From the NCBI GenBank assembly GCA_947459425.1, contig CANHDJ010000006.1:19008-83007 (forward strand): a DNA stretch of 64,000 nt. Direction: 5' to 3'. Shown one piece after another: positions 1 to 64,000 of this stretch; position 1 is the first letter of the stretch, and each line of letters begins with the position of its first letter. The notes under the pieces were generated by a model that did not search any database, had not been told where the DNA came from, and saw nothing but the letters and a program-made list of their open reading frames with translations. The stretch is from Ignavibacteria bacterium. GTDB lineage: Bacteria; Bacteroidota; Ignavibacteria; Kapaibacteriales; UBA4661. The position numbers were made by a program, and so were the translations under genes.

Positions 1-12000: not shown

Positions 12001-12439
12001 CCGAAAGTATTCGCATAGTAGCGCCGGGAGCTATGGTAATGTTCGCATTCCCACCAGCATCACTGCCCATTCCTGTAATTGTGAGTGTTTCACCAGCAGG
12101 AATGGTAATGACTCGTTGAAGTGTCGCCGCATTTATGCTCCTAACACCTGCGAGTGGAATCCCTGTGAAGGTTATTGGGGCGGTTGTTTCAGCTAAAAGC
12201 CCAAATGTTGCGTCATCGGCGGGTCCTGGGAATGTCCCGGTATTTACACCACTAAAAAAACCTACTGTTGACCAATTTGCAGGGTTTGTCCAAACATTGT
12301 CTGCCGGAGCGGAACGCCACCAATAGGTAATTGCCAGCGCCTGCCCGACGGTGCAAAATAATCCCACAATAACGATGAGAACGTATCGAAACAATGCTGT
12401 GCGTAAAACACGCGACCAATACGGCATGAGAGGTTGCAT
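1..12439 (-). CDS. Giant secreted surface protein gene, >4,100 codons, with its C-terminus beyond the window start. It has an N-terminal signal peptide, long beta-helix-like 'SGTAAKTT' repeat arrays, then LRR, Ig-like and ASH-like modules. As written, reading frame 2 terminates at 1733..1735 because of a -1/+1 frameshift pair. It is a paralog of 34151..47389.
   Basis: ATG at 12439..12437 opens 'MQPLMPYWSRVLRTALFRYVLIVIVGLFCTVGQALA', which has a signal-peptide n/h/c pattern. Minus-strand frame 2 (codon low coordinate = 2 mod 3) gives sensible protein at every point I sampled: near 12437, 8876, 5096, 3056, 2456, 2036, 1436, 836 and 2..61. No listed minus-strand ORF in 1..12440 lies in this frame; all are frame-1 or frame-0 shadows. 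Plus-strand 'ORFs' here are low-complexity mirror-frame artefacts. The 2036..1440 segment reads as 24-residue plant-type LRRs and matches the LRR-Ig-ASH block of 34151..47389. The ORF is absent from the supplied track. Confidence 0.72.
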   Translation of the reverse strand, partial: MQPLMPYWSRVLRTALFRYVLIVIVGLFCTVGQALAITYWWRSAPADNVWTNPANWSTVGFFSGVNTGTFPGPADDATFGLLAETTAPITFTGIPLAGVRSINAATLQRVITIPAGETLTITGMGSDAGGNANITIAPGATMRILSGATVQGAGGAFRWNIVGTLELVGTGAVISSGMGFYPGSTLLYSGTAAKTTGFELVDGNTNAIYATGFPGQVIVSNTGGVTLNVAAATTHRFSGLITINAGASFIANPSGAFPIFQHEGGITVNGTLRLQETMDLRAGVVGSLVNVNAGGRLQVQGQATASSATPATPSIVYAGATSILEFTNGAASTASFGTVGTNHLVPATMPGSIIHNSNTNLQLIGGARVIQGDFTVNVGAGLLNVDATTDINLQGNIALNAATIGGGGNTGARFTISGVAANTISGTLSGIGVTNLFGLTMNRATRTFTLGSSFTFDGGGLSVAAGTVALVNAGTLVNTGLGINSVAGTLDIGAGTTFKIRTGTNFANTGTVLVSNAGAGGTLECEGDNNPNTRITGAGTYSYAGTAAKLNYTGGSASGVWEAGSEFPSPMPGTVTVIKSGNSTLFITSTKSMTGPMIVQSGFCSVITAGGNLTLGAGSQVQNGATFQAANGSTVSGGANLTVQTGGKLQFVFTPKATWTGTPTYQTNGVLEYLGSPFTTGAELPATMAGNISIASSGSAATLGASTILNGNLLLAPTPNNGTFTIASPNILTLAGAGNSIGNGASLVVNAAPAECVITTGGDLTNNGTLLVNGTLTMNATGSYNVASTQSPTFAGSGVLQYTGANPSYTTGKEFVGSPSSISSLVINRSSPTDVVILQNGKILSVNATITQGVLQTSAVGTSLGHTIAGDLTVAANGRLRVQENSSIGVAGTTSYSAATARLEYAGTTLKSLTGGELPGTFGGSILVNNSGGVNAPASTVTVSGTSFDLTLGNWKIPAGGGLVLSAGTGILNGSATSYVEFAPGANLSNAFLTKNGVSATSIFDIGTSAGYRPITIIAPSAAANITLGASAASPTGSTDNAPFIGSLTSPGYWYVSAASACNAQVRVSHPSVTAASKFGSHLGVNAGGAYNDVTGVVAVPNITSNVYNLGVGTTFFAIGTGPAATSDIVAATGPIYTYTAPILLAQFGAAANLGGNVTATSISLFEFDVRDNGGDGLPTVLNTLNFTLNDASGQLEKIALYDGATELDEITAVNGALSFTGLTLSIANATTKRLALHCTFKSNVTDNANVGFTITGAVANAATSTFAAFPALASSVAGNNNRVSVVATTLSFPNAVGNQIVNTNFAPSVDVRAVDVNNNLDLDAAGTVTLTGAPIAVSAGGAVVLGAGLGIATFSGVQMSGTGTSTLTATLAALTGVSNSFMMNATPTYWGCTPPSTPPALPILGIGGRNMNFSNVGMALAPAAPVVGTVSMNVNPGTAINMSFDWNMTWGAPYCPGCVVQMYIGIEGGSGFAGDGSSATGFTQCIGTGVSNGSMGSVPIGTPITFNAPTKPGIYYITQNWTLHYYCNPHPVRFNNDPTNAIAVIRVVDPIPPSGGCDEADIIPTPAFVPPTNIPYATYTGAMSAAHPAVWSFRIRDFGSIPTQGDIDNKPSTITSLGVTVNDVGGVLQEIALYDGAGLIQTQPVVSAGTSLVTFSGIPAALRPSAPDNGTKDYIIRARFRTTPLVAPMDNRQVSFSINQANVVMDAAAVSTQKAAFAVAGPSSTAGNNNRVEVTATQLAFTTNPPATTPVGVPMASAVVVQAEDGNTNIDLDYVAPNVAVAHPSLIGTPVSVAPVAGVATLPIFTFNNLVAAGTLNASSGGLTAGTSNAFDIIPATFHFKLATGNANLNTNWQLAGFPLVSPASVGLPGATYIIGSVAQDPAAANITAPLTVNVGSAFQVSGSAGGSTLNVLAGQTLTNDGAVTIQGGGRLQLHDNGNIAPGSANPVTYAAATSVLEYTGGVIANRTTNDREFPALFAGSLVVSRSAGAADFLLDGSKTIAGTFSKNAAGGMVINGAQTLTLNGASIVAAGTFNFLNTAQLVANNTFTFSGGTMLGDNTANLTFNGGFTNSGGAVTLNNAATLTFNSATAFNGTSLTSNGTGAITVGAGGSFTMTGAAAVNLASTGAMTSNGAFNLNGGAFGVGVSALTLNGAINFGAGTLSSPMNFGTLRVLGTGAITGQMNNLSPGYALVEMNRMNATLSLASGSSLVTNTLLLTNGIIQTNNTADIVSVTNTLTAAGSATTYISGKLRRALLPAVLNNAGTFDFPIGKGGLYLPMRFQNVTANSAVVQAEAFNIGSGGMPGSAFSTVSSSEYWQTSLQGGAFTSGLVSLSRPTPMLPSSSVVGHSATQTGSYNGLGGAVSPPSVLSFSPVLSANRFFALGTLPNAFYYNSGAAQIPASWNSEENGTGAPAIDFLTPGTSFIVPTGRNALFTAAATFVPGIFVTVNGGGTLTVRTGSDTVAVNGIMRVSNGGTLAIADSSRFIAPSGVFYLGQTAQLFYDTPANRTATSSEFPATMLGSVRVSNGRLRLETNANIRDITIQGALTLQNSTLDFGKDSTRLRLEGAISFNPSQFATNLTHGLTIAGSGSITGAINFSTKSLGWLTMQRTGVAMTLGDSLTIGSQLSLFGGNIVPSLPGIVRLTNSADTALLGGSFSSFIGGTLARALPTNLTPVDARSHFYPIGKGSTYLPLTLLNATTGSVSPIVAAEAFAVGAGGGVALGVNGALSSSEHWRVELLSGNFGGAQVGVIRPNPPFAADNRLVVSNIKTGLYNGLGGALLPIAQGASLVGDAAQISGERFFAAVGPTLSGPSITGFSPSIGGEQTVMTITGTNLTGVNAIAIGGINVAGFQVLSSTTISVQIGTVGSGPIQIGSPSGGAASGSNFTFIPAPRIFGALPNPAGLGVPVTISGANFTGANFLSIGGVQIPPTGFTVDMAGNTITTTIPLNAANQIITIATLGGTAISTNALVLIPPPQIMSINPPLASTGQTITLFGQNFIGVQTVRFGSSTAQFTVNSPTRITLIVPARESTSATQVPISVRTGSGIATTATLFAYNPLPNGTPNGLDPVRIVVISEVRDKITTLGGRVRVTGANLELIQQIKLITSIGSTNASWLISSSAAITLIIPTTGLLNGTNATLSSAATSMDVLGVYNRVVVNDAFRVINVPRILSVTPPDAAGGEEITLTGTAMDLITSVTIGGTAATFRILDSSRVVVRVPFSFSPDSVRIPASGALAVQSVDGGASTAATIINAALAGGQPVITSFSPTNAVPGGEVIITGLNLTAVQDIEVGGIPVASFVINSSNRITAILSTAASRSAQGIISLRTVFGVVNSRTAIIFPSSLEGDTNAANALIALLGGDSRRLQFETQNNRITALRLSNAGLRGPIPPVISTLTELRELDLSNNLLDGQLPTTLATLRKLEVLNLSNNRFSGVLTPGIICQYRNLRFMDVSRNNLTGEIPVCITELDKIETLNLSFNRFTSLLPWQLGAMVSLRELRVSNNMLTGALPPEIGTGGARVTAKAARTTRAPIVEVIDVSHNAFTGGIPEEWGNIPMLRELRAENCGLTGRLPETILRWQGINILRLAKNRLSGEIPSFFAENLKEFSIDNNRFTGALPTSFAKAAGLQVLSALGNRLTRIPNLAPLGRLVSSRLDTVLLDSNQLEFSSLEAFTRVKSFSANGQDLPKASDDVLATVGDILEIPSAIGGTATRYQWFKNGNSLRGATAATLVLSNIQVQDVGTYFCRATNTLVSNLTLQTAPVRVSVTGAAQSVPAPRLIFPSAASTNIAPRPSFRWQASAGADSYTLVVARDVALRTDVQSVSISSPEQGDSVVLAFARSAGRGTLLERGVQYFWSVRASSQLSDLLASWSDTLSFRIAPFGQDIAFSSVNLGRVTIGDSARASGTIVNIGEDDVTVESAQVESGMANVFALNFTRTRLAKDATATFDVLFKPDRADTIRANVTVAYSDARGQGMRSVSIERALTGRGGAIFIEPLSFDSVRVGKTVLKILRVSNRSNQPQTLRAVRMLTARGNTTDSTFVIVDGDANSNRVIGAGESAFVQVRCATRTGGFKLGVVEADAGNDRVQGDIRAYSRLVRSDDAAVSFVAQASPKEAAPGAAVRVDVVINDYSPALAQRLLGAAQP
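1617..1805 (-). other. Compensating frameshift pair inside the LRR module of the giant gene. One base is missing near 1800/1801 and one T is extra in the run at 1619..1621. About 60 LRR codons between them read only in frame 0.
   Basis: Upstream, frame 2 reads '...VIDVSHNAFT'. The LRR consensus then needs 'ttc aca gGc ggt att cct' (FTGGIP), but the sequence reads 'ttcacagcggtattcct'. Frame 0 then reads 'GIPEEWGNIPMLRELRAENCGLTGRLPETILRWQGINILRLAKNRLSGEIPSFFAENLKE' with perfect 24-aa LRR periodicity. At 'gaaattttcg' the frame returns to 2 ('FSIDNNRFTGALP...'). Frame 2 hits TAA at 1733..1735 inside the shifted block. Confidence 0.7.
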
Positions 12440-12810
12440 AACAAAAAAACTCCAATAAAGAAAAACCCTAGATTTTATGCTGGGTTGATTGCGGAAAGAG
12501 AATCACCTGAACGGATTTCCCTAACAGAGAATATACAAAATTTCTATGGTGTGGACAAGTGACTAAAAGTCATAATTACAAAGAATTTAGCGGGTTGATA
12601 GGGGTTCTACAAGAATTTTGGGGCGAAACGACGTTTGCTTGGGGTGAAGTGCTATCCCGAAGTTGCCGAGGCAGTGAAAAAGCCGCATGGACGTATATTT
12701 GCCTTTTCCCAAGTGCAGATTCACGGAAAATTTTGTATTTTGAATGGACGATAACGCTCCCCATTTGCGCCTAAAGGGAGAGCCGAACAGACAATATTCT
12801 ATTCCCCACT

Positions 12811-13614
12811 ATGAACACTGATTCACCACTTTTCGGCGAAACCAAAGCCATTCAAGCACGAGCGCTCTATCTTGGAGAGCGCATAGAAACTCGTTCTTTG
12901 GAACAAACAAACCGTCTAGCCTTGTCCCCACTTGTCATTCCGGCAGGCGAAAACAGCTACATGGCAATTTTTCGCTACGGTGCCGTCGTTACGTTCAATG
13001 TCCTACCGCTCCAAGAAGCAACATTGCTGAAGTATGTTACTCCGTTTGTGCATGAACCCTTTGAAAAAATCGAACAAGAAACTCTTGAACTCCGCATTGG
13101 TGAACGCGAGCAGGTCGAAAATGGCGTGGCGACACTTCTCAGTTTTGCAGTAGAACGAATGCAAATCGTTGCCGATATTTTAGCGAAAAGCGTTGTTTTA
13201 GCGCACTACGAAAGTACGATTGCCTCAGCATTTGATTCCATCGAACCGATGGCGCACAGCATGAAAAAACGCAAACACCTCCGCACAAGTAGTGATGCGA
13301 CCCTGATGCAATTTGTGGGCGATATGCTTCTGATTCAGCATGAAATGGTTGGGCGTGTGGAAATTAGCGAAAAACCGGAGCTGCTCTGGGAAATGCCGGA
13401 GTTGTCGAGGCTCTATGGCAAGTTGGAGGATGAATTTGAATTAGTCGAGCGGCACAATAGTATTGAGCGGAAACTCATGCTTATCGCTCGGACGGTGGAA
13501 ACGGAAATGGATATTTTGCAAAATCAGCGCACACTCCGCATGGAATGGTATGTGGTGATATTGATTGCAGTGGAAATTTTGCTTTCGGCGTATGATATTT
13601 TTGTACGACATTGA
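12811..13614 (+). CDS. DUF155 / RMD1-family protein with a C-terminal transmembrane helix
   Basis: 267 aa. It carries an 'AIFRYGAVVTFNV' motif of the F-x-YG-x-VV-x-N type typical of DUF155, and a C-terminal hydrophobic helix 'WYVVILIAVEILLSAY'. Confidence 0.5.
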   Translation: MNTDSPLFGETKAIQARALYLGERIETRSLEQTNRLALSPLVIPAGENSYMAIFRYGAVVTFNVLPLQEATLLKYVTPFVHEPFEKIEQETLELRIGEREQVENGVATLLSFAVERMQIVADILAKSVVLAHYESTIASAFDSIEPMAHSMKKRKHLRTSSDATLMQFVGDMLLIQHEMVGRVEISEKPELLWEMPELSRLYGKLEDEFELVERHNSIERKLMLIARTVETEMDILQNQRTLRMEWYVVILIAVEILLSAYDIFVRH

Positions 13615-13624
13615 GACTTGTTTT

Positions 13625-14257
13625 ATGCCACACAACCGCCCACATCTTGCCTCAATCATCCATTGCGCTGCCGTATTTGCTGTACTGTGTGGTATTTGCT
13701 CTGGTTGCATCTTCGTTACGCGCCAACCGGAACCACCCGACACGCGCCGTTCCTCGTTCCAACCCCCAACCTCTGCCCAACTTGTGGTGAATAATTTCCA
13801 AGCCTCGTTACGGGAAAAAAACGTTGAAAATTACGTCCAATGCCTTGTTTCCGGCGATTCGGGCGCATCGGCACTTGCTTCACGGCGATATGTCTTTGAA
13901 CCATCGGCAGAAGCATCGGCAAGGTTTTCAGGTGTTTTTGCGGCATGGAATGTTGCCCGCGAGCGACAAGCATTTTTAGCACTCACATCAAAAATTTCCG
14001 CCCAATCCGCTCCAACACTACAACTAAGCAACGACCGTTTTGAATTTCTTTCGCCCGATTCTGCGGTTTTTGTCAGCGAGTACCGTCTTCGTCCAAACTA
14101 CCAACTCTCCGGCGCACCCGAAGAATTTGCCGGAACATTGCGCCTGACGATTTCTTCCTTTCCGAATGGTTTTTGGGCAATTAGCCGATGGAGCGACCAA
14201 ACAAGCGCTCAAACACTGCCGTCGTGGAGTATTTTGAAGGCGCAGTTTGCGAATTAA
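13625..14257 (+). CDS. Hypothetical exported protein; the N-terminal hydrophobic segment is Cys-rich
   Basis: The track ORF 13565..14257 overlaps the upstream gene. The ATG at 13625 gives 'MPHNRPHLASIIHCAAVFAVLCGICSGC...'. I recognise no family. Confidence 0.4.
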   Translation: MPHNRPHLASIIHCAAVFAVLCGICSGCIFVTRQPEPPDTRRSSFQPPTSAQLVVNNFQASLREKNVENYVQCLVSGDSGASALASRRYVFEPSAEASARFSGVFAAWNVARERQAFLALTSKISAQSAPTLQLSNDRFEFLSPDSAVFVSEYRLRPNYQLSGAPEEFAGTLRLTISSFPNGFWAISRWSDQTSAQTLPSWSILKAQFAN

Positions 14258-14339
14258 CACCACCTGTGACTTTTTTGCTTGGAAGCGTCTCTTACCGAGA
14301 GAAACGACCTGTTTTCCAACGCCATTTCATTTTGCTGCC

Positions 14340-14780
14340 ATGAAGACCCTTATTCTCGCTTGCCTACTCGGTGTGGTACTCACGTCGTCGGCTTGTACTC
14401 CACCGACACAGCAATCCGCCATTACACCTGCTTTTGATGAAAATCGTCTCTTCAAAACGTGGTATTTTGATTGGACGGCGACTGCTATTTTCAGCGATTC
14501 ACAAAAAAAATCCTACCGTGCCGAAGGCTATTCTCTGCCCCCTGCACGGGGTCGGACGGGGCTAAAATTTGAACCAAAGGGCAAGTACACCTATATCGGC
14601 ATAGCCCCAGCCGACGGAGAACTTCCCTTTGCGGGGTCGTGGAAGTGGATAACGCCAACGACAGTACGGGTGCAGCGCGAGGCGAAGTCTTTTCAAGGCG
14701 CATCGTGGGAAGCAGAAGAAGCATCACTCGAAATTCTTACGGTGAATGATTCTACACTGGTTGTACGCTGGCTTCCGTGA
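14340..14780 (+). CDS. Hypothetical small lipoprotein
   Basis: An internal ATG gives 'MKTLILACLLGVVLTSSAC', a signal peptide with a lipobox-like Cys. The track ORF 14247..14780 has a long non-hydrophobic leader. Confidence 0.45.
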   Translation: MKTLILACLLGVVLTSSACTPPTQQSAITPAFDENRLFKTWYFDWTATAIFSDSQKKSYRAEGYSLPPARGRTGLKFEPKGKYTYIGIAPADGELPFAGSWKWITPTTVRVQREAKSFQGASWEAEEASLEILTVNDSTLVVRWLP

Positions 14781-14835
14781 TTGGGTTTGGACACAAGTCT
14801 TTGGTTGCCTTCGACAAATTTTGTAATTTTGGGCA

Positions 14836-15237
14836 ATGGTATTTTCTCGTCGAAAGCGAGGAAATCCATTTCACTACTTTGAAACTTTTTTGGAGACCCC
14901 AATGACCTTAGACCAATTTGTTCCAGCACCAGAAACCTGCGTAAAGTTGAAGGACGCGGGCTATCCCAAGAAAACCTATTTTACATGGTGGCATGGCGTT
15001 AGCGTTGAAGAGTGGTGGCTTGACCCCCTCAAAGAGCTTCCCAAAGAAGAGGAAATCATCACCGCACCAGCTCCATCACTGCAAGAATTACTGAATGAAC
15101 TTCACGATGATTTTTTTGCACCTAATGACACACCATCATCAGTTGGCGAGAAGACGAAGCAAGTCTTGTCGCGGATTATTGTCGCAAAAAATCCTGCTGA
15201 GGAAGCCGCACAGGTGTGGCTGGAAAAACGTAAATAA
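14836..15237 (+). CDS. Hypothetical protein
   Basis: 133-aa ORF of acidic composition with no recognisable motif. The start could instead be the MTLDQF methionine at 14902. Confidence 0.35.
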   Translation: MVFSRRKRGNPFHYFETFLETPMTLDQFVPAPETCVKLKDAGYPKKTYFTWWHGVSVEEWWLDPLKELPKEEEIITAPAPSLQELLNELHDDFFAPNDTPSSVGEKTKQVLSRIIVAKNPAEEAAQVWLEKRK

Positions 15238-15280
15238 TCAGAAATTGTGATTGAAATTGAAGCATATCCAAGAGGGGTAA

Positions 15281-15345
15281 AAACGCTTTTTCCGGCTGGC
15301 GGCTGAGGTTGTCATAAAAAACAGCCGCCTGTCGGATCGGCGTAC
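15281..15345. repeat. Single copy of the intergenic repeat/hairpin family. The stem is ccggctggcggctg / cagccgcctgtcgg. It is related to the 25369..25568 and 47640..47925 elements and may act as the terminator of the upstream gene.
   Basis: 'aaaaacgctttttccggctggcggctgagg' aligns with 'aaaaactcttcccgtccggcggctgaagag' at 25376..25405. Imperfect 14-bp inverted arms flank a 16-nt A-rich loop. Confidence 0.45.
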
Positions 15346-15433
15346 GCAATTTTCACCCCCTACGCCTTCAAAGATACACCACACCGACAACCGAGAGTAA
15401 ACGACAAACCATTATCAACCGAATACTAGAGAG

Positions 15434-16312
15434 GTGTATACCTTGCAAGCCACTGCCAATCTTGTTTCCATCATCATTCCAAATTATAACAGCGAACGCT
15501 ACATCGAAGACACAGTGATTAGCGTATGTGCGCAAACGCATACTGAGTGGGAACTGCTGATCGTGGATGATTATTCAAGTGATGGCTCAATGGCAATACT
15601 AGAGCGCTTGGCGAAGGCGGATGCACGGATTCGGCTCATTCGGTTGGATGCGCCAAGTGGCGGACCCGCCCGACCGCGCAACGTCGGGCTGGATGCGGCA
15701 CGTGGCGACTATATTGCATTTTTGGATTCCGACGATGTTTGGCATCCTCAAAAACTTGAGATACAGCTTGCAACCTTACTTCAGCGGGGCGCGTCTTTTT
15801 GTTCGACGACGATAACCCGCTTTCAAACAACCGAAGAAATTTTACCGTTTCAGCAGACTCCCTTCAACATCGCAGAAACACTTGCTTCTATGACAGTGCA
15901 GGAAATTCCACACAGCGTCTTAATTAAGAAAAATATCATCCCAAATTCCAGCGTATTTCTCGAACGGAGATTACTCACAACAATACGTTTCAATGAGGAC
16001 AAGCGTTACAAGGCGATTGAGGATTTTGACTGCTGGCTCAGGGTTCTTCAGCAACACGGCGGTGTGTGCATCAAAATCAGCCCGACTCTGCTGTTCTATC
16101 GCGTGACCGAAACATCTATTTCCCACACCAAAACAGCGATGGTGCGCAAACACTGGATGTTGTATCAGGAATATCGTATTAACGGCAGACCGCTTGGACT
16201 TGAGAAAATCTGGTATATGTGGGTTTATTCTTTTAGCTCTATTACAAATTTGCTAGGCTTGCGCATCACGAATACACTTGACCACGTAACACCGACGACG
16301 AAATTGCCATAA
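15434..16312 (+). CDS. Family 2 glycosyltransferase
   Basis: GTG start. The N-terminus 'VSIIIPNYN' and the motifs 'DDYSSDGS' and 'FLDSDD' (DXD) are GT2 (GT-A fold) hallmarks. 292 aa. Confidence 0.8.
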   Translation: MYTLQATANLVSIIIPNYNSERYIEDTVISVCAQTHTEWELLIVDDYSSDGSMAILERLAKADARIRLIRLDAPSGGPARPRNVGLDAARGDYIAFLDSDDVWHPQKLEIQLATLLQRGASFCSTTITRFQTTEEILPFQQTPFNIAETLASMTVQEIPHSVLIKKNIIPNSSVFLERRLLTTIRFNEDKRYKAIEDFDCWLRVLQQHGGVCIKISPTLLFYRVTETSISHTKTAMVRKHWMLYQEYRINGRPLGLEKIWYMWVYSFSSITNLLGLRITNTLDHVTPTTKLP

Positions 16313-16541
16313 TAGGCATCCGAAGAATAAAACTCTTCGACAAACTTAGGATAAAGACCGCACCAACACTCATGTTGAGCTTATCGAAATATTCAACTAT
16401 CTACGCCCACAGCCTTATTATTGAGATACAAGAGGGCAAGCGTGTGGTATAGACGAGAAAATATAAAACTCAGATACCGCAAAAGACAGGCTTGCTACAC
16501 GAAGTTTAGCTATTTTTTCGAGCCGTTTTTTACCATGATAC

Positions 16542-16577
16542 GCCGCTTTGTTCCAACGAACAAAGCGGCTTTTTTTT
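16542..16577 (+). terminator. Rho-independent terminator-like hairpin, either the end of the GT2 transcript or an attenuator in the sigma-factor leader
   Basis: Stem gccgctttgtt / aacaaagcggc (11 bp perfect) with loop ccaacg, followed by TTTTTTT. Confidence 0.6.
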
Positions 16578-16654
16578 GCAATTGCAACAAAATTCTCTTT
16601 CCCGTGTTATTGCCGATATAGAGAAACAACACTATCGTTTTTTTCAACCATACT

Positions 16655-17224
16655 ATGCCAATGCCACAGCATACCGCCTTGTCCGACGAGGAATTATTTC
16701 GGCTATTGCAAAGCCCAGAGAAGCGCGAAGCAGCCTTCCGCGAACTCTACGCACGGCACAGCAAGCGTGTTCACGCCTACTGTGTGCGAGCAATCAGCAC
16801 ATCAGAACAAGAAGCCGAGGATATTTTTCAAGAAACCTTTGTACGATTTCACCATGCTGCACAAACAGAGCGCACAATGACCAATGTTCCGGCATATTTA
16901 CTGCGCATTGCACGGAATCTTTGCCTAAATCACAAACGCGACAATCGCCCGACGCTACTTTTGCGAGACGATGATTTGCCTAATACACCCCGTGAATACG
17001 GCACATCCGAACTTCTTAACCTCATCACCACAGCGCTCGAACTGCTCGACGACGACCACCGCGAGGCGTTTGTGCTACGCAAATATGATGGCTTGTCCTT
17101 TCAAGAAATTGCCGAGCTAACCAATATTACCGAAACAAACGCTCGCAGCCGCGTTCATCGCGCTCAGGCAAAAATCCGCTCTATACTTGCTCCGTACCTG
17201 ACGGATATCGAACAACATTTGTAA
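16655..17224 (+). CDS. RNA polymerase ECF-type sigma-70 factor
   Basis: 189 aa. Sigma-70 region 2 ('FRELYARHSKRVHAYCVRA...EDIFQETFV') and region 4 HTH ('YDGLSFQEIAELTNITETNARSRVHRAQAKIR'). Confidence 0.85.
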   Translation: MPMPQHTALSDEELFRLLQSPEKREAAFRELYARHSKRVHAYCVRAISTSEQEAEDIFQETFVRFHHAAQTERTMTNVPAYLLRIARNLCLNHKRDNRPTLLLRDDDLPNTPREYGTSELLNLITTALELLDDDHREAFVLRKYDGLSFQEIAELTNITETNARSRVHRAQAKIRSILAPYLTDIEQHL

Positions 17225-17250
17225 TCATCACGCATTTATCCTTATACATC

Positions 17251-18537
17251 ATGCACTACGAACATTCTTCCGACCATTTTACCGAACTACTCTACGATTT
17301 TCTGGACGGAGCGCTTCCGCAAGAAAACGAAATGAGTCTTTTTGCAGCGCTTACGCACGATGCAGAACTTCGCAACGAATTCAAAGAGCAGCTCCGTATC
17401 AATACCGCCATTGCGGAGGACGAACACGCCTTCACACCGCCCGCAGCCTCCGGCGAAGCAATTTTTGCACGACTGGGCTTTGCCACGGCAGAAGATTCCG
17501 TCGCTGCCGCACCAATTCTCGCCTCGCCAACACTTGTTTCCTCAGCAATCGCAGAACCAACACTGGCGGCTCGCGCCGGAATTGCCGTGCGGCGCAGTGC
17601 GGCACTTGTGCTGGTGGCACTGTTGTCATCCCTCCTTACAGCGTGGTTTATGCGTACAGATGGAAGTGTCAACGGTGGCTCTGCATTGAACAATAACAGT
17701 TTCTGGGGCGGATTGCTCAATGGCACTAGCAGTGCTGGAAATGGAAGCGCCGGAACACCAGCAATGTACGGCTCTTCTCTTGGAACATCCCCGCGCCCGT
17801 TTGTCCTTGCCGATACTGTTGTTCAAACGGTCATCCAGCGTGTCGTGGTCATGCAATCGCCCGCAATATCAAGCCTGAGCGATACCCACGATGCCCAAGC
17901 AATCCCGATACTAGCGCAAGAGGGTTTCTCTAGCATCGCCGAGCCAGAATCAGCTATTACTTCTATCACAACACCTCGTCCGGTAACGATGCCAGATTCG
18001 GCAAAGCCCTCTGTTGCAGCGCCTTTGGAGCGCACCGCACCGCCAGAGGCAGCACCGCTTTTCGGTCTTACCGTTGGCGCACGAGGCATGGTATCGCGCT
18101 CCCTTATTTGGGCGAATGTTCCGGCAAAAGAAACCTTCCCCACCAATGCAGCGTTGTATGCGCTTTACAGCCTTTCTGCACAACACAGCATCGGTGTTGA
18201 GTTTGGGCAAGAATCGTTTTTCCAACGGTATTATTTCACCAATCCGCAAGGCATTGAGTTTCGTGTAGAGCAGCACCCGACCTTGATTTGGGGCGGCGTG
18301 GCGTATCGCTACACCATGCTTCCCGAAAGTACGTTCACGCCCTTTGCACACGTAGTCGCGGGCGCAACGCAGATAGGCGCTCTGGGGCGCGGGATGGTGG
18401 GTGTGAGCTATGCGCCGGACGCACGAACACAGTTCCATCTGGGCGCTGAAGCAAGCAGCCTCTTCTATCAAAGCGACGGCGCGTGGTTTGCGAGTCCGAA
18501 ACTTGGCGTAAGCTATGGTGTTTCTCTGAAATTCTAA
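17251..18537 (+). CDS. Anti-sigma factor with N-terminal anti-sigma domain, one transmembrane helix, and a C-terminal outer-membrane beta-barrel-like domain
   Basis: It lies 26 bp downstream of the ECF sigma gene. The N-terminus 'LLYDFLDGALPQENEMSLFAALTHDAELRNEF' is anti-sigma-like. A TM helix 'AALVLVALLSSLLTAWFM' sits around 17599..17652. The last ~155 aa have alternating amphipathic beta strands and end '...KLGVSYGVSLKF', with a terminal Phe as in OMP barrels. Confidence 0.6.
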   Translation: MHYEHSSDHFTELLYDFLDGALPQENEMSLFAALTHDAELRNEFKEQLRINTAIAEDEHAFTPPAASGEAIFARLGFATAEDSVAAAPILASPTLVSSAIAEPTLAARAGIAVRRSAALVLVALLSSLLTAWFMRTDGSVNGGSALNNNSFWGGLLNGTSSAGNGSAGTPAMYGSSLGTSPRPFVLADTVVQTVIQRVVVMQSPAISSLSDTHDAQAIPILAQEGFSSIAEPESAITSITTPRPVTMPDSAKPSVAAPLERTAPPEAAPLFGLTVGARGMVSRSLIWANVPAKETFPTNAALYALYSLSAQHSIGVEFGQESFFQRYYFTNPQGIEFRVEQHPTLIWGGVAYRYTMLPESTFTPFAHVVAGATQIGALGRGMVGVSYAPDARTQFHLGAEASSLFYQSDGAWFASPKLGVSYGVSLKF

Positions 18538-18565
18538 ATCTTTTTCACGTTTTTTCTTTAAAACT

Positions 18566-19612
18566 ATGGTACAGCGTTTTCTTTCCATAATCAGTCTTTG
18601 TGCGGCTTTGACACTCCTTCTATTCTCCTGCCGCCAGCCGATTGACCTTGATGTTGACCGTTCGGTCGTGGCGACAAATTTGCCGGAGATTACGGATTTT
18701 TCGCCGAAAGTCGTCAGAATCAGAAATGGTGACAGAATTACGATCACAGGGAAAAACTTTGTGAATGTAAAAAAAGTGATGATTGATACCCTGACGCTAG
18801 ATTCCATTATCATCGAAAACCGAGGTCGAATAAGTGCCCGCGTTCCCAATCAAGCACCACGAGGAAGTATTACAATCTCTCGTACCTACAAAATATCAGT
18901 ATTTACGCCCATCGGTGTCACAGAATCTCAACAAAAAGTCGCCCTAGCTGACAACAGTCTTACCGGATTTATTAGCTTCAATGAACAGCCCTTGGATAGT
19001 GTTGTTATCATAGCAACATATACCGCAAAAAATTTGGTGACACAAACACTGACAGGATACGGTATCAATATGAAATCCTCTGGCTTTTACGATATCTGGA
19101 TACCAAATATCAATGCAGGATCGTTTACCGTTCCCAATGGAGCAAACTTCACTGTTCGCCCCTTTTTAAGTGGTTATACCTTTACTCCTGCCGAACAGAC
19201 CGTGACATTTCAAAATCAACAAGGAATAGGAGAGACCGAATTTAAAGCATCAAAAGTACCTCCCGATAAGATGCCAGAATTTACGTCTATTACCCCAAGC
19301 ACAGGATACTCCTTTAGTGGTAGTGCGGAAACAGGTACATTGATAGAATTGCGTGGAAAAGGCTTCACGGGGCTTCGGAAAATTATGATTGGGATTCCCT
19401 ATCAGGCTCCGGGTAGTCAAAGTATCAGGGTAGAATATACCGAGGCAACAGAGTTTACCATGAAAAGCGATGGCGAACTATCCGTAAGACTTCCCCGTTT
19501 CGACCGCACTAAAGCACTCTCTGGCAGAACCTACCCGAACTGCCAAATCTATCTTCTCCGCGATGATGCTTCAATTCTTGCACCACAGCGCATTAGCATT
19601 ACCTACATCTAA
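18566..19612 (+). CDS. Lipoprotein with two IPT/TIG (Ig-like) domains
   Basis: Signal peptide with lipobox 'LLLFSC'. 'ITDFSPKVVRIRNGDRITITGKNF' and 'FTSITPSTGYSFSGSAETGTLIELRGKGF' are TIG-type motifs. It is third in the sigma / anti-sigma operon. Confidence 0.6.
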   Translation: MVQRFLSIISLCAALTLLLFSCRQPIDLDVDRSVVATNLPEITDFSPKVVRIRNGDRITITGKNFVNVKKVMIDTLTLDSIIIENRGRISARVPNQAPRGSITISRTYKISVFTPIGVTESQQKVALADNSLTGFISFNEQPLDSVVIIATYTAKNLVTQTLTGYGINMKSSGFYDIWIPNINAGSFTVPNGANFTVRPFLSGYTFTPAEQTVTFQNQQGIGETEFKASKVPPDKMPEFTSITPSTGYSFSGSAETGTLIELRGKGFTGLRKIMIGIPYQAPGSQSIRVEYTEATEFTMKSDGELSVRLPRFDRTKALSGRTYPNCQIYLLRDDASILAPQRISITYI

Positions 19613-19637
19613 AAATCGGTACATCAACAAAAAGCAA

Positions 19638-19673
19638 CAGCCGCCTTGTTTCAATGAAGCAAGGCGGCTGCGC
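19638..19673. terminator. Bidirectional terminator hairpin between convergent genes
   Basis: cagccgccttg / caaggcggctg (11 bp perfect stem), loop tttcaatgaag. It lies between the stop of 18566..19612 (+) and the stop of msrB (-). Confidence 0.6.
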
Positions 19674-19694
19674 ATTTTCTATAATCGGAAGAAT

Positions 19695-20264
19695 TTACTT
19701 CGCTTCGACAAACTCCAACGAAGCAGAGTTCATGCAATAGCGCATACCTGTTGGCTTTGGACCGTCATCAAAAACGTGTCCCAAATGCGCATCGCAACGA
19801 GCGCAGAGCGATTCGGTACGCACCATACCCAAGGAACGGTCTGTTTCATTGCGGACTGCTTCTGGCGAAAGCGGCTGCCAAAAGCTGGGCCAGCCTGTGC
19901 CGGAATCAAATTTTGTATCGGAACTAAAGAGTTCCAGCCCGCAGTTCGAGCATTTGTATACGCCTTTGCGGTGATTATCCCAGTATTTGCCTGTAAAAGC
20001 GCGTTCGGTACCTTTTTCACGGGTTACATGGTACTGCTCAGGAGTCAACTGTTTACGCCATTCGGCTTCGGGTTTGACGACTTTGGTCATAGTGGTAGTA
20101 CCTTTCTTGGGTTGTGATTGCTGCTCGGCAGCATCGTTAGTTTTTCCAGTGCCTTTTTCATCCGCTTTTTTCTCGCCCGCGCTGCTATTGCACGCCAGCA
20201 ATGCCAGCAACAACGCACCCGAAAGTAAGCAAGAGCGAAAAAGGTGTTTTTGAGGTGAACGCAT
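19695..20264 (-). CDS. msrB: Peptide-methionine (R)-S-oxide reductase MsrB, lipoprotein form
   Basis: SelR domain motifs 'GTGWPSF' and '[21 protein letters not shown]'. N-terminal signal with lipobox 'LALLAC'. Confidence 0.88.
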
Positions 20265-20309
20265 AGTTGGAAAATTTATTGTGGATGAGGGAAGACGGTG
20301 TTCTGAACG

Positions 20310-20813
20310 CTATTTTTTCTCAGGAGCAGGAGCTTCTGCTTTTTTCTTTTTCTCTGTCTCTTCTTGTGAGCGTTTGTCGGTGATGATGATAAACTTATTG
20401 AATTCATTCGGAATTTTCTTCGCATCTTCGCTGAAAATAGAACGTCCGCTATTTTCTACCAATGCACAATGGATCTTGTTTGTGAACAAGCCAATACCAA
20501 CAATCGCCTTGGGGTTTCCGGGCGTAAAGGGCTTTTCGCCGCGTAAAATCAGCACATCACCGTAGAGTTCAATCGGGAGTTCATGCGCAAAGCGGTCTTG
20601 TAAGCGCTCATATTCCTTGCCCAAGAGCGTTTGCAACCGCGTCTGAATTTTGGGTTCTTGCTTCAGAAGTTCGGAGGGCATCTGCCCAATATATTGCTTC
20701 AGCGAAGAAACAGAGGTTTCTTGCGCGTAGAGGTTGGTGCCGGAATAATTTAGGAGTGACAAAACCATTACACAAACGCTGATAAAGAAACGTTGCACCA
20801 TAGTTGCGCTCAT
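20310..20813 (-). CDS. Hypothetical secreted protein with a Lys/Glu-rich C-terminal tail
   Basis: Signal peptide 'MVQRFFISVCVMVLSLLNYSGTNLYAQE'. I recognise no family. Confidence 0.45.
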   Translation of the reverse strand: MSATMVQRFFISVCVMVLSLLNYSGTNLYAQETSVSSLKQYIGQMPSELLKQEPKIQTRLQTLLGKEYERLQDRFAHELPIELYGDVLILRGEKPFTPGNPKAIVGIGLFTNKIHCALVENSGRSIFSEDAKKIPNEFNKFIIITDKRSQEETEKKKKAEAPAPEKK

Positions 20814-20916
20814 AACGGGAGAGATAGAAGAAAATTTTGTGATTTGCTGTAAGATACGAGGAGTGCGGAAAAAAGTTTAACTCCTGCGGAAACTTAGCAA
20901 AAGTTTTCCTACAAAC

Positions 20917-20947
20917 AAGGGGCAAATATTTTTTATTTGCCCCTTGA
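20917..20947 (-). terminator. Terminator hairpin downstream of the OmpA-family gene
   Basis: caaggggcaaat / atttgccccttg (12 bp stem) with an AT loop. It is 50 bp after the stop at 20996. Confidence 0.5.
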
Positions 20948-20995
20948 GGTAATTGACGATTCGGAGAGAGAACAATATTTCCAGCAAGCGCACCG

Positions 20996-23053
20996 TTACT
21001 GGTCTATCGGCGTTTCCACGCGCACTTCGACGGTGCGACTCAAAAAGCGCCCCTCCGGTATTTCATTCGGGTAAATAATCATTTTTGCGCCGACCCCCCG
21101 CGCTGTTGTTTGCTGGGACGGTACAAGATTCGATACGCTGCGGGCGCGTCCTTCGGAAAGGCGCTGATTCACGTCTGCACTGCCTAATTTATCGGTAAAA
21201 CCCGATACTTGGACGGTGGAATTTGGTTTCACATTCGGCAGTACCAAGCCTTTGATAATTCGTGCATTTTCCGGTCCAACTTCGGGACTGTCAAAATCAA
21301 ACAAAATAAGGCGATAGGTGTCAATTTCTTTATCTTTAATCCGCAAACTCCGCTTTTTCCGAATCGTCACCTGCTCAACAGGAATAGAGCCAACGGGCAT
21401 TGCTGTTCGCCCTTCGGAATCAATAACTTCGTAGCTAAATTGCATTTTGTCTTCGGTGCGTGGTATCGTTGATTGTTCGCGGGCGGTATTCCATTCCACA
21501 ATGGGGTCAAGGGCGCTCAGTGCGGTGAATTGCTTGAGTGTACGCTCGTTTTGGAATGCACGGAGTGTTGATTTTGCCACACCCGCCTCTGCCTGAACGG
21601 TCGTTTTGAAACGAATCACCGGAGCCGAAGGAACAAGCAAGGTGTCATACACCAGCGATGGCTGCATAATTTCCCACGATGCCGAAGCAATCTCAACACG
21701 GCGATTTTCCTCAATACCAAGCGAATCTTTCGAATTGGTCGGTTTTTCGGGCAGATTCCGCTCACGAAGCTCCATGCGCGTCGAATCTATACCCCACGTC
21801 CGGCGGATGTACTGGCGGACTTCCTCCGCCCGGCTACGCGAGAGCGAAAGATTCCCTGCTTCGCCGGGGCTGCTGTTGTCGTTGCACCCTGTTATTGTAA
21901 TTTTTGTTTTCGGATATTCTTGCAAACGCTTACCGATGATATTCAGTACATCGTAGTACACGCGCATAGCATCGGCATTGAAGAATTTATTTTCGCTAAA
22001 TGCCGTTGCTTCGTCGCCATTCAAGCGGTGATATCGTGCGGGCATTACACTGGAATTATAGTCAAAAAAGATGTATGGTAAAAGCGGATACATCTGCCGC
22101 GAAACAAATTCCTCCACTTTGATTTGTACAAGCGGAACTTCTGTGCCAGAAGTGTCGGTCGTAAATGCTGCAATCGTCGCATCCACAGCAACAACAGGCT
22201 TTGGTGGGGGTGGAGGCGGAGGCGGGGGCAAGGGCGGAAGTGCATAGCGCAGACTCACGCCACCACGCAACTGATTCAGATTCCATGCGGTGTTTGCCAC
22301 AATAGGAGTTAAACCCAGCGCGTAAAAAATCTCCGGCGTTATTGCCAGCGAACCGAGTTGAATATCATAGCCAACCCCCGCAGTAATGCTGGTGTGCAAG
22401 GTTTGTGCTTGAGGAATTTCCTGTGTTGGAATGACATTGCGTTCGCGCTGAATATTATTGAATACAACGCTTGAGGGTGTTGTTTCGACTGGTGTGAGGC
22501 TTAAAATGGTCTCTTTTTGGCTAAAGGTCTTTTGAAGCATCAATCCCAAGCGCAATCCCGCATAGAATCTCAATCCCTTAATGCCTTCGCCCGAAAAAGG
22601 ATGAATGACGGCAAGCGGCTCAATGCCAAGCGATGCGAGGTTTGATTGAATCTCGCGCCCCAGAATTGCATCGTAAAACGTCACCGATGCACCATCGGTG
22701 CTTAACGAAGCGATACGCTGCTTTTCTTGTGCTTGCAAAACACCGCTATTGCCCGCATAGCTCAGGCGCAAGCCCGCACTCAGGAAATCCGACAACGGAT
22801 ATTCCAGCAACCCTCCAAACGTCAGACCAACACTAGAGCCACCGCTAAACAAGACTCCATCGCCTGTGCGCCCGGCGGGAACACCCGGCAATTCGGCAAA
22901 ATTGGCGAAATGCTGGTTCAGCACACCACCCACAAAGCCTCCTACTCTCAAGGTTCTTGAGGAATCGGTCTGAGCCGAAAGTCTATGGGAAACGAAGAAT
23001 CCCCAAACAACCAAAGCAATCACGAGTTTCGTCTTCATGCTTATATTCTTCAT
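20996..23053 (-). CDS. OmpA-family outer membrane protein: N-terminal porin-like beta-barrel, poly-proline linker, two tandem OmpA C-like peptidoglycan-binding domains
   Basis: Signal peptide 'MKTKLVIALVVWGFFVSHRLSAQ'. Linker 'ALPPLPPPPPPPPPKPVV' around 22195..22245. OmpA-C motifs 'ITITGCNDNSSPGEAGNLSLSRSRAEEVRQYI' and 'VQVSGFTDKLGSADVNQRLSEGRARSV'. Confidence 0.85.
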   Translation of the reverse strand: MKNISMKTKLVIALVVWGFFVSHRLSAQTDSSRTLRVGGFVGGVLNQHFANFAELPGVPAGRTGDGVLFSGGSSVGLTFGGLLEYPLSDFLSAGLRLSYAGNSGVLQAQEKQRIASLSTDGASVTFYDAILGREIQSNLASLGIEPLAVIHPFSGEGIKGLRFYAGLRLGLMLQKTFSQKETILSLTPVETTPSSVVFNNIQRERNVIPTQEIPQAQTLHTSITAGVGYDIQLGSLAITPEIFYALGLTPIVANTAWNLNQLRGGVSLRYALPPLPPPPPPPPPKPVVAVDATIAAFTTDTSGTEVPLVQIKVEEFVSRQMYPLLPYIFFDYNSSVMPARYHRLNGDEATAFSENKFFNADAMRVYYDVLNIIGKRLQEYPKTKITITGCNDNSSPGEAGNLSLSRSRAEEVRQYIRRTWGIDSTRMELRERNLPEKPTNSKDSLGIEENRRVEIASASWEIMQPSLVYDTLLVPSAPVIRFKTTVQAEAGVAKSTLRAFQNERTLKQFTALSALDPIVEWNTAREQSTIPRTEDKMQFSYEVIDSEGRTAMPVGSIPVEQVTIRKKRSLRIKDKEIDTYRLILFDFDSPEVGPENARIIKGLVLPNVKPNSTVQVSGFTDKLGSADVNQRLSEGRARSVSNLVPSQQTTARGVGAKMIIYPNEIPEGRFLSRTVEVRVETPIDQ

Positions 23054-23080
23054 ACAGCTATTTCCTTGAATTTCAATATC

Positions 23081-25327
23081 TTACTCAATAATCACTGGTG
23101 TTTCGACGCGAACTTCCACAGAACGATTATAGATGCGTCCTTCCGGTGTCTCATTCGTGTATTGTGGGCGCGTACCGCCGACACCACGCGCTTGTGTGTC
23201 CCGCCATTTGATGTAATCGGCAACCGATTTTGCGCGACCAGACGAAAGTTTCATATTCACGTCGGGATTACCCAATTTGTCGGTAAAGCCCGTAATATCA
23301 ATCTTTGAGCCGTTTTTGAGATTATCCAAAATGAACGAGTTGATAATACGCGAGTTGTTCGCACCAACCGAAGGGCTGTTGAAATCGAACAAGATAAGAC
23401 GATAAATAGCAAGCTGTTTATCCGTACCGCCTGACTCACGCTTTTTCTTGACCGTCACCAGTTCCACCGGAATCGCACCAATCGGATGTGCTTCTTCGCC
23501 CTTTTTATCGGTCACATCCAACCCAAATTTGAGCGCATCCGGCGTACTGGGCGCAGAGCCTTGGTCGGCTATGGTGTTCCAATCAATAATCGGATTCCAA
23601 TCTAGCGTAGAATCAGGCTTGCCGGGCATAGAAAAGAGTTTCAACGAGCGCTCGCCCTGCTTCACATTCAATGCTGTTTTTGCTACGCCGTCGTCGGCTT
23701 TGATATTCATACGGAAACGAATCGTCGGTGGCTCAGGAATATTGATGGTATCGTTCACCAACACGGGTTTCAAAACATCCCACACATCGGAATAAATCTC
23801 TACGCGGCGATTTTCCTCAATACCAAGCGAATCGCGTGATTTGGTCGGCTTTTCCGGCAAATTCCGCGCTTGCAACGTCACCCGCGAGGAATCCACCCCC
23901 CAAATGTCAATCAAATAGCGCCGAACCTCGTCCGCACGGCGGTAGGAAAGCTGAATATTGCTATTTTCCAGACCGACATTATTGTTGCAGCCTACGAGTT
24001 GAATTTTTGCATTCGACAACGTTCTCATTCGACTGCCGATAATATTCAGTACGTCGTAATAGACCTTGAGCATATTCACATTGTGGAAATCCTGCTCACT
24101 GAAATTTTGCGTTTCTTCTTTGGTCTTGAACATCCGATACCGATTTGGTACGTCGGGGGAGTTCTGGTCAAAGAAAATATAATTCATAAGCGGATACATC
24201 TGCCATGCAAAAAACTGTTCCACTTTCAAGCGTACAAGTGGGACTTCTACTCCGGTGCTGTCCACCATGAATGCCGATATTGAGGCATTGAGAGTACCCT
24301 TCTTGTTTTCGTCGGCGTGTTTGAAGGTCGGTTGTTTTTTGAACTCTCGTGGCGGATCCGGTGGCGGATCTTCCTTTTTCGGTGGCGGCTGCTCGCCCAC
24401 ACTGTCTTTAGGCGGCGTATTTTGAGCAATCGGCTGTTCCGGGTCTTTTTTCGGTGGAGTATCTTCCTTTGGTGGTGGCGGATTTTCCGGCACATACCGC
24501 AAAGAGAAGCCCCCACGAATCGTATTGGCGTTCCAAGGGAGTCCATTGATAAATGGAGTCAGCGAGTACGAATAAAACGCCTCCGGCGCAAGAACAAAGC
24601 GCCCAATCGGAATATCATACCCCAGACCACCCGTCAAAACGAAGTTCACCGACTGCACGTTGGGAATAGCCTGGCCGGGAATATTATTCCTATCAATGGA
24701 GAGATTATTCCAGACCGCATTATCTACGGGGTCAATGAGCTGTTCCCCTTGCGAGAAAGAACTTTGAATCATAAAGCCCACCCGTGCGCCGCCGTAAATC
24801 CGAAAGTTTGGCACTACCGCAATCGGCGACCATGCCAAAAGCGGCTCAATACCGACCGAGCCAAGATTGGGTGTGAGCGAAAAACGCGCCTTGCCGCTAA
24901 AAAATGAAACACCAGTTCCTTGAGCATTCAAAAACCCAACATTCCGCAATTCCTCCGTTGCCTGAAGCATAGCGTTATGCGTGGCATAACTCACGCGCAG
25001 CGACAAACTGAGCGCATCGGCAAGCGGAATATCCGCCAAACCGCCGATGGTGAAACCGAACCCCGTTGCGTCGCCGAATTGTACCTTATTCTTCAAATCC
25101 AGTGCAAGGGGCGATGTAGCGCCGTTAAACAAGGAAATCGGCACTCCCGGCAAGCTATTAAACGATGCCGTGTGCTGATTGATATTTAACGCACCAAAAC
25201 CGCCAAACGTCACCGCCTTCGGGGGTGCGGCGGAGTTTTGCGCTCGGAGTGGCAAAGGCTCTGCAAGCAGCAGCATACCGAGGAATACTGCCATGCTCCA
25301 ACGAGTTATCATAGTTACGTGCTTCAT
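23081..25327 (-). CDS. OmpA-family outer membrane protein, paralog of 20996..23053, with a longer Pro/Lys/Glu-rich linker
   Basis: I place the start at the ATG at 25327 ('MKHVTMITRWSMAVFLGMLLLAEPLPLRAQN'), not the track's 25687, which would read through the intergenic repeats. The domain order matches the upstream paralog. Pro-rich linker 'ENPPPPKEDTPPKKDPEQP...PPPDPP' around 24345..24500. OmpA-C motifs 'IQLVGCNNNVGLENSNIQLSYRRADEVRRYL' and 'IDITGFTDKLGNPDVNMKLSSGRAKSV'. Confidence 0.82.
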   Translation of the reverse strand: MKHVTMITRWSMAVFLGMLLLAEPLPLRAQNSAAPPKAVTFGGFGALNINQHTASFNSLPGVPISLFNGATSPLALDLKNKVQFGDATGFGFTIGGLADIPLADALSLSLRVSYATHNAMLQATEELRNVGFLNAQGTGVSFFSGKARFSLTPNLGSVGIEPLLAWSPIAVVPNFRIYGGARVGFMIQSSFSQGEQLIDPVDNAVWNNLSIDRNNIPGQAIPNVQSVNFVLTGGLGYDIPIGRFVLAPEAFYSYSLTPFINGLPWNANTIRGGFSLRYVPENPPPPKEDTPPKKDPEQPIAQNTPPKDSVGEQPPPKKEDPPPDPPREFKKQPTFKHADENKKGTLNASISAFMVDSTGVEVPLVRLKVEQFFAWQMYPLMNYIFFDQNSPDVPNRYRMFKTKEETQNFSEQDFHNVNMLKVYYDVLNIIGSRMRTLSNAKIQLVGCNNNVGLENSNIQLSYRRADEVRRYLIDIWGVDSSRVTLQARNLPEKPTKSRDSLGIEENRRVEIYSDVWDVLKPVLVNDTINIPEPPTIRFRMNIKADDGVAKTALNVKQGERSLKLFSMPGKPDSTLDWNPIIDWNTIADQGSAPSTPDALKFGLDVTDKKGEEAHPIGAIPVELVTVKKKRESGGTDKQLAIYRLILFDFNSPSVGANNSRIINSFILDNLKNGSKIDITGFTDKLGNPDVNMKLSSGRAKSVADYIKWRDTQARGVGGTRPQYTNETPEGRIYNRSVEVRVETPVIIE

Positions 25328-25368
25328 ACTGAACCACTCTTTTTTTGCGGAAATGGGATAGACGGAAG

Positions 25369-25568
25369 AAGGTCGAAAAACTCTTCCCGTCCGGCGGCTG
25401 AAGAGAGCAGATGCGCTGCCGTCGGGCGGGTTTTGCACGGGTAATCGTTGACCATTATTATACTGAGAAAGGTCGAAAAACTCTTCCCGTCCGGCGGCTG
25501 AAGAGTGCGAATACGCTGCCGTCGGGCAGGTGATCCGTGTGTAACCTTTGACCATTTTCGGTATAGTA
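25369..25568. repeat. 2 x 100 bp imperfect direct repeat (unit 1 at 25369..25468, unit 2 at 25469..25568). Each unit has an internal ctcttc...gaagag hairpin. It belongs to the same family as 15281..15345 and 47640..47925.
   Basis: Units share 'aaggtcgaaaaactcttcccgtccggcggctgaagag[a/t]gc[ag]a..cgctgccgtcgggc[ga]gg...ttgaccatt'. The 3' part 'gtcgggcgggttttgcacggg' resembles revcomp 47680..47700 'ggcgggtttcgcacgcg'. The site is intergenic, upstream of the OmpA paralog start. Confidence 0.7.
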
Positions 25569-25907
25569 TAGTCTCTCAAAAAAGGGTGCATACATTGTCC
25601 ATTCATCGCTGAAGGTTCTTCAACGAAGTCGAAGGCTGTGCTGCCGTTATCGGCAGGAGCGTTCCAATGTTGTATTCGTACAATCATATCAAAAGAAAAA
25701 CAACGAATTGAAGCGTGAATGGTGAACTGTACGCGAATAAATGCGTCAATACTTGCGAAAAAACCTCAAAAACCTTACCATGTCTCTCGCAAGATACAAA
25801 AGAAATATTATCGTGCAAGCCCAATGGAACGGAATCATCATCAGTTTCTCCGACAAGCCCTCTTCCACACACCGTGCGCAAAGAGGGCTTGAGAGCCATA
25901 ATTATCC

Positions 25908-28900
25908 TTAGCGAACAACGTGTATTTTTTGCACCTGCACCGCCCCGCGCTCAGAGCGAACCGTGACGAAATACACACCCGGCGAGAGGTCGGCGGTATT
26001 GAGCGGAATATCACCTGTTTTGCCGATAAGTTGCGTTATAGGCAGTGTTTTTACCACTCGCCCGAACACATCACTTACGCTTACGTTGACGTTTTCTGCG
26101 GTGCGCTCACTAACGGCATTTTCGATAACGTAGCTGATGGTCGCATCATCACTCACCGGATTCGGACGTGAAGGCGTGAGACGCATACGTGGCGGCGGAC
26201 CGATAAGACGCGCACCTCCAGCGTAGGAGATAGTCGTCAAGCGGAAGAAACTTGAGGTGGTTGGAAGCGGCGCACCGCCTGGGGAAAGACGAGAGTTAAG
26301 GACAAGTGCCGTGACACTATCATTGCCCAATGCTGCGCGGAACGGTAAGGTAAAGAGTGCTGCCGTAGTATCGGTTGGAATAGTCAACGTCATTGGAATG
26401 CACCGCACACCACCAGAAATCGTTCCTGCGGCGAGTGGTGGCAAAGGCTCCAACAACGTAGCATTGAAGCACAGTGTGGCATCAATACGCGCACCGGGGC
26501 GAAGTGTTCCCAATGACCGAAGGCGAATGCTAAACACGACAGTATCACCTGGGGCGGCAAATGTGGAATCACCACGCACTACGGGAGGTGTCGCTGGGTT
26601 AGTAGAACCACAATTGGCAAGGCAGGTAGTACTACCAATAACCGGAGGTGTAAAACGTTGAGCTGCTGATGTCTGCACACAACCATTAATATCCGTTACC
26701 CGAACACTATACAAACCGTCGACTTGCGGCGCAAAAACCGAATCTGTTGCTTGAGCAATATTCATTCCATTCAAGAGCCACTGATACAACCGCGCACGAG
26801 GCGTAGAAGAGCCTCGGAAGCGCACACCTGCATCTATGGTGTCAATGCGCACCACAACTTGCGTTTGCGAAACCGTAATCGTGCTGGAAGTATTGATACA
26901 ACCAATCGTATTTTTTACTTGGACACTGAAAGAACCTGCTCTATTGATGCGGAATTGGCGGTTTGTTTCGCCCATAATAGGTCGCGCTGCATCACCGATG
27001 CCGGAAAGCCACTGATACTCCGCAAATCCTGCCGGAGCCGTCACGGTCGTGTCGGCATTGGGACAAATCGTAATGGCGGACGGTAGTACTGGTGCGGTCG
27101 GCAAGGTAGCTGGCGTAACATTTGACGGTGAATTTGGTCGTGAGGTACAGCCATTGCTACTTCGTGCCTCGACGGTGTACGAGCCGATAGCACGAACAGT
27201 CAGCGACGTGCGCGTCTCACCAGGAAGAGCCGTATTATTCAAGAACCACTGATAGGTCAGCGCTGCATCAGCATTAGAAACAAACAGTTCTAACGAACCA
27301 TTCGGACAGAGTTCCAAGCTGCCATTTCGTGAACTAATCTCTGGCGTTCTCGGAGCCGGAAGTTCGGTAACCGCAAATGGCGCAGATGTTCCCTCGCAAC
27401 CACCGGAAGCCGTCACTCGAACACGATACGAACCTGCTGCGCGAACCACCAGCGTCCGCATTGTTGCGCCAGCAATCGCCGTCGAAACACCACCTGTTAC
27501 TGTAAACCACTGGTACGAAGCGAAATCACCGGCATCCAGCGTCAGCGAACCGCCTTGGCAGAACGTATTGCCTCCTGTTGGCGTAACAACGATCGGCATT
27601 GGATTATCGACAACACGAACCGTTACGGTTGTTCCAACGGGACAAGGGTCGCCATTGGTGAACTGTACGGAAACCTTGTAATCGGCAGCATCGGTAACGC
27701 TCAATGTGCGCGAAGTACCAATAACGGAGGCAACACCAACACGAGTCCATTCAAAAGTTGCTCTCGCAAGAAGTGAATCGGGAATATCAACACTCAACTG
27801 TATCGGCGTTCCTCGGCAGGTCGTAAAGCTATTCGAACTTGAACGTACAACACCCGGAAGAACCTGCCCGCTTTCCAAGCGTACTGGCGGCATCGAAAGC
27901 GTACTAGCGCAGCCTTGAGCGGTAAAGACCTGAACGGAATAATTGCCCGGCATCATAGCATCAAAGCGGCGGCTGGTAGCACCGGCAATTGGAGTATTAT
28001 TAAAATACCACTGATAGCGCGGAAATCCTGCCGGACCAAACAACGGATAACTTGAACCGGGGCAGATTGTTTGCACAATTCCCGAAGCTACACCGCTAAT
28101 CGTCGGCGCAGGTGGAGCATCGCCAACTTGAACGGTAAAATCCGCCGACGTACTCGTACAGCCATTCACCATTTTCACAACAAGATGGAATGTTCCGGCA
28201 GTAACAGAAAGGGTTGAACCTGTCGCACCTGCAATAAGTCTTCTGATTCCATTTCTCGCCGATGAACCCGCGTACCATTGATAGGTCTGGAATTCTGGAC
28301 TTGGGATAATGGTCAACATAATTGGGGATTCAACTTTGCCTGTTGCCGGATTTGCACAATTCACCGTATCACCGCGCACAATAACGGGTGAAACGTCTCT
28401 TGAGGAAAGGGTCAAATCTCTGGACATATTGGTACAGCCGTTGTTATCAACTGTTTCGACCGAATAAACCGCATCGTCCAGCGCAAAGAATATCCGCGAT
28501 TTGGCGGTATCAATGGGCTGAAAGTTTTTGTGCCAAAGGTAAGAACGGAAGCCCTCTTGCGCCACAAGATAAATCCCCTCATTGCGGCAAGGAGTCAAGT
28601 CGATACCAGCGCCGGGAGCGTTGAGAATCGTTGCCTGCAAACCTGGGCTGACCGTAACGTTTATTGGATTCGAGGTGCGAACACAACCATTGCCATCGGT
28701 AACGCGAATACGAAAAACTCCGGTTTGCGTCACGATAATCACCGACGAACTGTCCGTAGAAGATACGCGCTGTGCATAGCCTCCGGTAACAGTGAGTGAG
28801 CGCCCCGTGCCATTGGTGACAGGAAACAACGTCCCATTACTGCCCTCGCGTAGCCACTGGTATTGCGTTCCCGTTCCGGCATCTTCGGTCGTCAGCACCG

Positions 28901-29927
28901 CATTTTGCCCTAAACAGAAAGAGGTGGAATTGTTCGTAATCGGACGGGAAGACGTAATCCCGGGAAGATTCGTGCCAACATTGATGATAAGCGGCGTAGC
29001 GGGCATAGAAATTGGCGCGTTGTCAACATTTCTGAGCGTGACAGCGCCTGCTGTGCTGGAAAGTGCAATGGTGTACGTACCGGACTGGCTAATTGTCGGT
29101 GAAAACGTTAGCGTGTAACTTACGCCCTGGCGGGTGTTACTGTCCAAACCCGGAGCGCTGGGGCAATTCGCACACGCAACGCTAACGACGGAAAACACTT
29201 GATTATTGGGTCCCGTAATTTGGAACGTGCCGGGCTGCACCGAGCCGCGCAAAATGGGTTCGGAAAAGGTCGCCACAATCGAACTCGAAGCACCGCAGCC
29301 CGTAAGCTGGTTTGCCCTGAACGAAACATTTGCAACAGGAAAAGTAGGCGTTGTCGGGATAACACCCGGCGAACTATTACCAAAATCTAGCGTAAAGCCA
29401 CCGTTGCCTGTCGAATTGGAGATATAAATCATATACACCTCGCCCCGTCTCACCGCAAGTGATTGGGAGAACGAGTTAAACTGTGCTGCCAGCGCGTTAT
29501 CCAAGCCCGTAATGCCATTGCCGGGAGCGAAATTACACGCCGCCAAATTCGACGGGCTTGATGCCGCCGAAATACAACCCGCAATCTGCGAAGTGGCACT
29601 CGCGGAAAAACGCAACACGGCAAAATTATAGTCGTCGGTGGCTGTCGGTGTCAGGCGAAACGACAAAAAGCCGTCCGAGGCGACGTTCAGCCGATACCAA
29701 GAACTATTGGTTTTGGCAGTCGTGGCGCAGCCAAAGCCAGTGGCTATCTCGCCCGTATTCGACCCTGCGCCTCGATACGAGAATTGCTGAGTGATAAGAG
29801 TGCGATTAATCGGCAAAGCACCAAAGCAATCCTGCTCCGGTCCCGACGATGTCTGGCTTATTGCGCCCTGTGGGGCAAATGTCCATGCAAAAAGCATGAC
29901 AAAACAGGTAATAACGTAACGTTTCAT
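25908..29927 (-). CDS. Large secreted protein (1,339 aa) with at least 8 tandem Ig-like repeats carrying a conserved YQW[FY]...GAT...GxYxVxV...GC motif and a T9SS C-terminal sorting domain
   Basis: Start at the ATG at 29927 ('MKRYVITCFVMLFAWTFAPQGAISQ', a signal peptide). Repeats include 'YQWYAGSSARNG', 'RYQWYFNNTPIAGATSRRF', 'SYQWFTVTGG', 'TYQWFLNNTALPGETRTSLTV' and 'EYQWLSGIGDAARPIMGETNRQF'. The C-terminus '...LSPGVYFVTVRSERGAVQVQKIHVVR' has the same signature as the other two CTD proteins here. Confidence 0.8.
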   Translation of the reverse strand: MKRYVITCFVMLFAWTFAPQGAISQTSSGPEQDCFGALPINRTLITQQFSYRGAGSNTGEIATGFGCATTAKTNSSWYRLNVASDGFLSFRLTPTATDDYNFAVLRFSASATSQIAGCISAASSPSNLAACNFAPGNGITGLDNALAAQFNSFSQSLAVRRGEVYMIYISNSTGNGGFTLDFGNSSPGVIPTTPTFPVANVSFRANQLTGCGASSSIVATFSEPILRGSVQPGTFQITGPNNQVFSVVSVACANCPSAPGLDSNTRQGVSYTLTFSPTISQSGTYTIALSSTAGAVTLRNVDNAPISMPATPLIINVGTNLPGITSSRPITNNSTSFCLGQNAVLTTEDAGTGTQYQWLREGSNGTLFPVTNGTGRSLTVTGGYAQRVSSTDSSSVIIVTQTGVFRIRVTDGNGCVRTSNPINVTVSPGLQATILNAPGAGIDLTPCRNEGIYLVAQEGFRSYLWHKNFQPIDTAKSRIFFALDDAVYSVETVDNNGCTNMSRDLTLSSRDVSPVIVRGDTVNCANPATGKVESPIMLTIIPSPEFQTYQWYAGSSARNGIRRLIAGATGSTLSVTAGTFHLVVKMVNGCTSTSADFTVQVGDAPPAPTISGVASGIVQTICPGSSYPLFGPAGFPRYQWYFNNTPIAGATSRRFDAMMPGNYSVQVFTAQGCASTLSMPPVRLESGQVLPGVVRSSSNSFTTCRGTPIQLSVDIPDSLLARATFEWTRVGVASVIGTSRTLSVTDAADYKVSVQFTNGDPCPVGTTVTVRVVDNPMPIVVTPTGGNTFCQGGSLTLDAGDFASYQWFTVTGGVSTAIAGATMRTLVVRAAGSYRVRVTASGGCEGTSAPFAVTELPAPRTPEISSRNGSLELCPNGSLELFVSNADAALTYQWFLNNTALPGETRTSLTVRAIGSYTVEARSSNGCTSRPNSPSNVTPATLPTAPVLPSAITICPNADTTVTAPAGFAEYQWLSGIGDAARPIMGETNRQFRINRAGSFSVQVKNTIGCINTSSTITVSQTQVVVRIDTIDAGVRFRGSSTPRARLYQWLLNGMNIAQATDSVFAPQVDGLYSVRVTDINGCVQTSAAQRFTPPVIGSTTCLANCGSTNPATPPVVRGDSTFAAPGDTVVFSIRLRSLGTLRPGARIDATLCFNATLLEPLPPLAAGTISGGVRCIPMTLTIPTDTTAALFTLPFRAALGNDSVTALVLNSRLSPGGAPLPTTSSFFRLTTISYAGGARLIGPPPRMRLTPSRPNPVSDDATISYVIENAVSERTAENVNVSVSDVFGRVVKTLPITQLIGKTGDIPLNTADLSPGVYFVTVRSERGAVQVQKIHVVR

Positions 29928-30049
29928 AATGCAAACCCGGAATACCGGTGATTGATAGAACAAAGTTTTTTCAGTTCATTAGAATTACACAAGCAAAAAC
30001 CGTGCTAGATTTTTTCTTCTGGCATATTTGAAGAAAGTGCTGCAATTTT

Positions 30050-30841
30050 TTAGACTCTTTCGACCACATCGCGCATCCAAATCTTGATGGCTGCCACCGA
30101 CGGGGTGTATTGCCAATAATACAGCAGTTCCATCAGATGTGCCAATGCCTCTTCCGTTTCTTCGTTCCAGTCAGTCGAAATCACACCAATACGGTGTGCA
30201 TTTGCGCCAAGATGCTCCTGCTCGGCAATATCAATGGTCGGCGGCACTTCTGTATTGCGGAAGGCAGCAAGACTTTCCGCAAGAGTTTCGGGGACTTCCT
30301 CCGGGCGGCAAGCCCAAACCGCTATGGGCAAAATTTCACCAAAATAATCGCTCCATTCATCACTAATGTCCAGAACAACGCTTTGTGTCTGGTCGAAGCC
30401 ATAGTCCAAGACAACATCATAGCGCATGAGCAAATCCGCAACGCTGCCCTGCTCTTGCGTGAACGTTAATTCTACATCAAATTTTTCAGCAAAGACTGCT
30501 CTGCCCATCATCATCAAAAAATCTTCTGCCACCGGCGAAACGCATCGGGAAAGCTGCGTATCGGCTTGATGCTGATGCAAATATATTGAGCCAGTGTACG
30601 TGAGAGCGTCCAACGTGAGCGTGCTGACAGGCACAATGCGCAAATCCGTTTTCAAAGCAACTTGGGCATAACCAAGCGGCGAGACCAACGCAACATCGGC
30701 AATATGCCGCCCAAGCCAAGCGCGACATTCCTGCTCGGTACCACGCAGAAGCCTTGCGCCAATACTGTTGCAAACACTCTCGGCATGAGTAATAAGCGGT
30801 TCAAATAGTGGATGAGTGGGAACGGCGACAACGATACTCAT
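30050..30841 (-). CDS. mqnA: MqnA-like chorismate dehydratase (futalosine-pathway menaquinone biosynthesis family, PF02621-like)
   Basis: 263 aa. 'DVALVSPLGYAQVALKTDLRIVPVSTLTLDALTYTGSIYL' and 'EILPIAVWACR' fit MqnA/MqnD conserved blocks as I recall them. The call rests on motifs only. Confidence 0.5.
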   Translation of the reverse strand: MSIVVAVPTHPLFEPLITHAESVCNSIGARLLRGTEQECRAWLGRHIADVALVSPLGYAQVALKTDLRIVPVSTLTLDALTYTGSIYLHQHQADTQLSRCVSPVAEDFLMMMGRAVFAEKFDVELTFTQEQGSVADLLMRYDVVLDYGFDQTQSVVLDISDEWSDYFGEILPIAVWACRPEEVPETLAESLAAFRNTEVPPTIDIAEQEHLGANAHRIGVISTDWNEETEEALAHLMELLYYWQYTPSVAAIKIWMRDVVERV

Positions 30842-30966
30842 GAAAACAAGGACAGATAAATTGATACAGCCTATCGGCAGAAACGATTACACGAATGCAA
30901 CTTGCAAGATACACAAGTTTTGAGGTTATTTCCAATGCCAAATGTTGTTTCTTGTTAATACAACAC

Positions 30967-31554
30967 TTATTTGCAATGCCGCCATGCCGCAACAGCTTGA
31001 AAAAGCGCTATTCCTGCCGCCACACTCACATTCAACGAATGTTTTACGCCATACATCGGAATATCCAATGCTCCATCACACATTGCTAAAACATCATCGT
31101 CAACACCCGTAATTTCATTGCCCAAAACGAGACAAAGCGGAAAATCTGATTTCTCAAGTTTATACACAGAACGACTATTATCTGTCAATTCTAGTGCAAA
31201 AATCTTCACATTTTGTTGTCGTAATTTCACAACCGCATCCATGCTGCTCGCGTGATATTCCCATGGGACAGAATCCACCGCCCCAAGTGCTGTTTTTTCA
31301 ATTTCCTTACGCGGTGGTGCTGGTGTGTAGCCGCAAATGTGCAATTTCTGTGCCAAAGCCGCATCCGCAGTGCGAAAAAGCGATCCGACATTGTACAAAC
31401 TGCGAATATTATGCAATAACAACGAAACCGGGTGACGCTCCGCACCAAGCGCAATCTCATTGGTCAAGCGTTGTTGCAAAATTTCATCGTGGAGAAGTTT
31501 ACGAATCATAGAGGCAAGAAAAATTTGAGAGAAAATCTCATTTGGACGCGGCAC
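30967..31554 (-). CDS. SpoU/TrmH-family RNA 2'-O-methyltransferase
   Basis: SPOUT motifs 'NVGSLFRTADAA', 'LVLGNEITGV' and 'LNVSVAAGIAL'. Confidence 0.75.
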   Translation of the reverse strand: MPRPNEIFSQIFLASMIRKLLHDEILQQRLTNEIALGAERHPVSLLLHNIRSLYNVGSLFRTADAALAQKLHICGYTPAPPRKEIEKTALGAVDSVPWEYHASSMDAVVKLRQQNVKIFALELTDNSRSVYKLEKSDFPLCLVLGNEITGVDDDVLAMCDGALDIPMYGVKHSLNVSVAAGIALFQAVAAWRHCK

Positions 31555-31569
31555 AACAAAGCAGCAAAT

Positions 31570-32205
31570 CTATCGCTGACCTAGCATTACTACGAAAGCC
31601 GATGACACAAGAGACCAAATTTGCTCATGAAGAACTTCAACAGCAAGCGTCGCATCAAGCCGCTTAACACGCTCAACCTCCTGGGCTGCAAATTGCTGAT
31701 ACCCAGCTATGACCCGCTCAAAGAACTCATCGCCAGCGTTTTCCAGTCTATCGGCATTCTTACTGGCACAGCGCTCTTTAGCATGAGCAAGCGGAACATC
31801 AAGGAAAAATGTGAGATGAGGCATAATACCACCCGTTGCAACGGCATTGGCGCGGCGAATATCCTCCAAGGGCAACCCACGCCCGAAGGACTGATAGGCA
31901 ACCGTGGAGTCCGTAAAACGGTCGGAAACGACAATCGCGCCGCTTTGCAATGCCGGCGCAATAACGGTATCCACTAATTGCGCTCGTGCAGCCGAATAGA
32001 GCAACAGTTCGGTTCGTGCCGTCATTGCGGTATGTTTGTTGTCGAGAATAAGGGCGCGGATGGATTCGGAAATGCCTGTATTGCCCGGGTCGCGGACAAA
32101 CACGATAGTATTGGCAGGAAAGGCAGCACGGAGGCGCTCTTCAAGAAGTTTTGCTTGCGTGGACTTGCCACAGCCGTCGATACCTTCAAACGTAATGAAC
32201 ATCAT
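31570..32205 (-). CDS. tmk: Thymidylate kinase
   Basis: P-loop 'FITFEGIDGCGKSTQ', 'FVRDPGNT', and the DRY-like 'VSDRFTDSTVAYQ'. 211 aa. Confidence 0.92.
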   Translation of the reverse strand: MMFITFEGIDGCGKSTQAKLLEERLRAAFPANTIVFVRDPGNTGISESIRALILDNKHTAMTARTELLLYSAARAQLVDTVIAPALQSGAIVVSDRFTDSTVAYQSFGRGLPLEDIRRANAVATGGIMPHLTFFLDVPLAHAKERCASKNADRLENAGDEFFERVIAGYQQFAAQEVERVKRLDATLAVEVLHEQIWSLVSSAFVVMLGQR

Positions 32206-32403
32206 GCTTTGGTGTTAGCAGACAAAACCCACGGTGGTATTTGGGCGGTTTTGTCAAAAAATTTTACCAAAATAACGAGAAAAATTGCGAATTACCAAGT
32301 ACGAACTACGCTGTTAATGTTCGGACGCGCACAGCGACAACGCAAAAACTCACGTCGGCGGCTTATCTACGCGCTTTCCAGATGCAACCGTAATTCCTAA
32401 TTC

Positions 32404-33114
32404 CTAACTCGTTTTTTCCTCTCCCCTACCTTCCAAAACAACCACAAACTCTCCTTTTTGCGATGGTCGTGTGGCAAGTCGTTGCAAGCAATCGTCGAGA
32501 TTTTCACGGATAAATTCTTCATACATTTTCGTTAGTTCGCGGGCAATGCAAACACGGCGTTTTTGAGCGCCCAGCGCCGACAATTCCTCCAAAAGCGCAA
32601 CAATACGGTGTCCGGACTCATACATCACCACCGTTTCATCCTGCGCAAGCGCTTTTTTGAGAAATGTTTCGCGCCCTTTTTTCTGTGGCGGAAATCCTAA
32701 AAACGTAAAATGATGCACCGCCAAACCACTTGCCGAAAGCGCCGGAATAAGCGCCGTTGCGCCCGGCAATGGTACAATTTTTACGCCTGCCGTAATTGCC
32801 GCACCCACAAGCCGATAACCCGGGTCGGAAATGCACGGCGAACCAGCCTCGCTCACGAGCGCCACGACGCTACCGCTCTGCACGGCAAAAATGAGTTCTT
32901 GAGCGCGTTCGGCTTCGTTGTAATCGTGGTAACTCTGCAAACGCTGTGCCGTGATGCCGTAAAGAGCGAGTAACTGCCCCGTTGTGCGCGTATCCTCCGA
33001 AGCGATAATATCGGCACTCTGAAGCGTTTTGAGCGCCCGCAGCGTAATATCGTCTCTATTACCGATTGGCACGGGAACAAGATACAATGCGGGTTCGAGA
33101 CGTTTTTCATCCAT
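32404..33114 (-). CDS. rsmI: 16S rRNA (cytidine1402-2'-O)-methyltransferase RsmI
   Basis: Tetrapyrrole-methylase fold: 'LYLVPVPIGNRDDITLRALKTLQSADIIASEDTR' and 'SEAGSPCISDPGYRLV'. 236 aa. Confidence 0.88.
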   Translation of the reverse strand: MDEKRLEPALYLVPVPIGNRDDITLRALKTLQSADIIASEDTRTTGQLLALYGITAQRLQSYHDYNEAERAQELIFAVQSGSVVALVSEAGSPCISDPGYRLVGAAITAGVKIVPLPGATALIPALSASGLAVHHFTFLGFPPQKKGRETFLKKALAQDETVVMYESGHRIVALLEELSALGAQKRRVCIARELTKMYEEFIRENLDDCLQRLATRPSQKGEFVVVLEGRGEEKTS

Positions 33115-33125
33115 AGCTCATTATT

Positions 33126-33476
33126 TCACAATTCCGAGAAGCGCAATAAAAACACGAGGGTTTCTTTATTCACCAGAATCGTCGTAAAAAGTAAGGACAG
33201 AAACATCACCACAAATATCCGTTGCTGCTTTTCAAAACGAGCATCTATGCGGGCTTCGAGTGTTTTTATTTCGCCCATCAGCTCTGTTTTTGCCAATGCT
33301 ACATCGGTTTTGGACGCAAGTTCTTTTGTGAGTTCGTCACGCACTTCGATTTTTTTCTGCATGGCAAGCGTCTGTGCTTGCTGCTCGAAAGAAGCACTTG
33401 TTTCTTCCAATACTTTCGCTACATCCAACGCCAATTCTTTCCCGAATTTTGCTTCGATACGTTGGTAAAAGTCCAT
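33126..33476 (-). CDS. DUF1640-like coiled-coil protein with a C-terminal membrane anchor
   Basis: Coiled-coil region ('AKTELMGEIKTLEARIDARFEKQ') then a C-terminal TM helix 'IFVVMFLSLLFTTILV'. I chose the ATG at 33476 ('MDFYQRIEAKFG') to avoid overlapping tadA; the track's upstream start at 33545 is possible. Confidence 0.4.
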   Translation of the reverse strand: MDFYQRIEAKFGKELALDVAKVLEETSASFEQQAQTLAMQKKIEVRDELTKELASKTDVALAKTELMGEIKTLEARIDARFEKQQRIFVVMFLSLLFTTILVNKETLVFLLRFSEL

Positions 33477-33522
33477 GGTGAGGGATAAAGCCATCATGCG
33501 CTCCGCAGGGATAAATGTTCGT

Positions 33523-34011
33523 TCAATTTTTCCGTATTTTCGCAAAAAACGACCGCAAAATCATGGCGCTTTCTTCTTGCTGAATACCGCTTGTTATCTG
33601 GCATCGATGGTTCAAACGCTCATCATGGGCGATGTTGTAGAGCGTTCCACAAGCGCCCGCCTTGGGATCGGTGGCGGCATAGACCAAACGCGGAACCCGC
33701 GCCAAGACAATCGCCCCAGCGCACATCGAACATGGCTCTAAGGTCACATACATCGTGCAATCCAAAAGCCGCCGACTTCCCAGCGAAGAAGCTGCTGCCG
33801 TAATCGCAATCATTTCTGCGTGTGCTGTTGGGTCTTGCAGACGCTCGGTCAGATTGTGTCCGCGCCCGATGATGCGGTTCTCATGCACAATCACCGCTCC
33901 AATCGGCACTTCGTTTGCTTCGAGGGCTTTTTCTGCCTCGCGCATTGCCATTTGCATAAAATGGTCGTCGTTTTGATTGGTCAGCGTAAATTCTAATAAG
34001 TCCATGAACAA
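33523..34011 (-). CDS. tadA: tRNA-specific adenosine deaminase TadA
   Basis: CDA zinc motifs 'HAEMIAI' and 'PCSMCAGAI'. 162 aa. Confidence 0.9.
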   Translation of the reverse strand: MFMDLLEFTLTNQNDDHFMQMAMREAEKALEANEVPIGAVIVHENRIIGRGHNLTERLQDPTAHAEMIAITAAASSLGSRRLLDCTMYVTLEPCSMCAGAIVLARVPRLVYAATDPKAGACGTLYNIAHDERLNHRCQITSGIQQEESAMILRSFFAKIRKN

Positions 34012-34084
34012 ATGATAAACAAAGCGTTGATAGCGTTTTGTGAAGACTACTGGCGCAAAGTTAGCAAAATTTTATTGCCCGCAA

Positions 34085-34127
34085 AGAAAAAAGCCCGAAG
34101 AGCAGGATTTTTTCGCTCTTCGGGGCT
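34085..34127 (-). terminator. Rho-independent terminator of the giant gene
   Basis: On the minus strand: gccccgaagagc ... gctcttcgggc stem followed by TTTTTT. It sits 25 bp after the stop at 34151. Confidence 0.65.
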
Positions 34128-34150
34128 TTGTTGTTGCCGTCATCGTGGCT

Positions 34151-37100
34151 CTACCGCACTATCTGTACTTGCCGCGAATCTGTTTCGCCATTCATCCGAA
34201 TCTGTACCGTATAAGACCCGCTCGGAAGCCTGTCCACGCGGGTTTGAAGCAGATGCTCGCCACCGGACTGGACTTCTTGCTTGAAAATATGCACGGTCTC
34301 GCCTTTAGCATTGACCAACACAATCTCCACAAATCCCGTCTCGCCCAGCGAATAGGCTATTTCCACAGCATTCGTCGCCGGGTTCGGCGCAATAGCGGTA
34401 ATCGCTAATTTTGCCGTTGAAGGCACAATAAGCCGCTTCCCACCTGCTTGCGAGACCTTTACCGTGAACGAACCGTTGATAAGCGAATCCATCGTCACAC
34501 TGCCTTCGCCCCATTCCAAGGACTCCAATACCAGCGCCGTTGTTGCCGTCGTGCCGGCGACCGCCAAACAGCGTATTTGCGCCAACGTCCGCGAACGTCC
34601 CTGCCAGAATGTCGGCGGCAAAACATAGCCTTGCAGACCATCCGCGCTCGGAACGGGAGCATTCAAGCGCCGCAAGCCGAGTTCGTCCGGAGCCAGCACA
34701 AGAACTTGATTATTCATGCGCAATCTGCCGCTAATCCTTGGCTGTGCCGCTTTGAAAATCGCATCCAAAGGCTTATCGGATTGCAGATAGATTTCCAGCC
34801 GCACAGCACTTCCGGGCGCAACATTATCGTCCAAAGCCCGCACACCAACTTGCACAAAGACATCCTCTGGCGTTCTCAATCGTGCGTAGGTCTGCAATTC
34901 AACTTCTGTCGTTTCCAAATCTTCTCGCCGCAACTGATCAAGAGAAACATTGTACGTAATGCAGCGCAGTGTATTGCTTTGAACCGTCCCGACGGTTGTG
35001 GCAAGGCACGTCATTCGGAGAAGTACGGTATCACGAGGCGCAATGGAGACCTCCTGCCCTTGGAAATCCAATCGGTACGGGCTTGCCGCATTCGCAAGCG
35101 CCGCCCGTTGGAGCGTAATAGGGCGGTCTTCGAGATTGATAAGCATTGCCGAAGAAATGCGATTTTTGCCCACAATCACCGTGTCAAACGCTGGTGCCAC
35201 AAGCCGCACCCCGCTTACCCGCGCTTGCAAACGATTCTGCAAGGTACGTTCTTGAACATTTGCGCTCATACCAACACGGAAGCTCACCGTTATTGAGTCG
35301 GACAGCGGACCAACCTTTCGCGCCACAAAACGAATCGGCAACTGAACCTCTGCGCCCGCAGCAACGGTTTGTGGCGGATTTTCTATTGTGAAATCAGGAA
35401 TGCTCGCTTTGATACTCTCAATCGTCAATGCCGCCGAACCAAGATTTTGTAAACGAATCGTTCCGCGAGTCTCATCAAAGCGTGTGAGTTTCCCGAAATT
35501 CCATTCCGACATCGTCAGTTGTGCATTCGGTGGCAATGTCGTGAACGTACCAACCGCCCAAGGACTCTCTCCGGCAACATTTTCCGCCCGAACGCGCCAC
35601 GCAAACTGGCGGTCTGCCGCAAGCGGGAAAGCAGTGCGGAAAAAGGCGGGAAGCGTTTGCTGACTGGCGAGAATCGCCCCGGCAACGGGAAGATCTGCCG
35701 TGTTCGGTATTGTCGCCGATGAAAGCACACTGGCAAACGCTGTATCGGCAGCAATTTCCAAACGATAACGCTCTACGGTCGGAACACTCGTCCAACGGAA
35801 GCGCGGCACCGTGCTGACATCAAGCTCACCTGCCCCCGGCTCCAAAAGCGCAACCGACGGCGGTGCCGTGAGCGGATTACGTCCCAAGACCTGTACTTGC
35901 GCCGTTGCAAGCGTTATTTCGGGCAAACGGTCGTTGGTTATCACGCAATCATACGAACCAGTATCAGCCATCGTAAAGGCAGGAATAATGAGGTCGGCGT
36001 GGCGGCTGGCATCACGTAGAGTTGTCAGTGCAGCACCGTTTTTCCGCCATTGTGTGCGGCTATAGACCTCGGTTTTCGGCACACTGAGTCGCAACGAGTC
36101 TTGCAAGGTGACCGTCACCACCGCCTCCGTCGAGTTCGCACCAGCGCCTACCCGTGCCAAGAGTCGTGGCTGTGCGAACGGTGCTTGCGGCAAATACAGC
36201 AACGTGCGATTACTGCCAACAGTACCAACAAAATATTCCAGCATCGCAACCGAAAAGCGATTATTGCTGACGGCAACCGTATCCAAGCGCGTTGCTCCCG
36301 ACAAATCCACAATGCCCGAAAGCTGATTATTGCGAATATCCAAATGGCGCAAACGCGATAGTGTGCGCAGGCTTGCGGGCAGATCACCCGTAAAGGCATT
36401 GCTGTCAAGCAGCAGAACGCGAAGGAATTGTAGGTTCTTGATTTCATCGGGAATCGGTCCCGTGAGATTGTTGTTGCCCAAATCCAACACATCCAAATCC
36501 GATGCGGCTTGCAGGGCAACAGACTTCGCCTTGCCCACGTTGCGGACTAATCCCATCGGGAAATTACCCGTCAACCGATTCCCACGCATCCTGAGAACTT
36601 GAAGTTGAGTGAGTGCTGCTATTTCATTCGGAATTTCGCCCGTGACGCGATTGCCCGTCATATCCAGCACCGTTAGTGCGGTCATTTGTGGGATAGCATC
36701 GGCAAGTTTTCCACCAAACGAATTGCCACGCAGATTCAGCACCGTGACGTTTGGCAGACCTGAGAGCGAGGACAAACTATCGCGGATTGCATTGCCTGAA
36801 AGGTCAATTTCACGCAATTTCGTCATCGTTTTCATCTCTCTTGGTAATCCTCCCGCAAAACCATTATTGGCAAGTCGCAGCACTTCAAGGTTCTTTGCAT
36901 TGACAAGGCTTGGCGGGATTGCCCCCGAAAGTTTGTTATTGCGCAAATCCAACACCTTCAGAGCATCGAGGCTTTCCAGTACCTCCATCGGGATTGCACC
37001 TTGAATACCGCTATCGGGCAAGCGCAATTCGACCACACGCCCGCTTTGAACCGTTACGCCATACCGCACCCCAATCGGCGCTCCATTCGTCCAATTCGAG

Positions 37101-40100
37101 GTCGTTGTCCACTGCATCCCCCCCGTACTAGCAAAAAGACGATTCAGCGCCAACGAATCTTTGGAGGAAACAGGCTCTGGCGGCGTGACCACAACTGGAA
37201 CCGAAGTGGTATCCAAGGTGAACAGGTTCGAGCCTTCCAACGTCTCGGTTAATGTCTCGACCATGATTTTGCCGCTTCTCACCGAACCAACGGTTACTTG
37301 TATCATCGTTGGCAAAACAACAGCAAATGCACCAACACGTACACCGCCAATGCTCACCGACTTGACCGAACCCCGCACCGATGAGCCGAGTGGAGCAAAA
37401 TGTTGTCCAAAAATCGAAACGACACTTTGCGTAGAGCCAATATTCGGGAACATAATGGAAACCGACGGAATATCCCGCGCATTCACCCGAAGGCGCTGCA
37501 AGATACTTACCCGCACCGTTGGCGTGGTAACGACTAATCGCGCACTTGTCGAAAGCAATAACGACGGTACAATATTGTTCGGCACCTGCACGACGATTGC
37601 GGTCGTGCTGCGCGAAATAATCTCCAACGGCAGCGATTCAATCGAACCCGATGAAAGCGCAACATTCGCATTGGTGCTGATGTTCTCGCCTGTGAGCGTA
37701 ATCGGCGAACCCTCGGTCACCGTCGTTGGCTCAACATCGGTAATCCTCATGGGCGCTGGTGCAACGACCGTTGCACCAGTCATTCCCATTGTGCCTGTCG
37801 TGACAGGTGCTGCAAAAACGATTGAACCAACTTCCACACGCCGAATGCGATGGTTATCGGTATCAAAGACCAACAGCGCACCGTTGTCCCAAAGCAATGA
37901 GTGTGGCGAATTAAACTGCGCAGCTTGCGTTGTGCCGTCAGCAAAGCCCTGTGTGCCACTTCCCGCCACCGTGACAACCTCGCCCGTGATAGTGCTGACA
38001 GCGCGGATGCGGTGATTACCAAGATCGGCAACAAACAGCGTTGTACCGTTCAACGCAAGACCCATCGGGTTGTTAAATTTCGCCGTGCCGCTTGTGCCGT
38101 CGGCAAAGCCCGCCTCGCCTGTTCCGGCAAGAGTTGTGACCGTGCCGTTTTCCATCCAAATTTTCCGAATCGTGTTCCCGCCTCTGTCGGCAACGTAGGC
38201 ATAATTTTGATTGTCCACCACTATCCCGCTTGGACCGTTAAAAAGCGCTTCGGTTTCACTCGCACCATTGGCAGAGCCTGCTTCACCAGGATTTCCAGCG
38301 TAGGTGAATACCGTCGCATTCAGAAAAACCCGAATAGCATGGGCTTCCTGGTCGGTAAGGATAATTGGACCTCTGTTGTCTCGTGCAAGCCCTAGTGGGC
38401 TTATAAACCGTGCATCCGGTAAACTGCCGTCCAAATAGCCTTTCTCTCCTGTTCCAGCGAACAATCGCACTGCTCCACTGGCAATATCAACGATGCGCAT
38501 TCTGGAGCCGATATAATCCGCAACAAGGAGGTGCGTCGAGCCATCACCGCCAAATTCATTGCTGGGAAGCAAGCCAAAGGTATGATTAAACTGTGCTGCC
38601 ACACCAACGCCATCAGCATTTCCGCCATCCAAACTCCCCGCAACGGTCGAAACTTCTCCCGTCTGCACGTTCAATCGGCGAATGGCGTGAACCATAGAAA
38701 AATACACATTATTGCCAATTTTGGCACCAAATCGCGGAAAGTTCAATTCTGCCGCCTGACCCGCAAAATTCGTCAGCCCGCCTGTGCCATTGCCTACAAT
38801 CGTCGAAACTTTTGGCAAGTCCAAGACCGTAAAGCCCGCACGGCTGCCCGTTTCCATGCCCTTGGTGACGCGCACCTCGCCGCTCACCGCACCAAACGGC
38901 ACAACCGTCTGAATTTCCGTTGCCGAGACCACTTTGAACCACGCCTCTTTGTCGCCAAATGCTACCTTCGTTGCGCCCGTAAAGCGTGTTCCCGTGATTG
39001 TGACGGACTGCATCGGTGCAGCCGATTCGGGCGCGAAACTGGTGACAATAGGCACGGTCGTGCTGGGAGGAGTTGGCACACCGCTCGGCGTAGCACCGGG
39101 AGTAAATACGGCAAAGCCACGGCGAGGCTGCCCGCCAACGCTGGTAAATGCTCCGCCGACATATAAGGTTGTACCGCTAGCGGCAAGAGCGCGAACATCG
39201 CCACCAGCCAGATTTGCATTAAATGCCGTGACGGTAGCGTCGGAAGGTGCTTTCGGAAATCCGGCAAGTGCATTGCGCTGGACATTACCATTAACGCTGG
39301 TAAAAGTTCCGCCCGCATAGACATTCGCGCCTATAACCGCTATTGCCCACACGTCATTGTTCATATTCGGATTCCAATCAATGACAGGATTTCCATTTGC
39401 CGATGGAAGAGCGCAGAACTTACTGCGTGGCGTACCACCGACACTCGTAAAATTACCGCCAACGTAGGTTGTACCACCATCCAAAGCGAGCGCAAGCCCT
39501 ACACCGTCTTGAATCTGTGCATCCCAACTTGGAATATCTTGCGCTCCGGGAGTTAAATTCGCCAAGCGGTTTTGACGCACAATACCATTGGTCTGCGCAA
39601 AATGCCCGGCGACTTTAATTGAGCCATTCGCATTGTCCACCACGACTGCCTGCGCGACATTGGCGATATTCGGCACAAAACCTGAAAGTGTTCCATCAAC
39701 AGTATTGAAGCCGCAACCATTGTTCCATCCCGGATTGCCCGCCACACCCGTAAAGCCGCCCACAGCATAAATTACCGTATTGGCAGCATTCAAACTCAGT
39801 CCATTCACAAACTGATTGAGCGGGTGTTGCGTTTGCCAAGAATCAAGAACGCCTGTGCTTGCATTGAATCGGCATAAGTGATTGCGCACCGTTCCGCCGT
39901 TCACCGTCGTAAATTCACCACCGACATACACCGTATTATTCCCATTATCAACAGCAATAGCACGAACATTGACACCGCCAATCGAAGGAATTGCTGTCGT
40001 GATAAGTGCGCCCGTGTTCGCGTCAATCGCCGCCAGGCGGCTTCGCATGAGCGTATTTCCGCCATTGGTAAGTGAATTTGTTGTTTCGGTGAAATCACCG

Positions 40101-43100
40101 CCAACATACACGATCGTTCCAGCGCCATTGACCGCAATAGCAAACACAGAGCCATTAAACGTCGGAAACTTACTGAGCGCCGCATTCGGATCCACCACCG
40201 GAGGAATCAGCACAAATCCCTGACGCGATGCCGTGCCGGAGGCATTAACAACCGAAATACTGCCGCTTGAAGCATTGAGGGGAACAGTTGCCCGAATTTG
40301 CGTCGGCGACACAACCGTAAACTGCGCCGCTGTCGCCCCACCAAAGCTGACGTGCCGCGGTGCCGTGAAATTCTCACCCGTTATCGTGACCTCATCGCCC
40401 GAACGAGCCATGGTCGGCGCAAAGCTACTGATAATCGGTGTCGGAACAATAACCGTAAAGCCTGTGAACGTCCCCGTTCCGGCAGCACCGACAACACTGA
40501 TGGTGTTCGTCGTCACGCCCGCCGGAACGCGCACACGGATTTGCGTTGGCGAAAGAACCGTGTATTGCGTTGGCGCGACATTGATGCCGCCAAAACGCAC
40601 CGCCGTCACGCCCGTAAAGCGCGTTCCCGTGATAATAATCTCCTGCCCTATGAGCTGACTTTGCGGTTGCGTCCGCGTTATGGTCAAGGGCTGGAAAGTA
40701 ATCGTTGTTGTCGTTGAACCGCCGATGCTTGTAATAAGCATCGGACCGCCTGTCGTGGCGGGGGGCATCGTAAAGGTCAACCGATTATCGTTCTGCCGTT
40801 GCACGGTTTGAATGAGAATGCCATTGACACGCACGGTTAAAAGATTGGCAATAAAGTTTGCCCCCGTTACCGTCACCAACTCGCCCGGCAATGGGCTTTC
40901 GGGCGCAAAACTCGTAATCGTCGGCGGCGGTATGACCTGCATTGGCGTTGCCGCAGTGACCGTTCCCCCACTGGCTATCACCGTCAAATTCCCTACCGTT
41001 GCTTGGGTGAAGGTTGCCCGCATTTCCGTCAAACTCGTCCATTCCAGCGTTGCTGCGGTGAGCGTTCCGATGCGCACAATCGGCAATGGATGAAACTCTG
41101 TTCCCAAAATCGTCAAGGTCTGCCCAAAGGCAAGGAACGTTCCGGGCTGCGCCGATGAAATCGTTGGTGGACGAACCATGGTAAACGTGCCAAGCGAATC
41201 CGTTCCCACTCCCGGAGTTTGCGCACGAATGAGTCCCGTCGAAGCATCATTCGGAACGGTAATGCGAATCTGACCGTTTGTAACGGGCGTAAATGCTTGT
41301 GTGTAGGCGCTAGTACCAAAATTCACGCCGGAGACACGCGGGAAATTCCCACCGAAAATGTTCACCGTATCGCCCGCTCTTGCCCATTTGGGGAAGAAAT
41401 TGACAATCGAAGGAGTTTGCACAAAGTCAAAACTGCCCGGAGAAGCGGCAATGCCCGTTGGCGTTTGAACAGTCACCGGACCGGAATTGCCCAAATTTAC
41501 CCGTGCTGTAATCGCATTAGCACCGCCACTGACAAAACTCAGCGCATTCAGACCACCAAAGCTCACGTTTATCGGATTGGAAAGGCGATTGCCTTGTATT
41601 TGCACGGTGCTTCCTGTCGTTCCGTAGCTAGGCGAAAACGACGTTATTTCCGGTGCATTATTGAACGTAATCATCTGCGTAGAATTTGCCGCACCAGCCG
41701 GAGAAATAAGCGTCACAAGACCGCTCCCGCCTGCACCAACAACAGCCTTAATAAGCGTCGGGGACACAATCTGAAAACTTGTCGCCGCAAATCCACCGAT
41801 TCCCACTTGCGTTACACCACCCAACGCCGTTCCCGTAATCGAAATCGTATCGCCCGGAAACACCGTGAGCGGCGTAAAACTTGATACCGTTGGCTGGATG
41901 GAGCCGATAGCAAAGAAATGATTCACCCCAGGCGGCACGGCTCCTGCATTGGAGGTTATCGTCGTCATGGTGATACCATTGCCGCCGAACCCCGTATATT
42001 GACCTGCCTGCACTGCCGAGCGCCCAACGATGTATGCCAAGGACAAGCCCGATTCCGTCAGCGTCAGCGCCGTGCCGTTGAAGACACCCGACATCGTTTG
42101 CAAACGCCAGTTGCGCTGCGAAAGGAAGGACGACATTGTGGCATCAAACGTTACAGCGCCCGCATCGGCGACTTCTGCTTCAATCACCGGAGATGCGCCC
42201 GTGAGCGTGTTCACCAGCGTTGCCGGACGGAAGCCTGCCGCCGCGCCGATAGGAAACGCATAATTTGTTCCCGGCGCGACGATACCGCCCGTCAAACGCC
42301 GTTGGAGTTTGCCGCGTACAAAACTGCCCGCCGTGCCGTTCAGAATCGTTCCCGCTGCCGTTCCCGACGGGTCGCCGGAGAAAATGCGGGTTGTCGGCTC
42401 CAAAATGCCATTCGTGAAATCCAGCGTTCCGCGCACGTTCAAATCGCCCGTGATGGTGTGATTTCCGGCGCGGTTCACCGTCAAATTATTCAGCGTGTTG
42501 TCTGTTGGGTCTAAGCGCAGCGCCAGTGCGCCTGTGCCGCCGAGCGAGATAGATCCGGCATTTGCGCCGTTGACGCTGGCAATGTTCGCGCCGCCGTTTT
42601 GATTGAGTGTACCGTTTAATGACAGCGTATAGTTGCCCACATTGCTGAGAACAAGTTTTGATGCGGCATTGATGCTCAAACTATTGACAACAAGAGCATT
42701 TGCGCCAAGTGTAACGGGCATGGTATTGGTAATCAGCACGTTTTGTGCGCCTGCTGCGCCAATTTCCCGTGCGGTCGTGGTTTTAACGGCAGTTCCCGAA
42801 TATTCCAGCGTAGCCCCCACAGCGTAGTTCACATCAGAGCTTCCCGTTACAGAGCCGGAGTTTTGTATTTCCAGGATTCCCATATTCTGCACGGTAAAAC
42901 TCGTACCGGAAGCGTTGTTATTCACCACACCACCACCAGTTTGTAGGCGCAAACGCCCGCTTCCAGCAATGGTGAGCGTTGCCGACGCACCTTGCGTAAG
43001 CGTAAACGCGCCCGTTTGGAATGCTCCTGCGCCACTTGTATTGATATTAGTAGCGGTATTGACCGTTGCATTTGCATCCAGTGTAATGTCGTTTGTCCCT

Positions 43101-46100
43101 ATCGCCGTCAATGTTCCTATCGGATTGGCAGTAACGGCGGGCTTCCCTCCGACTGCGGCAAATCGCGTGTTGATTGCGTTTACGCTTGAGTTGAAGGAAT
43201 AGCTTGCCCCGGCGGTGTAGGTAATTGGTCCCGTAAACTGCACCGCGCCTTGCGCTAATGCGTTACCGTTGATACCGTCGGCACGAGATGTAACAAGCGT
43301 TCCCGAAGCAGCAAGCGTGAAATTTCCTGCGCCATTGACGTAACTCGTGCCTGTGTTGAGCGTGCCACCGACGAGCATGGTCGCGCCTACTGCTGCTTGA
43401 GTTAGAACCATGTTATTGCCGAGAGTGAGAGAATTTCCGCTAGGAATTGAAATACCGCCAGTTCCTACCGCGAGTGTTTGTGCGGCTCCGGGAGAAAGCG
43501 TAACATCCCCGCCAATAATCAGTTGTTGTATGTTTTGGGACGGAATATTCGTTGGAGCAAATGTTCCCGCATTGAAGCGCAATCTGTCCGTCGCGGCAGG
43601 TGTGCCGCGATTCACCATGTTTACTGCATCATACCAACTTCCTGCAGCTTGCCAATCGCCCAACATACCACCTACCCAATCGTAAAGATTTGGACCTATC
43701 CCCACAAGGAAATATCCTGCACCCACAACCCCCCCGTTGGTCGTTATGTTGCCCGCCGCCCAAGCAGAATTATTGTTGTTATACGTGCCATTAGCAGTGG
43801 CAGGATTACCGCCAATACTGTTGATAACAGTGTATGGCATAGGAACGGTGCGTTCCACAGAAATCCGACCACTCGTGTAGTTACCGCTTATTTGCTGGAG
43901 TTGCCAGTATTCTGTTGTGGAAAGAGACGAAATATCCGTTCCTACCATACCCATTGCATTTCCGACAAAGGCTTGTACTTGCACACGAGGTCCCGTAGCA
44001 CCTGTGAATGGGTCGAGTACCTTAAAGGGATATTTGTCCGCACCAACACCAACCGGAAATAAATACGTTCCCGCCGTTCCCGTAAGATTCGCCGCCATAT
44101 CACGCTGCAATGGTCCATCCACATACCCCGTTGTTACGGCAATAGCTGTGGGAGCAGTGTTGGAGACCGTGAGCATATTTACGCCCGTTGTCAGAAGTCG
44201 CCCGCCGTTCAGCGTCAGCGTTGCCGACGCGCCGAGTGTTTTTGCGGCATTCAGCGTCAGAATGTTGGTATTGGTCACAAGAAGATTTCCACCCATTGCA
44301 GCAGGAAACTCCTGCGTCGTGGTTGTTTTCGCCGCCGTGCCGGAATACTGAAGCGTCGAACCCGCCACGTAGTTCAGCGTGGATGAGGCTGAGGAGATGA
44401 CACCCGCGTCTTGGATTTCCACAAAGCCGCCGCTATTGACCGTAAACGACAGCGCCGTCGCGTTGTTATGCTGAAGGTTGCCGCCGTTCGGAATAATCAA
44501 GCGTCCGCCGGAGTTTACCGTTACCGTTCCCGTTGCACCGATGACGGGCGCGGCAGGAATAGTCGCGCCGACGGTGTTGGAAACAACGAGCCGTGCCAGC
44601 ATGGGCGAAGGAAGTTCAACGGCTGTGAGTGTTTTTGCCGCCGCGCCGCCGGATTCCAGCGTGGCATTATTGGGAAGAACAGCATCGCCATAGACTGGTG
44701 AAGTCCCCGCAAGTGCGCCTGTTCCCATGAGAAGGAGTCTGCCGCCTGTCGCGCCGTTGTTGATATTGAGATGCCCGCTATTGGTCATTGTTACGCCATT
44801 GGACACTTCGAGCGTTGCACCATTTTCAACAGCCATTATCCCATTGTTTGTTAATGCATTGTTCAATCTCAGCGTCGCACCGTTTTTGACGAGCATTTCT
44901 ACACTTGCGCCAAGCGTAAAACCTGTTGTAGCAGCGGCAGTGCCGGAAGCAACTGTAAAACTTGAGGCGGTATTGTTAAAATCGAGTGCGTTCACCGGAC
45001 CCGTACGTTGCCATGACGCAGGCAAACCCGCATCGCCACTTGCGTAGGTATATCGGTAAAAATCAATTTTGCGCACCGCATTGGCGGATGAAATTTCTCC
45101 CAAATAGATTTGGTCGGAAGCATTATCGTACCAGATGCCGTGCGGTCGCGCAATTTGAGCGACAGATGGTATTCCATCAAGTGTTACAAGTGTGCCGTTG
45201 CCTGTAACGGTCGTAACCATGCCCGTTGCTTTGGAAATACGCCGCACTCTTCCATTGTCGGTATCGGCAACATAAAGGTTCCCCGCAGCATCCATCACAA
45301 GACCACCCGGAGCATTGAATTGAGCCGATAACCCCGCTCCATCGGCAGACCCCAATGTTGATCCCGCAATGGTCGTTACCTCACCTGTCCCAATAACTAT
45401 TTTGCGAATGCGATGAGAGCCTTGCTCTGAAACAAACAAATTTGTACCATCAGAACAAATACCGCCCGGCAAATTGAATGTTGCTCCTGCTCCGGTACCG
45501 TCTAAAGCTCCGGGAGTACCATTGCCTGCAAGCGTCGTAACCACGCCGCCGAGCGTTATTCTGCGAATACGATGATTCGCTCTATCTGACAAATAGAGAC
45601 TGGATGTGCCTGCGTCATAACAAATTTGTGAAGGAGTATCGAACTGTGCGCCTGCTCCCGTCCCATCGGCAAAGCCATTTCCATTTCCGGCAATCGTCGT
45701 AACAACGCCTGTTGCGATAACAATTCTCCGAATACGCGAACTTCCTCCCTGCTCCGAAACATAGAGATGAGTTCCGTCCGAACAAATTCCCACAGGTTGA
45801 GCAAATCGGGCGGACGTTCCTGTGCCGTCAAGTGAAGCATTCGTGCCATCTCCGGCAAAGGTTGTTACCAGCCCCGTCGTGAGGTTAATGCGGCGAATAC
45901 GATTATTAACCCATTCGGTTAGAAATAAATCATTGCCGACCCGCACCATGCCTAAGATGTAATTGAATTGCGCCAAAGCACCCGCTCCATCAGCATATCC
46001 CGCTGCACCAAAGCCCGCTATCGTGGTAACTTGGGGAATAGGATTGACCGTAAAGCCGGGCTGATTAAGAGGCGAGTTGGGAGAACCAATCAGTGTAACA

Positions 46101-47389
46101 TTTCCATTCACAGCACCATACGGCACGGCGGCTTCGATGGTTGTAGCATTAACAAATCTCATGCTACCGGGCGACGTAATCCCGCCAAACTGCGCCTGTA
46201 AAAACGATGGCGTATATGCTGAAAAATTCGTCCCTGTGATAGTAACTTTCTGCATCGGGTAGGCACTCATCGGGGTAAAACTTGTAAAGGTAGGAGGGTC
46301 AATTTTACGGATACGCTCGTTTCCTCTATCAACAACATAGAGACTTCCATTGAGGAGGGAAACACCGTGCGGAAAACTAAACTGAGCAGATGCGGCATCA
46401 CCATTGGTGGTACCTGGTGTTCCTAAGCCAGCATACGTTGTTACGTTACTGCTGGGATCTATTCTACGGATGCGATTGTTATTGAAGTCGGATACATACA
46501 CATTCCCTACAGCATCAACGCAAACACTTATAGGAAAATCAAAACTCGCTGAAGTCCCAGGACCATCAACATGAGCGGCAACACCATTTCCGGCAAGGCT
46601 TGATACTGTCGTACCAGCCGCATTTATTTTGCGGACGAGGTGATTCGATCTGTCTGCAATATAGATATTTCCTGCACCATCTATACAAAGATGATGGGGA
46701 AAATGAAACCCCGACGAGAGAGCAGCACCGTTAGCGGCACCTGTAACTGTCGGTGTTCCTGCATAGGTGGTTACGTTTCCCCCTAAATCTATTTTACGGA
46801 TGCAGTGATTGGAGAAGTCAGCGACATAGATATTTCCCGCAGCATCAGCGCACACCCCTGTAGGCTGATTAAATTGCGCAACACCAGAGGTACCGTTATT
46901 GAAGCCGACTACCCCTGTTCCTGCGTGGGTGGTTACGTTTCCCCCTAAATCTATCTTACGAATGCGATGCCCTCCGTATTCAGCTACATAGATATTCCCC
47001 GAGGCATCTGAACACACTCCGGCAGGCTGATTAAACTGTGCAGAGGCTGCCAAACCATTTGCAAAACCAGCTACCCCTGTTCCTGCGAAGAGGGTTACAT
47101 TTCCAACAGCATCTATTTTGCGGATGCGGTGATTCATTAAATCCGCAACATAAATATTCCCTGACGGGTCTGTACAGATACCATTAGGCTGATTAAACTG
47201 AGCAGCACCACCAATGCCGTTTATGTAGCCTAATGTTGAACCTGCGAAGAGGCTAACAGATTGCGCATAAACCGCGGGCACAAACGTACACAGCAAAAGC
47301 ATAAAAGAAGTCAACGACACCAAAGCAGCACGACGGCACACTCTTCGGGCAAGACGAAGGGTTGAAGAAAGGAGCATAATGGTCTCCAA
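34151..47389 (-). CDS. Giant T9SS-secreted surface protein (4,412 aa). Domain order: signal peptide, NHL block 1, IPT/TIG, NHL block 2, beta-helix-like repeat arrays, ~9 IPT/TIG, 'YVGGxFTxVxG' propeller-like repeats, NHL block 3, IPT/TIG, plant-type LRR with N-cap, Ig I-set-like, FN3-like, ASH-like domain, T9SS C-terminal domain.
   Basis: One uninterrupted ORF. NHL repeats such as 'GSTLGYINGIGGAAQFNQPNGICTDPSGNIYVADLMNHRIRKID' recur in three blocks. TIG units look like 'PTITSFAPESPLPGELVTVTGANF'. 'LQYSGTAAKTTTTQEF' beta-helix repeats are present. LRRs 'LDLRNNKLSGAIPPSLVNAKNLEVLRLANNGFAGGLP' run at 24-aa periodicity. The C-terminus '...LPSGSYTVQIRMNGETDSRQVQIVR' is a Por_Secre_tail-like domain. 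Confidence 0.9.
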   Translation of the reverse strand: METIMLLSSTLRLARRVCRRAALVSLTSFMLLLCTFVPAVYAQSVSLFAGSTLGYINGIGGAAQFNQPNGICTDPSGNIYVADLMNHRIRKIDAVGNVTLFAGTGVAGFANGLAASAQFNQPAGVCSDASGNIYVAEYGGHRIRKIDLGGNVTTHAGTGVVGFNNGTSGVAQFNQPTGVCADAAGNIYVADFSNHCIRKIDLGGNVTTYAGTPTVTGAANGAALSSGFHFPHHLCIDGAGNIYIADRSNHLVRKINAAGTTVSSLAGNGVAAHVDGPGTSASFDFPISVCVDAVGNVYVSDFNNNRIRRIDPSSNVTTYAGLGTPGTTNGDAASAQFSFPHGVSLLNGSLYVVDRGNERIRKIDPPTFTSFTPMSAYPMQKVTITGTNFSAYTPSFLQAQFGGITSPGSMRFVNATTIEAAVPYGAVNGNVTLIGSPNSPLNQPGFTVNPIPQVTTIAGFGAAGYADGAGALAQFNYILGMVRVGNDLFLTEWVNNRIRRINLTTGLVTTFAGDGTNASLDGTGTSARFAQPVGICSDGTHLYVSEQGGSSRIRRIVIATGVVTTIAGNGNGFADGTGAGAQFDTPSQICYDAGTSSLYLSDRANHRIRRITLGGVVTTLAGNGTPGALDGTGAGATFNLPGGICSDGTNLFVSEQGSHRIRKIVIGTGEVTTIAGSTLGSADGAGLSAQFNAPGGLVMDAAGNLYVADTDNGRVRRISKATGMVTTVTGNGTLVTLDGIPSVAQIARPHGIWYDNASDQIYLGEISSANAVRKIDFYRYTYASGDAGLPASWQRTGPVNALDFNNTASSFTVASGTAAATTGFTLGASVEMLVKNGATLRLNNALTNNGIMAVENGATLEVSNGVTMTNSGHLNINNGATGGRLLLMGTGALAGTSPVYGDAVLPNNATLESGGAAAKTLTAVELPSPMLARLVVSNTVGATIPAAPVIGATGTVTVNSGGRLIIPNGGNLQHNNATALSFTVNSGGFVEIQDAGVISSASSTLNYVAGSTLQYSGTAAKTTTTQEFPAAMGGNLLVTNTNILTLNAAKTLGASATLTLNGGRLLTTGVNMLTVSNTAPTAIAVTTGYVDGPLQRDMAANLTGTAGTYLFPVGVGADKYPFKVLDPFTGATGPRVQVQAFVGNAMGMVGTDISSLSTTEYWQLQQISGNYTSGRISVERTVPMPYTVINSIGGNPATANGTYNNNNSAWAAGNITTNGGVVGAGYFLVGIGPNLYDWVGGMLGDWQAAGSWYDAVNMVNRGTPAATDRLRFNAGTFAPTNIPSQNIQQLIIGGDVTLSPGAAQTLAVGTGGISIPSGNSLTLGNNMVLTQAAVGATMLVGGTLNTGTSYVNGAGNFTLAASGTLVTSRADGINGNALAQGAVQFTGPITYTAGASYSFNSSVNAINTRFAAVGGKPAVTANPIGTLTAIGTNDITLDANATVNTATNINTSGAGAFQTGAFTLTQGASATLTIAGSGRLRLQTGGGVVNNNASGTSFTVQNMGILEIQNSGSVTGSSDVNYAVGATLEYSGTAVKTTTAREIGAAGAQNVLITNTMPVTLGANALVVNSLSINAASKLVLSNVGNYTLSLNGTLNQNGGANIASVNGANAGSISLGGTGALALRLDPTDNTLNNLTVNRAGNHTITGDLNVRGTLDFTNGILEPTTRIFSGDPSGTAAGTILNGTAGSFVRGKLQRRLTGGIVAPGTNYAFPIGAAAGFRPATLVNTLTGASPVIEAEVADAGAVTFDATMSSFLSQRNWRLQTMSGVFNGTALTLTESGLSLAYIVGRSAVQAGQYTGFGGNGITMTTITSNAGAVPPGVNHFFAIGSIQPTVSSFTPLTVFPGDTISITGTALGGVTQVGIGGFAATSFQIVSPTLIKAVVGAGGSGLVTLISPAGAANSTQMITFNNAPEITSFSPSYGTTGSTVQIQGNRLSNPINVSFGGLNALSFVSGGANAITARVNLGNSGPVTVQTPTGIAASPGSFDFVQTPSIVNFFPKWARAGDTVNIFGGNFPRVSGVNFGTSAYTQAFTPVTNGQIRITVPNDASTGLIRAQTPGVGTDSLGTFTMVRPPTISSAQPGTFLAFGQTLTILGTEFHPLPIVRIGTLTAATLEWTSLTEMRATFTQATVGNLTVIASGGTVTAATPMQVIPPPTITSFAPESPLPGELVTVTGANFIANLLTVRVNGILIQTVQRQNDNRLTFTMPPATTGGPMLITSIGGSTTTTITFQPLTITRTQPQSQLIGQEIIITGTRFTGVTAVRFGGINVAPTQYTVLSPTQIRVRVPAGVTTNTISVVGAAGTGTFTGFTVIVPTPIISSFAPTMARSGDEVTITGENFTAPRHVSFGGATAAQFTVVSPTQIRATVPLNASSGSISVVNASGTASRQGFVLIPPVVDPNAALSKFPTFNGSVFAIAVNGAGTIVYVGGDFTETTNSLTNGGNTLMRSRLAAIDANTGALITTAIPSIGGVNVRAIAVDNGNNTVYVGGEFTTVNGGTVRNHLCRFNASTGVLDSWQTQHPLNQFVNGLSLNAANTVIYAVGGFTGVAGNPGWNNGCGFNTVDGTLSGFVPNIANVAQAVVVDNANGSIKVAGHFAQTNGIVRQNRLANLTPGAQDIPSWDAQIQDGVGLALALDGGTTYVGGNFTSVGGTPRSKFCALPSANGNPVIDWNPNMNNDVWAIAVIGANVYAGGTFTSVNGNVQRNALAGFPKAPSDATVTAFNANLAGGDVRALAASGTTLYVGGAFTSVGGQPRRGFAVFTPGATPSGVPTPPSTTVPIVTSFAPESAAPMQSVTITGTRFTGATKVAFGDKEAWFKVVSATEIQTVVPFGAVSGEVRVTKGMETGSRAGFTVLDLPKVSTIVGNGTGGLTNFAGQAAELNFPRFGAKIGNNVYFSMVHAIRRLNVQTGEVSTVAGSLDGGNADGVGVAAQFNHTFGLLPSNEFGGDGSTHLLVADYIGSRMRIVDIASGAVRLFAGTGEKGYLDGSLPDARFISPLGLARDNRGPIILTDQEAHAIRVFLNATVFTYAGNPGEAGSANGASETEALFNGPSGIVVDNQNYAYVADRGGNTIRKIWMENGTVTTLAGTGEAGFADGTSGTAKFNNPMGLALNGTTLFVADLGNHRIRAVSTITGEVVTVAGSGTQGFADGTTQAAQFNSPHSLLWDNGALLVFDTDNHRIRRVEVGSIVFAAPVTTGTMGMTGATVVAPAPMRITDVEPTTVTEGSPITLTGENISTNANVALSSGSIESLPLEIISRSTTAIVVQVPNNIVPSLLLSTSARLVVTTPTVRVSILQRLRVNARDIPSVSIMFPNIGSTQSVVSIFGQHFAPLGSSVRGSVKSVSIGGVRVGAFAVVLPTMIQVTVGSVRSGKIMVETLTETLEGSNLFTLDTTSVPVVVTPPEPVSSKDSLALNRLFASTGGMQWTTTSNWTNGAPIGVRYGVTVQSGRVVELRLPDSGIQGAIPMEVLESLDALKVLDLRNNKLSGAIPPSLVNAKNLEVLRLANNGFAGGLPREMKTMTKLREIDLSGNAIRDSLSSLSGLPNVTVLNLRGNSFGGKLADAIPQMTALTVLDMTGNRVTGEIPNEIAALTQLQVLRMRGNRLTGNFPMGLVRNVGKAKSVALQAASDLDVLDLGNNNLTGPIPDEIKNLQFLRVLLLDSNAFTGDLPASLRTLSRLRHLDIRNNQLSGIVDLSGATRLDTVAVSNNRFSVAMLEYFVGTVGSNRTLLYLPQAPFAQPRLLARVGAGANSTEAVVTVTLQDSLRLSVPKTEVYSRTQWRKNGAALTTLRDASRHADLIIPAFTMADTGSYDCVITNDRLPEITLATAQVQVLGRNPLTAPPSVALLEPGAGELDVSTVPRFRWTSVPTVERYRLEIAADTAFASVLSSATIPNTADLPVAGAILASQQTLPAFFRTAFPLAADRQFAWRVRAENVAGESPWAVGTFTTLPPNAQLTMSEWNFGKLTRFDETRGTIRLQNLGSAALTIESIKASIPDFTIENPPQTVAAGAEVQLPIRFVARKVGPLSDSITVSFRVGMSANVQERTLQNRLQARVSGVRLVAPAFDTVIVGKNRISSAMLINLEDRPITLQRAALANAASPYRLDFQGQEVSIAPRDTVLLRMTCLATTVGTVQSNTLRCITYNVSLDQLRREDLETTEVELQTYARLRTPEDVFVQVGVRALDDNVAPGSAVRLEIYLQSDKPLDAIFKAAQPRISGRLRMNNQVLVLAPDELGLRRLNAPVPSADGLQGYVLPPTFWQGRSRTLAQIRCLAVAGTTATTALVLESLEWGEGSVTMDSLINGSFTVKVSQAGGKRLIVPSTAKLAITAIAPNPATNAVEIAYSLGETGFVEIVLVNAKGETVHIFKQEVQSGGEHLLQTRVDRLPSGSYTVQIRMNGETDSRQVQIVR

Positions 47390-47706
47390 AGGACTAAAGA
47401 GATGGAGGAAACTGTTTCATTACGAACAATTTACGAACAAAACAACTACGGAGGGGTCACCGATTTTTGGAGGGGGGGTGCTGGAATTTTGAGGGTTTTG
47501 TCATATTTTCATTTCACAAAATGAAAAGCGTAAATACATCTTTCAGGCAATGGCGTTTTTTAACAGAAAACGGCATTTTTCGCAGAGCCAGTACACTTTT
47601 TGTGAATAGCACGCCAAAGAGGAAAACGAGTGAGCGGCAAAAAAGTTGCTATTTTTTTGAAAAAATGTGGAATTCGCGTGCGAAACCCGCCGGACGCTCT
47701 AGGAAG

Positions 47707-47925
47707 CCGCCCGACGGGGAGACCGCTCCTTATACAGCGTTTGTAGGGAACGAAACCCCGAGCCGCGGCAAAGAAATCCGACCGACGGGGAGACCGCTCC
47801 TTATACAGCGTTTGTAGGGAACGAACCCCGAGCCGCGACAAAGAAATCCGACCGACGGGGAGACCGCTCCTCGTCTAGCGTTTGTAGGCAACGAATCTCG
47901 CCATCCGGCGGCTTCTTAGCCCGTC
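47707..47925. repeat. Tandem array of three ~70 bp near-identical units; the third is degenerate. It lies between the giant gene start and the phosphatase gene stop and is related to the other intergenic repeats.
   Basis: Units start 'ccgacggggagaccgctcc' at about 47711, 47782 and 47852. Copies 1 and 2 differ at only 2 to 3 positions. The flank 47680..47706 'cccgccggacgctctaggaagccgcc' shares the 'gtccggcgg' and 'ccgtcgggcgg' motifs (in reverse orientation) with 25390..25430. Confidence 0.75.
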
Positions 47926-47991
47926 GGGTGGCTGCCCGCCTGACGAGCGGAAAACCTCTTTTGAGTGCGAAGAAGCGCCCCCGCACCACAA

Positions 47992-50454
47992 TCACATCGC
48001 CTGAAGCGCGACAAGCGTAATATCGTCGTGTTGGTGGGCTTTTCCGGCAAATTTTCGTACATCGGCAAGTGTTGCCGAAATAAGATCGGCAGCGTGGAGG
48101 GGTGCATTGCGGAGAGTTTTCATCATGCGCTCTTCACCATACTCGGCGTGTTCGGCGTTCATTGCCTCGGTCACGCCGTCGGTATAGAGCAGCAAGCAAT
48201 CGCCTTTTTCCAGCGTCACGCTTGCTGTTGTAACGGCTCTCTCGAAACGCTCTCCCTTGTCCAAGCCCAGCGCCATGCCTTTTGCCGCGACGGTGCTGAT
48301 ATCGCCGCTTTTGCGCAAGACCACGAGCGGGTTGTGTCCGGCATTGGAAAAGGAAAATTCGCGGGTGTAGGTGTTGTAGATGCCGTAAATCATAGAGACA
48401 AACTTTCCACGCTCCATCACGCCATAGAGCAGAGCATTGACGCGGTGCAGTACGTCCGACGGCGAGCCGCTTCCCCGGACTTGGGAAACAATCACGCCTT
48501 TTGCTAAAGTGATATAAAACGCCGCCGAAATCCCCTTCCCCGACACGTCGCCAATCAAGACTCCAAGCCGTTTGTCGTCCAAAGGAAAAAAGTCGTAGTA
48601 ATCGCCGCCAACCTCGTAAGCAGGAATACACGCGGCACTGACGATAACGCTTTCAAACGTCGGCAATGAGCGCGGCAATAGCTTTTGTTGGACGCTTTTG
48701 GCGGCAGCAATTTCTTGGTGCATCCGTTCATTTTCTTCCAGAAGCGAAAGGAAAGTCGGCTTGTAATCGGCTTCGGTGACGGTTTCCGGGGCATTGCCGT
48801 AGTACGCAATAGCGCTCGTAACAAGCGCCACCGCAAAGATAACCCCCAGCAGCACCATCACAAACGGATGAATCGTGAACAATCCCAACGAGATAAGAAA
48901 ACAATTCATAATCAGAGATGCCAAAAGCGCCAGCATATCAGCAAAATACAGCACCGACAGCCCAACAACAACCCGTAAAAAGGAGTGTGCCAGCACAACC
49001 CAAATATCCGTTGTTTGCAGTGATTCAAAAAGCGCTTGTGCCAAAACTGCTAAGAGCAAAGTCCCCACCATCGCGTATTTGCGAGGCACAAGCCAGTAGA
49101 TGACCATTGCCGGAACGATTAAAAAAATGAACGATATTGGTACAACTGACCCGATGGTGGTGAGAAAGCCCGTCAATGCGTGGCGCATCACAAATGGCAA
49201 CGAATAATAATTGGTATTCAGATGAAGCGTTGCCAAGGTTGAAATATTGAAGCGCTCGCCAATAATAGGCACAAAGAGAAGTAGAGCCGTGTATATCGCA
49301 CCCAAACTCATACCGACAAGTATCATACGCCCCCAATGAAACGATTCCAATGGTTTTTCACGGAAGCGCATCAGCGTATAAAATTTTTCTGAACAAATTT
49401 CTCGCAGCACGGAAATACTACCGGCAATCGGCACGGCAATAAAGAAGAAACCAAACCCCAGCGTGTAAAAAACAAAAATTATCGCCAGTCCATACCAAGG
49501 AATCTCGCCCATACCCAATAATGCAGAGGTCATAGAAAGCCCCGACAGCGCTGCTATTGCCAAAAGTCCCGTATTGACCGCTTTAAGCCGCAGACGATTC
49601 ACCCAAATCATCAACAGCCCGACAATCGCAATCCCCACCATCACCCAGAAAAGAATGATAATCACCGTTCGCGCAGAAACGCCACCATTATCACTCGGCG
49701 CGGCGGAGGAGGAAGCTCTAACACTTATGCGCTGCTGCCACTCAGCCGACCAAACGACGGGCGATGTGGAGACTTTTTGCGCCGATACGAGGAGTTCTCG
49801 TTTGAGCAAGGAATCTTGTGAAATCTGCGCGATAAAGGCAATTTTTTCAGCATCGGTGGTATCGCGCTTCCAAACAGCACCGCTCGGCAGTTTGCGCAGA
49901 ATATCGTGCGGAATAAGCCCAAGGAGACGTTCCCGCAAAGCCGTTGTATCGGTGGCGGGAAGCAAGTTCTCGCTTAATCGCTGCGTTTCGCCGACAATCT
50001 GCCCTCGCTCATTCAACCATAATGTGCGAGATAATCCTTCTTCAGCGAGGCTTTGTGCGGACTTTGAGCGAGGTCGAGAGCGATTTCCGGTGGAAAAATT
50101 GATATTGAGTCCGCCTTTTTCTTTTTTCCGAATCCTCATTCGGTACAGAATTTGCTGCACATCGGCGGTATCTAAAAACAATCTCATAGAGGCTCCGTAA
50201 TGAGCTTTGATGCTATCTAAAAGCCCTTCATCGACACTTGCCTCGGATGACATTTCGACCGAATCCCGCGCAATACCAGATTTTGCCAGAATACTGTCGC
50301 GGACAGAGTGCAAACGCTCGTCCAAACCAGACATCAATGGCTTGAATTGCCAATAATCGCGGAGAAGAAAGCACATAACCAGCGCCAATGCGCCCAAAGC
50401 GAAAACGAGAGCATCGGTGCGGGGTTTGCGGGAGGGAAATATTGGGTGAATCAT
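47992..50454 (-). CDS. Membrane-bound PP2C-type protein serine/threonine phosphatase (SpoIIE/RsbU family) with a large N-terminal multi-pass membrane sensor region
   Basis: C-terminal PP2C motifs 'GGDYYDFFPLDDKRLGVLIGDVSGKGISAAFY', 'LLYTDGVTEA' and 'HQHDDITLVALQ'. Many hydrophobic helices lie upstream. I placed the start at the ATG at 50454; the track's 50514 is a TTG. Confidence 0.78.
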   Translation of the reverse strand: MIHPIFPSRKPRTDALVFALGALALVMCFLLRDYWQFKPLMSGLDERLHSVRDSILAKSGIARDSVEMSSEASVDEGLLDSIKAHYGASMRLFLDTADVQQILYRMRIRKKEKGGLNINFSTGNRSRPRSKSAQSLAEEGLSRTLWLNERGQIVGETQRLSENLLPATDTTALRERLLGLIPHDILRKLPSGAVWKRDTTDAEKIAFIAQISQDSLLKRELLVSAQKVSTSPVVWSAEWQQRISVRASSSAAPSDNGGVSARTVIIILFWVMVGIAIVGLLMIWVNRLRLKAVNTGLLAIAALSGLSMTSALLGMGEIPWYGLAIIFVFYTLGFGFFFIAVPIAGSISVLREICSEKFYTLMRFREKPLESFHWGRMILVGMSLGAIYTALLLFVPIIGERFNISTLATLHLNTNYYSLPFVMRHALTGFLTTIGSVVPISFIFLIVPAMVIYWLVPRKYAMVGTLLLAVLAQALFESLQTTDIWVVLAHSFLRVVVGLSVLYFADMLALLASLIMNCFLISLGLFTIHPFVMVLLGVIFAVALVTSAIAYYGNAPETVTEADYKPTFLSLLEENERMHQEIAAAKSVQQKLLPRSLPTFESVIVSAACIPAYEVGGDYYDFFPLDDKRLGVLIGDVSGKGISAAFYITLAKGVIVSQVRGSGSPSDVLHRVNALLYGVMERGKFVSMIYGIYNTYTREFSFSNAGHNPLVVLRKSGDISTVAAKGMALGLDKGERFERAVTTASVTLEKGDCLLLYTDGVTEAMNAEHAEYGEERMMKTLRNAPLHAADLISATLADVRKFAGKAHQHDDITLVALQAM

Positions 50455-50715
50455 CGTTGTTCGGTCGAGTGTGGATAAAGGGTGTCGGCGTTGTGTTTTG
50501 CCATTGCTACGCAATTTTTGATAAGGAAGTTACGGAATTTGCTGGATTTTGAACGATTTTTTTCGCGGCATGGAGCAGCGTTTCTGGTATATCGCCCCAA
50601 CGCCGAAAAAATTTTGCTCTACTCTTTCGTCAATGTATATTGCCGCCTTCATCATGCTCCAATTCACGATGCGTTTCACTGGATTCGCCGACATTTACCA
50701 TTTTTCTTGCTTGTT

Positions 50716-53004
50716 ATGCTTACGTCACTTGCCCTGCGCACCCGTTTAATCCTGCTTTCCGCCGTTCCGCTTGCGATGCTGCTCGTATTGATGGGCATAT
50801 TGGCGTGGTCGCGCTGGCAACGCATGGCAGAAACGTCGCAACTTTCGACGCTTTCCGCCATCGCACAAACGTCGGGTGAGTTTATCCATGAATTGCAGTT
50901 GGAACGCGCTTACAGCTCGCGCTTTCTCAATGCGCATGGCGCACAATTTGGCGATGAACTCCGCCGACAACGTACTATATCCGACAACAAACTTGCGGCA
51001 TACACCGCCATACGCCAAAGCCCCGTTGTGGAATCCATTGAAGGAATGACTGAATCGGTCAAAAGAACAACAGACCTGCTGGCGCAACTCCGCGAAAAGC
51101 GCACCAATGTTGATGCGCTGGCAATGACGGCAGCAGAAGAAGGCGATTATTACGGCAATCTGATTGATGAAATTATTGCCGATGTCGAATTTACGGCAAA
51201 AGCCGCCACCTACGATGCAGCAATTTTTCGCTCAACGCTCTCCTACATCACCTTTATCAAACTCAAAGAGCGCTTGGGCAAAGAACGTGCCTTGCTTACG
51301 GGCTTATTCACCCGCGATACCGCAACAAAAGAAGAGTTTATTAAAGCAACGCGCATTGCCTCTGAGCAGTTCACACTGGCGGCTCTCTATCGCACAATGG
51401 CTGCGCCGGAGGAACTTGTACGATTCGATGGATTGGTAAAAAGCGATTTGGGTGTACGCATCCGCACCATGCGACGGGCGCTCTCCGAACGCTTCCCTGA
51501 GCGCGGATTTGGTGTTCAAGCCGAAGAATGGTTCGACGTGACGACGCAGCAAATCAATAAAGCAAAGGAACACGAAACAGCCCTTGCTGCCACCATGACC
51601 GCACAGAATCTTGCCTTGGAGCGCCAATCGCGTATGATGCTACTCATACTCTTGGCAACGCTGGCGGTTATTTTGTTGGGTGTATTTTTCCTCAGCGCCC
51701 GCATTACGCACACAATTCGCCAACCGATTCAAGACCTGACCGAAGGTGCAGAGCGCATAGAATCGGGGAATTTGACGACACCCGTTCCGATTACATCCAG
51801 CGACGAAATTGGTCGTTTTGCCCAAACCTTCAACCGCATGGTGGAGAATCTCAAGTCCGAGCGTAGCGCTTTGCAAGCCGAAAAAACCAGTGTCGAAGCG
51901 AAAGTCCGCGAGGCAGTGCGTACCACAGAAACCCAGCAAAAGCACCTACAAACCAGCGTTCAAGAAATGCTGCAAACGATGGAATATTTTGCCAAAGGCG
52001 ATTTGGCAAAACCGCTTCCAAGCGGTACGCAAGGCGATATTGGGCGACTTTACGACGGCTACAATCAAGCAATCGGTAATATTCGCGCCATGGTGGGTCA
52101 GGTGAAAATGGTGATTGGCGCGGCTGCCAATGCGACGGGCGCTATCACTTCCGACATGAACGGCGTGGAAGGTGATATTTCCACGCAAAGCGAACAAATC
52201 AGCAATATCGCCTCGGCAATGGAAGAAATGAGTGCAACGATTGCCGAGACGACGCAGCAAACCACGCAAGCCTCGAAAGCCGCTTCCGAAGCCGAGCGCG
52301 AGGCGCAATCCGGCGGAACGGTTGTGAGCGAAACACTCACGGCAGTACGGTCTATCGGCGAAGTGGTCATGCACTCGGTGGAATCGATCCAAGCGCTTGA
52401 CCGCAGTAGTGAGCAAATCGGCATGGTTATTCAAGTGATTGACGAAATTGCCGACCAGACGAATCTTCTGGCGCTCAATGCTGCCATCGAAGCAGCCCGC
52501 GCCGGCGACCATGGACGCGGCTTTGCGGTTGTTGCCGATGAAGTCCGAAAACTCGCCGAGCGCACCCAAGAAGCCACCAAAGAAATCAGTTCGACAATTA
52601 AGCAAATCCAACGCGAGACACACAGCGTTGTCCACGAGATGCGAAGCGGTGTACAGGAAGTGGAAAAAGGAAACGTCGCAGCAGCAAAAGCAAAAGAAGC
52701 ATTGGAGCGCATTATTTCGCGGAGCAAGGAAGTATCGGGGATTATCGGGCAAGTGGCGGTTGCTTCGGAGCAGCAAGCCACAAGCGTCGAACTCATTGCT
52801 TCCAACGTTGATTCTATCGCACGTCTGACGAAGCATTCGCAAGATGCCGTGCGCAGCACCACCGACACGACAAGAAATCTTGGGCAGCTCACGGGAGATT
52901 TGGAATATTTGATTGGACAGTTCCGGATTGATGACGGAAGCGGCTCCGGGGGCGGGTTGTATAGAATTGGAGAGAATGCGCAGAAGCAGATTGCAATGGA
53001 ATAA
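50716..53004 (+). CDS. Methyl-accepting chemotaxis protein with a NIT-like periplasmic sensor, HAMP domain and MCP signalling domain
   Basis: From the ATG at 50716 the order is TM1 '[24 protein letters not shown]', a sensor with '[31 protein letters not shown]' (NIT-like), TM2, HAMP ('[16 protein letters not shown]...[12 protein letters not shown]'), then the highly conserved '[34 protein letters not shown]'. The track start at 50482 is a GTG and would crowd the divergent gene. Confidence 0.82.
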
Positions 53005-53030
53005 TTGCCACAAGTTCAGACACATATAAA

Positions 53031-53079
53031 AACGGCGTTATTCCTCGCTTCTCCGAAGAATAACGCCGTTGTCATTTTT
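53031..53079. terminator. Bidirectional terminator between convergent genes
   Basis: aacggcgttattc / gaataacgccgtt (13-bp perfect stem, 14-nt loop), then a T-run at 53075..53079. It lies between the MCP stop (53004) and the minus-strand gene stop (53154). Confidence 0.6.
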
Positions 53080-53153
53080 CTATATGCGTGAGTTTTATTC
53101 GTTTGATGCAGCCCTCATGTCAAGATGACGATACACCTCCCTTTGTAAGCACC

Positions 53154-53789
53154 TCAAAATAGCTTGTACTCCGCAGACAACGTAAACGAATGCAGAATAC
53201 CCATAAACGCCAAAAGAAGCAATACCGACAGAATAACGCCAAGGCAAGCAATCGCCAATGCTTGTTGTTGTGCGGCTTTCAGACTTGTGCGCGGCAGCAC
53301 CTTTTGAAAGTGAATACTCGCCACGTGTGCAAAAATGGCAATAATTGACAGACCATAATACGGTACATAATACCACCAAAGCCAGCTTAGAAGCGGCGAT
53401 GCGCCAAAATAGAAATTTGTATCAAGGTTGAAGAAATATCGCCCCATCATCACGGCAAAAATGTGTGCAATCAAAAAGAACGACAAATACAGTCCCGAAG
53501 CCACTTGTACGCGCTCAATGAACGCTATGCCCCGCCAGCCTTTCCGCCGTACAAGCATAATTCCACTTGGCACTTGAATTGACACCGCAGCGAGGAGCAA
53601 TGCTTCTCCCAGAGGATTGCGATAGATAAGCCGAGCAAATTGCATGAAATTGATGTGCATTTCTACCGAAACCAGTGCAAAAAGATGGTTTAGCAGGTGA
53701 AGAGCGATAAATGCCGCCAGGGTTAGCCCGGCAAAACGGTGAAGGCGCAAAAGGCGCAGAGAATCAGGGTTTGTGATCGGAGTGTTCAT
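53154..53789 (-). CDS. Integral membrane protein with conserved intramembrane His residues, possibly a di-heme cytochrome b-like subunit
   Basis: Start taken at 'MNTPITNPDSLRLLRLHRFAGLTLAAFIALHLLNHLFAL'. It has about 5 TM helices with His in helices 1, 3 and 5 ('HLLNHL', 'AHIFAV', 'FAHVASIH'). There are no neighbouring SdhA/SdhB-like genes, so the assignment is weak. Confidence 0.3.
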   Translation of the reverse strand: MNTPITNPDSLRLLRLHRFAGLTLAAFIALHLLNHLFALVSVEMHINFMQFARLIYRNPLGEALLLAAVSIQVPSGIMLVRRKGWRGIAFIERVQVASGLYLSFFLIAHIFAVMMGRYFFNLDTNFYFGASPLLSWLWWYYVPYYGLSIIAIFAHVASIHFQKVLPRTSLKAAQQQALAIACLGVILSVLLLLAFMGILHSFTLSAEYKLF

Positions 53790-53946
53790 AATCAAGAAAG
53801 AGAATGAAGAATATCGGATTATGCACACAAGACCAACAGCGTGAAGTTTTGTGACAAGAAATCGCAGTCTTTTTTTCGCAACAAACCCCAAATTTCAGCG
53901 TACATTCCCCCAAAAGCTCTTCATTCCTCATGTTTCAGGGCATCGT

Positions 53947-55068
53947 ATGATTTCTCCCTTTCTCAGTCAAAAATTTCGTTTTTGGGCATTTGTGTCCATG
54001 CTGCTGTTGGTGTTTGTGCATGGCTACAATCTTGAACAGCGCTATTTAGAGCCATCTTCGCTTGTCAGCGAGTCGCTCACTTTCACGAGTTTCTTCGAGT
54101 ATTTCACGGCAAATGGCATATTTCGTTTTCGTATTCCAATGCTTTTTGCCATTTCGGGGTATTTATTTGCACTCGGCGACACGAAACCGTACAAAGAGCG
54201 CGTAAAATCTCGTATTCAATCGCTTTTTGTGCCGTATATTTTGTGGAGTTTGATTGGATTAGGATTAACCGCCCTTTTGGAACAATTCCTTCCAACGCAA
54301 GGTGCTGTGCGGGCAGCAGACCTCAGTCAGCCAATAGCAGAATATTCATGGGATAATTACCTTTTCCGAACACTCCTGCACCCGATTCCCTTTCAACTCT
54401 GGTTTATTCGGGTTTTGCTGGTGTACAATCTCGCATATCCGCTTCTTCTGCGGGCTGCAACACGCGCACCCAAAATTTGGTTTCCCGTGATTACGCTGAT
54501 ATGGCTGATGTTGCCAATAAACTTTGGCTTCTTTGAACCCGAAGGGCTGCTCTTTTTTACGCTAGGCGTTTGGTTGCAAAAAAACAATGTCAATCTCGAA
54601 ACGCCGCCACGCTTTGTCCAACCCGCACTCTGGGGAGTCGCGTGGGTACTGCTTGCCACAGCAAAAACACTTACTGCATTTTACGCCGAACCCGCCGCAC
54701 CTGTTTTTATCAGCCTCTTGGTGCTTCACCGTCTTTGCGAGGTTTTGGGGCTTGTTGTTGCGTGGTTTGGGATGGATGCTTTGGTGCGTGTTTGCATGGC
54801 ACAACGCTGGGTTCAATGGTCATCGGCATTTTCCTTTATGATTTATGCCTTGCACGTGCCGATGGTCAATTATCTCTTGCACCCTGCGTTCCAGATGTGG
54901 AGCGGCTTTCCGATGTATCGTTTGCAATTATATTTCCTGTTGCCACTGGCGATTATTGCCTTTTGTATCGGTGTTGGAGCGGTGTTGCGGCGGTTTGTGC
55001 CGCCCATTTATGGTATTTTGACTGGTGGGCGTGGTATGGGAGAACAGTTCACGAAAACGTATCATTGA
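53947..55068 (+). CDS. Acyltransferase family 3 (OatA/OpgC-like) membrane acyltransferase
   Basis: About 10 TM helices. 'FRFWAFVSMLLLVFVHGYN...IPMLFAISGYLFA' is typical of PF01757 N-termini. I used the ATG at 53947. Confidence 0.65.
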   Translation: MISPFLSQKFRFWAFVSMLLLVFVHGYNLEQRYLEPSSLVSESLTFTSFFEYFTANGIFRFRIPMLFAISGYLFALGDTKPYKERVKSRIQSLFVPYILWSLIGLGLTALLEQFLPTQGAVRAADLSQPIAEYSWDNYLFRTLLHPIPFQLWFIRVLLVYNLAYPLLLRAATRAPKIWFPVITLIWLMLPINFGFFEPEGLLFFTLGVWLQKNNVNLETPPRFVQPALWGVAWVLLATAKTLTAFYAEPAAPVFISLLVLHRLCEVLGLVVAWFGMDALVRVCMAQRWVQWSSAFSFMIYALHVPMVNYLLHPAFQMWSGFPMYRLQLYFLLPLAIIAFCIGVGAVLRRFVPPIYGILTGGRGMGEQFTKTYH

Positions 55069-55999
55069 GAAGCAATAATTTGTCAGGATTCCTAACAGAA
55101 TACATTTCCGTAACACCTTCATCATCGGCTTCAAGCGTTAGCGCGGCGATGATTTTCCCCGTTTCCTGATGCACAGCGATTGCACCTAATCGCCCATTGA
55201 GCCAGCATGGAAGCCATGCAGAAGGCTCTTTTTTTGCTGCCCATTCAGCAATATTGCGCAAACTCAGAATATTTTTCTCACGTCCGCGCACAACAATACG
55301 CGAAGCAACCACCTTCCCGCCGCCATCGGAATACATCACGACATCCTCTTTCAAAAGGCTGCGCAGCGCATCATACTGGCCCGCCTGCGTTGCCATAGCA
55401 AACGCCTGAAAGAGTGCTGCATGGCGCTCTTGCGAAGCAGAAAAGCGTTTTTTTCCTAATTCCAACTTCGTTTTTGCGCGTTCCATGAGTTTGCGGGCGT
55501 GTGCTTCGGTAATTGCCAGCATTTCTGCGGTTTCGCCATAGGACTCATTGAAAAGTTCTGCAAGAACATAGACGGCACGTTCAAGCGGAGTCAGCGTTTC
55601 CATAAGCCGTAGAAGCCCTATACTGACCGCGTTGGGCGTGTCGAACTCCTGCACACGCGCCTCAGCGCTATGGTCAGGCAATGCTTCGGTAAGCGAGGAA
55701 ACAAGAGGTTCCGGCAGCCAAACACCCCAATACGATTCCGCAATCTCGCGCTGCATCGCTTCTTTGCGCGTGAGCGCACGATTAACAATCGCTTTGCCGC
55801 AATACGCCTTGAGGTTGCGGACTTCGCTCTGCGCGGCATCCGTGCTTGCGCTGCGTTCCCACACGCGAGCCGTCACGTCTTGCACAATGTCTTCCGCCTC
55901 AGCCCGCGAGCCGAGAATATTGTATGCCAGATGAAAAAAATATGGACGATAGCGCTGCAACGCGCCTTCAATACTTGCTTCTGGGCTTACGGTCATCAT
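55049..55999 (-). CDS. ECF sigma-70 factor of the SigJ-like class, with a C-terminal SnoaL/NTF2-like extension
   Basis: Region 2 'YFFHLAYNILGSRAEAEDIVQDVTARVWE'. Region 4 'LERAVYVLAELFNESYGETAEMLAITEAHARKLMERAK'. An extra ~110-aa C-terminal domain follows, as in ECF41/56-type sigmas. Confidence 0.75.
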   Translation of the reverse strand: MMTVSPEASIEGALQRYRPYFFHLAYNILGSRAEAEDIVQDVTARVWERSASTDAAQSEVRNLKAYCGKAIVNRALTRKEAMQREIAESYWGVWLPEPLVSSLTEALPDHSAEARVQEFDTPNAVSIGLLRLMETLTPLERAVYVLAELFNESYGETAEMLAITEAHARKLMERAKTKLELGKKRFSASQERHAALFQAFAMATQAGQYDALRSLLKEDVVMYSDGGGKVVASRIVVRGREKNILSLRNIAEWAAKKEPSAWLPCWLNGRLGAIAVHQETGKIIAALTLEADDEGVTEMYSVRNPDKLLLLNDTFS

Positions 56000-56011
56000 T
56001 ATTGCGCTTCC

Positions 56012-56773
56012 TTATTCGTGCAGATTGTTCGTGTCGGCATCGGCAAATTCAACAAGAAAATCGGTGAGATAGGCAATAACGGCATCTAAAAAGGCTTTCC
56101 CTTTTTCCGGCGATGATTTGTGGGGATTACCAACACCAGTGTCGGCAGAAATTTTCGTCCAAGGGCGCGGCGACCAGACTTTGCCCTCACGCATAGCTTT
56201 GATGCGGTTTTGGCGTTGCTTGCCGTCTCCGGCTTCGTCCAAAGGGCGCACAAGTGTTGGTGCGATGTACATCATCACGCTGGTTTCGAGTTCGTCGGCA
56301 TGGTCGCCGGATTCCTCAAAAAATTTGGTGCGATCAGCGAGTTGATACCAGTTTGCCGCGCAAAGAAAGACGCGGGTTTTGGGCTGTAATTCGCGTATGA
56401 TTTGCCGAAAATCATTCCCGCCATGCCCATTCAAAATGAGTAATTTATGAATGCCCTGCCTTTCCAATGAATCCGCAATATCTGACAGCAAAGCCGCTTG
56501 GGTGCTGGGATTCATGTTGATGCATAGTTTGATGTCGAGTTGCCCCGTCTGTACACCAAAAGGAATACACGGCAGTACGACCACCTTTGCACCCTGCGCT
56601 AACGCACCTTTTGCGGCTTCTGCGGCGACATAATCCGCTTGAATACAGTCCGTCGCGTAGGGCAAGTGGTAGTTGTGTGCCTCCGTCGCGCCCCAAGGCA
56701 GAAGTGCGACAGTGTACGGTGTTTCTTGCACCGTTTTCCATGTTGTTGAAGCAAGAAGATAGCGGCGAGGCAT
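56012..56773 (-). CDS. Creatininase-family (creatinine amidohydrolase-like) hydrolase
   Basis: 'LLPWGATEAHNYHLPYATD', 'LILNGHGGN' and 'HADELETS' match PF02633 metal-binding motifs. Confidence 0.75.
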   Translation of the reverse strand: MPRRYLLASTTWKTVQETPYTVALLPWGATEAHNYHLPYATDCIQADYVAAEAAKGALAQGAKVVVLPCIPFGVQTGQLDIKLCINMNPSTQAALLSDIADSLERQGIHKLLILNGHGGNDFRQIIRELQPKTRVFLCAANWYQLADRTKFFEESGDHADELETSVMMYIAPTLVRPLDEAGDGKQRQNRIKAMREGKVWSPRPWTKISADTGVGNPHKSSPEKGKAFLDAVIAYLTDFLVEFADADTNNLHE

Positions 56774-56860
56774 AGAGTGGCAAAGATAAATAATGAAGGA
56801 AAATTATGAGTCAAAAGCCTGAAAGGTCAGTATTGAAGAGCCATACAGGATTTGGCAACT

Positions 56861-57532
56861 TCAAGGTCTCCGCCTCACCGTATCTCGCAGTTTGTCTTCT
56901 TGGACGCGCTTGGCAACAAATTCTTTGATAACGAGCAGGATGCGGAAAATCTCGTGCAGCCCCTCTTCGGAAGTGGCTTCCAAAGGCTTGCAGACGTGAT
57001 ATACTTTCCCCTCTAATGCTGTAAACCACCATTTAGAGCCAATAACGAATGTTCCATAGACAATATGCGGCGTTGCATTGAGGTCTTGTGCGGCAAGCAT
57101 CGCCAACAACATTTGTGCCTCGGGGTCATTGGCAGATTTTTTTTCCTTTTTGTATTCCTGTAAACAGAAGTATGGTGCTTTGGGAACATCAATCCCTCGC
57201 GCAAGAAGAAAATCAGCGTTCATGCGGATTTCAAGGTCGTCGGTGTCGGTGGCAATTTCACGCTCAAAAAAGCCTCGCGCCCCTGTATCTTGGTAGCGGG
57301 CTAAATCTATAACCTGCCCGATAAAATATATTTTTAATTCCTCCTCATTCCAGAAGCGCGTATTGATGAGCAGATTCGCCTGAAGATCAACAAGACGTTC
57401 AAGCGCTTTTGCGGGAATAGTAATCGTAGAGGTGTCAAAAATATCCACCCCTTCAACAGTAGTAAGACCAAAGTAATCAATCACTTCCCCGGCCGTCCAC
57501 TGAAGTAAGCGTTTTTGTTTTTTTGGTTTCAT
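56861..57532 (-). CDS. Hypothetical protein, possibly a PD-(D/E)XK-like nuclease fold
   Basis: 223 aa. A candidate D...(hhh)E-x-K block 'NADFLLARGIDVPKAPYFCLQEYKKEKK' is present. I recognise no family. Confidence 0.4.
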   Translation of the reverse strand: MKPKKQKRLLQWTAGEVIDYFGLTTVEGVDIFDTSTITIPAKALERLVDLQANLLINTRFWNEEELKIYFIGQVIDLARYQDTGARGFFEREIATDTDDLEIRMNADFLLARGIDVPKAPYFCLQEYKKEKKSANDPEAQMLLAMLAAQDLNATPHIVYGTFVIGSKWWFTALEGKVYHVCKPLEATSEEGLHEIFRILLVIKEFVAKRVQEDKLRDTVRRRP

Positions 57533-57550
57533 GGTCGTTGGAAATAAGTG

Positions 57551-59197
57551 TCAAACGTAGTATTCACGCGCTTCGGCGGCTGTGGCAAGAATTTGGCGAA
57601 GAGGTGTGGTTTTGCGTTCGGATTTATTTTTCATCCGAAACAGCATAAATGCCCATAAATGCTCAAACGGTAGCACTTCCATCGTTCCGCCTTTGACAAT
57701 ATCGAATGTTCTTGCCGATGATAGCCACACGTAGTATTTCTGCGTTTTGCGCAGCGTTTCGGTCAGTTCAAAATTACAAAAAACGGCATGATTGACCATG
57801 CGCAAAAAGCATTGCAAGCGATAACTCAAGGTTTCCTTTCGTAGGTATTTTTCGTGGTAGCGTATGAGTTCTGCATTATATTTTGCAATTCCTTCAAAAT
57901 CTCCATCCTTGAGCAAGAAGAGTATCTGCCCAATCAACCACGCGCAATTTTTTGCCGCAGTATTTTCCTGATATTCAGGCATTTCAGCAAGAATTTTATT
58001 GACTGAAAAACGAGGTTTGAAGAGGGTGGGACGCTGCGGTATTTCGTCGTCGAGAACAATTCGAGCGTATAATTCGTAGGTCTGCCATATTGACGCTCTT
58101 TCGCCAGCAAAGCGCATAAATGCAGGGGTTTGCAAGACACTCTCCAGAATACCTGCCAATGCGTCATAGTTCTGGCTGTGCATGGCGGTCAAGAAATAAT
58201 ACTCCTGCGCCGTTAGCACTTCCGGCATTTCAGAAGCAGTCACATCGCAGAAGCGCTCCAGTGCTTGCTTCGAGGCAATAAAGTCCTTTGCCGCCAATGC
58301 ATAGTGCAATGCTTCGCCAGCAAACTGTCCCCGCTCTTCCTGCTCTACGCCGTTCGGATACGCCGATAGTTGGCGCTCTGTTTTCTCTAATATTATCAGC
58401 GTTTTTTCGTAAGATTGGCTTGCTTCGGCAAGATACTGTGCGGCTTTCCCAGCGAGGGCGCTCAGGGTGTAGGTCGGGGCGGCATTGGGCAAAGCGCTCA
58501 CAAATTGTTCAATAGCAGTCACCGCAAGGCGGCATCGTTCCTCGTGTTCCGTGCCGAGCAGTGTTTCACGTGCTTTAAAAACTTCAATTTCTGCTATGAG
58601 TGTTTCCGCTTTCATCTCCGCACTAGCACGGTCTAAAGCGGTGTTCAAGAGAGCATCAAACTTTTTCAGCAGCACCATTGAACCTTGTTGCGCATAGAAG
58701 AGGCGAATATGACGATAGGCAAAAATGCAAACATCCGTAAACCCCAGTGTTTCTGCCTCTTCTGCCAATTTTTCCAAACGCTGGACGGCTGTTTCTCGCG
58801 CCCCGGCTTGCCAGAGCGCCCACGTGATAAGCTGTTCTTTCCATGCCGCATATCGCCGTGCGGAACGATGAGAGAAGCGTTCGGTCGAAAGGAAAAAAAA
58901 ACCGTTTTCGATGCGGTCTTTGAGGCGGGATTTGAGCGTAAAATAGCGTGTTGTGGACTTTTGGTCGTGCGAACCATAGAGATCATCAACAACTTCTTCT
59001 TCGGCGTGATGATTGCCTTTGCGGATAATATCAAACAACTTATCGTAGTCTCCGGCAACGGTTTTGCGCGGATAATAAATTGCGTCGTATTTCGCCGGAT
59101 GAATCGTCAAGACACGAACTAAATCCTGAAATGAACGCAACATAATACGATAAAAATAGCGTAAAAAGAAAACGTTTTTTCGCAATACAACGAACAA
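57551..59197 (-). CDS. Hypothetical all-alpha (TPR-like) protein, about 530 to 548 aa
   Basis: Long helical, Ala/Leu/Glu-rich sequence with no P-loop or catalytic motif. A start at 59143 (MLRSFQ) is possible. It is tightly packed (18 and 27 bp gaps) with its neighbours. Confidence 0.45.
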   Translation of the reverse strand: MFVVLRKNVFFLRYFYRIMLRSFQDLVRVLTIHPAKYDAIYYPRKTVAGDYDKLFDIIRKGNHHAEEEVVDDLYGSHDQKSTTRYFTLKSRLKDRIENGFFFLSTERFSHRSARRYAAWKEQLITWALWQAGARETAVQRLEKLAEEAETLGFTDVCIFAYRHIRLFYAQQGSMVLLKKFDALLNTALDRASAEMKAETLIAEIEVFKARETLLGTEHEERCRLAVTAIEQFVSALPNAAPTYTLSALAGKAAQYLAEASQSYEKTLIILEKTERQLSAYPNGVEQEERGQFAGEALHYALAAKDFIASKQALERFCDVTASEMPEVLTAQEYYFLTAMHSQNYDALAGILESVLQTPAFMRFAGERASIWQTYELYARIVLDDEIPQRPTLFKPRFSVNKILAEMPEYQENTAAKNCAWLIGQILFLLKDGDFEGIAKYNAELIRYHEKYLRKETLSYRLQCFLRMVNHAVFCNFELTETLRKTQKYYVWLSSARTFDIVKGGTMEVLPFEHLWAFMLFRMKNKSERKTTPLRQILATAAEAREYYV

Positions 59198-59224
59198 TCT
59201 GTCATCTATTTCATTCAGCGAAAT

Positions 59225-59584
59225 TTATTTCGGGAAATTCCACAAGAAATAGCCTAATGCTCCGGCTCCCGCAAGAATAGCCGCAATCTGAACGTTATAC
59301 ACCCGATTCAGTGTCTGCAATGCCTCAACCAAATGCTCAATATCTCGTGTTTGCGTCGTGGTAATCTTCCGAAAAGCCTGAGCAGCATAAATCGCAAGCG
59401 CACCAAACGCTATTGCCAACCCAGCAACAACCATCGAAAAGAGATTGCCTGTGCGGAAAAATATAATGAACAAGACTCCCAAGCCAACAAGAAAGCAAAT
59501 AACGCCGATAATAGCCAAACGAGTCGCTAAACCTGCAATAATCGCATTTTGCGTTGTATCGAACTCATACCGTTGCCGTACCAT
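59225..59584 (-). CDS. Small membrane protein of 119 aa with about 3 TM helices
   Basis: Three hydrophobic helices: 'LAIIGVICFLVGLGVLFIIFF', 'LFSMVVAGLAIAFGALAIYAA' and 'VQIAAILAGAGALGYFLW'. Confidence 0.5.
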   Translation of the reverse strand: MVRQRYEFDTTQNAIIAGLATRLAIIGVICFLVGLGVLFIIFFRTGNLFSMVVAGLAIAFGALAIYAAQAFRKITTTQTRDIEHLVEALQTLNRVYNVQIAAILAGAGALGYFLWNFPK

Positions 59585-59834
59585 AGAACTATCTCACTTT
59601 CGCGGTAATTTATCACATAAAAAAAATAGAATTACGAGATTCAAGATTACAAAAACCTGTCATTATACGCAAGTCTTTTTGCAAGAATATTTTCACTCAA
59701 GTAACTTACGCAAGCCAAGCGCCATTATCAAGAACTTTCGGAAAAATTCGCCTCGTGCGAATTAGTCAAGGTTTCGTATTTTTGTTATTCACCGAAGCAA
59801 CAATTTTCCCTTTTCAAACAAGATTTGAAGCAGT

Positions 59835-60659
59835 ATGCAGACGATTTTCCCCTACCGAATTTTACTCTACTACAAATACATTCCCATACCTGATTACGAA
59901 AGCTTTGCAGCAGAACACCTTGAATTTTGTGAGCGTCTGGGACTGCTTGGTCGGATCATCGTTGCGGAGGAAGGCATCAACGGGACGGTCTGCGGAACGC
60001 CTGAACAGACCAACGAATATATCCGCGAAATGCGCACCGATTCTCGCTTTGAAGATCTTTGGTTCAAAATTGACGAAGCCCCCGAACAGGCTTTCAAAAA
60101 AATGCACGTCCGTGCAAAAAGCGAGATTGTTACGTGGCGCTTTGACCGCGATATTGACCCCAACGAAATTACGGGACAGCATCTCACGCCGGAGCAGTTC
60201 CAAAGCGCTATGCAGGACGATAACGTGATTATTTTGGACGGGCGCAACGGCTACGAATACGATTTGGGGCATTTCGAGGGCGCAATTCGCCCCGAAGTAG
60301 CTTCATCACGAGAGTTTCCCGAATGGATACGGGAAAATTTAGCGCAACACAAAGACAAAAAAATCCTTACCTACTGCACGGGTGGTATTCGGTGCGAGAA
60401 ACTGAGCGGATTTCTACTCAAAGAAGGCTTTCAGAATGTGGCACAGCTAAACGGTGGCATCGTTAGTTATGCAAAAGACCCCATTGTGCGAGGGAAAGGT
60501 TTTGAAGGGCGCTGCTACGTCTTTGACGAGCGAATATCGGTTCCGGTGGATCAGGACGAAGAATTTCGCGTGGAATACTGCCCCACGTGTGGCAAGCCTG
60601 CGGATAATCGTGTGCATTGCTCGTGGCAGCCGGAGTGCGGGTTTGCGGTAAAACAATAA
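59835..60659 (+). CDS. trhO: Rhodanese-domain tRNA uridine(34) hydroxylase TrhO (UPF0176/YceA family)
   Basis: 'YKYIPIPDYESF', the rhodanese active-site loop 'TYCTGGIRCEK', and the C-terminal Cys cluster 'CPTCGKPADNRVHCSWQPECG'. Confidence 0.88.
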   Translation: MQTIFPYRILLYYKYIPIPDYESFAAEHLEFCERLGLLGRIIVAEEGINGTVCGTPEQTNEYIREMRTDSRFEDLWFKIDEAPEQAFKKMHVRAKSEIVTWRFDRDIDPNEITGQHLTPEQFQSAMQDDNVIILDGRNGYEYDLGHFEGAIRPEVASSREFPEWIRENLAQHKDKKILTYCTGGIRCEKLSGFLLKEGFQNVAQLNGGIVSYAKDPIVRGKGFEGRCYVFDERISVPVDQDEEFRVEYCPTCGKPADNRVHCSWQPECGFAVKQ

Positions 60660-60677
60660 TTTTATGCCCGAAGCGGG

Positions 60678-61199
60678 CTAAACAAAACCAATGGGATTCT
60701 TGGGTTTGGTTTCTTCACGCATGAGTTGTTTGATTGCTTCAAACACGCCCCGAAACTGCCCGTCGTAGCGTTGTTCCAGTACATCCAGGCGTAACGAAAG
60801 TTCGTGATGCGAAGCCAAAATACGACGCAGTTGCACGAACGTTCGCATAATGGCGATATTGACTTCGATGGCGCTATCGCTATTCAGGACACTGGAAAGC
60901 ATTGCTACGCCTAGCTCAGTGAAGGCAAAAGGCATATACCGTGCGCCGCCGCGCTGTTCGTCGGTATCGGGTTTTGAGGTACCAATTTGGTACCTCAAAA
61001 CTTCAAACTCCTCTTTGGTCAGTTCAAACATAAAATCAGGCGGAAAACGCTTGATATTACGTCGTACAGATCGTTTCAAGGCTTTTGTTTCTATACCATA
61101 AAGCGTTGCCAAATCAGAGTCCAGCATTACTTTTTCGCCACGTATACAATGGATGCGCTCGGCGATAATGCCAGGCTTGAATAGAGTGTTTGCAGGCAT
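60678..61199 (-). CDS. ORF6N-domain (KilA-N-like) DNA-binding protein
   Basis: 'IRGEKVMLDSDLATLYGIETKALKRSVRRNIKRFPPDFMFELTKEEFEVL...YMPFAFTELGVAMLSSVLNSDSAIEVNIAIMRTF' matches the ORF6N consensus nearly residue for residue. Confidence 0.85.
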   Translation of the reverse strand: MPANTLFKPGIIAERIHCIRGEKVMLDSDLATLYGIETKALKRSVRRNIKRFPPDFMFELTKEEFEVLRYQIGTSKPDTDEQRGGARYMPFAFTELGVAMLSSVLNSDSAIEVNIAIMRTFVQLRRILASHHELSLRLDVLEQRYDGQFRGVFEAIKQLMREETKPKNPIGFV

Positions 61200-61300
61200 T
61201 TGGAATGCTTGGTAGTGATTTGAATGAGTTTTTTATGACCGTTGATAGTCCATTTTTTGATTCTAAATGATTTTAGTTGGAAAAATTTGTCATGCTGGGG

Positions 61301-61373
61301 CGCAGGTCGGCATCCATTGGAGTCGCATAAAATCGTGCTTTTCGATATGGATACCGACCTGCGTCGGTATGGC
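61301..61373. promoter_or_regulatory. 17-bp inverted repeat (16/17 match) with a 39-bp spacer, upstream of the ORF6N gene and downstream of the DUF1501 gene
   Basis: Left arm cgcaggtcggcatccat at 61301..61317; right arm atggataccgacctgcg at 61357..61373. Confidence 0.45.
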
Positions 61374-61482
61374 GGAGTGATGTTTTACCAGCCAATTGGA
61401 TGTGTTTTCCAACTGAAAGCATTTAGAAACCATTTTTTAACTTCAAAGAGCGGCAAAATACCAAAAACTTTGGAAACAGCAT

Positions 61483-63054
61483 CTATCGCACAACCGTAAG
61501 CATTTGTACAGCGTTGAATCGTAATTGCTCAACGCATACGACATACCGACCACTTGCCCACTGCGAAACATCAAGGATAATCTCTTGTTCCACTTGTGCC
61601 AAGCTCAGAGACCGCTTCACAACAACATTACCCAGCATATCGGTAACAACAAGCCGCATTTGTTTTGTTCTTTGAGGTGATGCCATTTCTCGAATTTTTA
61701 GAACACAAGAGACAAGTATTGATGCGGGATTGGGGAACGGTGGACTAAGCACCAGTGGCACATTGTCCGGGAAATTGTCGTTTGCCAGCGTCGCTGTACC
61801 TTTGATAAGCGGTAACTCTTTAACCAAGTGCGGCAATGCCACAGGTGATATTTCATGCGATTTTGCGCCGAGCCATTGTGCCAAAAGTGAGGCGTAAATT
61901 TGCCGAAAATCATACTGCCAACGCAGGTTGCCACTGCTATCGGGGTTGGAGCAATCCGGCTCATTCCCCAAAATTCCCGCGTTGACCATTTCTCCTACCA
62001 ACATCAGGCTTGATGCGCCTCCATGGTCTGTGCCGCTTTTGGTTGTTTCCAATCGCCTTCCAAATTCGCTAATCGTCAAGACCACGACGCGCTTCGCAAC
62101 ACCAAACGCTTCAATATCCCGTTGAAACGAATAGATGGCTTGCGACAAATCCCGCAGCATATCGGCTTGGTCGGCAAGCTGATTATGATGAAAATCCCAA
62201 AGCGCCGTATTGAGCAGGTATAGACGGGTTTTCAAACCTCCCGCTATCAGCCGCGCTACTTTCGCAAATTGACTCGACCAATCATGCCCTGAGTACGGCA
62301 CTTTGTTGCGCGGAACGGCATTCCAAACCCGCCCTACTTCCGTTAAAAATACATTGGATTGACGGAGCATTTGATTGATAAAATCTACTTCCAACGAGGC
62401 TTTGCGGTATGGCGTAGTCGAATCCGACGGCTTCCCCGGAATAAACGTGGCATCGTTCAGATTCATCCCCAAGGTCGTGTTTTTGCGCCCTGCAAGCGTT
62501 CTTGAAAGGCTACGTCCCATTTCCAGCGCGAATGGAGCCTCTGGTAAGACATTTGGGTAATCGGGAAAACGCTCCTCCAAAAACCTCCCCAGCCAGCCGG
62601 ACTGCTCATAAACACTTGCGTCGCTGGCGGTGAGCCAAATTTCATTGGAACGAAAATGCGATAAATCTTGGTCGGGATAGCCAACATTTTGAATCAACAG
62701 CACTTTGTTCTCTTCGTACAGTTCTTGAATCGGCTTCATGGCAGGATGCAGTCCTGTTGTTGTTGAATTGCTGAGTTTGAGCGCTGCTTCCGGCTTGATG
62801 CTAATGTCGTATTTGTTGTCACGACGGGCTTTGTAGTAATTTTCATCGGTGTACGGCACGACGGTATTCAAACCGTCATTACCGCCGAAAAGTCGCACTA
62901 TCACAAGCACGGTGTTGTCTTTTTCGGTCGTATCGCCATTCAAGAGCGAATCGGGGCAAAGCGCGTGTGCGAAGGCTTGCATATTGCCCAATGTCGGCAG
63001 CGCAAGCCCTGATGCGGCAAGCATCGTTAAAAAGTCTCTTCTGGAATTTTTCAT
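61483..63054 (-). CDS. DUF1501-domain (sulfatase-like) protein with a Tat signal peptide and a T9SS C-terminal sorting domain
   Basis: From the ATG at 63054 the N-terminus is 'MKNSRRDFLTMLAASGLALPTLGNMQAFA', a twin-arginine motif SRRDFL. DUF1501 core motifs 'LTISEFGRR' and 'GTDHGGA' are present. The last ~80 aa '...SGRYVVCVEQLRFNAVQMLTVVR' resemble the CTDs of 25908..29927 and 34151..47389. Confidence 0.78.
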   Translation of the reverse strand: MKNSRRDFLTMLAASGLALPTLGNMQAFAHALCPDSLLNGDTTEKDNTVLVIVRLFGGNDGLNTVVPYTDENYYKARRDNKYDISIKPEAALKLSNSTTTGLHPAMKPIQELYEENKVLLIQNVGYPDQDLSHFRSNEIWLTASDASVYEQSGWLGRFLEERFPDYPNVLPEAPFALEMGRSLSRTLAGRKNTTLGMNLNDATFIPGKPSDSTTPYRKASLEVDFINQMLRQSNVFLTEVGRVWNAVPRNKVPYSGHDWSSQFAKVARLIAGGLKTRLYLLNTALWDFHHNQLADQADMLRDLSQAIYSFQRDIEAFGVAKRVVVLTISEFGRRLETTKSGTDHGGASSLMLVGEMVNAGILGNEPDCSNPDSSGNLRWQYDFRQIYASLLAQWLGAKSHEISPVALPHLVKELPLIKGTATLANDNFPDNVPLVLSPPFPNPASILVSCVLKIREMASPQRTKQMRLVVTDMLGNVVVKRSLSLAQVEQEIILDVSQWASGRYVVCVEQLRFNAVQMLTVVR

Positions 63055-63073
63055 TGGTTTGGATGTTTGGCAA

Positions 63074-64000
63074 TTACAATAATTGAAATTTTGGCATAGA
63101 AACAATCTGCGCAAGACACCTGCGCAAGCGCTCTTCGGGTCTCAACTTTTCCGCATCAATATTCCATTCGTAATCGGCGGCTCCGTTCATCAAGACTTCC
63201 AGCAATATCGCCTGCTCATTCTCGTCGGCAGGAACACTCCATAATGCAGTTGTCAGGGCGCTGATAAGACGCTTGGGATTATTCACGTCAGCAAATTGCT
63301 TGGCAAAGGCAAGAATATTCACGGAATATCGCGGCTCCCACTCATTCCGAAAGCGCATCGTGCCGAGCATCATACGTGTTGCAAGTTTCAGTCGTGCTGC
63401 CAATGACGAGGATGTAAGCCAGTGGCGACCATCATTCCAGCCAGCAACACTCGGCGGAAAACACAAAAAATGTCCAAGTTCCTCCATGCGCAAAAGCATA
63501 TCATTTTTGTTGAAACGCCCGGCAAGCGTGTCGGATGCTTCAAAGTCGGAGATATTGCTTACCTCAAACGTCCGCAATAACCCAAGAAAAAAATCAGCGC
63601 CTGATTTTGGCAAACACCCGATATTTGCTTGCGCGAAGAACTCTTCACTCGTCAGTAAATCTCGAATAACAGGAGCAATTTCCCAATCGGAATTGATAAA
63701 TACTTTTGCCATATCACGGATAATAGCGAGACTTTCGGGCGTTTCTTGCTCATCGGCAACAACAAACCAACGGTACAGTTTTCGGCACATAAAGTAGGCT
63801 ATCTGCTCGCTGCGCTGCTCGAAAAGAATATCAACAATATCCATCGCCTTCCACGCCCCGGTTTTTCCGAATACGGTCTTATTGCCACTATCCCATCGCC
63901 AAGGATGAAAAACGCTTTGGATTCCCCAATACCCCTCTCTACTTCCCTGCTCCATTTTCCAACCAGTCAAAGCGCGGGCTATTTCGCGCACATCGGTTTG
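63074..64000 (-). CDS. DUF1800-domain protein, C-terminal 309 codons only; the N-terminus is beyond the window end
   Basis: The frame stays open to position 64000 and the track's 'start' is an internal GTG. It is the usual upstream partner of DUF1501 proteins. The stop lies 20 bp before the DUF1501 start. Confidence 0.7.
   Translation of the reverse strand, partial: QTDVREIARALTGWKMEQGSREGYWGIQSVFHPWRWDSGNKTVFGKTGAWKAMDIVDILFEQRSEQIAYFMCRKLYRWFVVADEQETPESLAIIRDMAKVFINSDWEIAPVIRDLLTSEEFFAQANIGCLPKSGADFFLGLLRTFEVSNISDFEASDTLAGRFNKNDMLLRMEELGHFLCFPPSVAGWNDGRHWLTSSSLAARLKLATRMMLGTMRFRNEWEPRYSVNILAFAKQFADVNNPKRLISALTTALWSVPADENEQAILLEVLMNGAADYEWNIDAEKLRPEERLRRCLAQIVSMPKFQLL

What the first reader, a model, noticed from the sequence alone, without database searches (positions are those of the whole stretch)
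34151..47389. Mosaic architecture of the 4,412-aa T9SS cargo protein
One ORF strings together three separate NHL beta-propeller blocks, more than 10 IPT/TIG domains, long beta-helix-like repeat arrays, a 'YVGGxFTxVxG' propeller-like block, a plant-receptor-style LRR with an N-terminal cap motif, an I-set-like Ig domain, an ASH/MSP-like domain and a Por_Secre_tail. This combination of eukaryote-like recognition modules on one T9SS substrate is unusual and is duplicated in the window. Both giant genes sit next to intergenic repeat elements. The architecture suggests a surface adhesin or recognition molecule for cell-cell or particle binding.
Basis: partly seen in the sequence, partly recalled or inferred. 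Interest (0 to 1): 0.65.

Follow-up and report, generated by a model that had tools for sequence, protein, structure and literature searches.

The report
Giant modular T9SS surface protein, Kapabacteria

Summary
The ORF is real. It runs 34151-47389 on the minus strand, and the likely start is the ATG at 47377, giving 4,408 aa. Most of the listed modules are confirmed: three six-bladed NHL propellers, 11 TIG-like domains (8 by Pfam), a DUF5122 "YVGGxFT" propeller, a plant-class 24-residue LRR, an ASH/VesB-like Ig domain and a type-A T9SS C-terminal domain. Two modules are not confirmed: the I-set Ig domain is below threshold, and Pfam LRRNT_2 is not detected. About 1,140 aa with no Pfam match fold confidently as two [beta-solenoid + beta-sandwich] modules with no significant PDB match.

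"Duplicated" is only partly right. The second giant ORF (2-12439, truncated by the window edge) is a 25%-identical paralogue. It shares only the TIG-LRR-Ig-FN3-ASH part and the solenoid modules. Only gene A has a neighbouring tandem repeat.

Collinear orthologues (57-65% identity over 3,500-4,200 aligned columns, one in conserved synteny) argue strongly against misassembly. The full C-terminal cassette was found only in Kapaibacterium-type MAGs, with 2-3 copies in most of them. The propellers are exchanged as cassettes between orthologues.

Best reading: a T9SS-exported surface adhesin or recognition fibre, probably anchored by its C-terminus, with variable distal heads. It is a new variant of a known kind, of moderate interest.

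The parts
34151..47377 (-). Gene A: giant T9SS cargo gene, 4,408 aa from ATG 47377 (4,412 codons from the upstream TTG at 47389), including the stop codon
   Evidence: ORF list and translation. The called product of 4,408 aa is found with identical sequence on 4 contigs. GGAG lies 8 nt before the ATG.
47261..47377 (-). Signal peptide (aa 5-43; Arg-rich n-region, hydrophobic core, ..VYA|QS)
   Evidence: Sequence and hydropathy. It is 69% identical to the signal peptide of orthologue P0154.
46298..47254 (-). NHL propeller 1 (aa 46-364, six blades): the variable distal head. Orthologues P0154, P0004 and P0006 carry a DUF5122 propeller in this position
   Evidence: Pfam NHL/TEN_NHL/SGL; blade motif every ~54 aa; cassette replacement.
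46040..46297 (-). IPT/TIG domain (aa 365-450)
   Evidence: PF01833, 33.3 bits; own HMM.
45065..46027 (-). NHL propeller 2 (aa 455-775): fast-evolving, only 36-47% identical to the best-matching propeller in each orthologue (for P0154 that is its NHL3-position propeller)
   Evidence: Pfam NHL; blade motifs; per-domain identities.
43640..45022 (-). Dark module 1: beta-solenoid (aa 790-1095) plus beta-sandwich with YVDGPLxR...YxFPVG...EYW motifs (aa 1096-1250)
   Evidence: No Pfam or NCBIfam hit. AF2 pLDDT 88.9, pTM 0.82. No significant PDB or BFVD match; the weak hits are beta-helix proteins. The module recurs in many giant proteins.
41897..43402 (-). Dark module 2: second beta-solenoid (aa 1330-1694) plus sandwich (aa 1695-1831)
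   Evidence: Internal similarity and motif NYAFPIG.
40202..41896 (-). Array of seven IPT/TIG domains (aa 1832-2396)
   Evidence: PF01833, 118.5 bits, 6 stretches; 7 by own HMM.
39056..40177 (-). DUF5122/Rax2-type 'YVGGxFT' beta-propeller (aa 2405-2778). Its identity pattern is discordant with its flanks (80% to P0004, but 45% and 42% to P0154 and P0006)
   Evidence: PF17164, 43.8 bits; PF12768, 33.7 bits; per-domain identities.
38819..39055 (-). IPT/TIG domain (aa 2779-2857)
37775..38812 (-). NHL propeller 3 (aa 2860-3205), conserved among orthologues (66-74%)
   Evidence: Pfam NHL, 59.2 bits.
37211..37753 (-). Two divergent TIG-like domains (aa 3213-3393)
   Evidence: Own TIG HMM, iE 1e-5 and 1e-7. 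Pfam TIG scores only 15.3 bits for the first, which is sub-threshold.
36170..37177 (-). Plant-class LRR domain with N-terminal cap-like segment (aa 3405-3740): 10 regular 24-residue repeats plus an irregular first one, and a 12-residue island after repeat 6
   Evidence: LRR_1/LRR_8/LRR_4; repeat register; best PDB matches FLS2, GSO1, MIK2, PEPR1; LRRNT_2 not detected.
35885..36169 (-). Ig-superfamily-like domain (aa 3741-3835; W..NG ... DTGSYDC motif)
   Evidence: Ig_3 24.8 and I-set 22.4 bits, both below cut-off. The equivalent domain in B reaches Ig_3 29.9.
34463..35860 (-). Four beta-sandwich domains: FN3-like with WRVRAEN motif (aa 3844-3951), ASH/VesB-like Ig (3958-4064), a second Ig-like domain (4070-4170), and a larger sandwich (4177-4309)
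   Evidence: AF2 pLDDT 85.9. Foldseek top hits are ciliary ASH-domain proteins, E 1e-17 to 1e-12. PF22544 39.1 bits, DUF1573 27.6 bits.
34412..34450 (-). Flexible linker with the family-invariant motif SQAGGKRLI (aa 4314-4326), a candidate CTD-processing region
   Evidence: It is the only internal low-pLDDT segment. Residues are invariant in alignments A2 and A3. A similar motif precedes the CTD of the unrelated 1,351-aa cargo. The proposed role is inference.
34154..34405 (-). Type-A T9SS C-terminal sorting domain (aa 4329-4412)
   Evidence: PF18962 28.7/32.1 bits against 27; TIGR04183 22.0 against 23. Seven predicted strands. PNP and PSGxY are conserved, and every complete family CTD ends in V/I-V/Y-R.
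34076..34142 (-). Terminator-like G+C-rich hairpin followed by a T-run, directly after the stop codon
   Evidence: Inverted repeat 34076-34103 / 34115-34142.
2..12439 (-). Gene B: paralogous giant gene (at least 4,146 aa, 3' end outside the window). Order: signal peptide, solenoid/sandwich modules and other dark repeats, 5 TIG, LRR, Ig, FN3-like, ASH-like

Best explanation
Gene A is a genuine single gene of an uncultured Kapaibacterium-like bacterium (Bacteroidota). It encodes a Sec- and T9SS-exported giant modular surface protein.

Proposed mechanism.
1. The N-terminal signal peptide takes the protein to the periplasm.
2. The C-terminal type-A CTD targets it through the T9SS translocon.
3. 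The CTD is then probably removed at or near the conserved flexible AGGKRLI linker.
4. The new C-terminus is probably attached to the cell surface.

This would leave the conserved LRR-Ig-FN3-ASH-Ig-sandwich 'chassis' next to the outer membrane. The TIG arrays and the two beta-solenoid/sandwich modules would act as a long spacer. The beta-propellers, above all the N-terminal NHL head, would be the distal ligand-binding tips.

The protein belongs to a lineage-specific multigene family, with 2-3 copies in most of the MAGs found and two in this window. The chassis is conserved across the family. The N-terminal parts differ, and the propellers are exchanged as whole cassettes.

Shown: the architecture, the predicted folds, the family distribution, synteny and cassette exchange.
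Inferred: export, anchoring, orientation and the adhesive or recognition role.
For: - Intact 13.2-kb ORF with SD-ATG, signal peptide and terminator hairpin.
- Type-A CTD above the Pfam cut-off, with a seven-strand model and conserved PNP and PSGxY motifs; every complete family CTD ends in V/I-V/Y-R.
- Two further ORFs in the window carry Por_Secre_tail, one of them below the cut-off.
- According to the review PMC10202324, proteins with T9SS CTDs track the presence of T9SS core genes. The same review states that type-A cargo are cleaved by PorU and either attached to A-LPS or released.
- No significant Pfam or NCBIfam match to any enzyme family was found. The one enzyme-family hit, PF08450 SGL, overlaps the NHL propeller; every other module is a binding or spacer type.
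- The C-terminal 583 aa model as five beta-sandwiches resembling strings of ASH/Ig domains.
- Collinear orthologues: P0004 57% over 4,113 aligned columns, P0154 64% over 4,205, P0006 65% over 3,500.
- Positional orthology with P0006: giant gene-tadA-rsmI-tmk-spoU-mqn-1,351-aa cargo.
- Chassis TIGn-LRR-Ig-FN3-ASH-X1-X2-CTD is present, complete or nearly complete, in 11 clusters in addition to A and B (some lack a detectable ASH, FN3 or LRR hit), with different N-terminal parts.
- The full cassette occurs only in Kapaibacterium-type MAGs, 2-3 loci in most of them.
- Head exchange: the signal peptide is 69% identical to P0154, then NHL against DUF5122, then similarity resumes at the first TIG.
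- The internal DUF5122 propeller is 80% identical to P0004 but 45% and 42% to P0154 and P0006, whereas its flanks show the opposite ranking.
Against: - No T9SS machinery gene lies in the 64-kb window, and the rest of the genome could not be examined.
- TIGR04183 is 1 bit below its cut-off.
- Type-A cargo can also be released rather than anchored (PMC10202324).
- No ligand, expression or localisation data exist.
- Weak fold resemblance of the solenoid to polysaccharide lyases (E>=0.018) leaves an enzymatic role open.
- The four contigs carrying the identical product may derive from the same reads, so they are not fully independent.
Confidence: 0.6

Rival explanations
1. Released extracellular protein. 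The CTD is cleaved and the protein is shed, acting as a biofilm or mat matrix scaffold or a soluble lectin-like binder rather than a cell-anchored fibre.
For: A subset of type-A CTD cargo is released into the medium (PMC10202324). The architecture of repeated binding modules would also suit a matrix cross-linker.
Against: The strongly conserved cell-proximal cassette and the invariant linker motif in the family suggest a specific interaction at the cell end. Nothing tested distinguishes the two fates.
Confidence: 0.15
2. Gliding-motility adhesin analogous to SprB or RemA. The fibre is loaded on a moving surface track and propels the cell over substrata.
For: It is a giant repetitive T9SS cargo of a Bacteroidota lineage. 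RemA is a type-A CTD adhesin (PMC10202324).
Against: There is no sequence relationship to SprB or RemA families in Pfam or NCBIfam. The CTD is type A, not the type B of SprB, and no PorP/SprF-like gene is adjacent. No gld gene is in the window. Motility of these bacteria is unknown.
Confidence: 0.1
3. Surface-tethered multi-enzyme. The beta-solenoid modules act as polysaccharide lyases or hydrolases, or the NHL/SGL propellers act as lactonase-like enzymes, and together they process extracellular polymers.
For: The weak Foldseek hits of the solenoid are all pectate-lyase-like beta-helices and tailspikes. The first propeller also matches SGL/gluconolactonase (63.9 bits). One source annotates the orthologue P0006 and the related protein P0154 as 'sugar lactone lactonase YvrE'.
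Against: None of the fold matches is significant (best E 0.018 against PDB and 0.0025 against BFVD, TM<=0.2). No CAZy-type or lyase Pfam family is hit. The invariant residues of the module (G, P, P, W) are structural rather than acid/base types.
Confidence: 0.08
4. Assembly artefact. The ORF is a chimera of several repeat-rich genes joined by the assembler.
For: The sequence comes from a metagenome. The gene is internally repetitive. Its first propeller has no counterpart at that position in the orthologues.
Against: The order of all modules from aa 366 to the end is reproduced in orthologues from other assemblies, one in conserved synteny. The signal peptide upstream of the unique head is itself orthologous to that of P0154. 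Internal DNA repeats are only 61-77% identical, too low to mislead an assembler. The identical product occurs on 4 contigs.
Confidence: 0.03

Closest known systems
Type-A CTD cargo of the type IX secretion system (e.g. P. gingivalis RgpB, Hbp35; F. johnsoniae RemA)
   Same: N-terminal signal peptide plus a C-terminal ~80-aa Ig-like sorting domain matching PF18962. The expected route is Sec, then T9SS, then PorV/PorU processing, then attachment or release (PMC10202324).
   Different: It is far larger, with a domain set not described for characterised cargo. It has a family-specific invariant AGGKRLI linker before the CTD. The host is an uncultured Kapaibacterium-type lineage in which secretion has not been studied.
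SprB, the giant gliding adhesin of Flavobacterium johnsoniae
   Same: A multi-thousand-residue repetitive T9SS-exported surface filament of Bacteroidota.
   Different: SprB has a type-B CTD and needs the adjacent sprF (PMC10202324). Here the CTD is type A and no PorP/SprF-like neighbour exists. No SprB-repeat family is hit.
GhpA grappling-hook protein of Aureispira (PDB 9flw)
   Same: A giant Bacteroidota surface fibre built largely of Ig-like beta-sandwich domains. Fragment 6 is a Foldseek hit of the C-terminal model (E 6.6e-11).
   Different: The match is generic Ig-chain similarity (TM 0.12). There is no evidence here for hook-forming oligomers or predation. That GhpA depends on the T9SS is from my own knowledge and was not tested.
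Plant LRR receptor-kinase ectodomains (FLS2, GSO1, MIK2, PEPR1)
   Same: 24-residue LxxLxLxxNxLxGxIP repeats, an island insertion, and best PDB sequence matches. Alignments to SRF6, HPCA1, PEPR1, TMK1 and PRK3/6 begin in their N-terminal caps.
   Different: Only ~11 repeats. The cap lacks the plant Cys pair and is not recognised by Pfam LRRNT_2. There is no transmembrane or kinase part. It is embedded in a secreted bacterial protein.
ASH/MSP (PapD-like) Ig domains of ciliary central-apparatus proteins (HYDIN, CFAP65) and bacterial VesB-like/DUF1573 domains
   Same: PF22544 and DUF1573 are above cut-off. The top Foldseek hits of the C-terminal model are chains of these domains.
   Different: Here they are extracellular spacers next to a T9SS CTD. 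Pfam ASH proper is below cut-off in A (16.8 against 27) though above it in B (35.4).
Right-handed beta-helix adhesins and enzymes (Antigen 43, pertactin, tapirin, pectate lyases, phage tailspikes)
   Same: The dark modules are predicted as all-beta solenoids of short strands, and these are the only (weak) fold neighbours.
   Different: No match is significant (E>=0.018 in PDB, TM<=0.2) and no sequence family is hit. Each solenoid is coupled to a conserved beta-sandwich (YxFPxG...EYW) to form a ~450-560-aa repeat unit.

Membership tests
T9SS type-A CTD cargo (PF18962 / TIGR04183) | C-terminal ~80-aa domain scoring above the curated cut-off | tested here: met
   PF18962 scores 28.7 bits (whole protein) and 32.1 bits (segment) against 27. 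TIGR04183 scores 22.0 against 23, just below.
T9SS type-A CTD cargo (PF18962 / TIGR04183) | Ig-like seven-strand beta-sandwich fold of the CTD | tested here: met
   The AF2 model has seven strands at model residues 500-581, with block pLDDT 80-89 over most of that stretch. The fold description is from PMC10202324.
T9SS type-A CTD cargo (PF18962 / TIGR04183) | Conserved surface motifs (B, D, E) including basic C-terminal residues | tested here: inconclusive
   APNPA, LPSGSYTVQI and terminal QVQIVR are conserved across the family. Mapping them to motifs B, D and E is from my own knowledge. The family ends in Arg, not the Lys stressed for P. gingivalis.
T9SS type-A CTD cargo (PF18962 / TIGR04183) | N-terminal Sec signal peptide | tested here: met
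   Arg-rich n-region, hydrophobic core (mean Kyte-Doolittle >2) and VYA|QS site, by inspection. No dedicated predictor was available.
T9SS type-A CTD cargo (PF18962 / TIGR04183) | T9SS core genes (gldKLMN/porKLMN, sprA/sov, porV, porU) in the same genome | not testable with these tools
Two other ORFs in the window carry Por_Secre_tail.
T9SS type-A CTD cargo (PF18962 / TIGR04183) | T9SS-dependent export and CTD cleavage | not testable with these tools
   This requires experiment.
NHL-repeat beta-propeller (PF01436) | Tandem NHL repeats above cut-off, forming six-bladed units | tested here: met
   202 bits against 20, 7 stretches. Six blade motifs ~54 aa apart were matched by regex in block 1 and four in block 2; the remaining two blades of block 2 are read by eye from the translation. 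Block 3 scores 59 bits.
IPT/TIG (PF01833) | Domain hits above cut-off | tested here: met
   8 domains by Pfam (33.3, 118.5 over 6 stretches, 24.3 bits). 3 further ones appear only with an in-house HMM, or at 15.3 bits.
Plant-specific-class LRR with LRRNT_2 cap | 24-residue LxxLxLxxNxLxGxIP repeats | tested here: met
   10 regular repeats spaced 22-24 residues apart, apart from one 36-residue island. LRR_8 scores 101 bits and LRR_1 107 bits. The top PDB matches are plant LRR-RKs.
Plant-specific-class LRR with LRRNT_2 cap | N-terminal cap matching PF08263 (LRRNT_2) | tested here: not met
   There is no LRRNT_2 hit at E<=1 for aa 3395-3480. phmmer alignments to SRF6, HPCA1, PEPR1, TMK1 and PRK3/6 do start in their caps, so a cap-like segment exists but is not a recognised member.
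Immunoglobulin I-set (PF07679) | Score above the gathering threshold | tested here: not met
   22.4 against 23.7; Ig_3 24.8 against 30. The W...DxGxYxC motif is present, but the B-strand Cys is absent.
ASH / HYDIN-VesB-like Ig (PF22544, PF15780) | Domain hit above cut-off and PapD-like fold | tested here: met
   PF22544 39.1 against 25.5 and DUF1573 27.6 against 26.1. PF15780 scores only 16.8 in A but 35.4 in B. Foldseek top hits are ciliary ASH-domain chains.
DUF5122 / Rax2 beta-propeller | Repeat hit above cut-off | tested here: met
   PF17164 43.8 against 27; PF12768 33.7 against 28.8.
SprB-type gliding adhesin | Type-B CTD (PF13585) and an adjacent PorP/SprF gene | tested here: not met
   The CTD is type A. 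No PF13585 hit and no PorP/SprF-like neighbour were found.
Pectate-lyase-like right-handed beta-helix | Significant fold or sequence match to a beta-helix family | tested here: inconclusive

The most novel reading that the evidence does not exclude
The Kapaibacterium-type lineage may maintain a repertoire of giant surface 'receptors'. These would share a conserved membrane-proximal chassis (TIG array, plant-class LRR, Ig, FN3, ASH, sandwich, AGGKRLI linker, CTD). Their distal beta-propeller heads would be reshuffled as whole cassettes between paralogues and strains. That would make it a recombination-driven system for varying what the cell binds (partners, prey, phototroph filaments or particles in mats). 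A previously unclassified ~500-aa beta-solenoid/sandwich repeat would serve as the extensible shaft.
Probability: 0.25. Interest if true: 0.6.

Novelty: new variant of a known kind. Interest (0 to 1): 0.36.

Why it matters
Giant T9SS cargo proteins are the main way Bacteroidota touch their surroundings, yet outside a few model species almost none is characterised.

This locus defines a lineage-specific family with a clear division of labour between a conserved cell-proximal cassette and exchangeable propeller heads. Such families are a natural handle for asking what uncultured mat and biofilm bacteria attach to. The heads can be expressed alone and screened for ligands.

It also exposes a ~500-aa beta-solenoid/sandwich repeat that is abundant in giant proteins (up to about 9 copies in a 6,038-aa protein) but absent from Pfam and NCBIfam and without a solved relative, so it deserves a family definition.

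The plant-class LRR in a conserved position is a useful case for the old question of how this LRR class is shared between plants and bacteria.

None of this overturns current understanding. It extends it.

Tried and rejected
SEARCHES THAT FAILED OR WERE WEAK
- The search for homologous proteins with the whole protein timed out.
- The three counted searches (module 1, the C-terminal 673 aa, alignment A1) returned only 2-4 proteins. The word index appeared to saturate on this low-complexity sequence. The exhaustive HMMER search was what found the orthologues.
- Alignment A2 was too diverse for the search for related loci. A narrower alignment, A3, worked.
- Foldseek against PDB and BFVD gave no significant match for the dark module.
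- A profile search of the dark module against PDB sequences gave only marginal hits to phage/T6SS spike beta-helices (E 3e-4 to 1e-2).
- Rfam found nothing in the window.
- A literature search for Kapabacteria together with T9SS found nothing specific.

IDEAS CONSIDERED AND REJECTED
- Recent tandem duplication of A and B: they are 25% identical over the shared part only.
- Misassembly: the orthologues are collinear, synteny is conserved and the signal peptide is conserved.
- A shared repeat element next to both giant genes: the 70-nt repeat is unique to the region upstream of A.
- Foreign origin from composition: the higher G+C of A and B (0.53-0.54 against 0.47-0.51) fits their Gly/Ala/Thr-rich composition, not necessarily transfer.

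NOT PURSUED
- Whether the LRR was acquired from plants or the reverse.


Full report
**1. What is in the sequence**

The window holds a stop-free frame at 34154-47416 on the minus strand. The listed ORF is 34151-47389, 4,412 codons from a TTG. The fifth codon is an ATG at 47377, preceded by GGAG at a proper distance. The public gene call for this contig gives a 4,408-aa product starting there.

The contig is a metagenomic scaffold (ENA ERZ28613002, MEHR18-2_SAMN08331108 scaffold_456, 89 kb). The identical 4,408-aa product is on record from four contigs.

Residues 5-43 look like a signal peptide, with four Arg, a hydrophobic core and VYA|QS. A G+C-rich hairpin with a T-run follows the stop codon (34076-34142).

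An open frame of 4,421 codons cannot arise by chance in DNA of 53% G+C.

**2. Domain map**

Pfam and NCBIfam scans of the whole protein and of segments were combined with a TIG HMM built from the Pfam-supported copies and simple repeat parsing. They give this order:

| Residues | Module |
|---|---|
| 5-43 | signal peptide |
| 46-364 | NHL propeller 1, six blades |
| 365-450 | TIG |
| 455-775 | NHL propeller 2 |
| 790-1250 | dark module 1 |
| 1330-1831 | dark module 2 |
| 1832-2396 | seven TIG |
| 2405-2778 | DUF5122/Rax2 'YVGGxFT' propeller |
| 2779-2857 | TIG |
| 2860-3205 | NHL propeller 3 |
| 3213-3393 | two divergent TIG-like domains |
| 3405-3740 | cap-like segment plus LRR |
| 3741-3835 | Ig-like domain |
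| 3844-3951 | FN3-like domain |
| 3958-4064 | ASH/VesB-like Ig |
| 4070-4309 | two further beta-sandwiches |
| 4314-4326 | short linker |
| 4329-4412 | type-A T9SS CTD |

The exceptions:
- I-set and Ig_3 are below cut-off (22.4 against 23.7; 24.8 against 30).
- Pfam ASH proper is below cut-off in A, while PF22544 and DUF1573 pass.
- LRRNT_2 is not detected at all.
- TIGR04183 is one bit short, whereas PF18962 passes (28.7 and 32.1 against 27).

**3. The LRR**

The LRR has 10 regular repeats plus an irregular first one. Nearly all are exactly 24 residues with LxxLxLxxNxLxGxIP, and a 12-residue island follows repeat 6.

Its best sequence matches among solved structures are plant LRR receptor kinases (FLS2, GSO1, MIK2, PEPR1). 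Alignments to several plant receptors begin inside their N-terminal caps. 'Plant-receptor-style LRR' is therefore a fair description. Membership of the LRRNT_2 cap family is not supported.

**4. The dark 1,140 residues**

No Pfam or NCBIfam model hits aa 770-1910. An exhaustive HMMER search of 1.84 billion representatives showed two things:
- There are full-length orthologues.
- The ~450-560-aa unit recurs many times in other giant proteins. For example, about 9 sandwich domains were detected in the 6,038-aa P0010, with several more in P0011, P0033 and P0039.

An alignment of 17 copies (A1) has invariant G, P, P and W within the motifs YVDGPLxR, YxFPVG and EYW.

AlphaFold2 on this alignment gave pLDDT 88.9 and pTM 0.82:
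- Residues ~40-335 are short strands of 3-5 residues at regular intervals, which I read as a solenoid. The coordinates were not inspected.
- Residues ~339-470 have longer strands, which I read as a sandwich.
- The next solenoid then begins.

Foldseek found no significant relative in the PDB (best E 0.018, TM<=0.19) or in BFVD (best E 0.0025). The weak hits were all beta-helix proteins: capsule and pectate lyases, Antigen 43, pertactin, tapirin and tailspikes.

The module is not a member of any described family.

**5. The C-terminal cassette**

AlphaFold2 on aa 3830-4412 with 15 homologues (A2) gave pLDDT 85.9. The model has five beta-sandwich domains. A single disordered linker (SQAGGKRLIVPSTAK) precedes a seven-strand CTD.

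Foldseek's best PDB hits are chains of ASH domains in ciliary central-apparatus proteins (E 1e-17 to 1e-12). After these come generic multi-Ig proteins, including a fragment of the Aureispira grappling-hook protein.

The AGGKR residues are invariant among close members and nearly so across the family. A similar AGGxRLI precedes the CTD of the otherwise unrelated 1,351-aa cargo in the window.

**6. Is it duplicated?**

A second giant frame occupies 2-12502 (-). Its start is the ATG at 12439, it has at least 4,146 aa, and its 3' end lies beyond the window.

It aligns with A in only three stretches:
- the C-terminal ~770 residues, at 25% identity;
- the TIG block, at 27%;
- one solenoid piece, at 28%.

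Its first ~2,800 aa have no Pfam hit, and it has no NHL or DUF5122 propeller. It is a distant paralogue, not a copy.

The 70-nt x2.7 tandem repeat (47683-47895) is unique to the region upstream of A. Nothing comparable lies upstream of B.

**7. Relatives and module order**

Orthologues of 3,887-4,532 aa exist:
- P0006 is NCBI MCU0424161.1, 'IPT/TIG domain-containing protein [Candidatus Kapabacteria bacterium]'.
- P0154 belongs to a cluster whose named members are annotated as Candidatus Kapaibacteriota.

From the first TIG to the C-terminus, A is collinear with three of them:

| Orthologue | Identity | Aligned columns |
|---|---|---|
| P0004 | 57% | 4,113 |
| P0154 | 64% | 4,205 |
| P0006 | 65% | 3,500 |

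P0005 lacks the internal DUF5122-TIG-NHL3 block and carries about 730 N-terminal residues that I read, from the sequence itself, as SBBP-type repeats.

The P0006 locus has the same downstream genes as the window (tadA, rsmI, tmk, SpoU methylase, a menaquinone-like gene, the 1,351-aa cargo), so it is a positional orthologue.

These facts, plus internal DNA repeats of only 61-77% identity, make a chimeric assembly very unlikely.

**8. A family with a conserved chassis and exchangeable heads**

Mapping A's modules onto 17 related giant proteins shows the order TIG array-LRR-Ig-FN3-ASH-X1-X2-CTD. This order is present, complete or nearly complete, in 11 clusters in addition to A and B, spanning 2,445-5,273 aa. 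A few of them lack a detectable ASH, FN3 or LRR hit. It is preceded by quite different N-terminal parts: NHL propellers, DUF5122 propellers or solenoid/sandwich modules.

A scan of 185,579 species genomes found the full cassette only in Kapaibacterium-type or 'Ignavibacteria bacterium' MAGs, with two or three loci in most of them. The FN3-like WRVRAEN domain alone is widespread. The nearest representative genome, JAAFHM01, is ~83-85% identical in DNA.

Three observations point to cassette exchange:
- The signal peptide of A is 69% identical to that of P0154. The next 320-370 residues are unrelated propellers (NHL in A, DUF5122 in P0154, P0004 and P0006). Similarity resumes exactly at the first TIG.
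- The internal DUF5122 propeller of A is 80% identical to P0004 but 45% and 42% to P0154 and P0006. Its flanking TIGs show the reverse ranking: 81, 74 and 62% on one side, and 78, 73 and 58% on the other.
- NHL2 is only 36-47% identical to its best match in each orthologue, while NHL3 is 66-74%.

Propellers are therefore replaced or recombined as cassettes on a conserved scaffold.

**9. How it most likely works**

Established knowledge of type-A CTD cargo (review PMC10202324) is as follows:
- Cargo undergo Sec export, then recognition of the CTD, then passage through the SprA/Sov translocon.
- PorV shuttles them to PorU, which cleaves the CTD.
- PorU then either attaches the new C-terminus to anionic LPS or releases the protein.
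- CTD-bearing proteins track the presence of T9SS core genes.

Applied here (inference), the conserved LRR-Ig-FN3-ASH cassette would sit next to the outer membrane. The TIG arrays and solenoids would form the shaft. The N-terminal propellers would form the distal, variable binding tip.

The absence of a significant match to any enzyme family (apart from the SGL hit overlapping the NHL propeller), the conservation pattern and the head exchange all fit an adhesin or recognition fibre. Neither the ligand nor the anchoring is shown.

No T9SS machinery gene lies in the window. The neighbours are housekeeping and signalling genes, two OmpA-family proteins and two further Por_Secre_tail proteins.

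**10. Rivals**

- Release as a matrix protein cannot be separated from anchoring with these data.
- A SprB-like gliding role is disfavoured by the type-A CTD and the lack of a PorP/SprF neighbour.
- An enzymatic role for the solenoids or propellers rests only on non-significant fold hits and a generic SGL match.
- Misassembly is essentially excluded.

**11. Novelty and verdict**

The kind of thing, a giant modular T9SS cargo, is known. Orthologues are already in public databases under generic names. The following have not, as far as the searches show, been described:
- this architecture;
- its restriction to one lineage;
- the conserved chassis with a plant-class LRR;
- the cassette-wise exchange of propellers;
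- the unclassified solenoid/sandwich repeat.

I rate it a new variant of a known kind, of moderate interest.

Noticed in passing
window 47683-47895: A 70-nt unit is repeated 2.7 times between the 3' end of the SpoIIE-phosphatase gene and the start of gene A. It is bracketed by 36-nt inverted arms (47687-47722 / 47896-47931). It occurs nowhere else in the window and has no Rfam match.
   Followed up: partly
window 25359-25556: A 98-100-nt unit is repeated twice (83-85% identity) just downstream of the 1,351-aa T9SS cargo gene. Each copy contains short hairpins (CTCTTC...GAAGAG, CTGCC..GGCAG). It lies inside the 5' end of ORF 23081-25687, whose real start is probably further downstream.
   Followed up: no
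window 34412-34450 (A aa 4314-4326) and window ~26200-26230 (1,351-aa protein): The motif [SC]xAGGxRL[IV] lies 12-15 residues before the PNP motif of the CTD. It is present in A, in most family members (degenerate in a few) and in the unrelated 1,351-aa cargo. It falls in the only disordered linker of the model. It may be a lineage-specific CTD processing or recognition site.
   Followed up: partly
window 25908-29963 (-), 23081-25687 (-), 20996-23053 (-): A third T9SS cargo (1,351 aa; Ig_7/CHU_C-associated and Por_Secre_tail) is followed by two large OmpA-family outer-membrane beta-barrel genes. The cargo gene is conserved in synteny in Kapaibacterium Prado071.
   Followed up: partly
window ~6860-9020 (B aa ~1140-1860): Two ~470-aa repeats in gene B (motif IALYDGA...) have no Pfam match. 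They are another unclassified module of these giant proteins.
   Followed up: no
window 35537-35860 (A aa 3844-3951); loci L016-L080: The FN3-like domain with the [YF]xWRVRAEN motif is widespread (Balneolales, Ignavibacteria, Saprospiraceae, Chloroflexota, even Theionarchaea MAGs). Yet it scores only 16.9 bits to its nearest Pfam model (Ig_Rha78A_N).
   Followed up: partly
window 61483-63991 (-): A DUF1800/DUF1501 gene pair. The DUF1501 protein ends in a sub-threshold Por_Secre_tail (25.8 against 27), suggesting T9SS export of this normally periplasmic-type protein.
   Followed up: no
L004 11750-14160 (Kapaibacterium Prado071): About 2.4 kb lies between the orthologous giant gene and tadA. This stretch has no counterpart in the window, where the gap is ~140 nt. 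It may be an insertion and was not examined.
   Followed up: no
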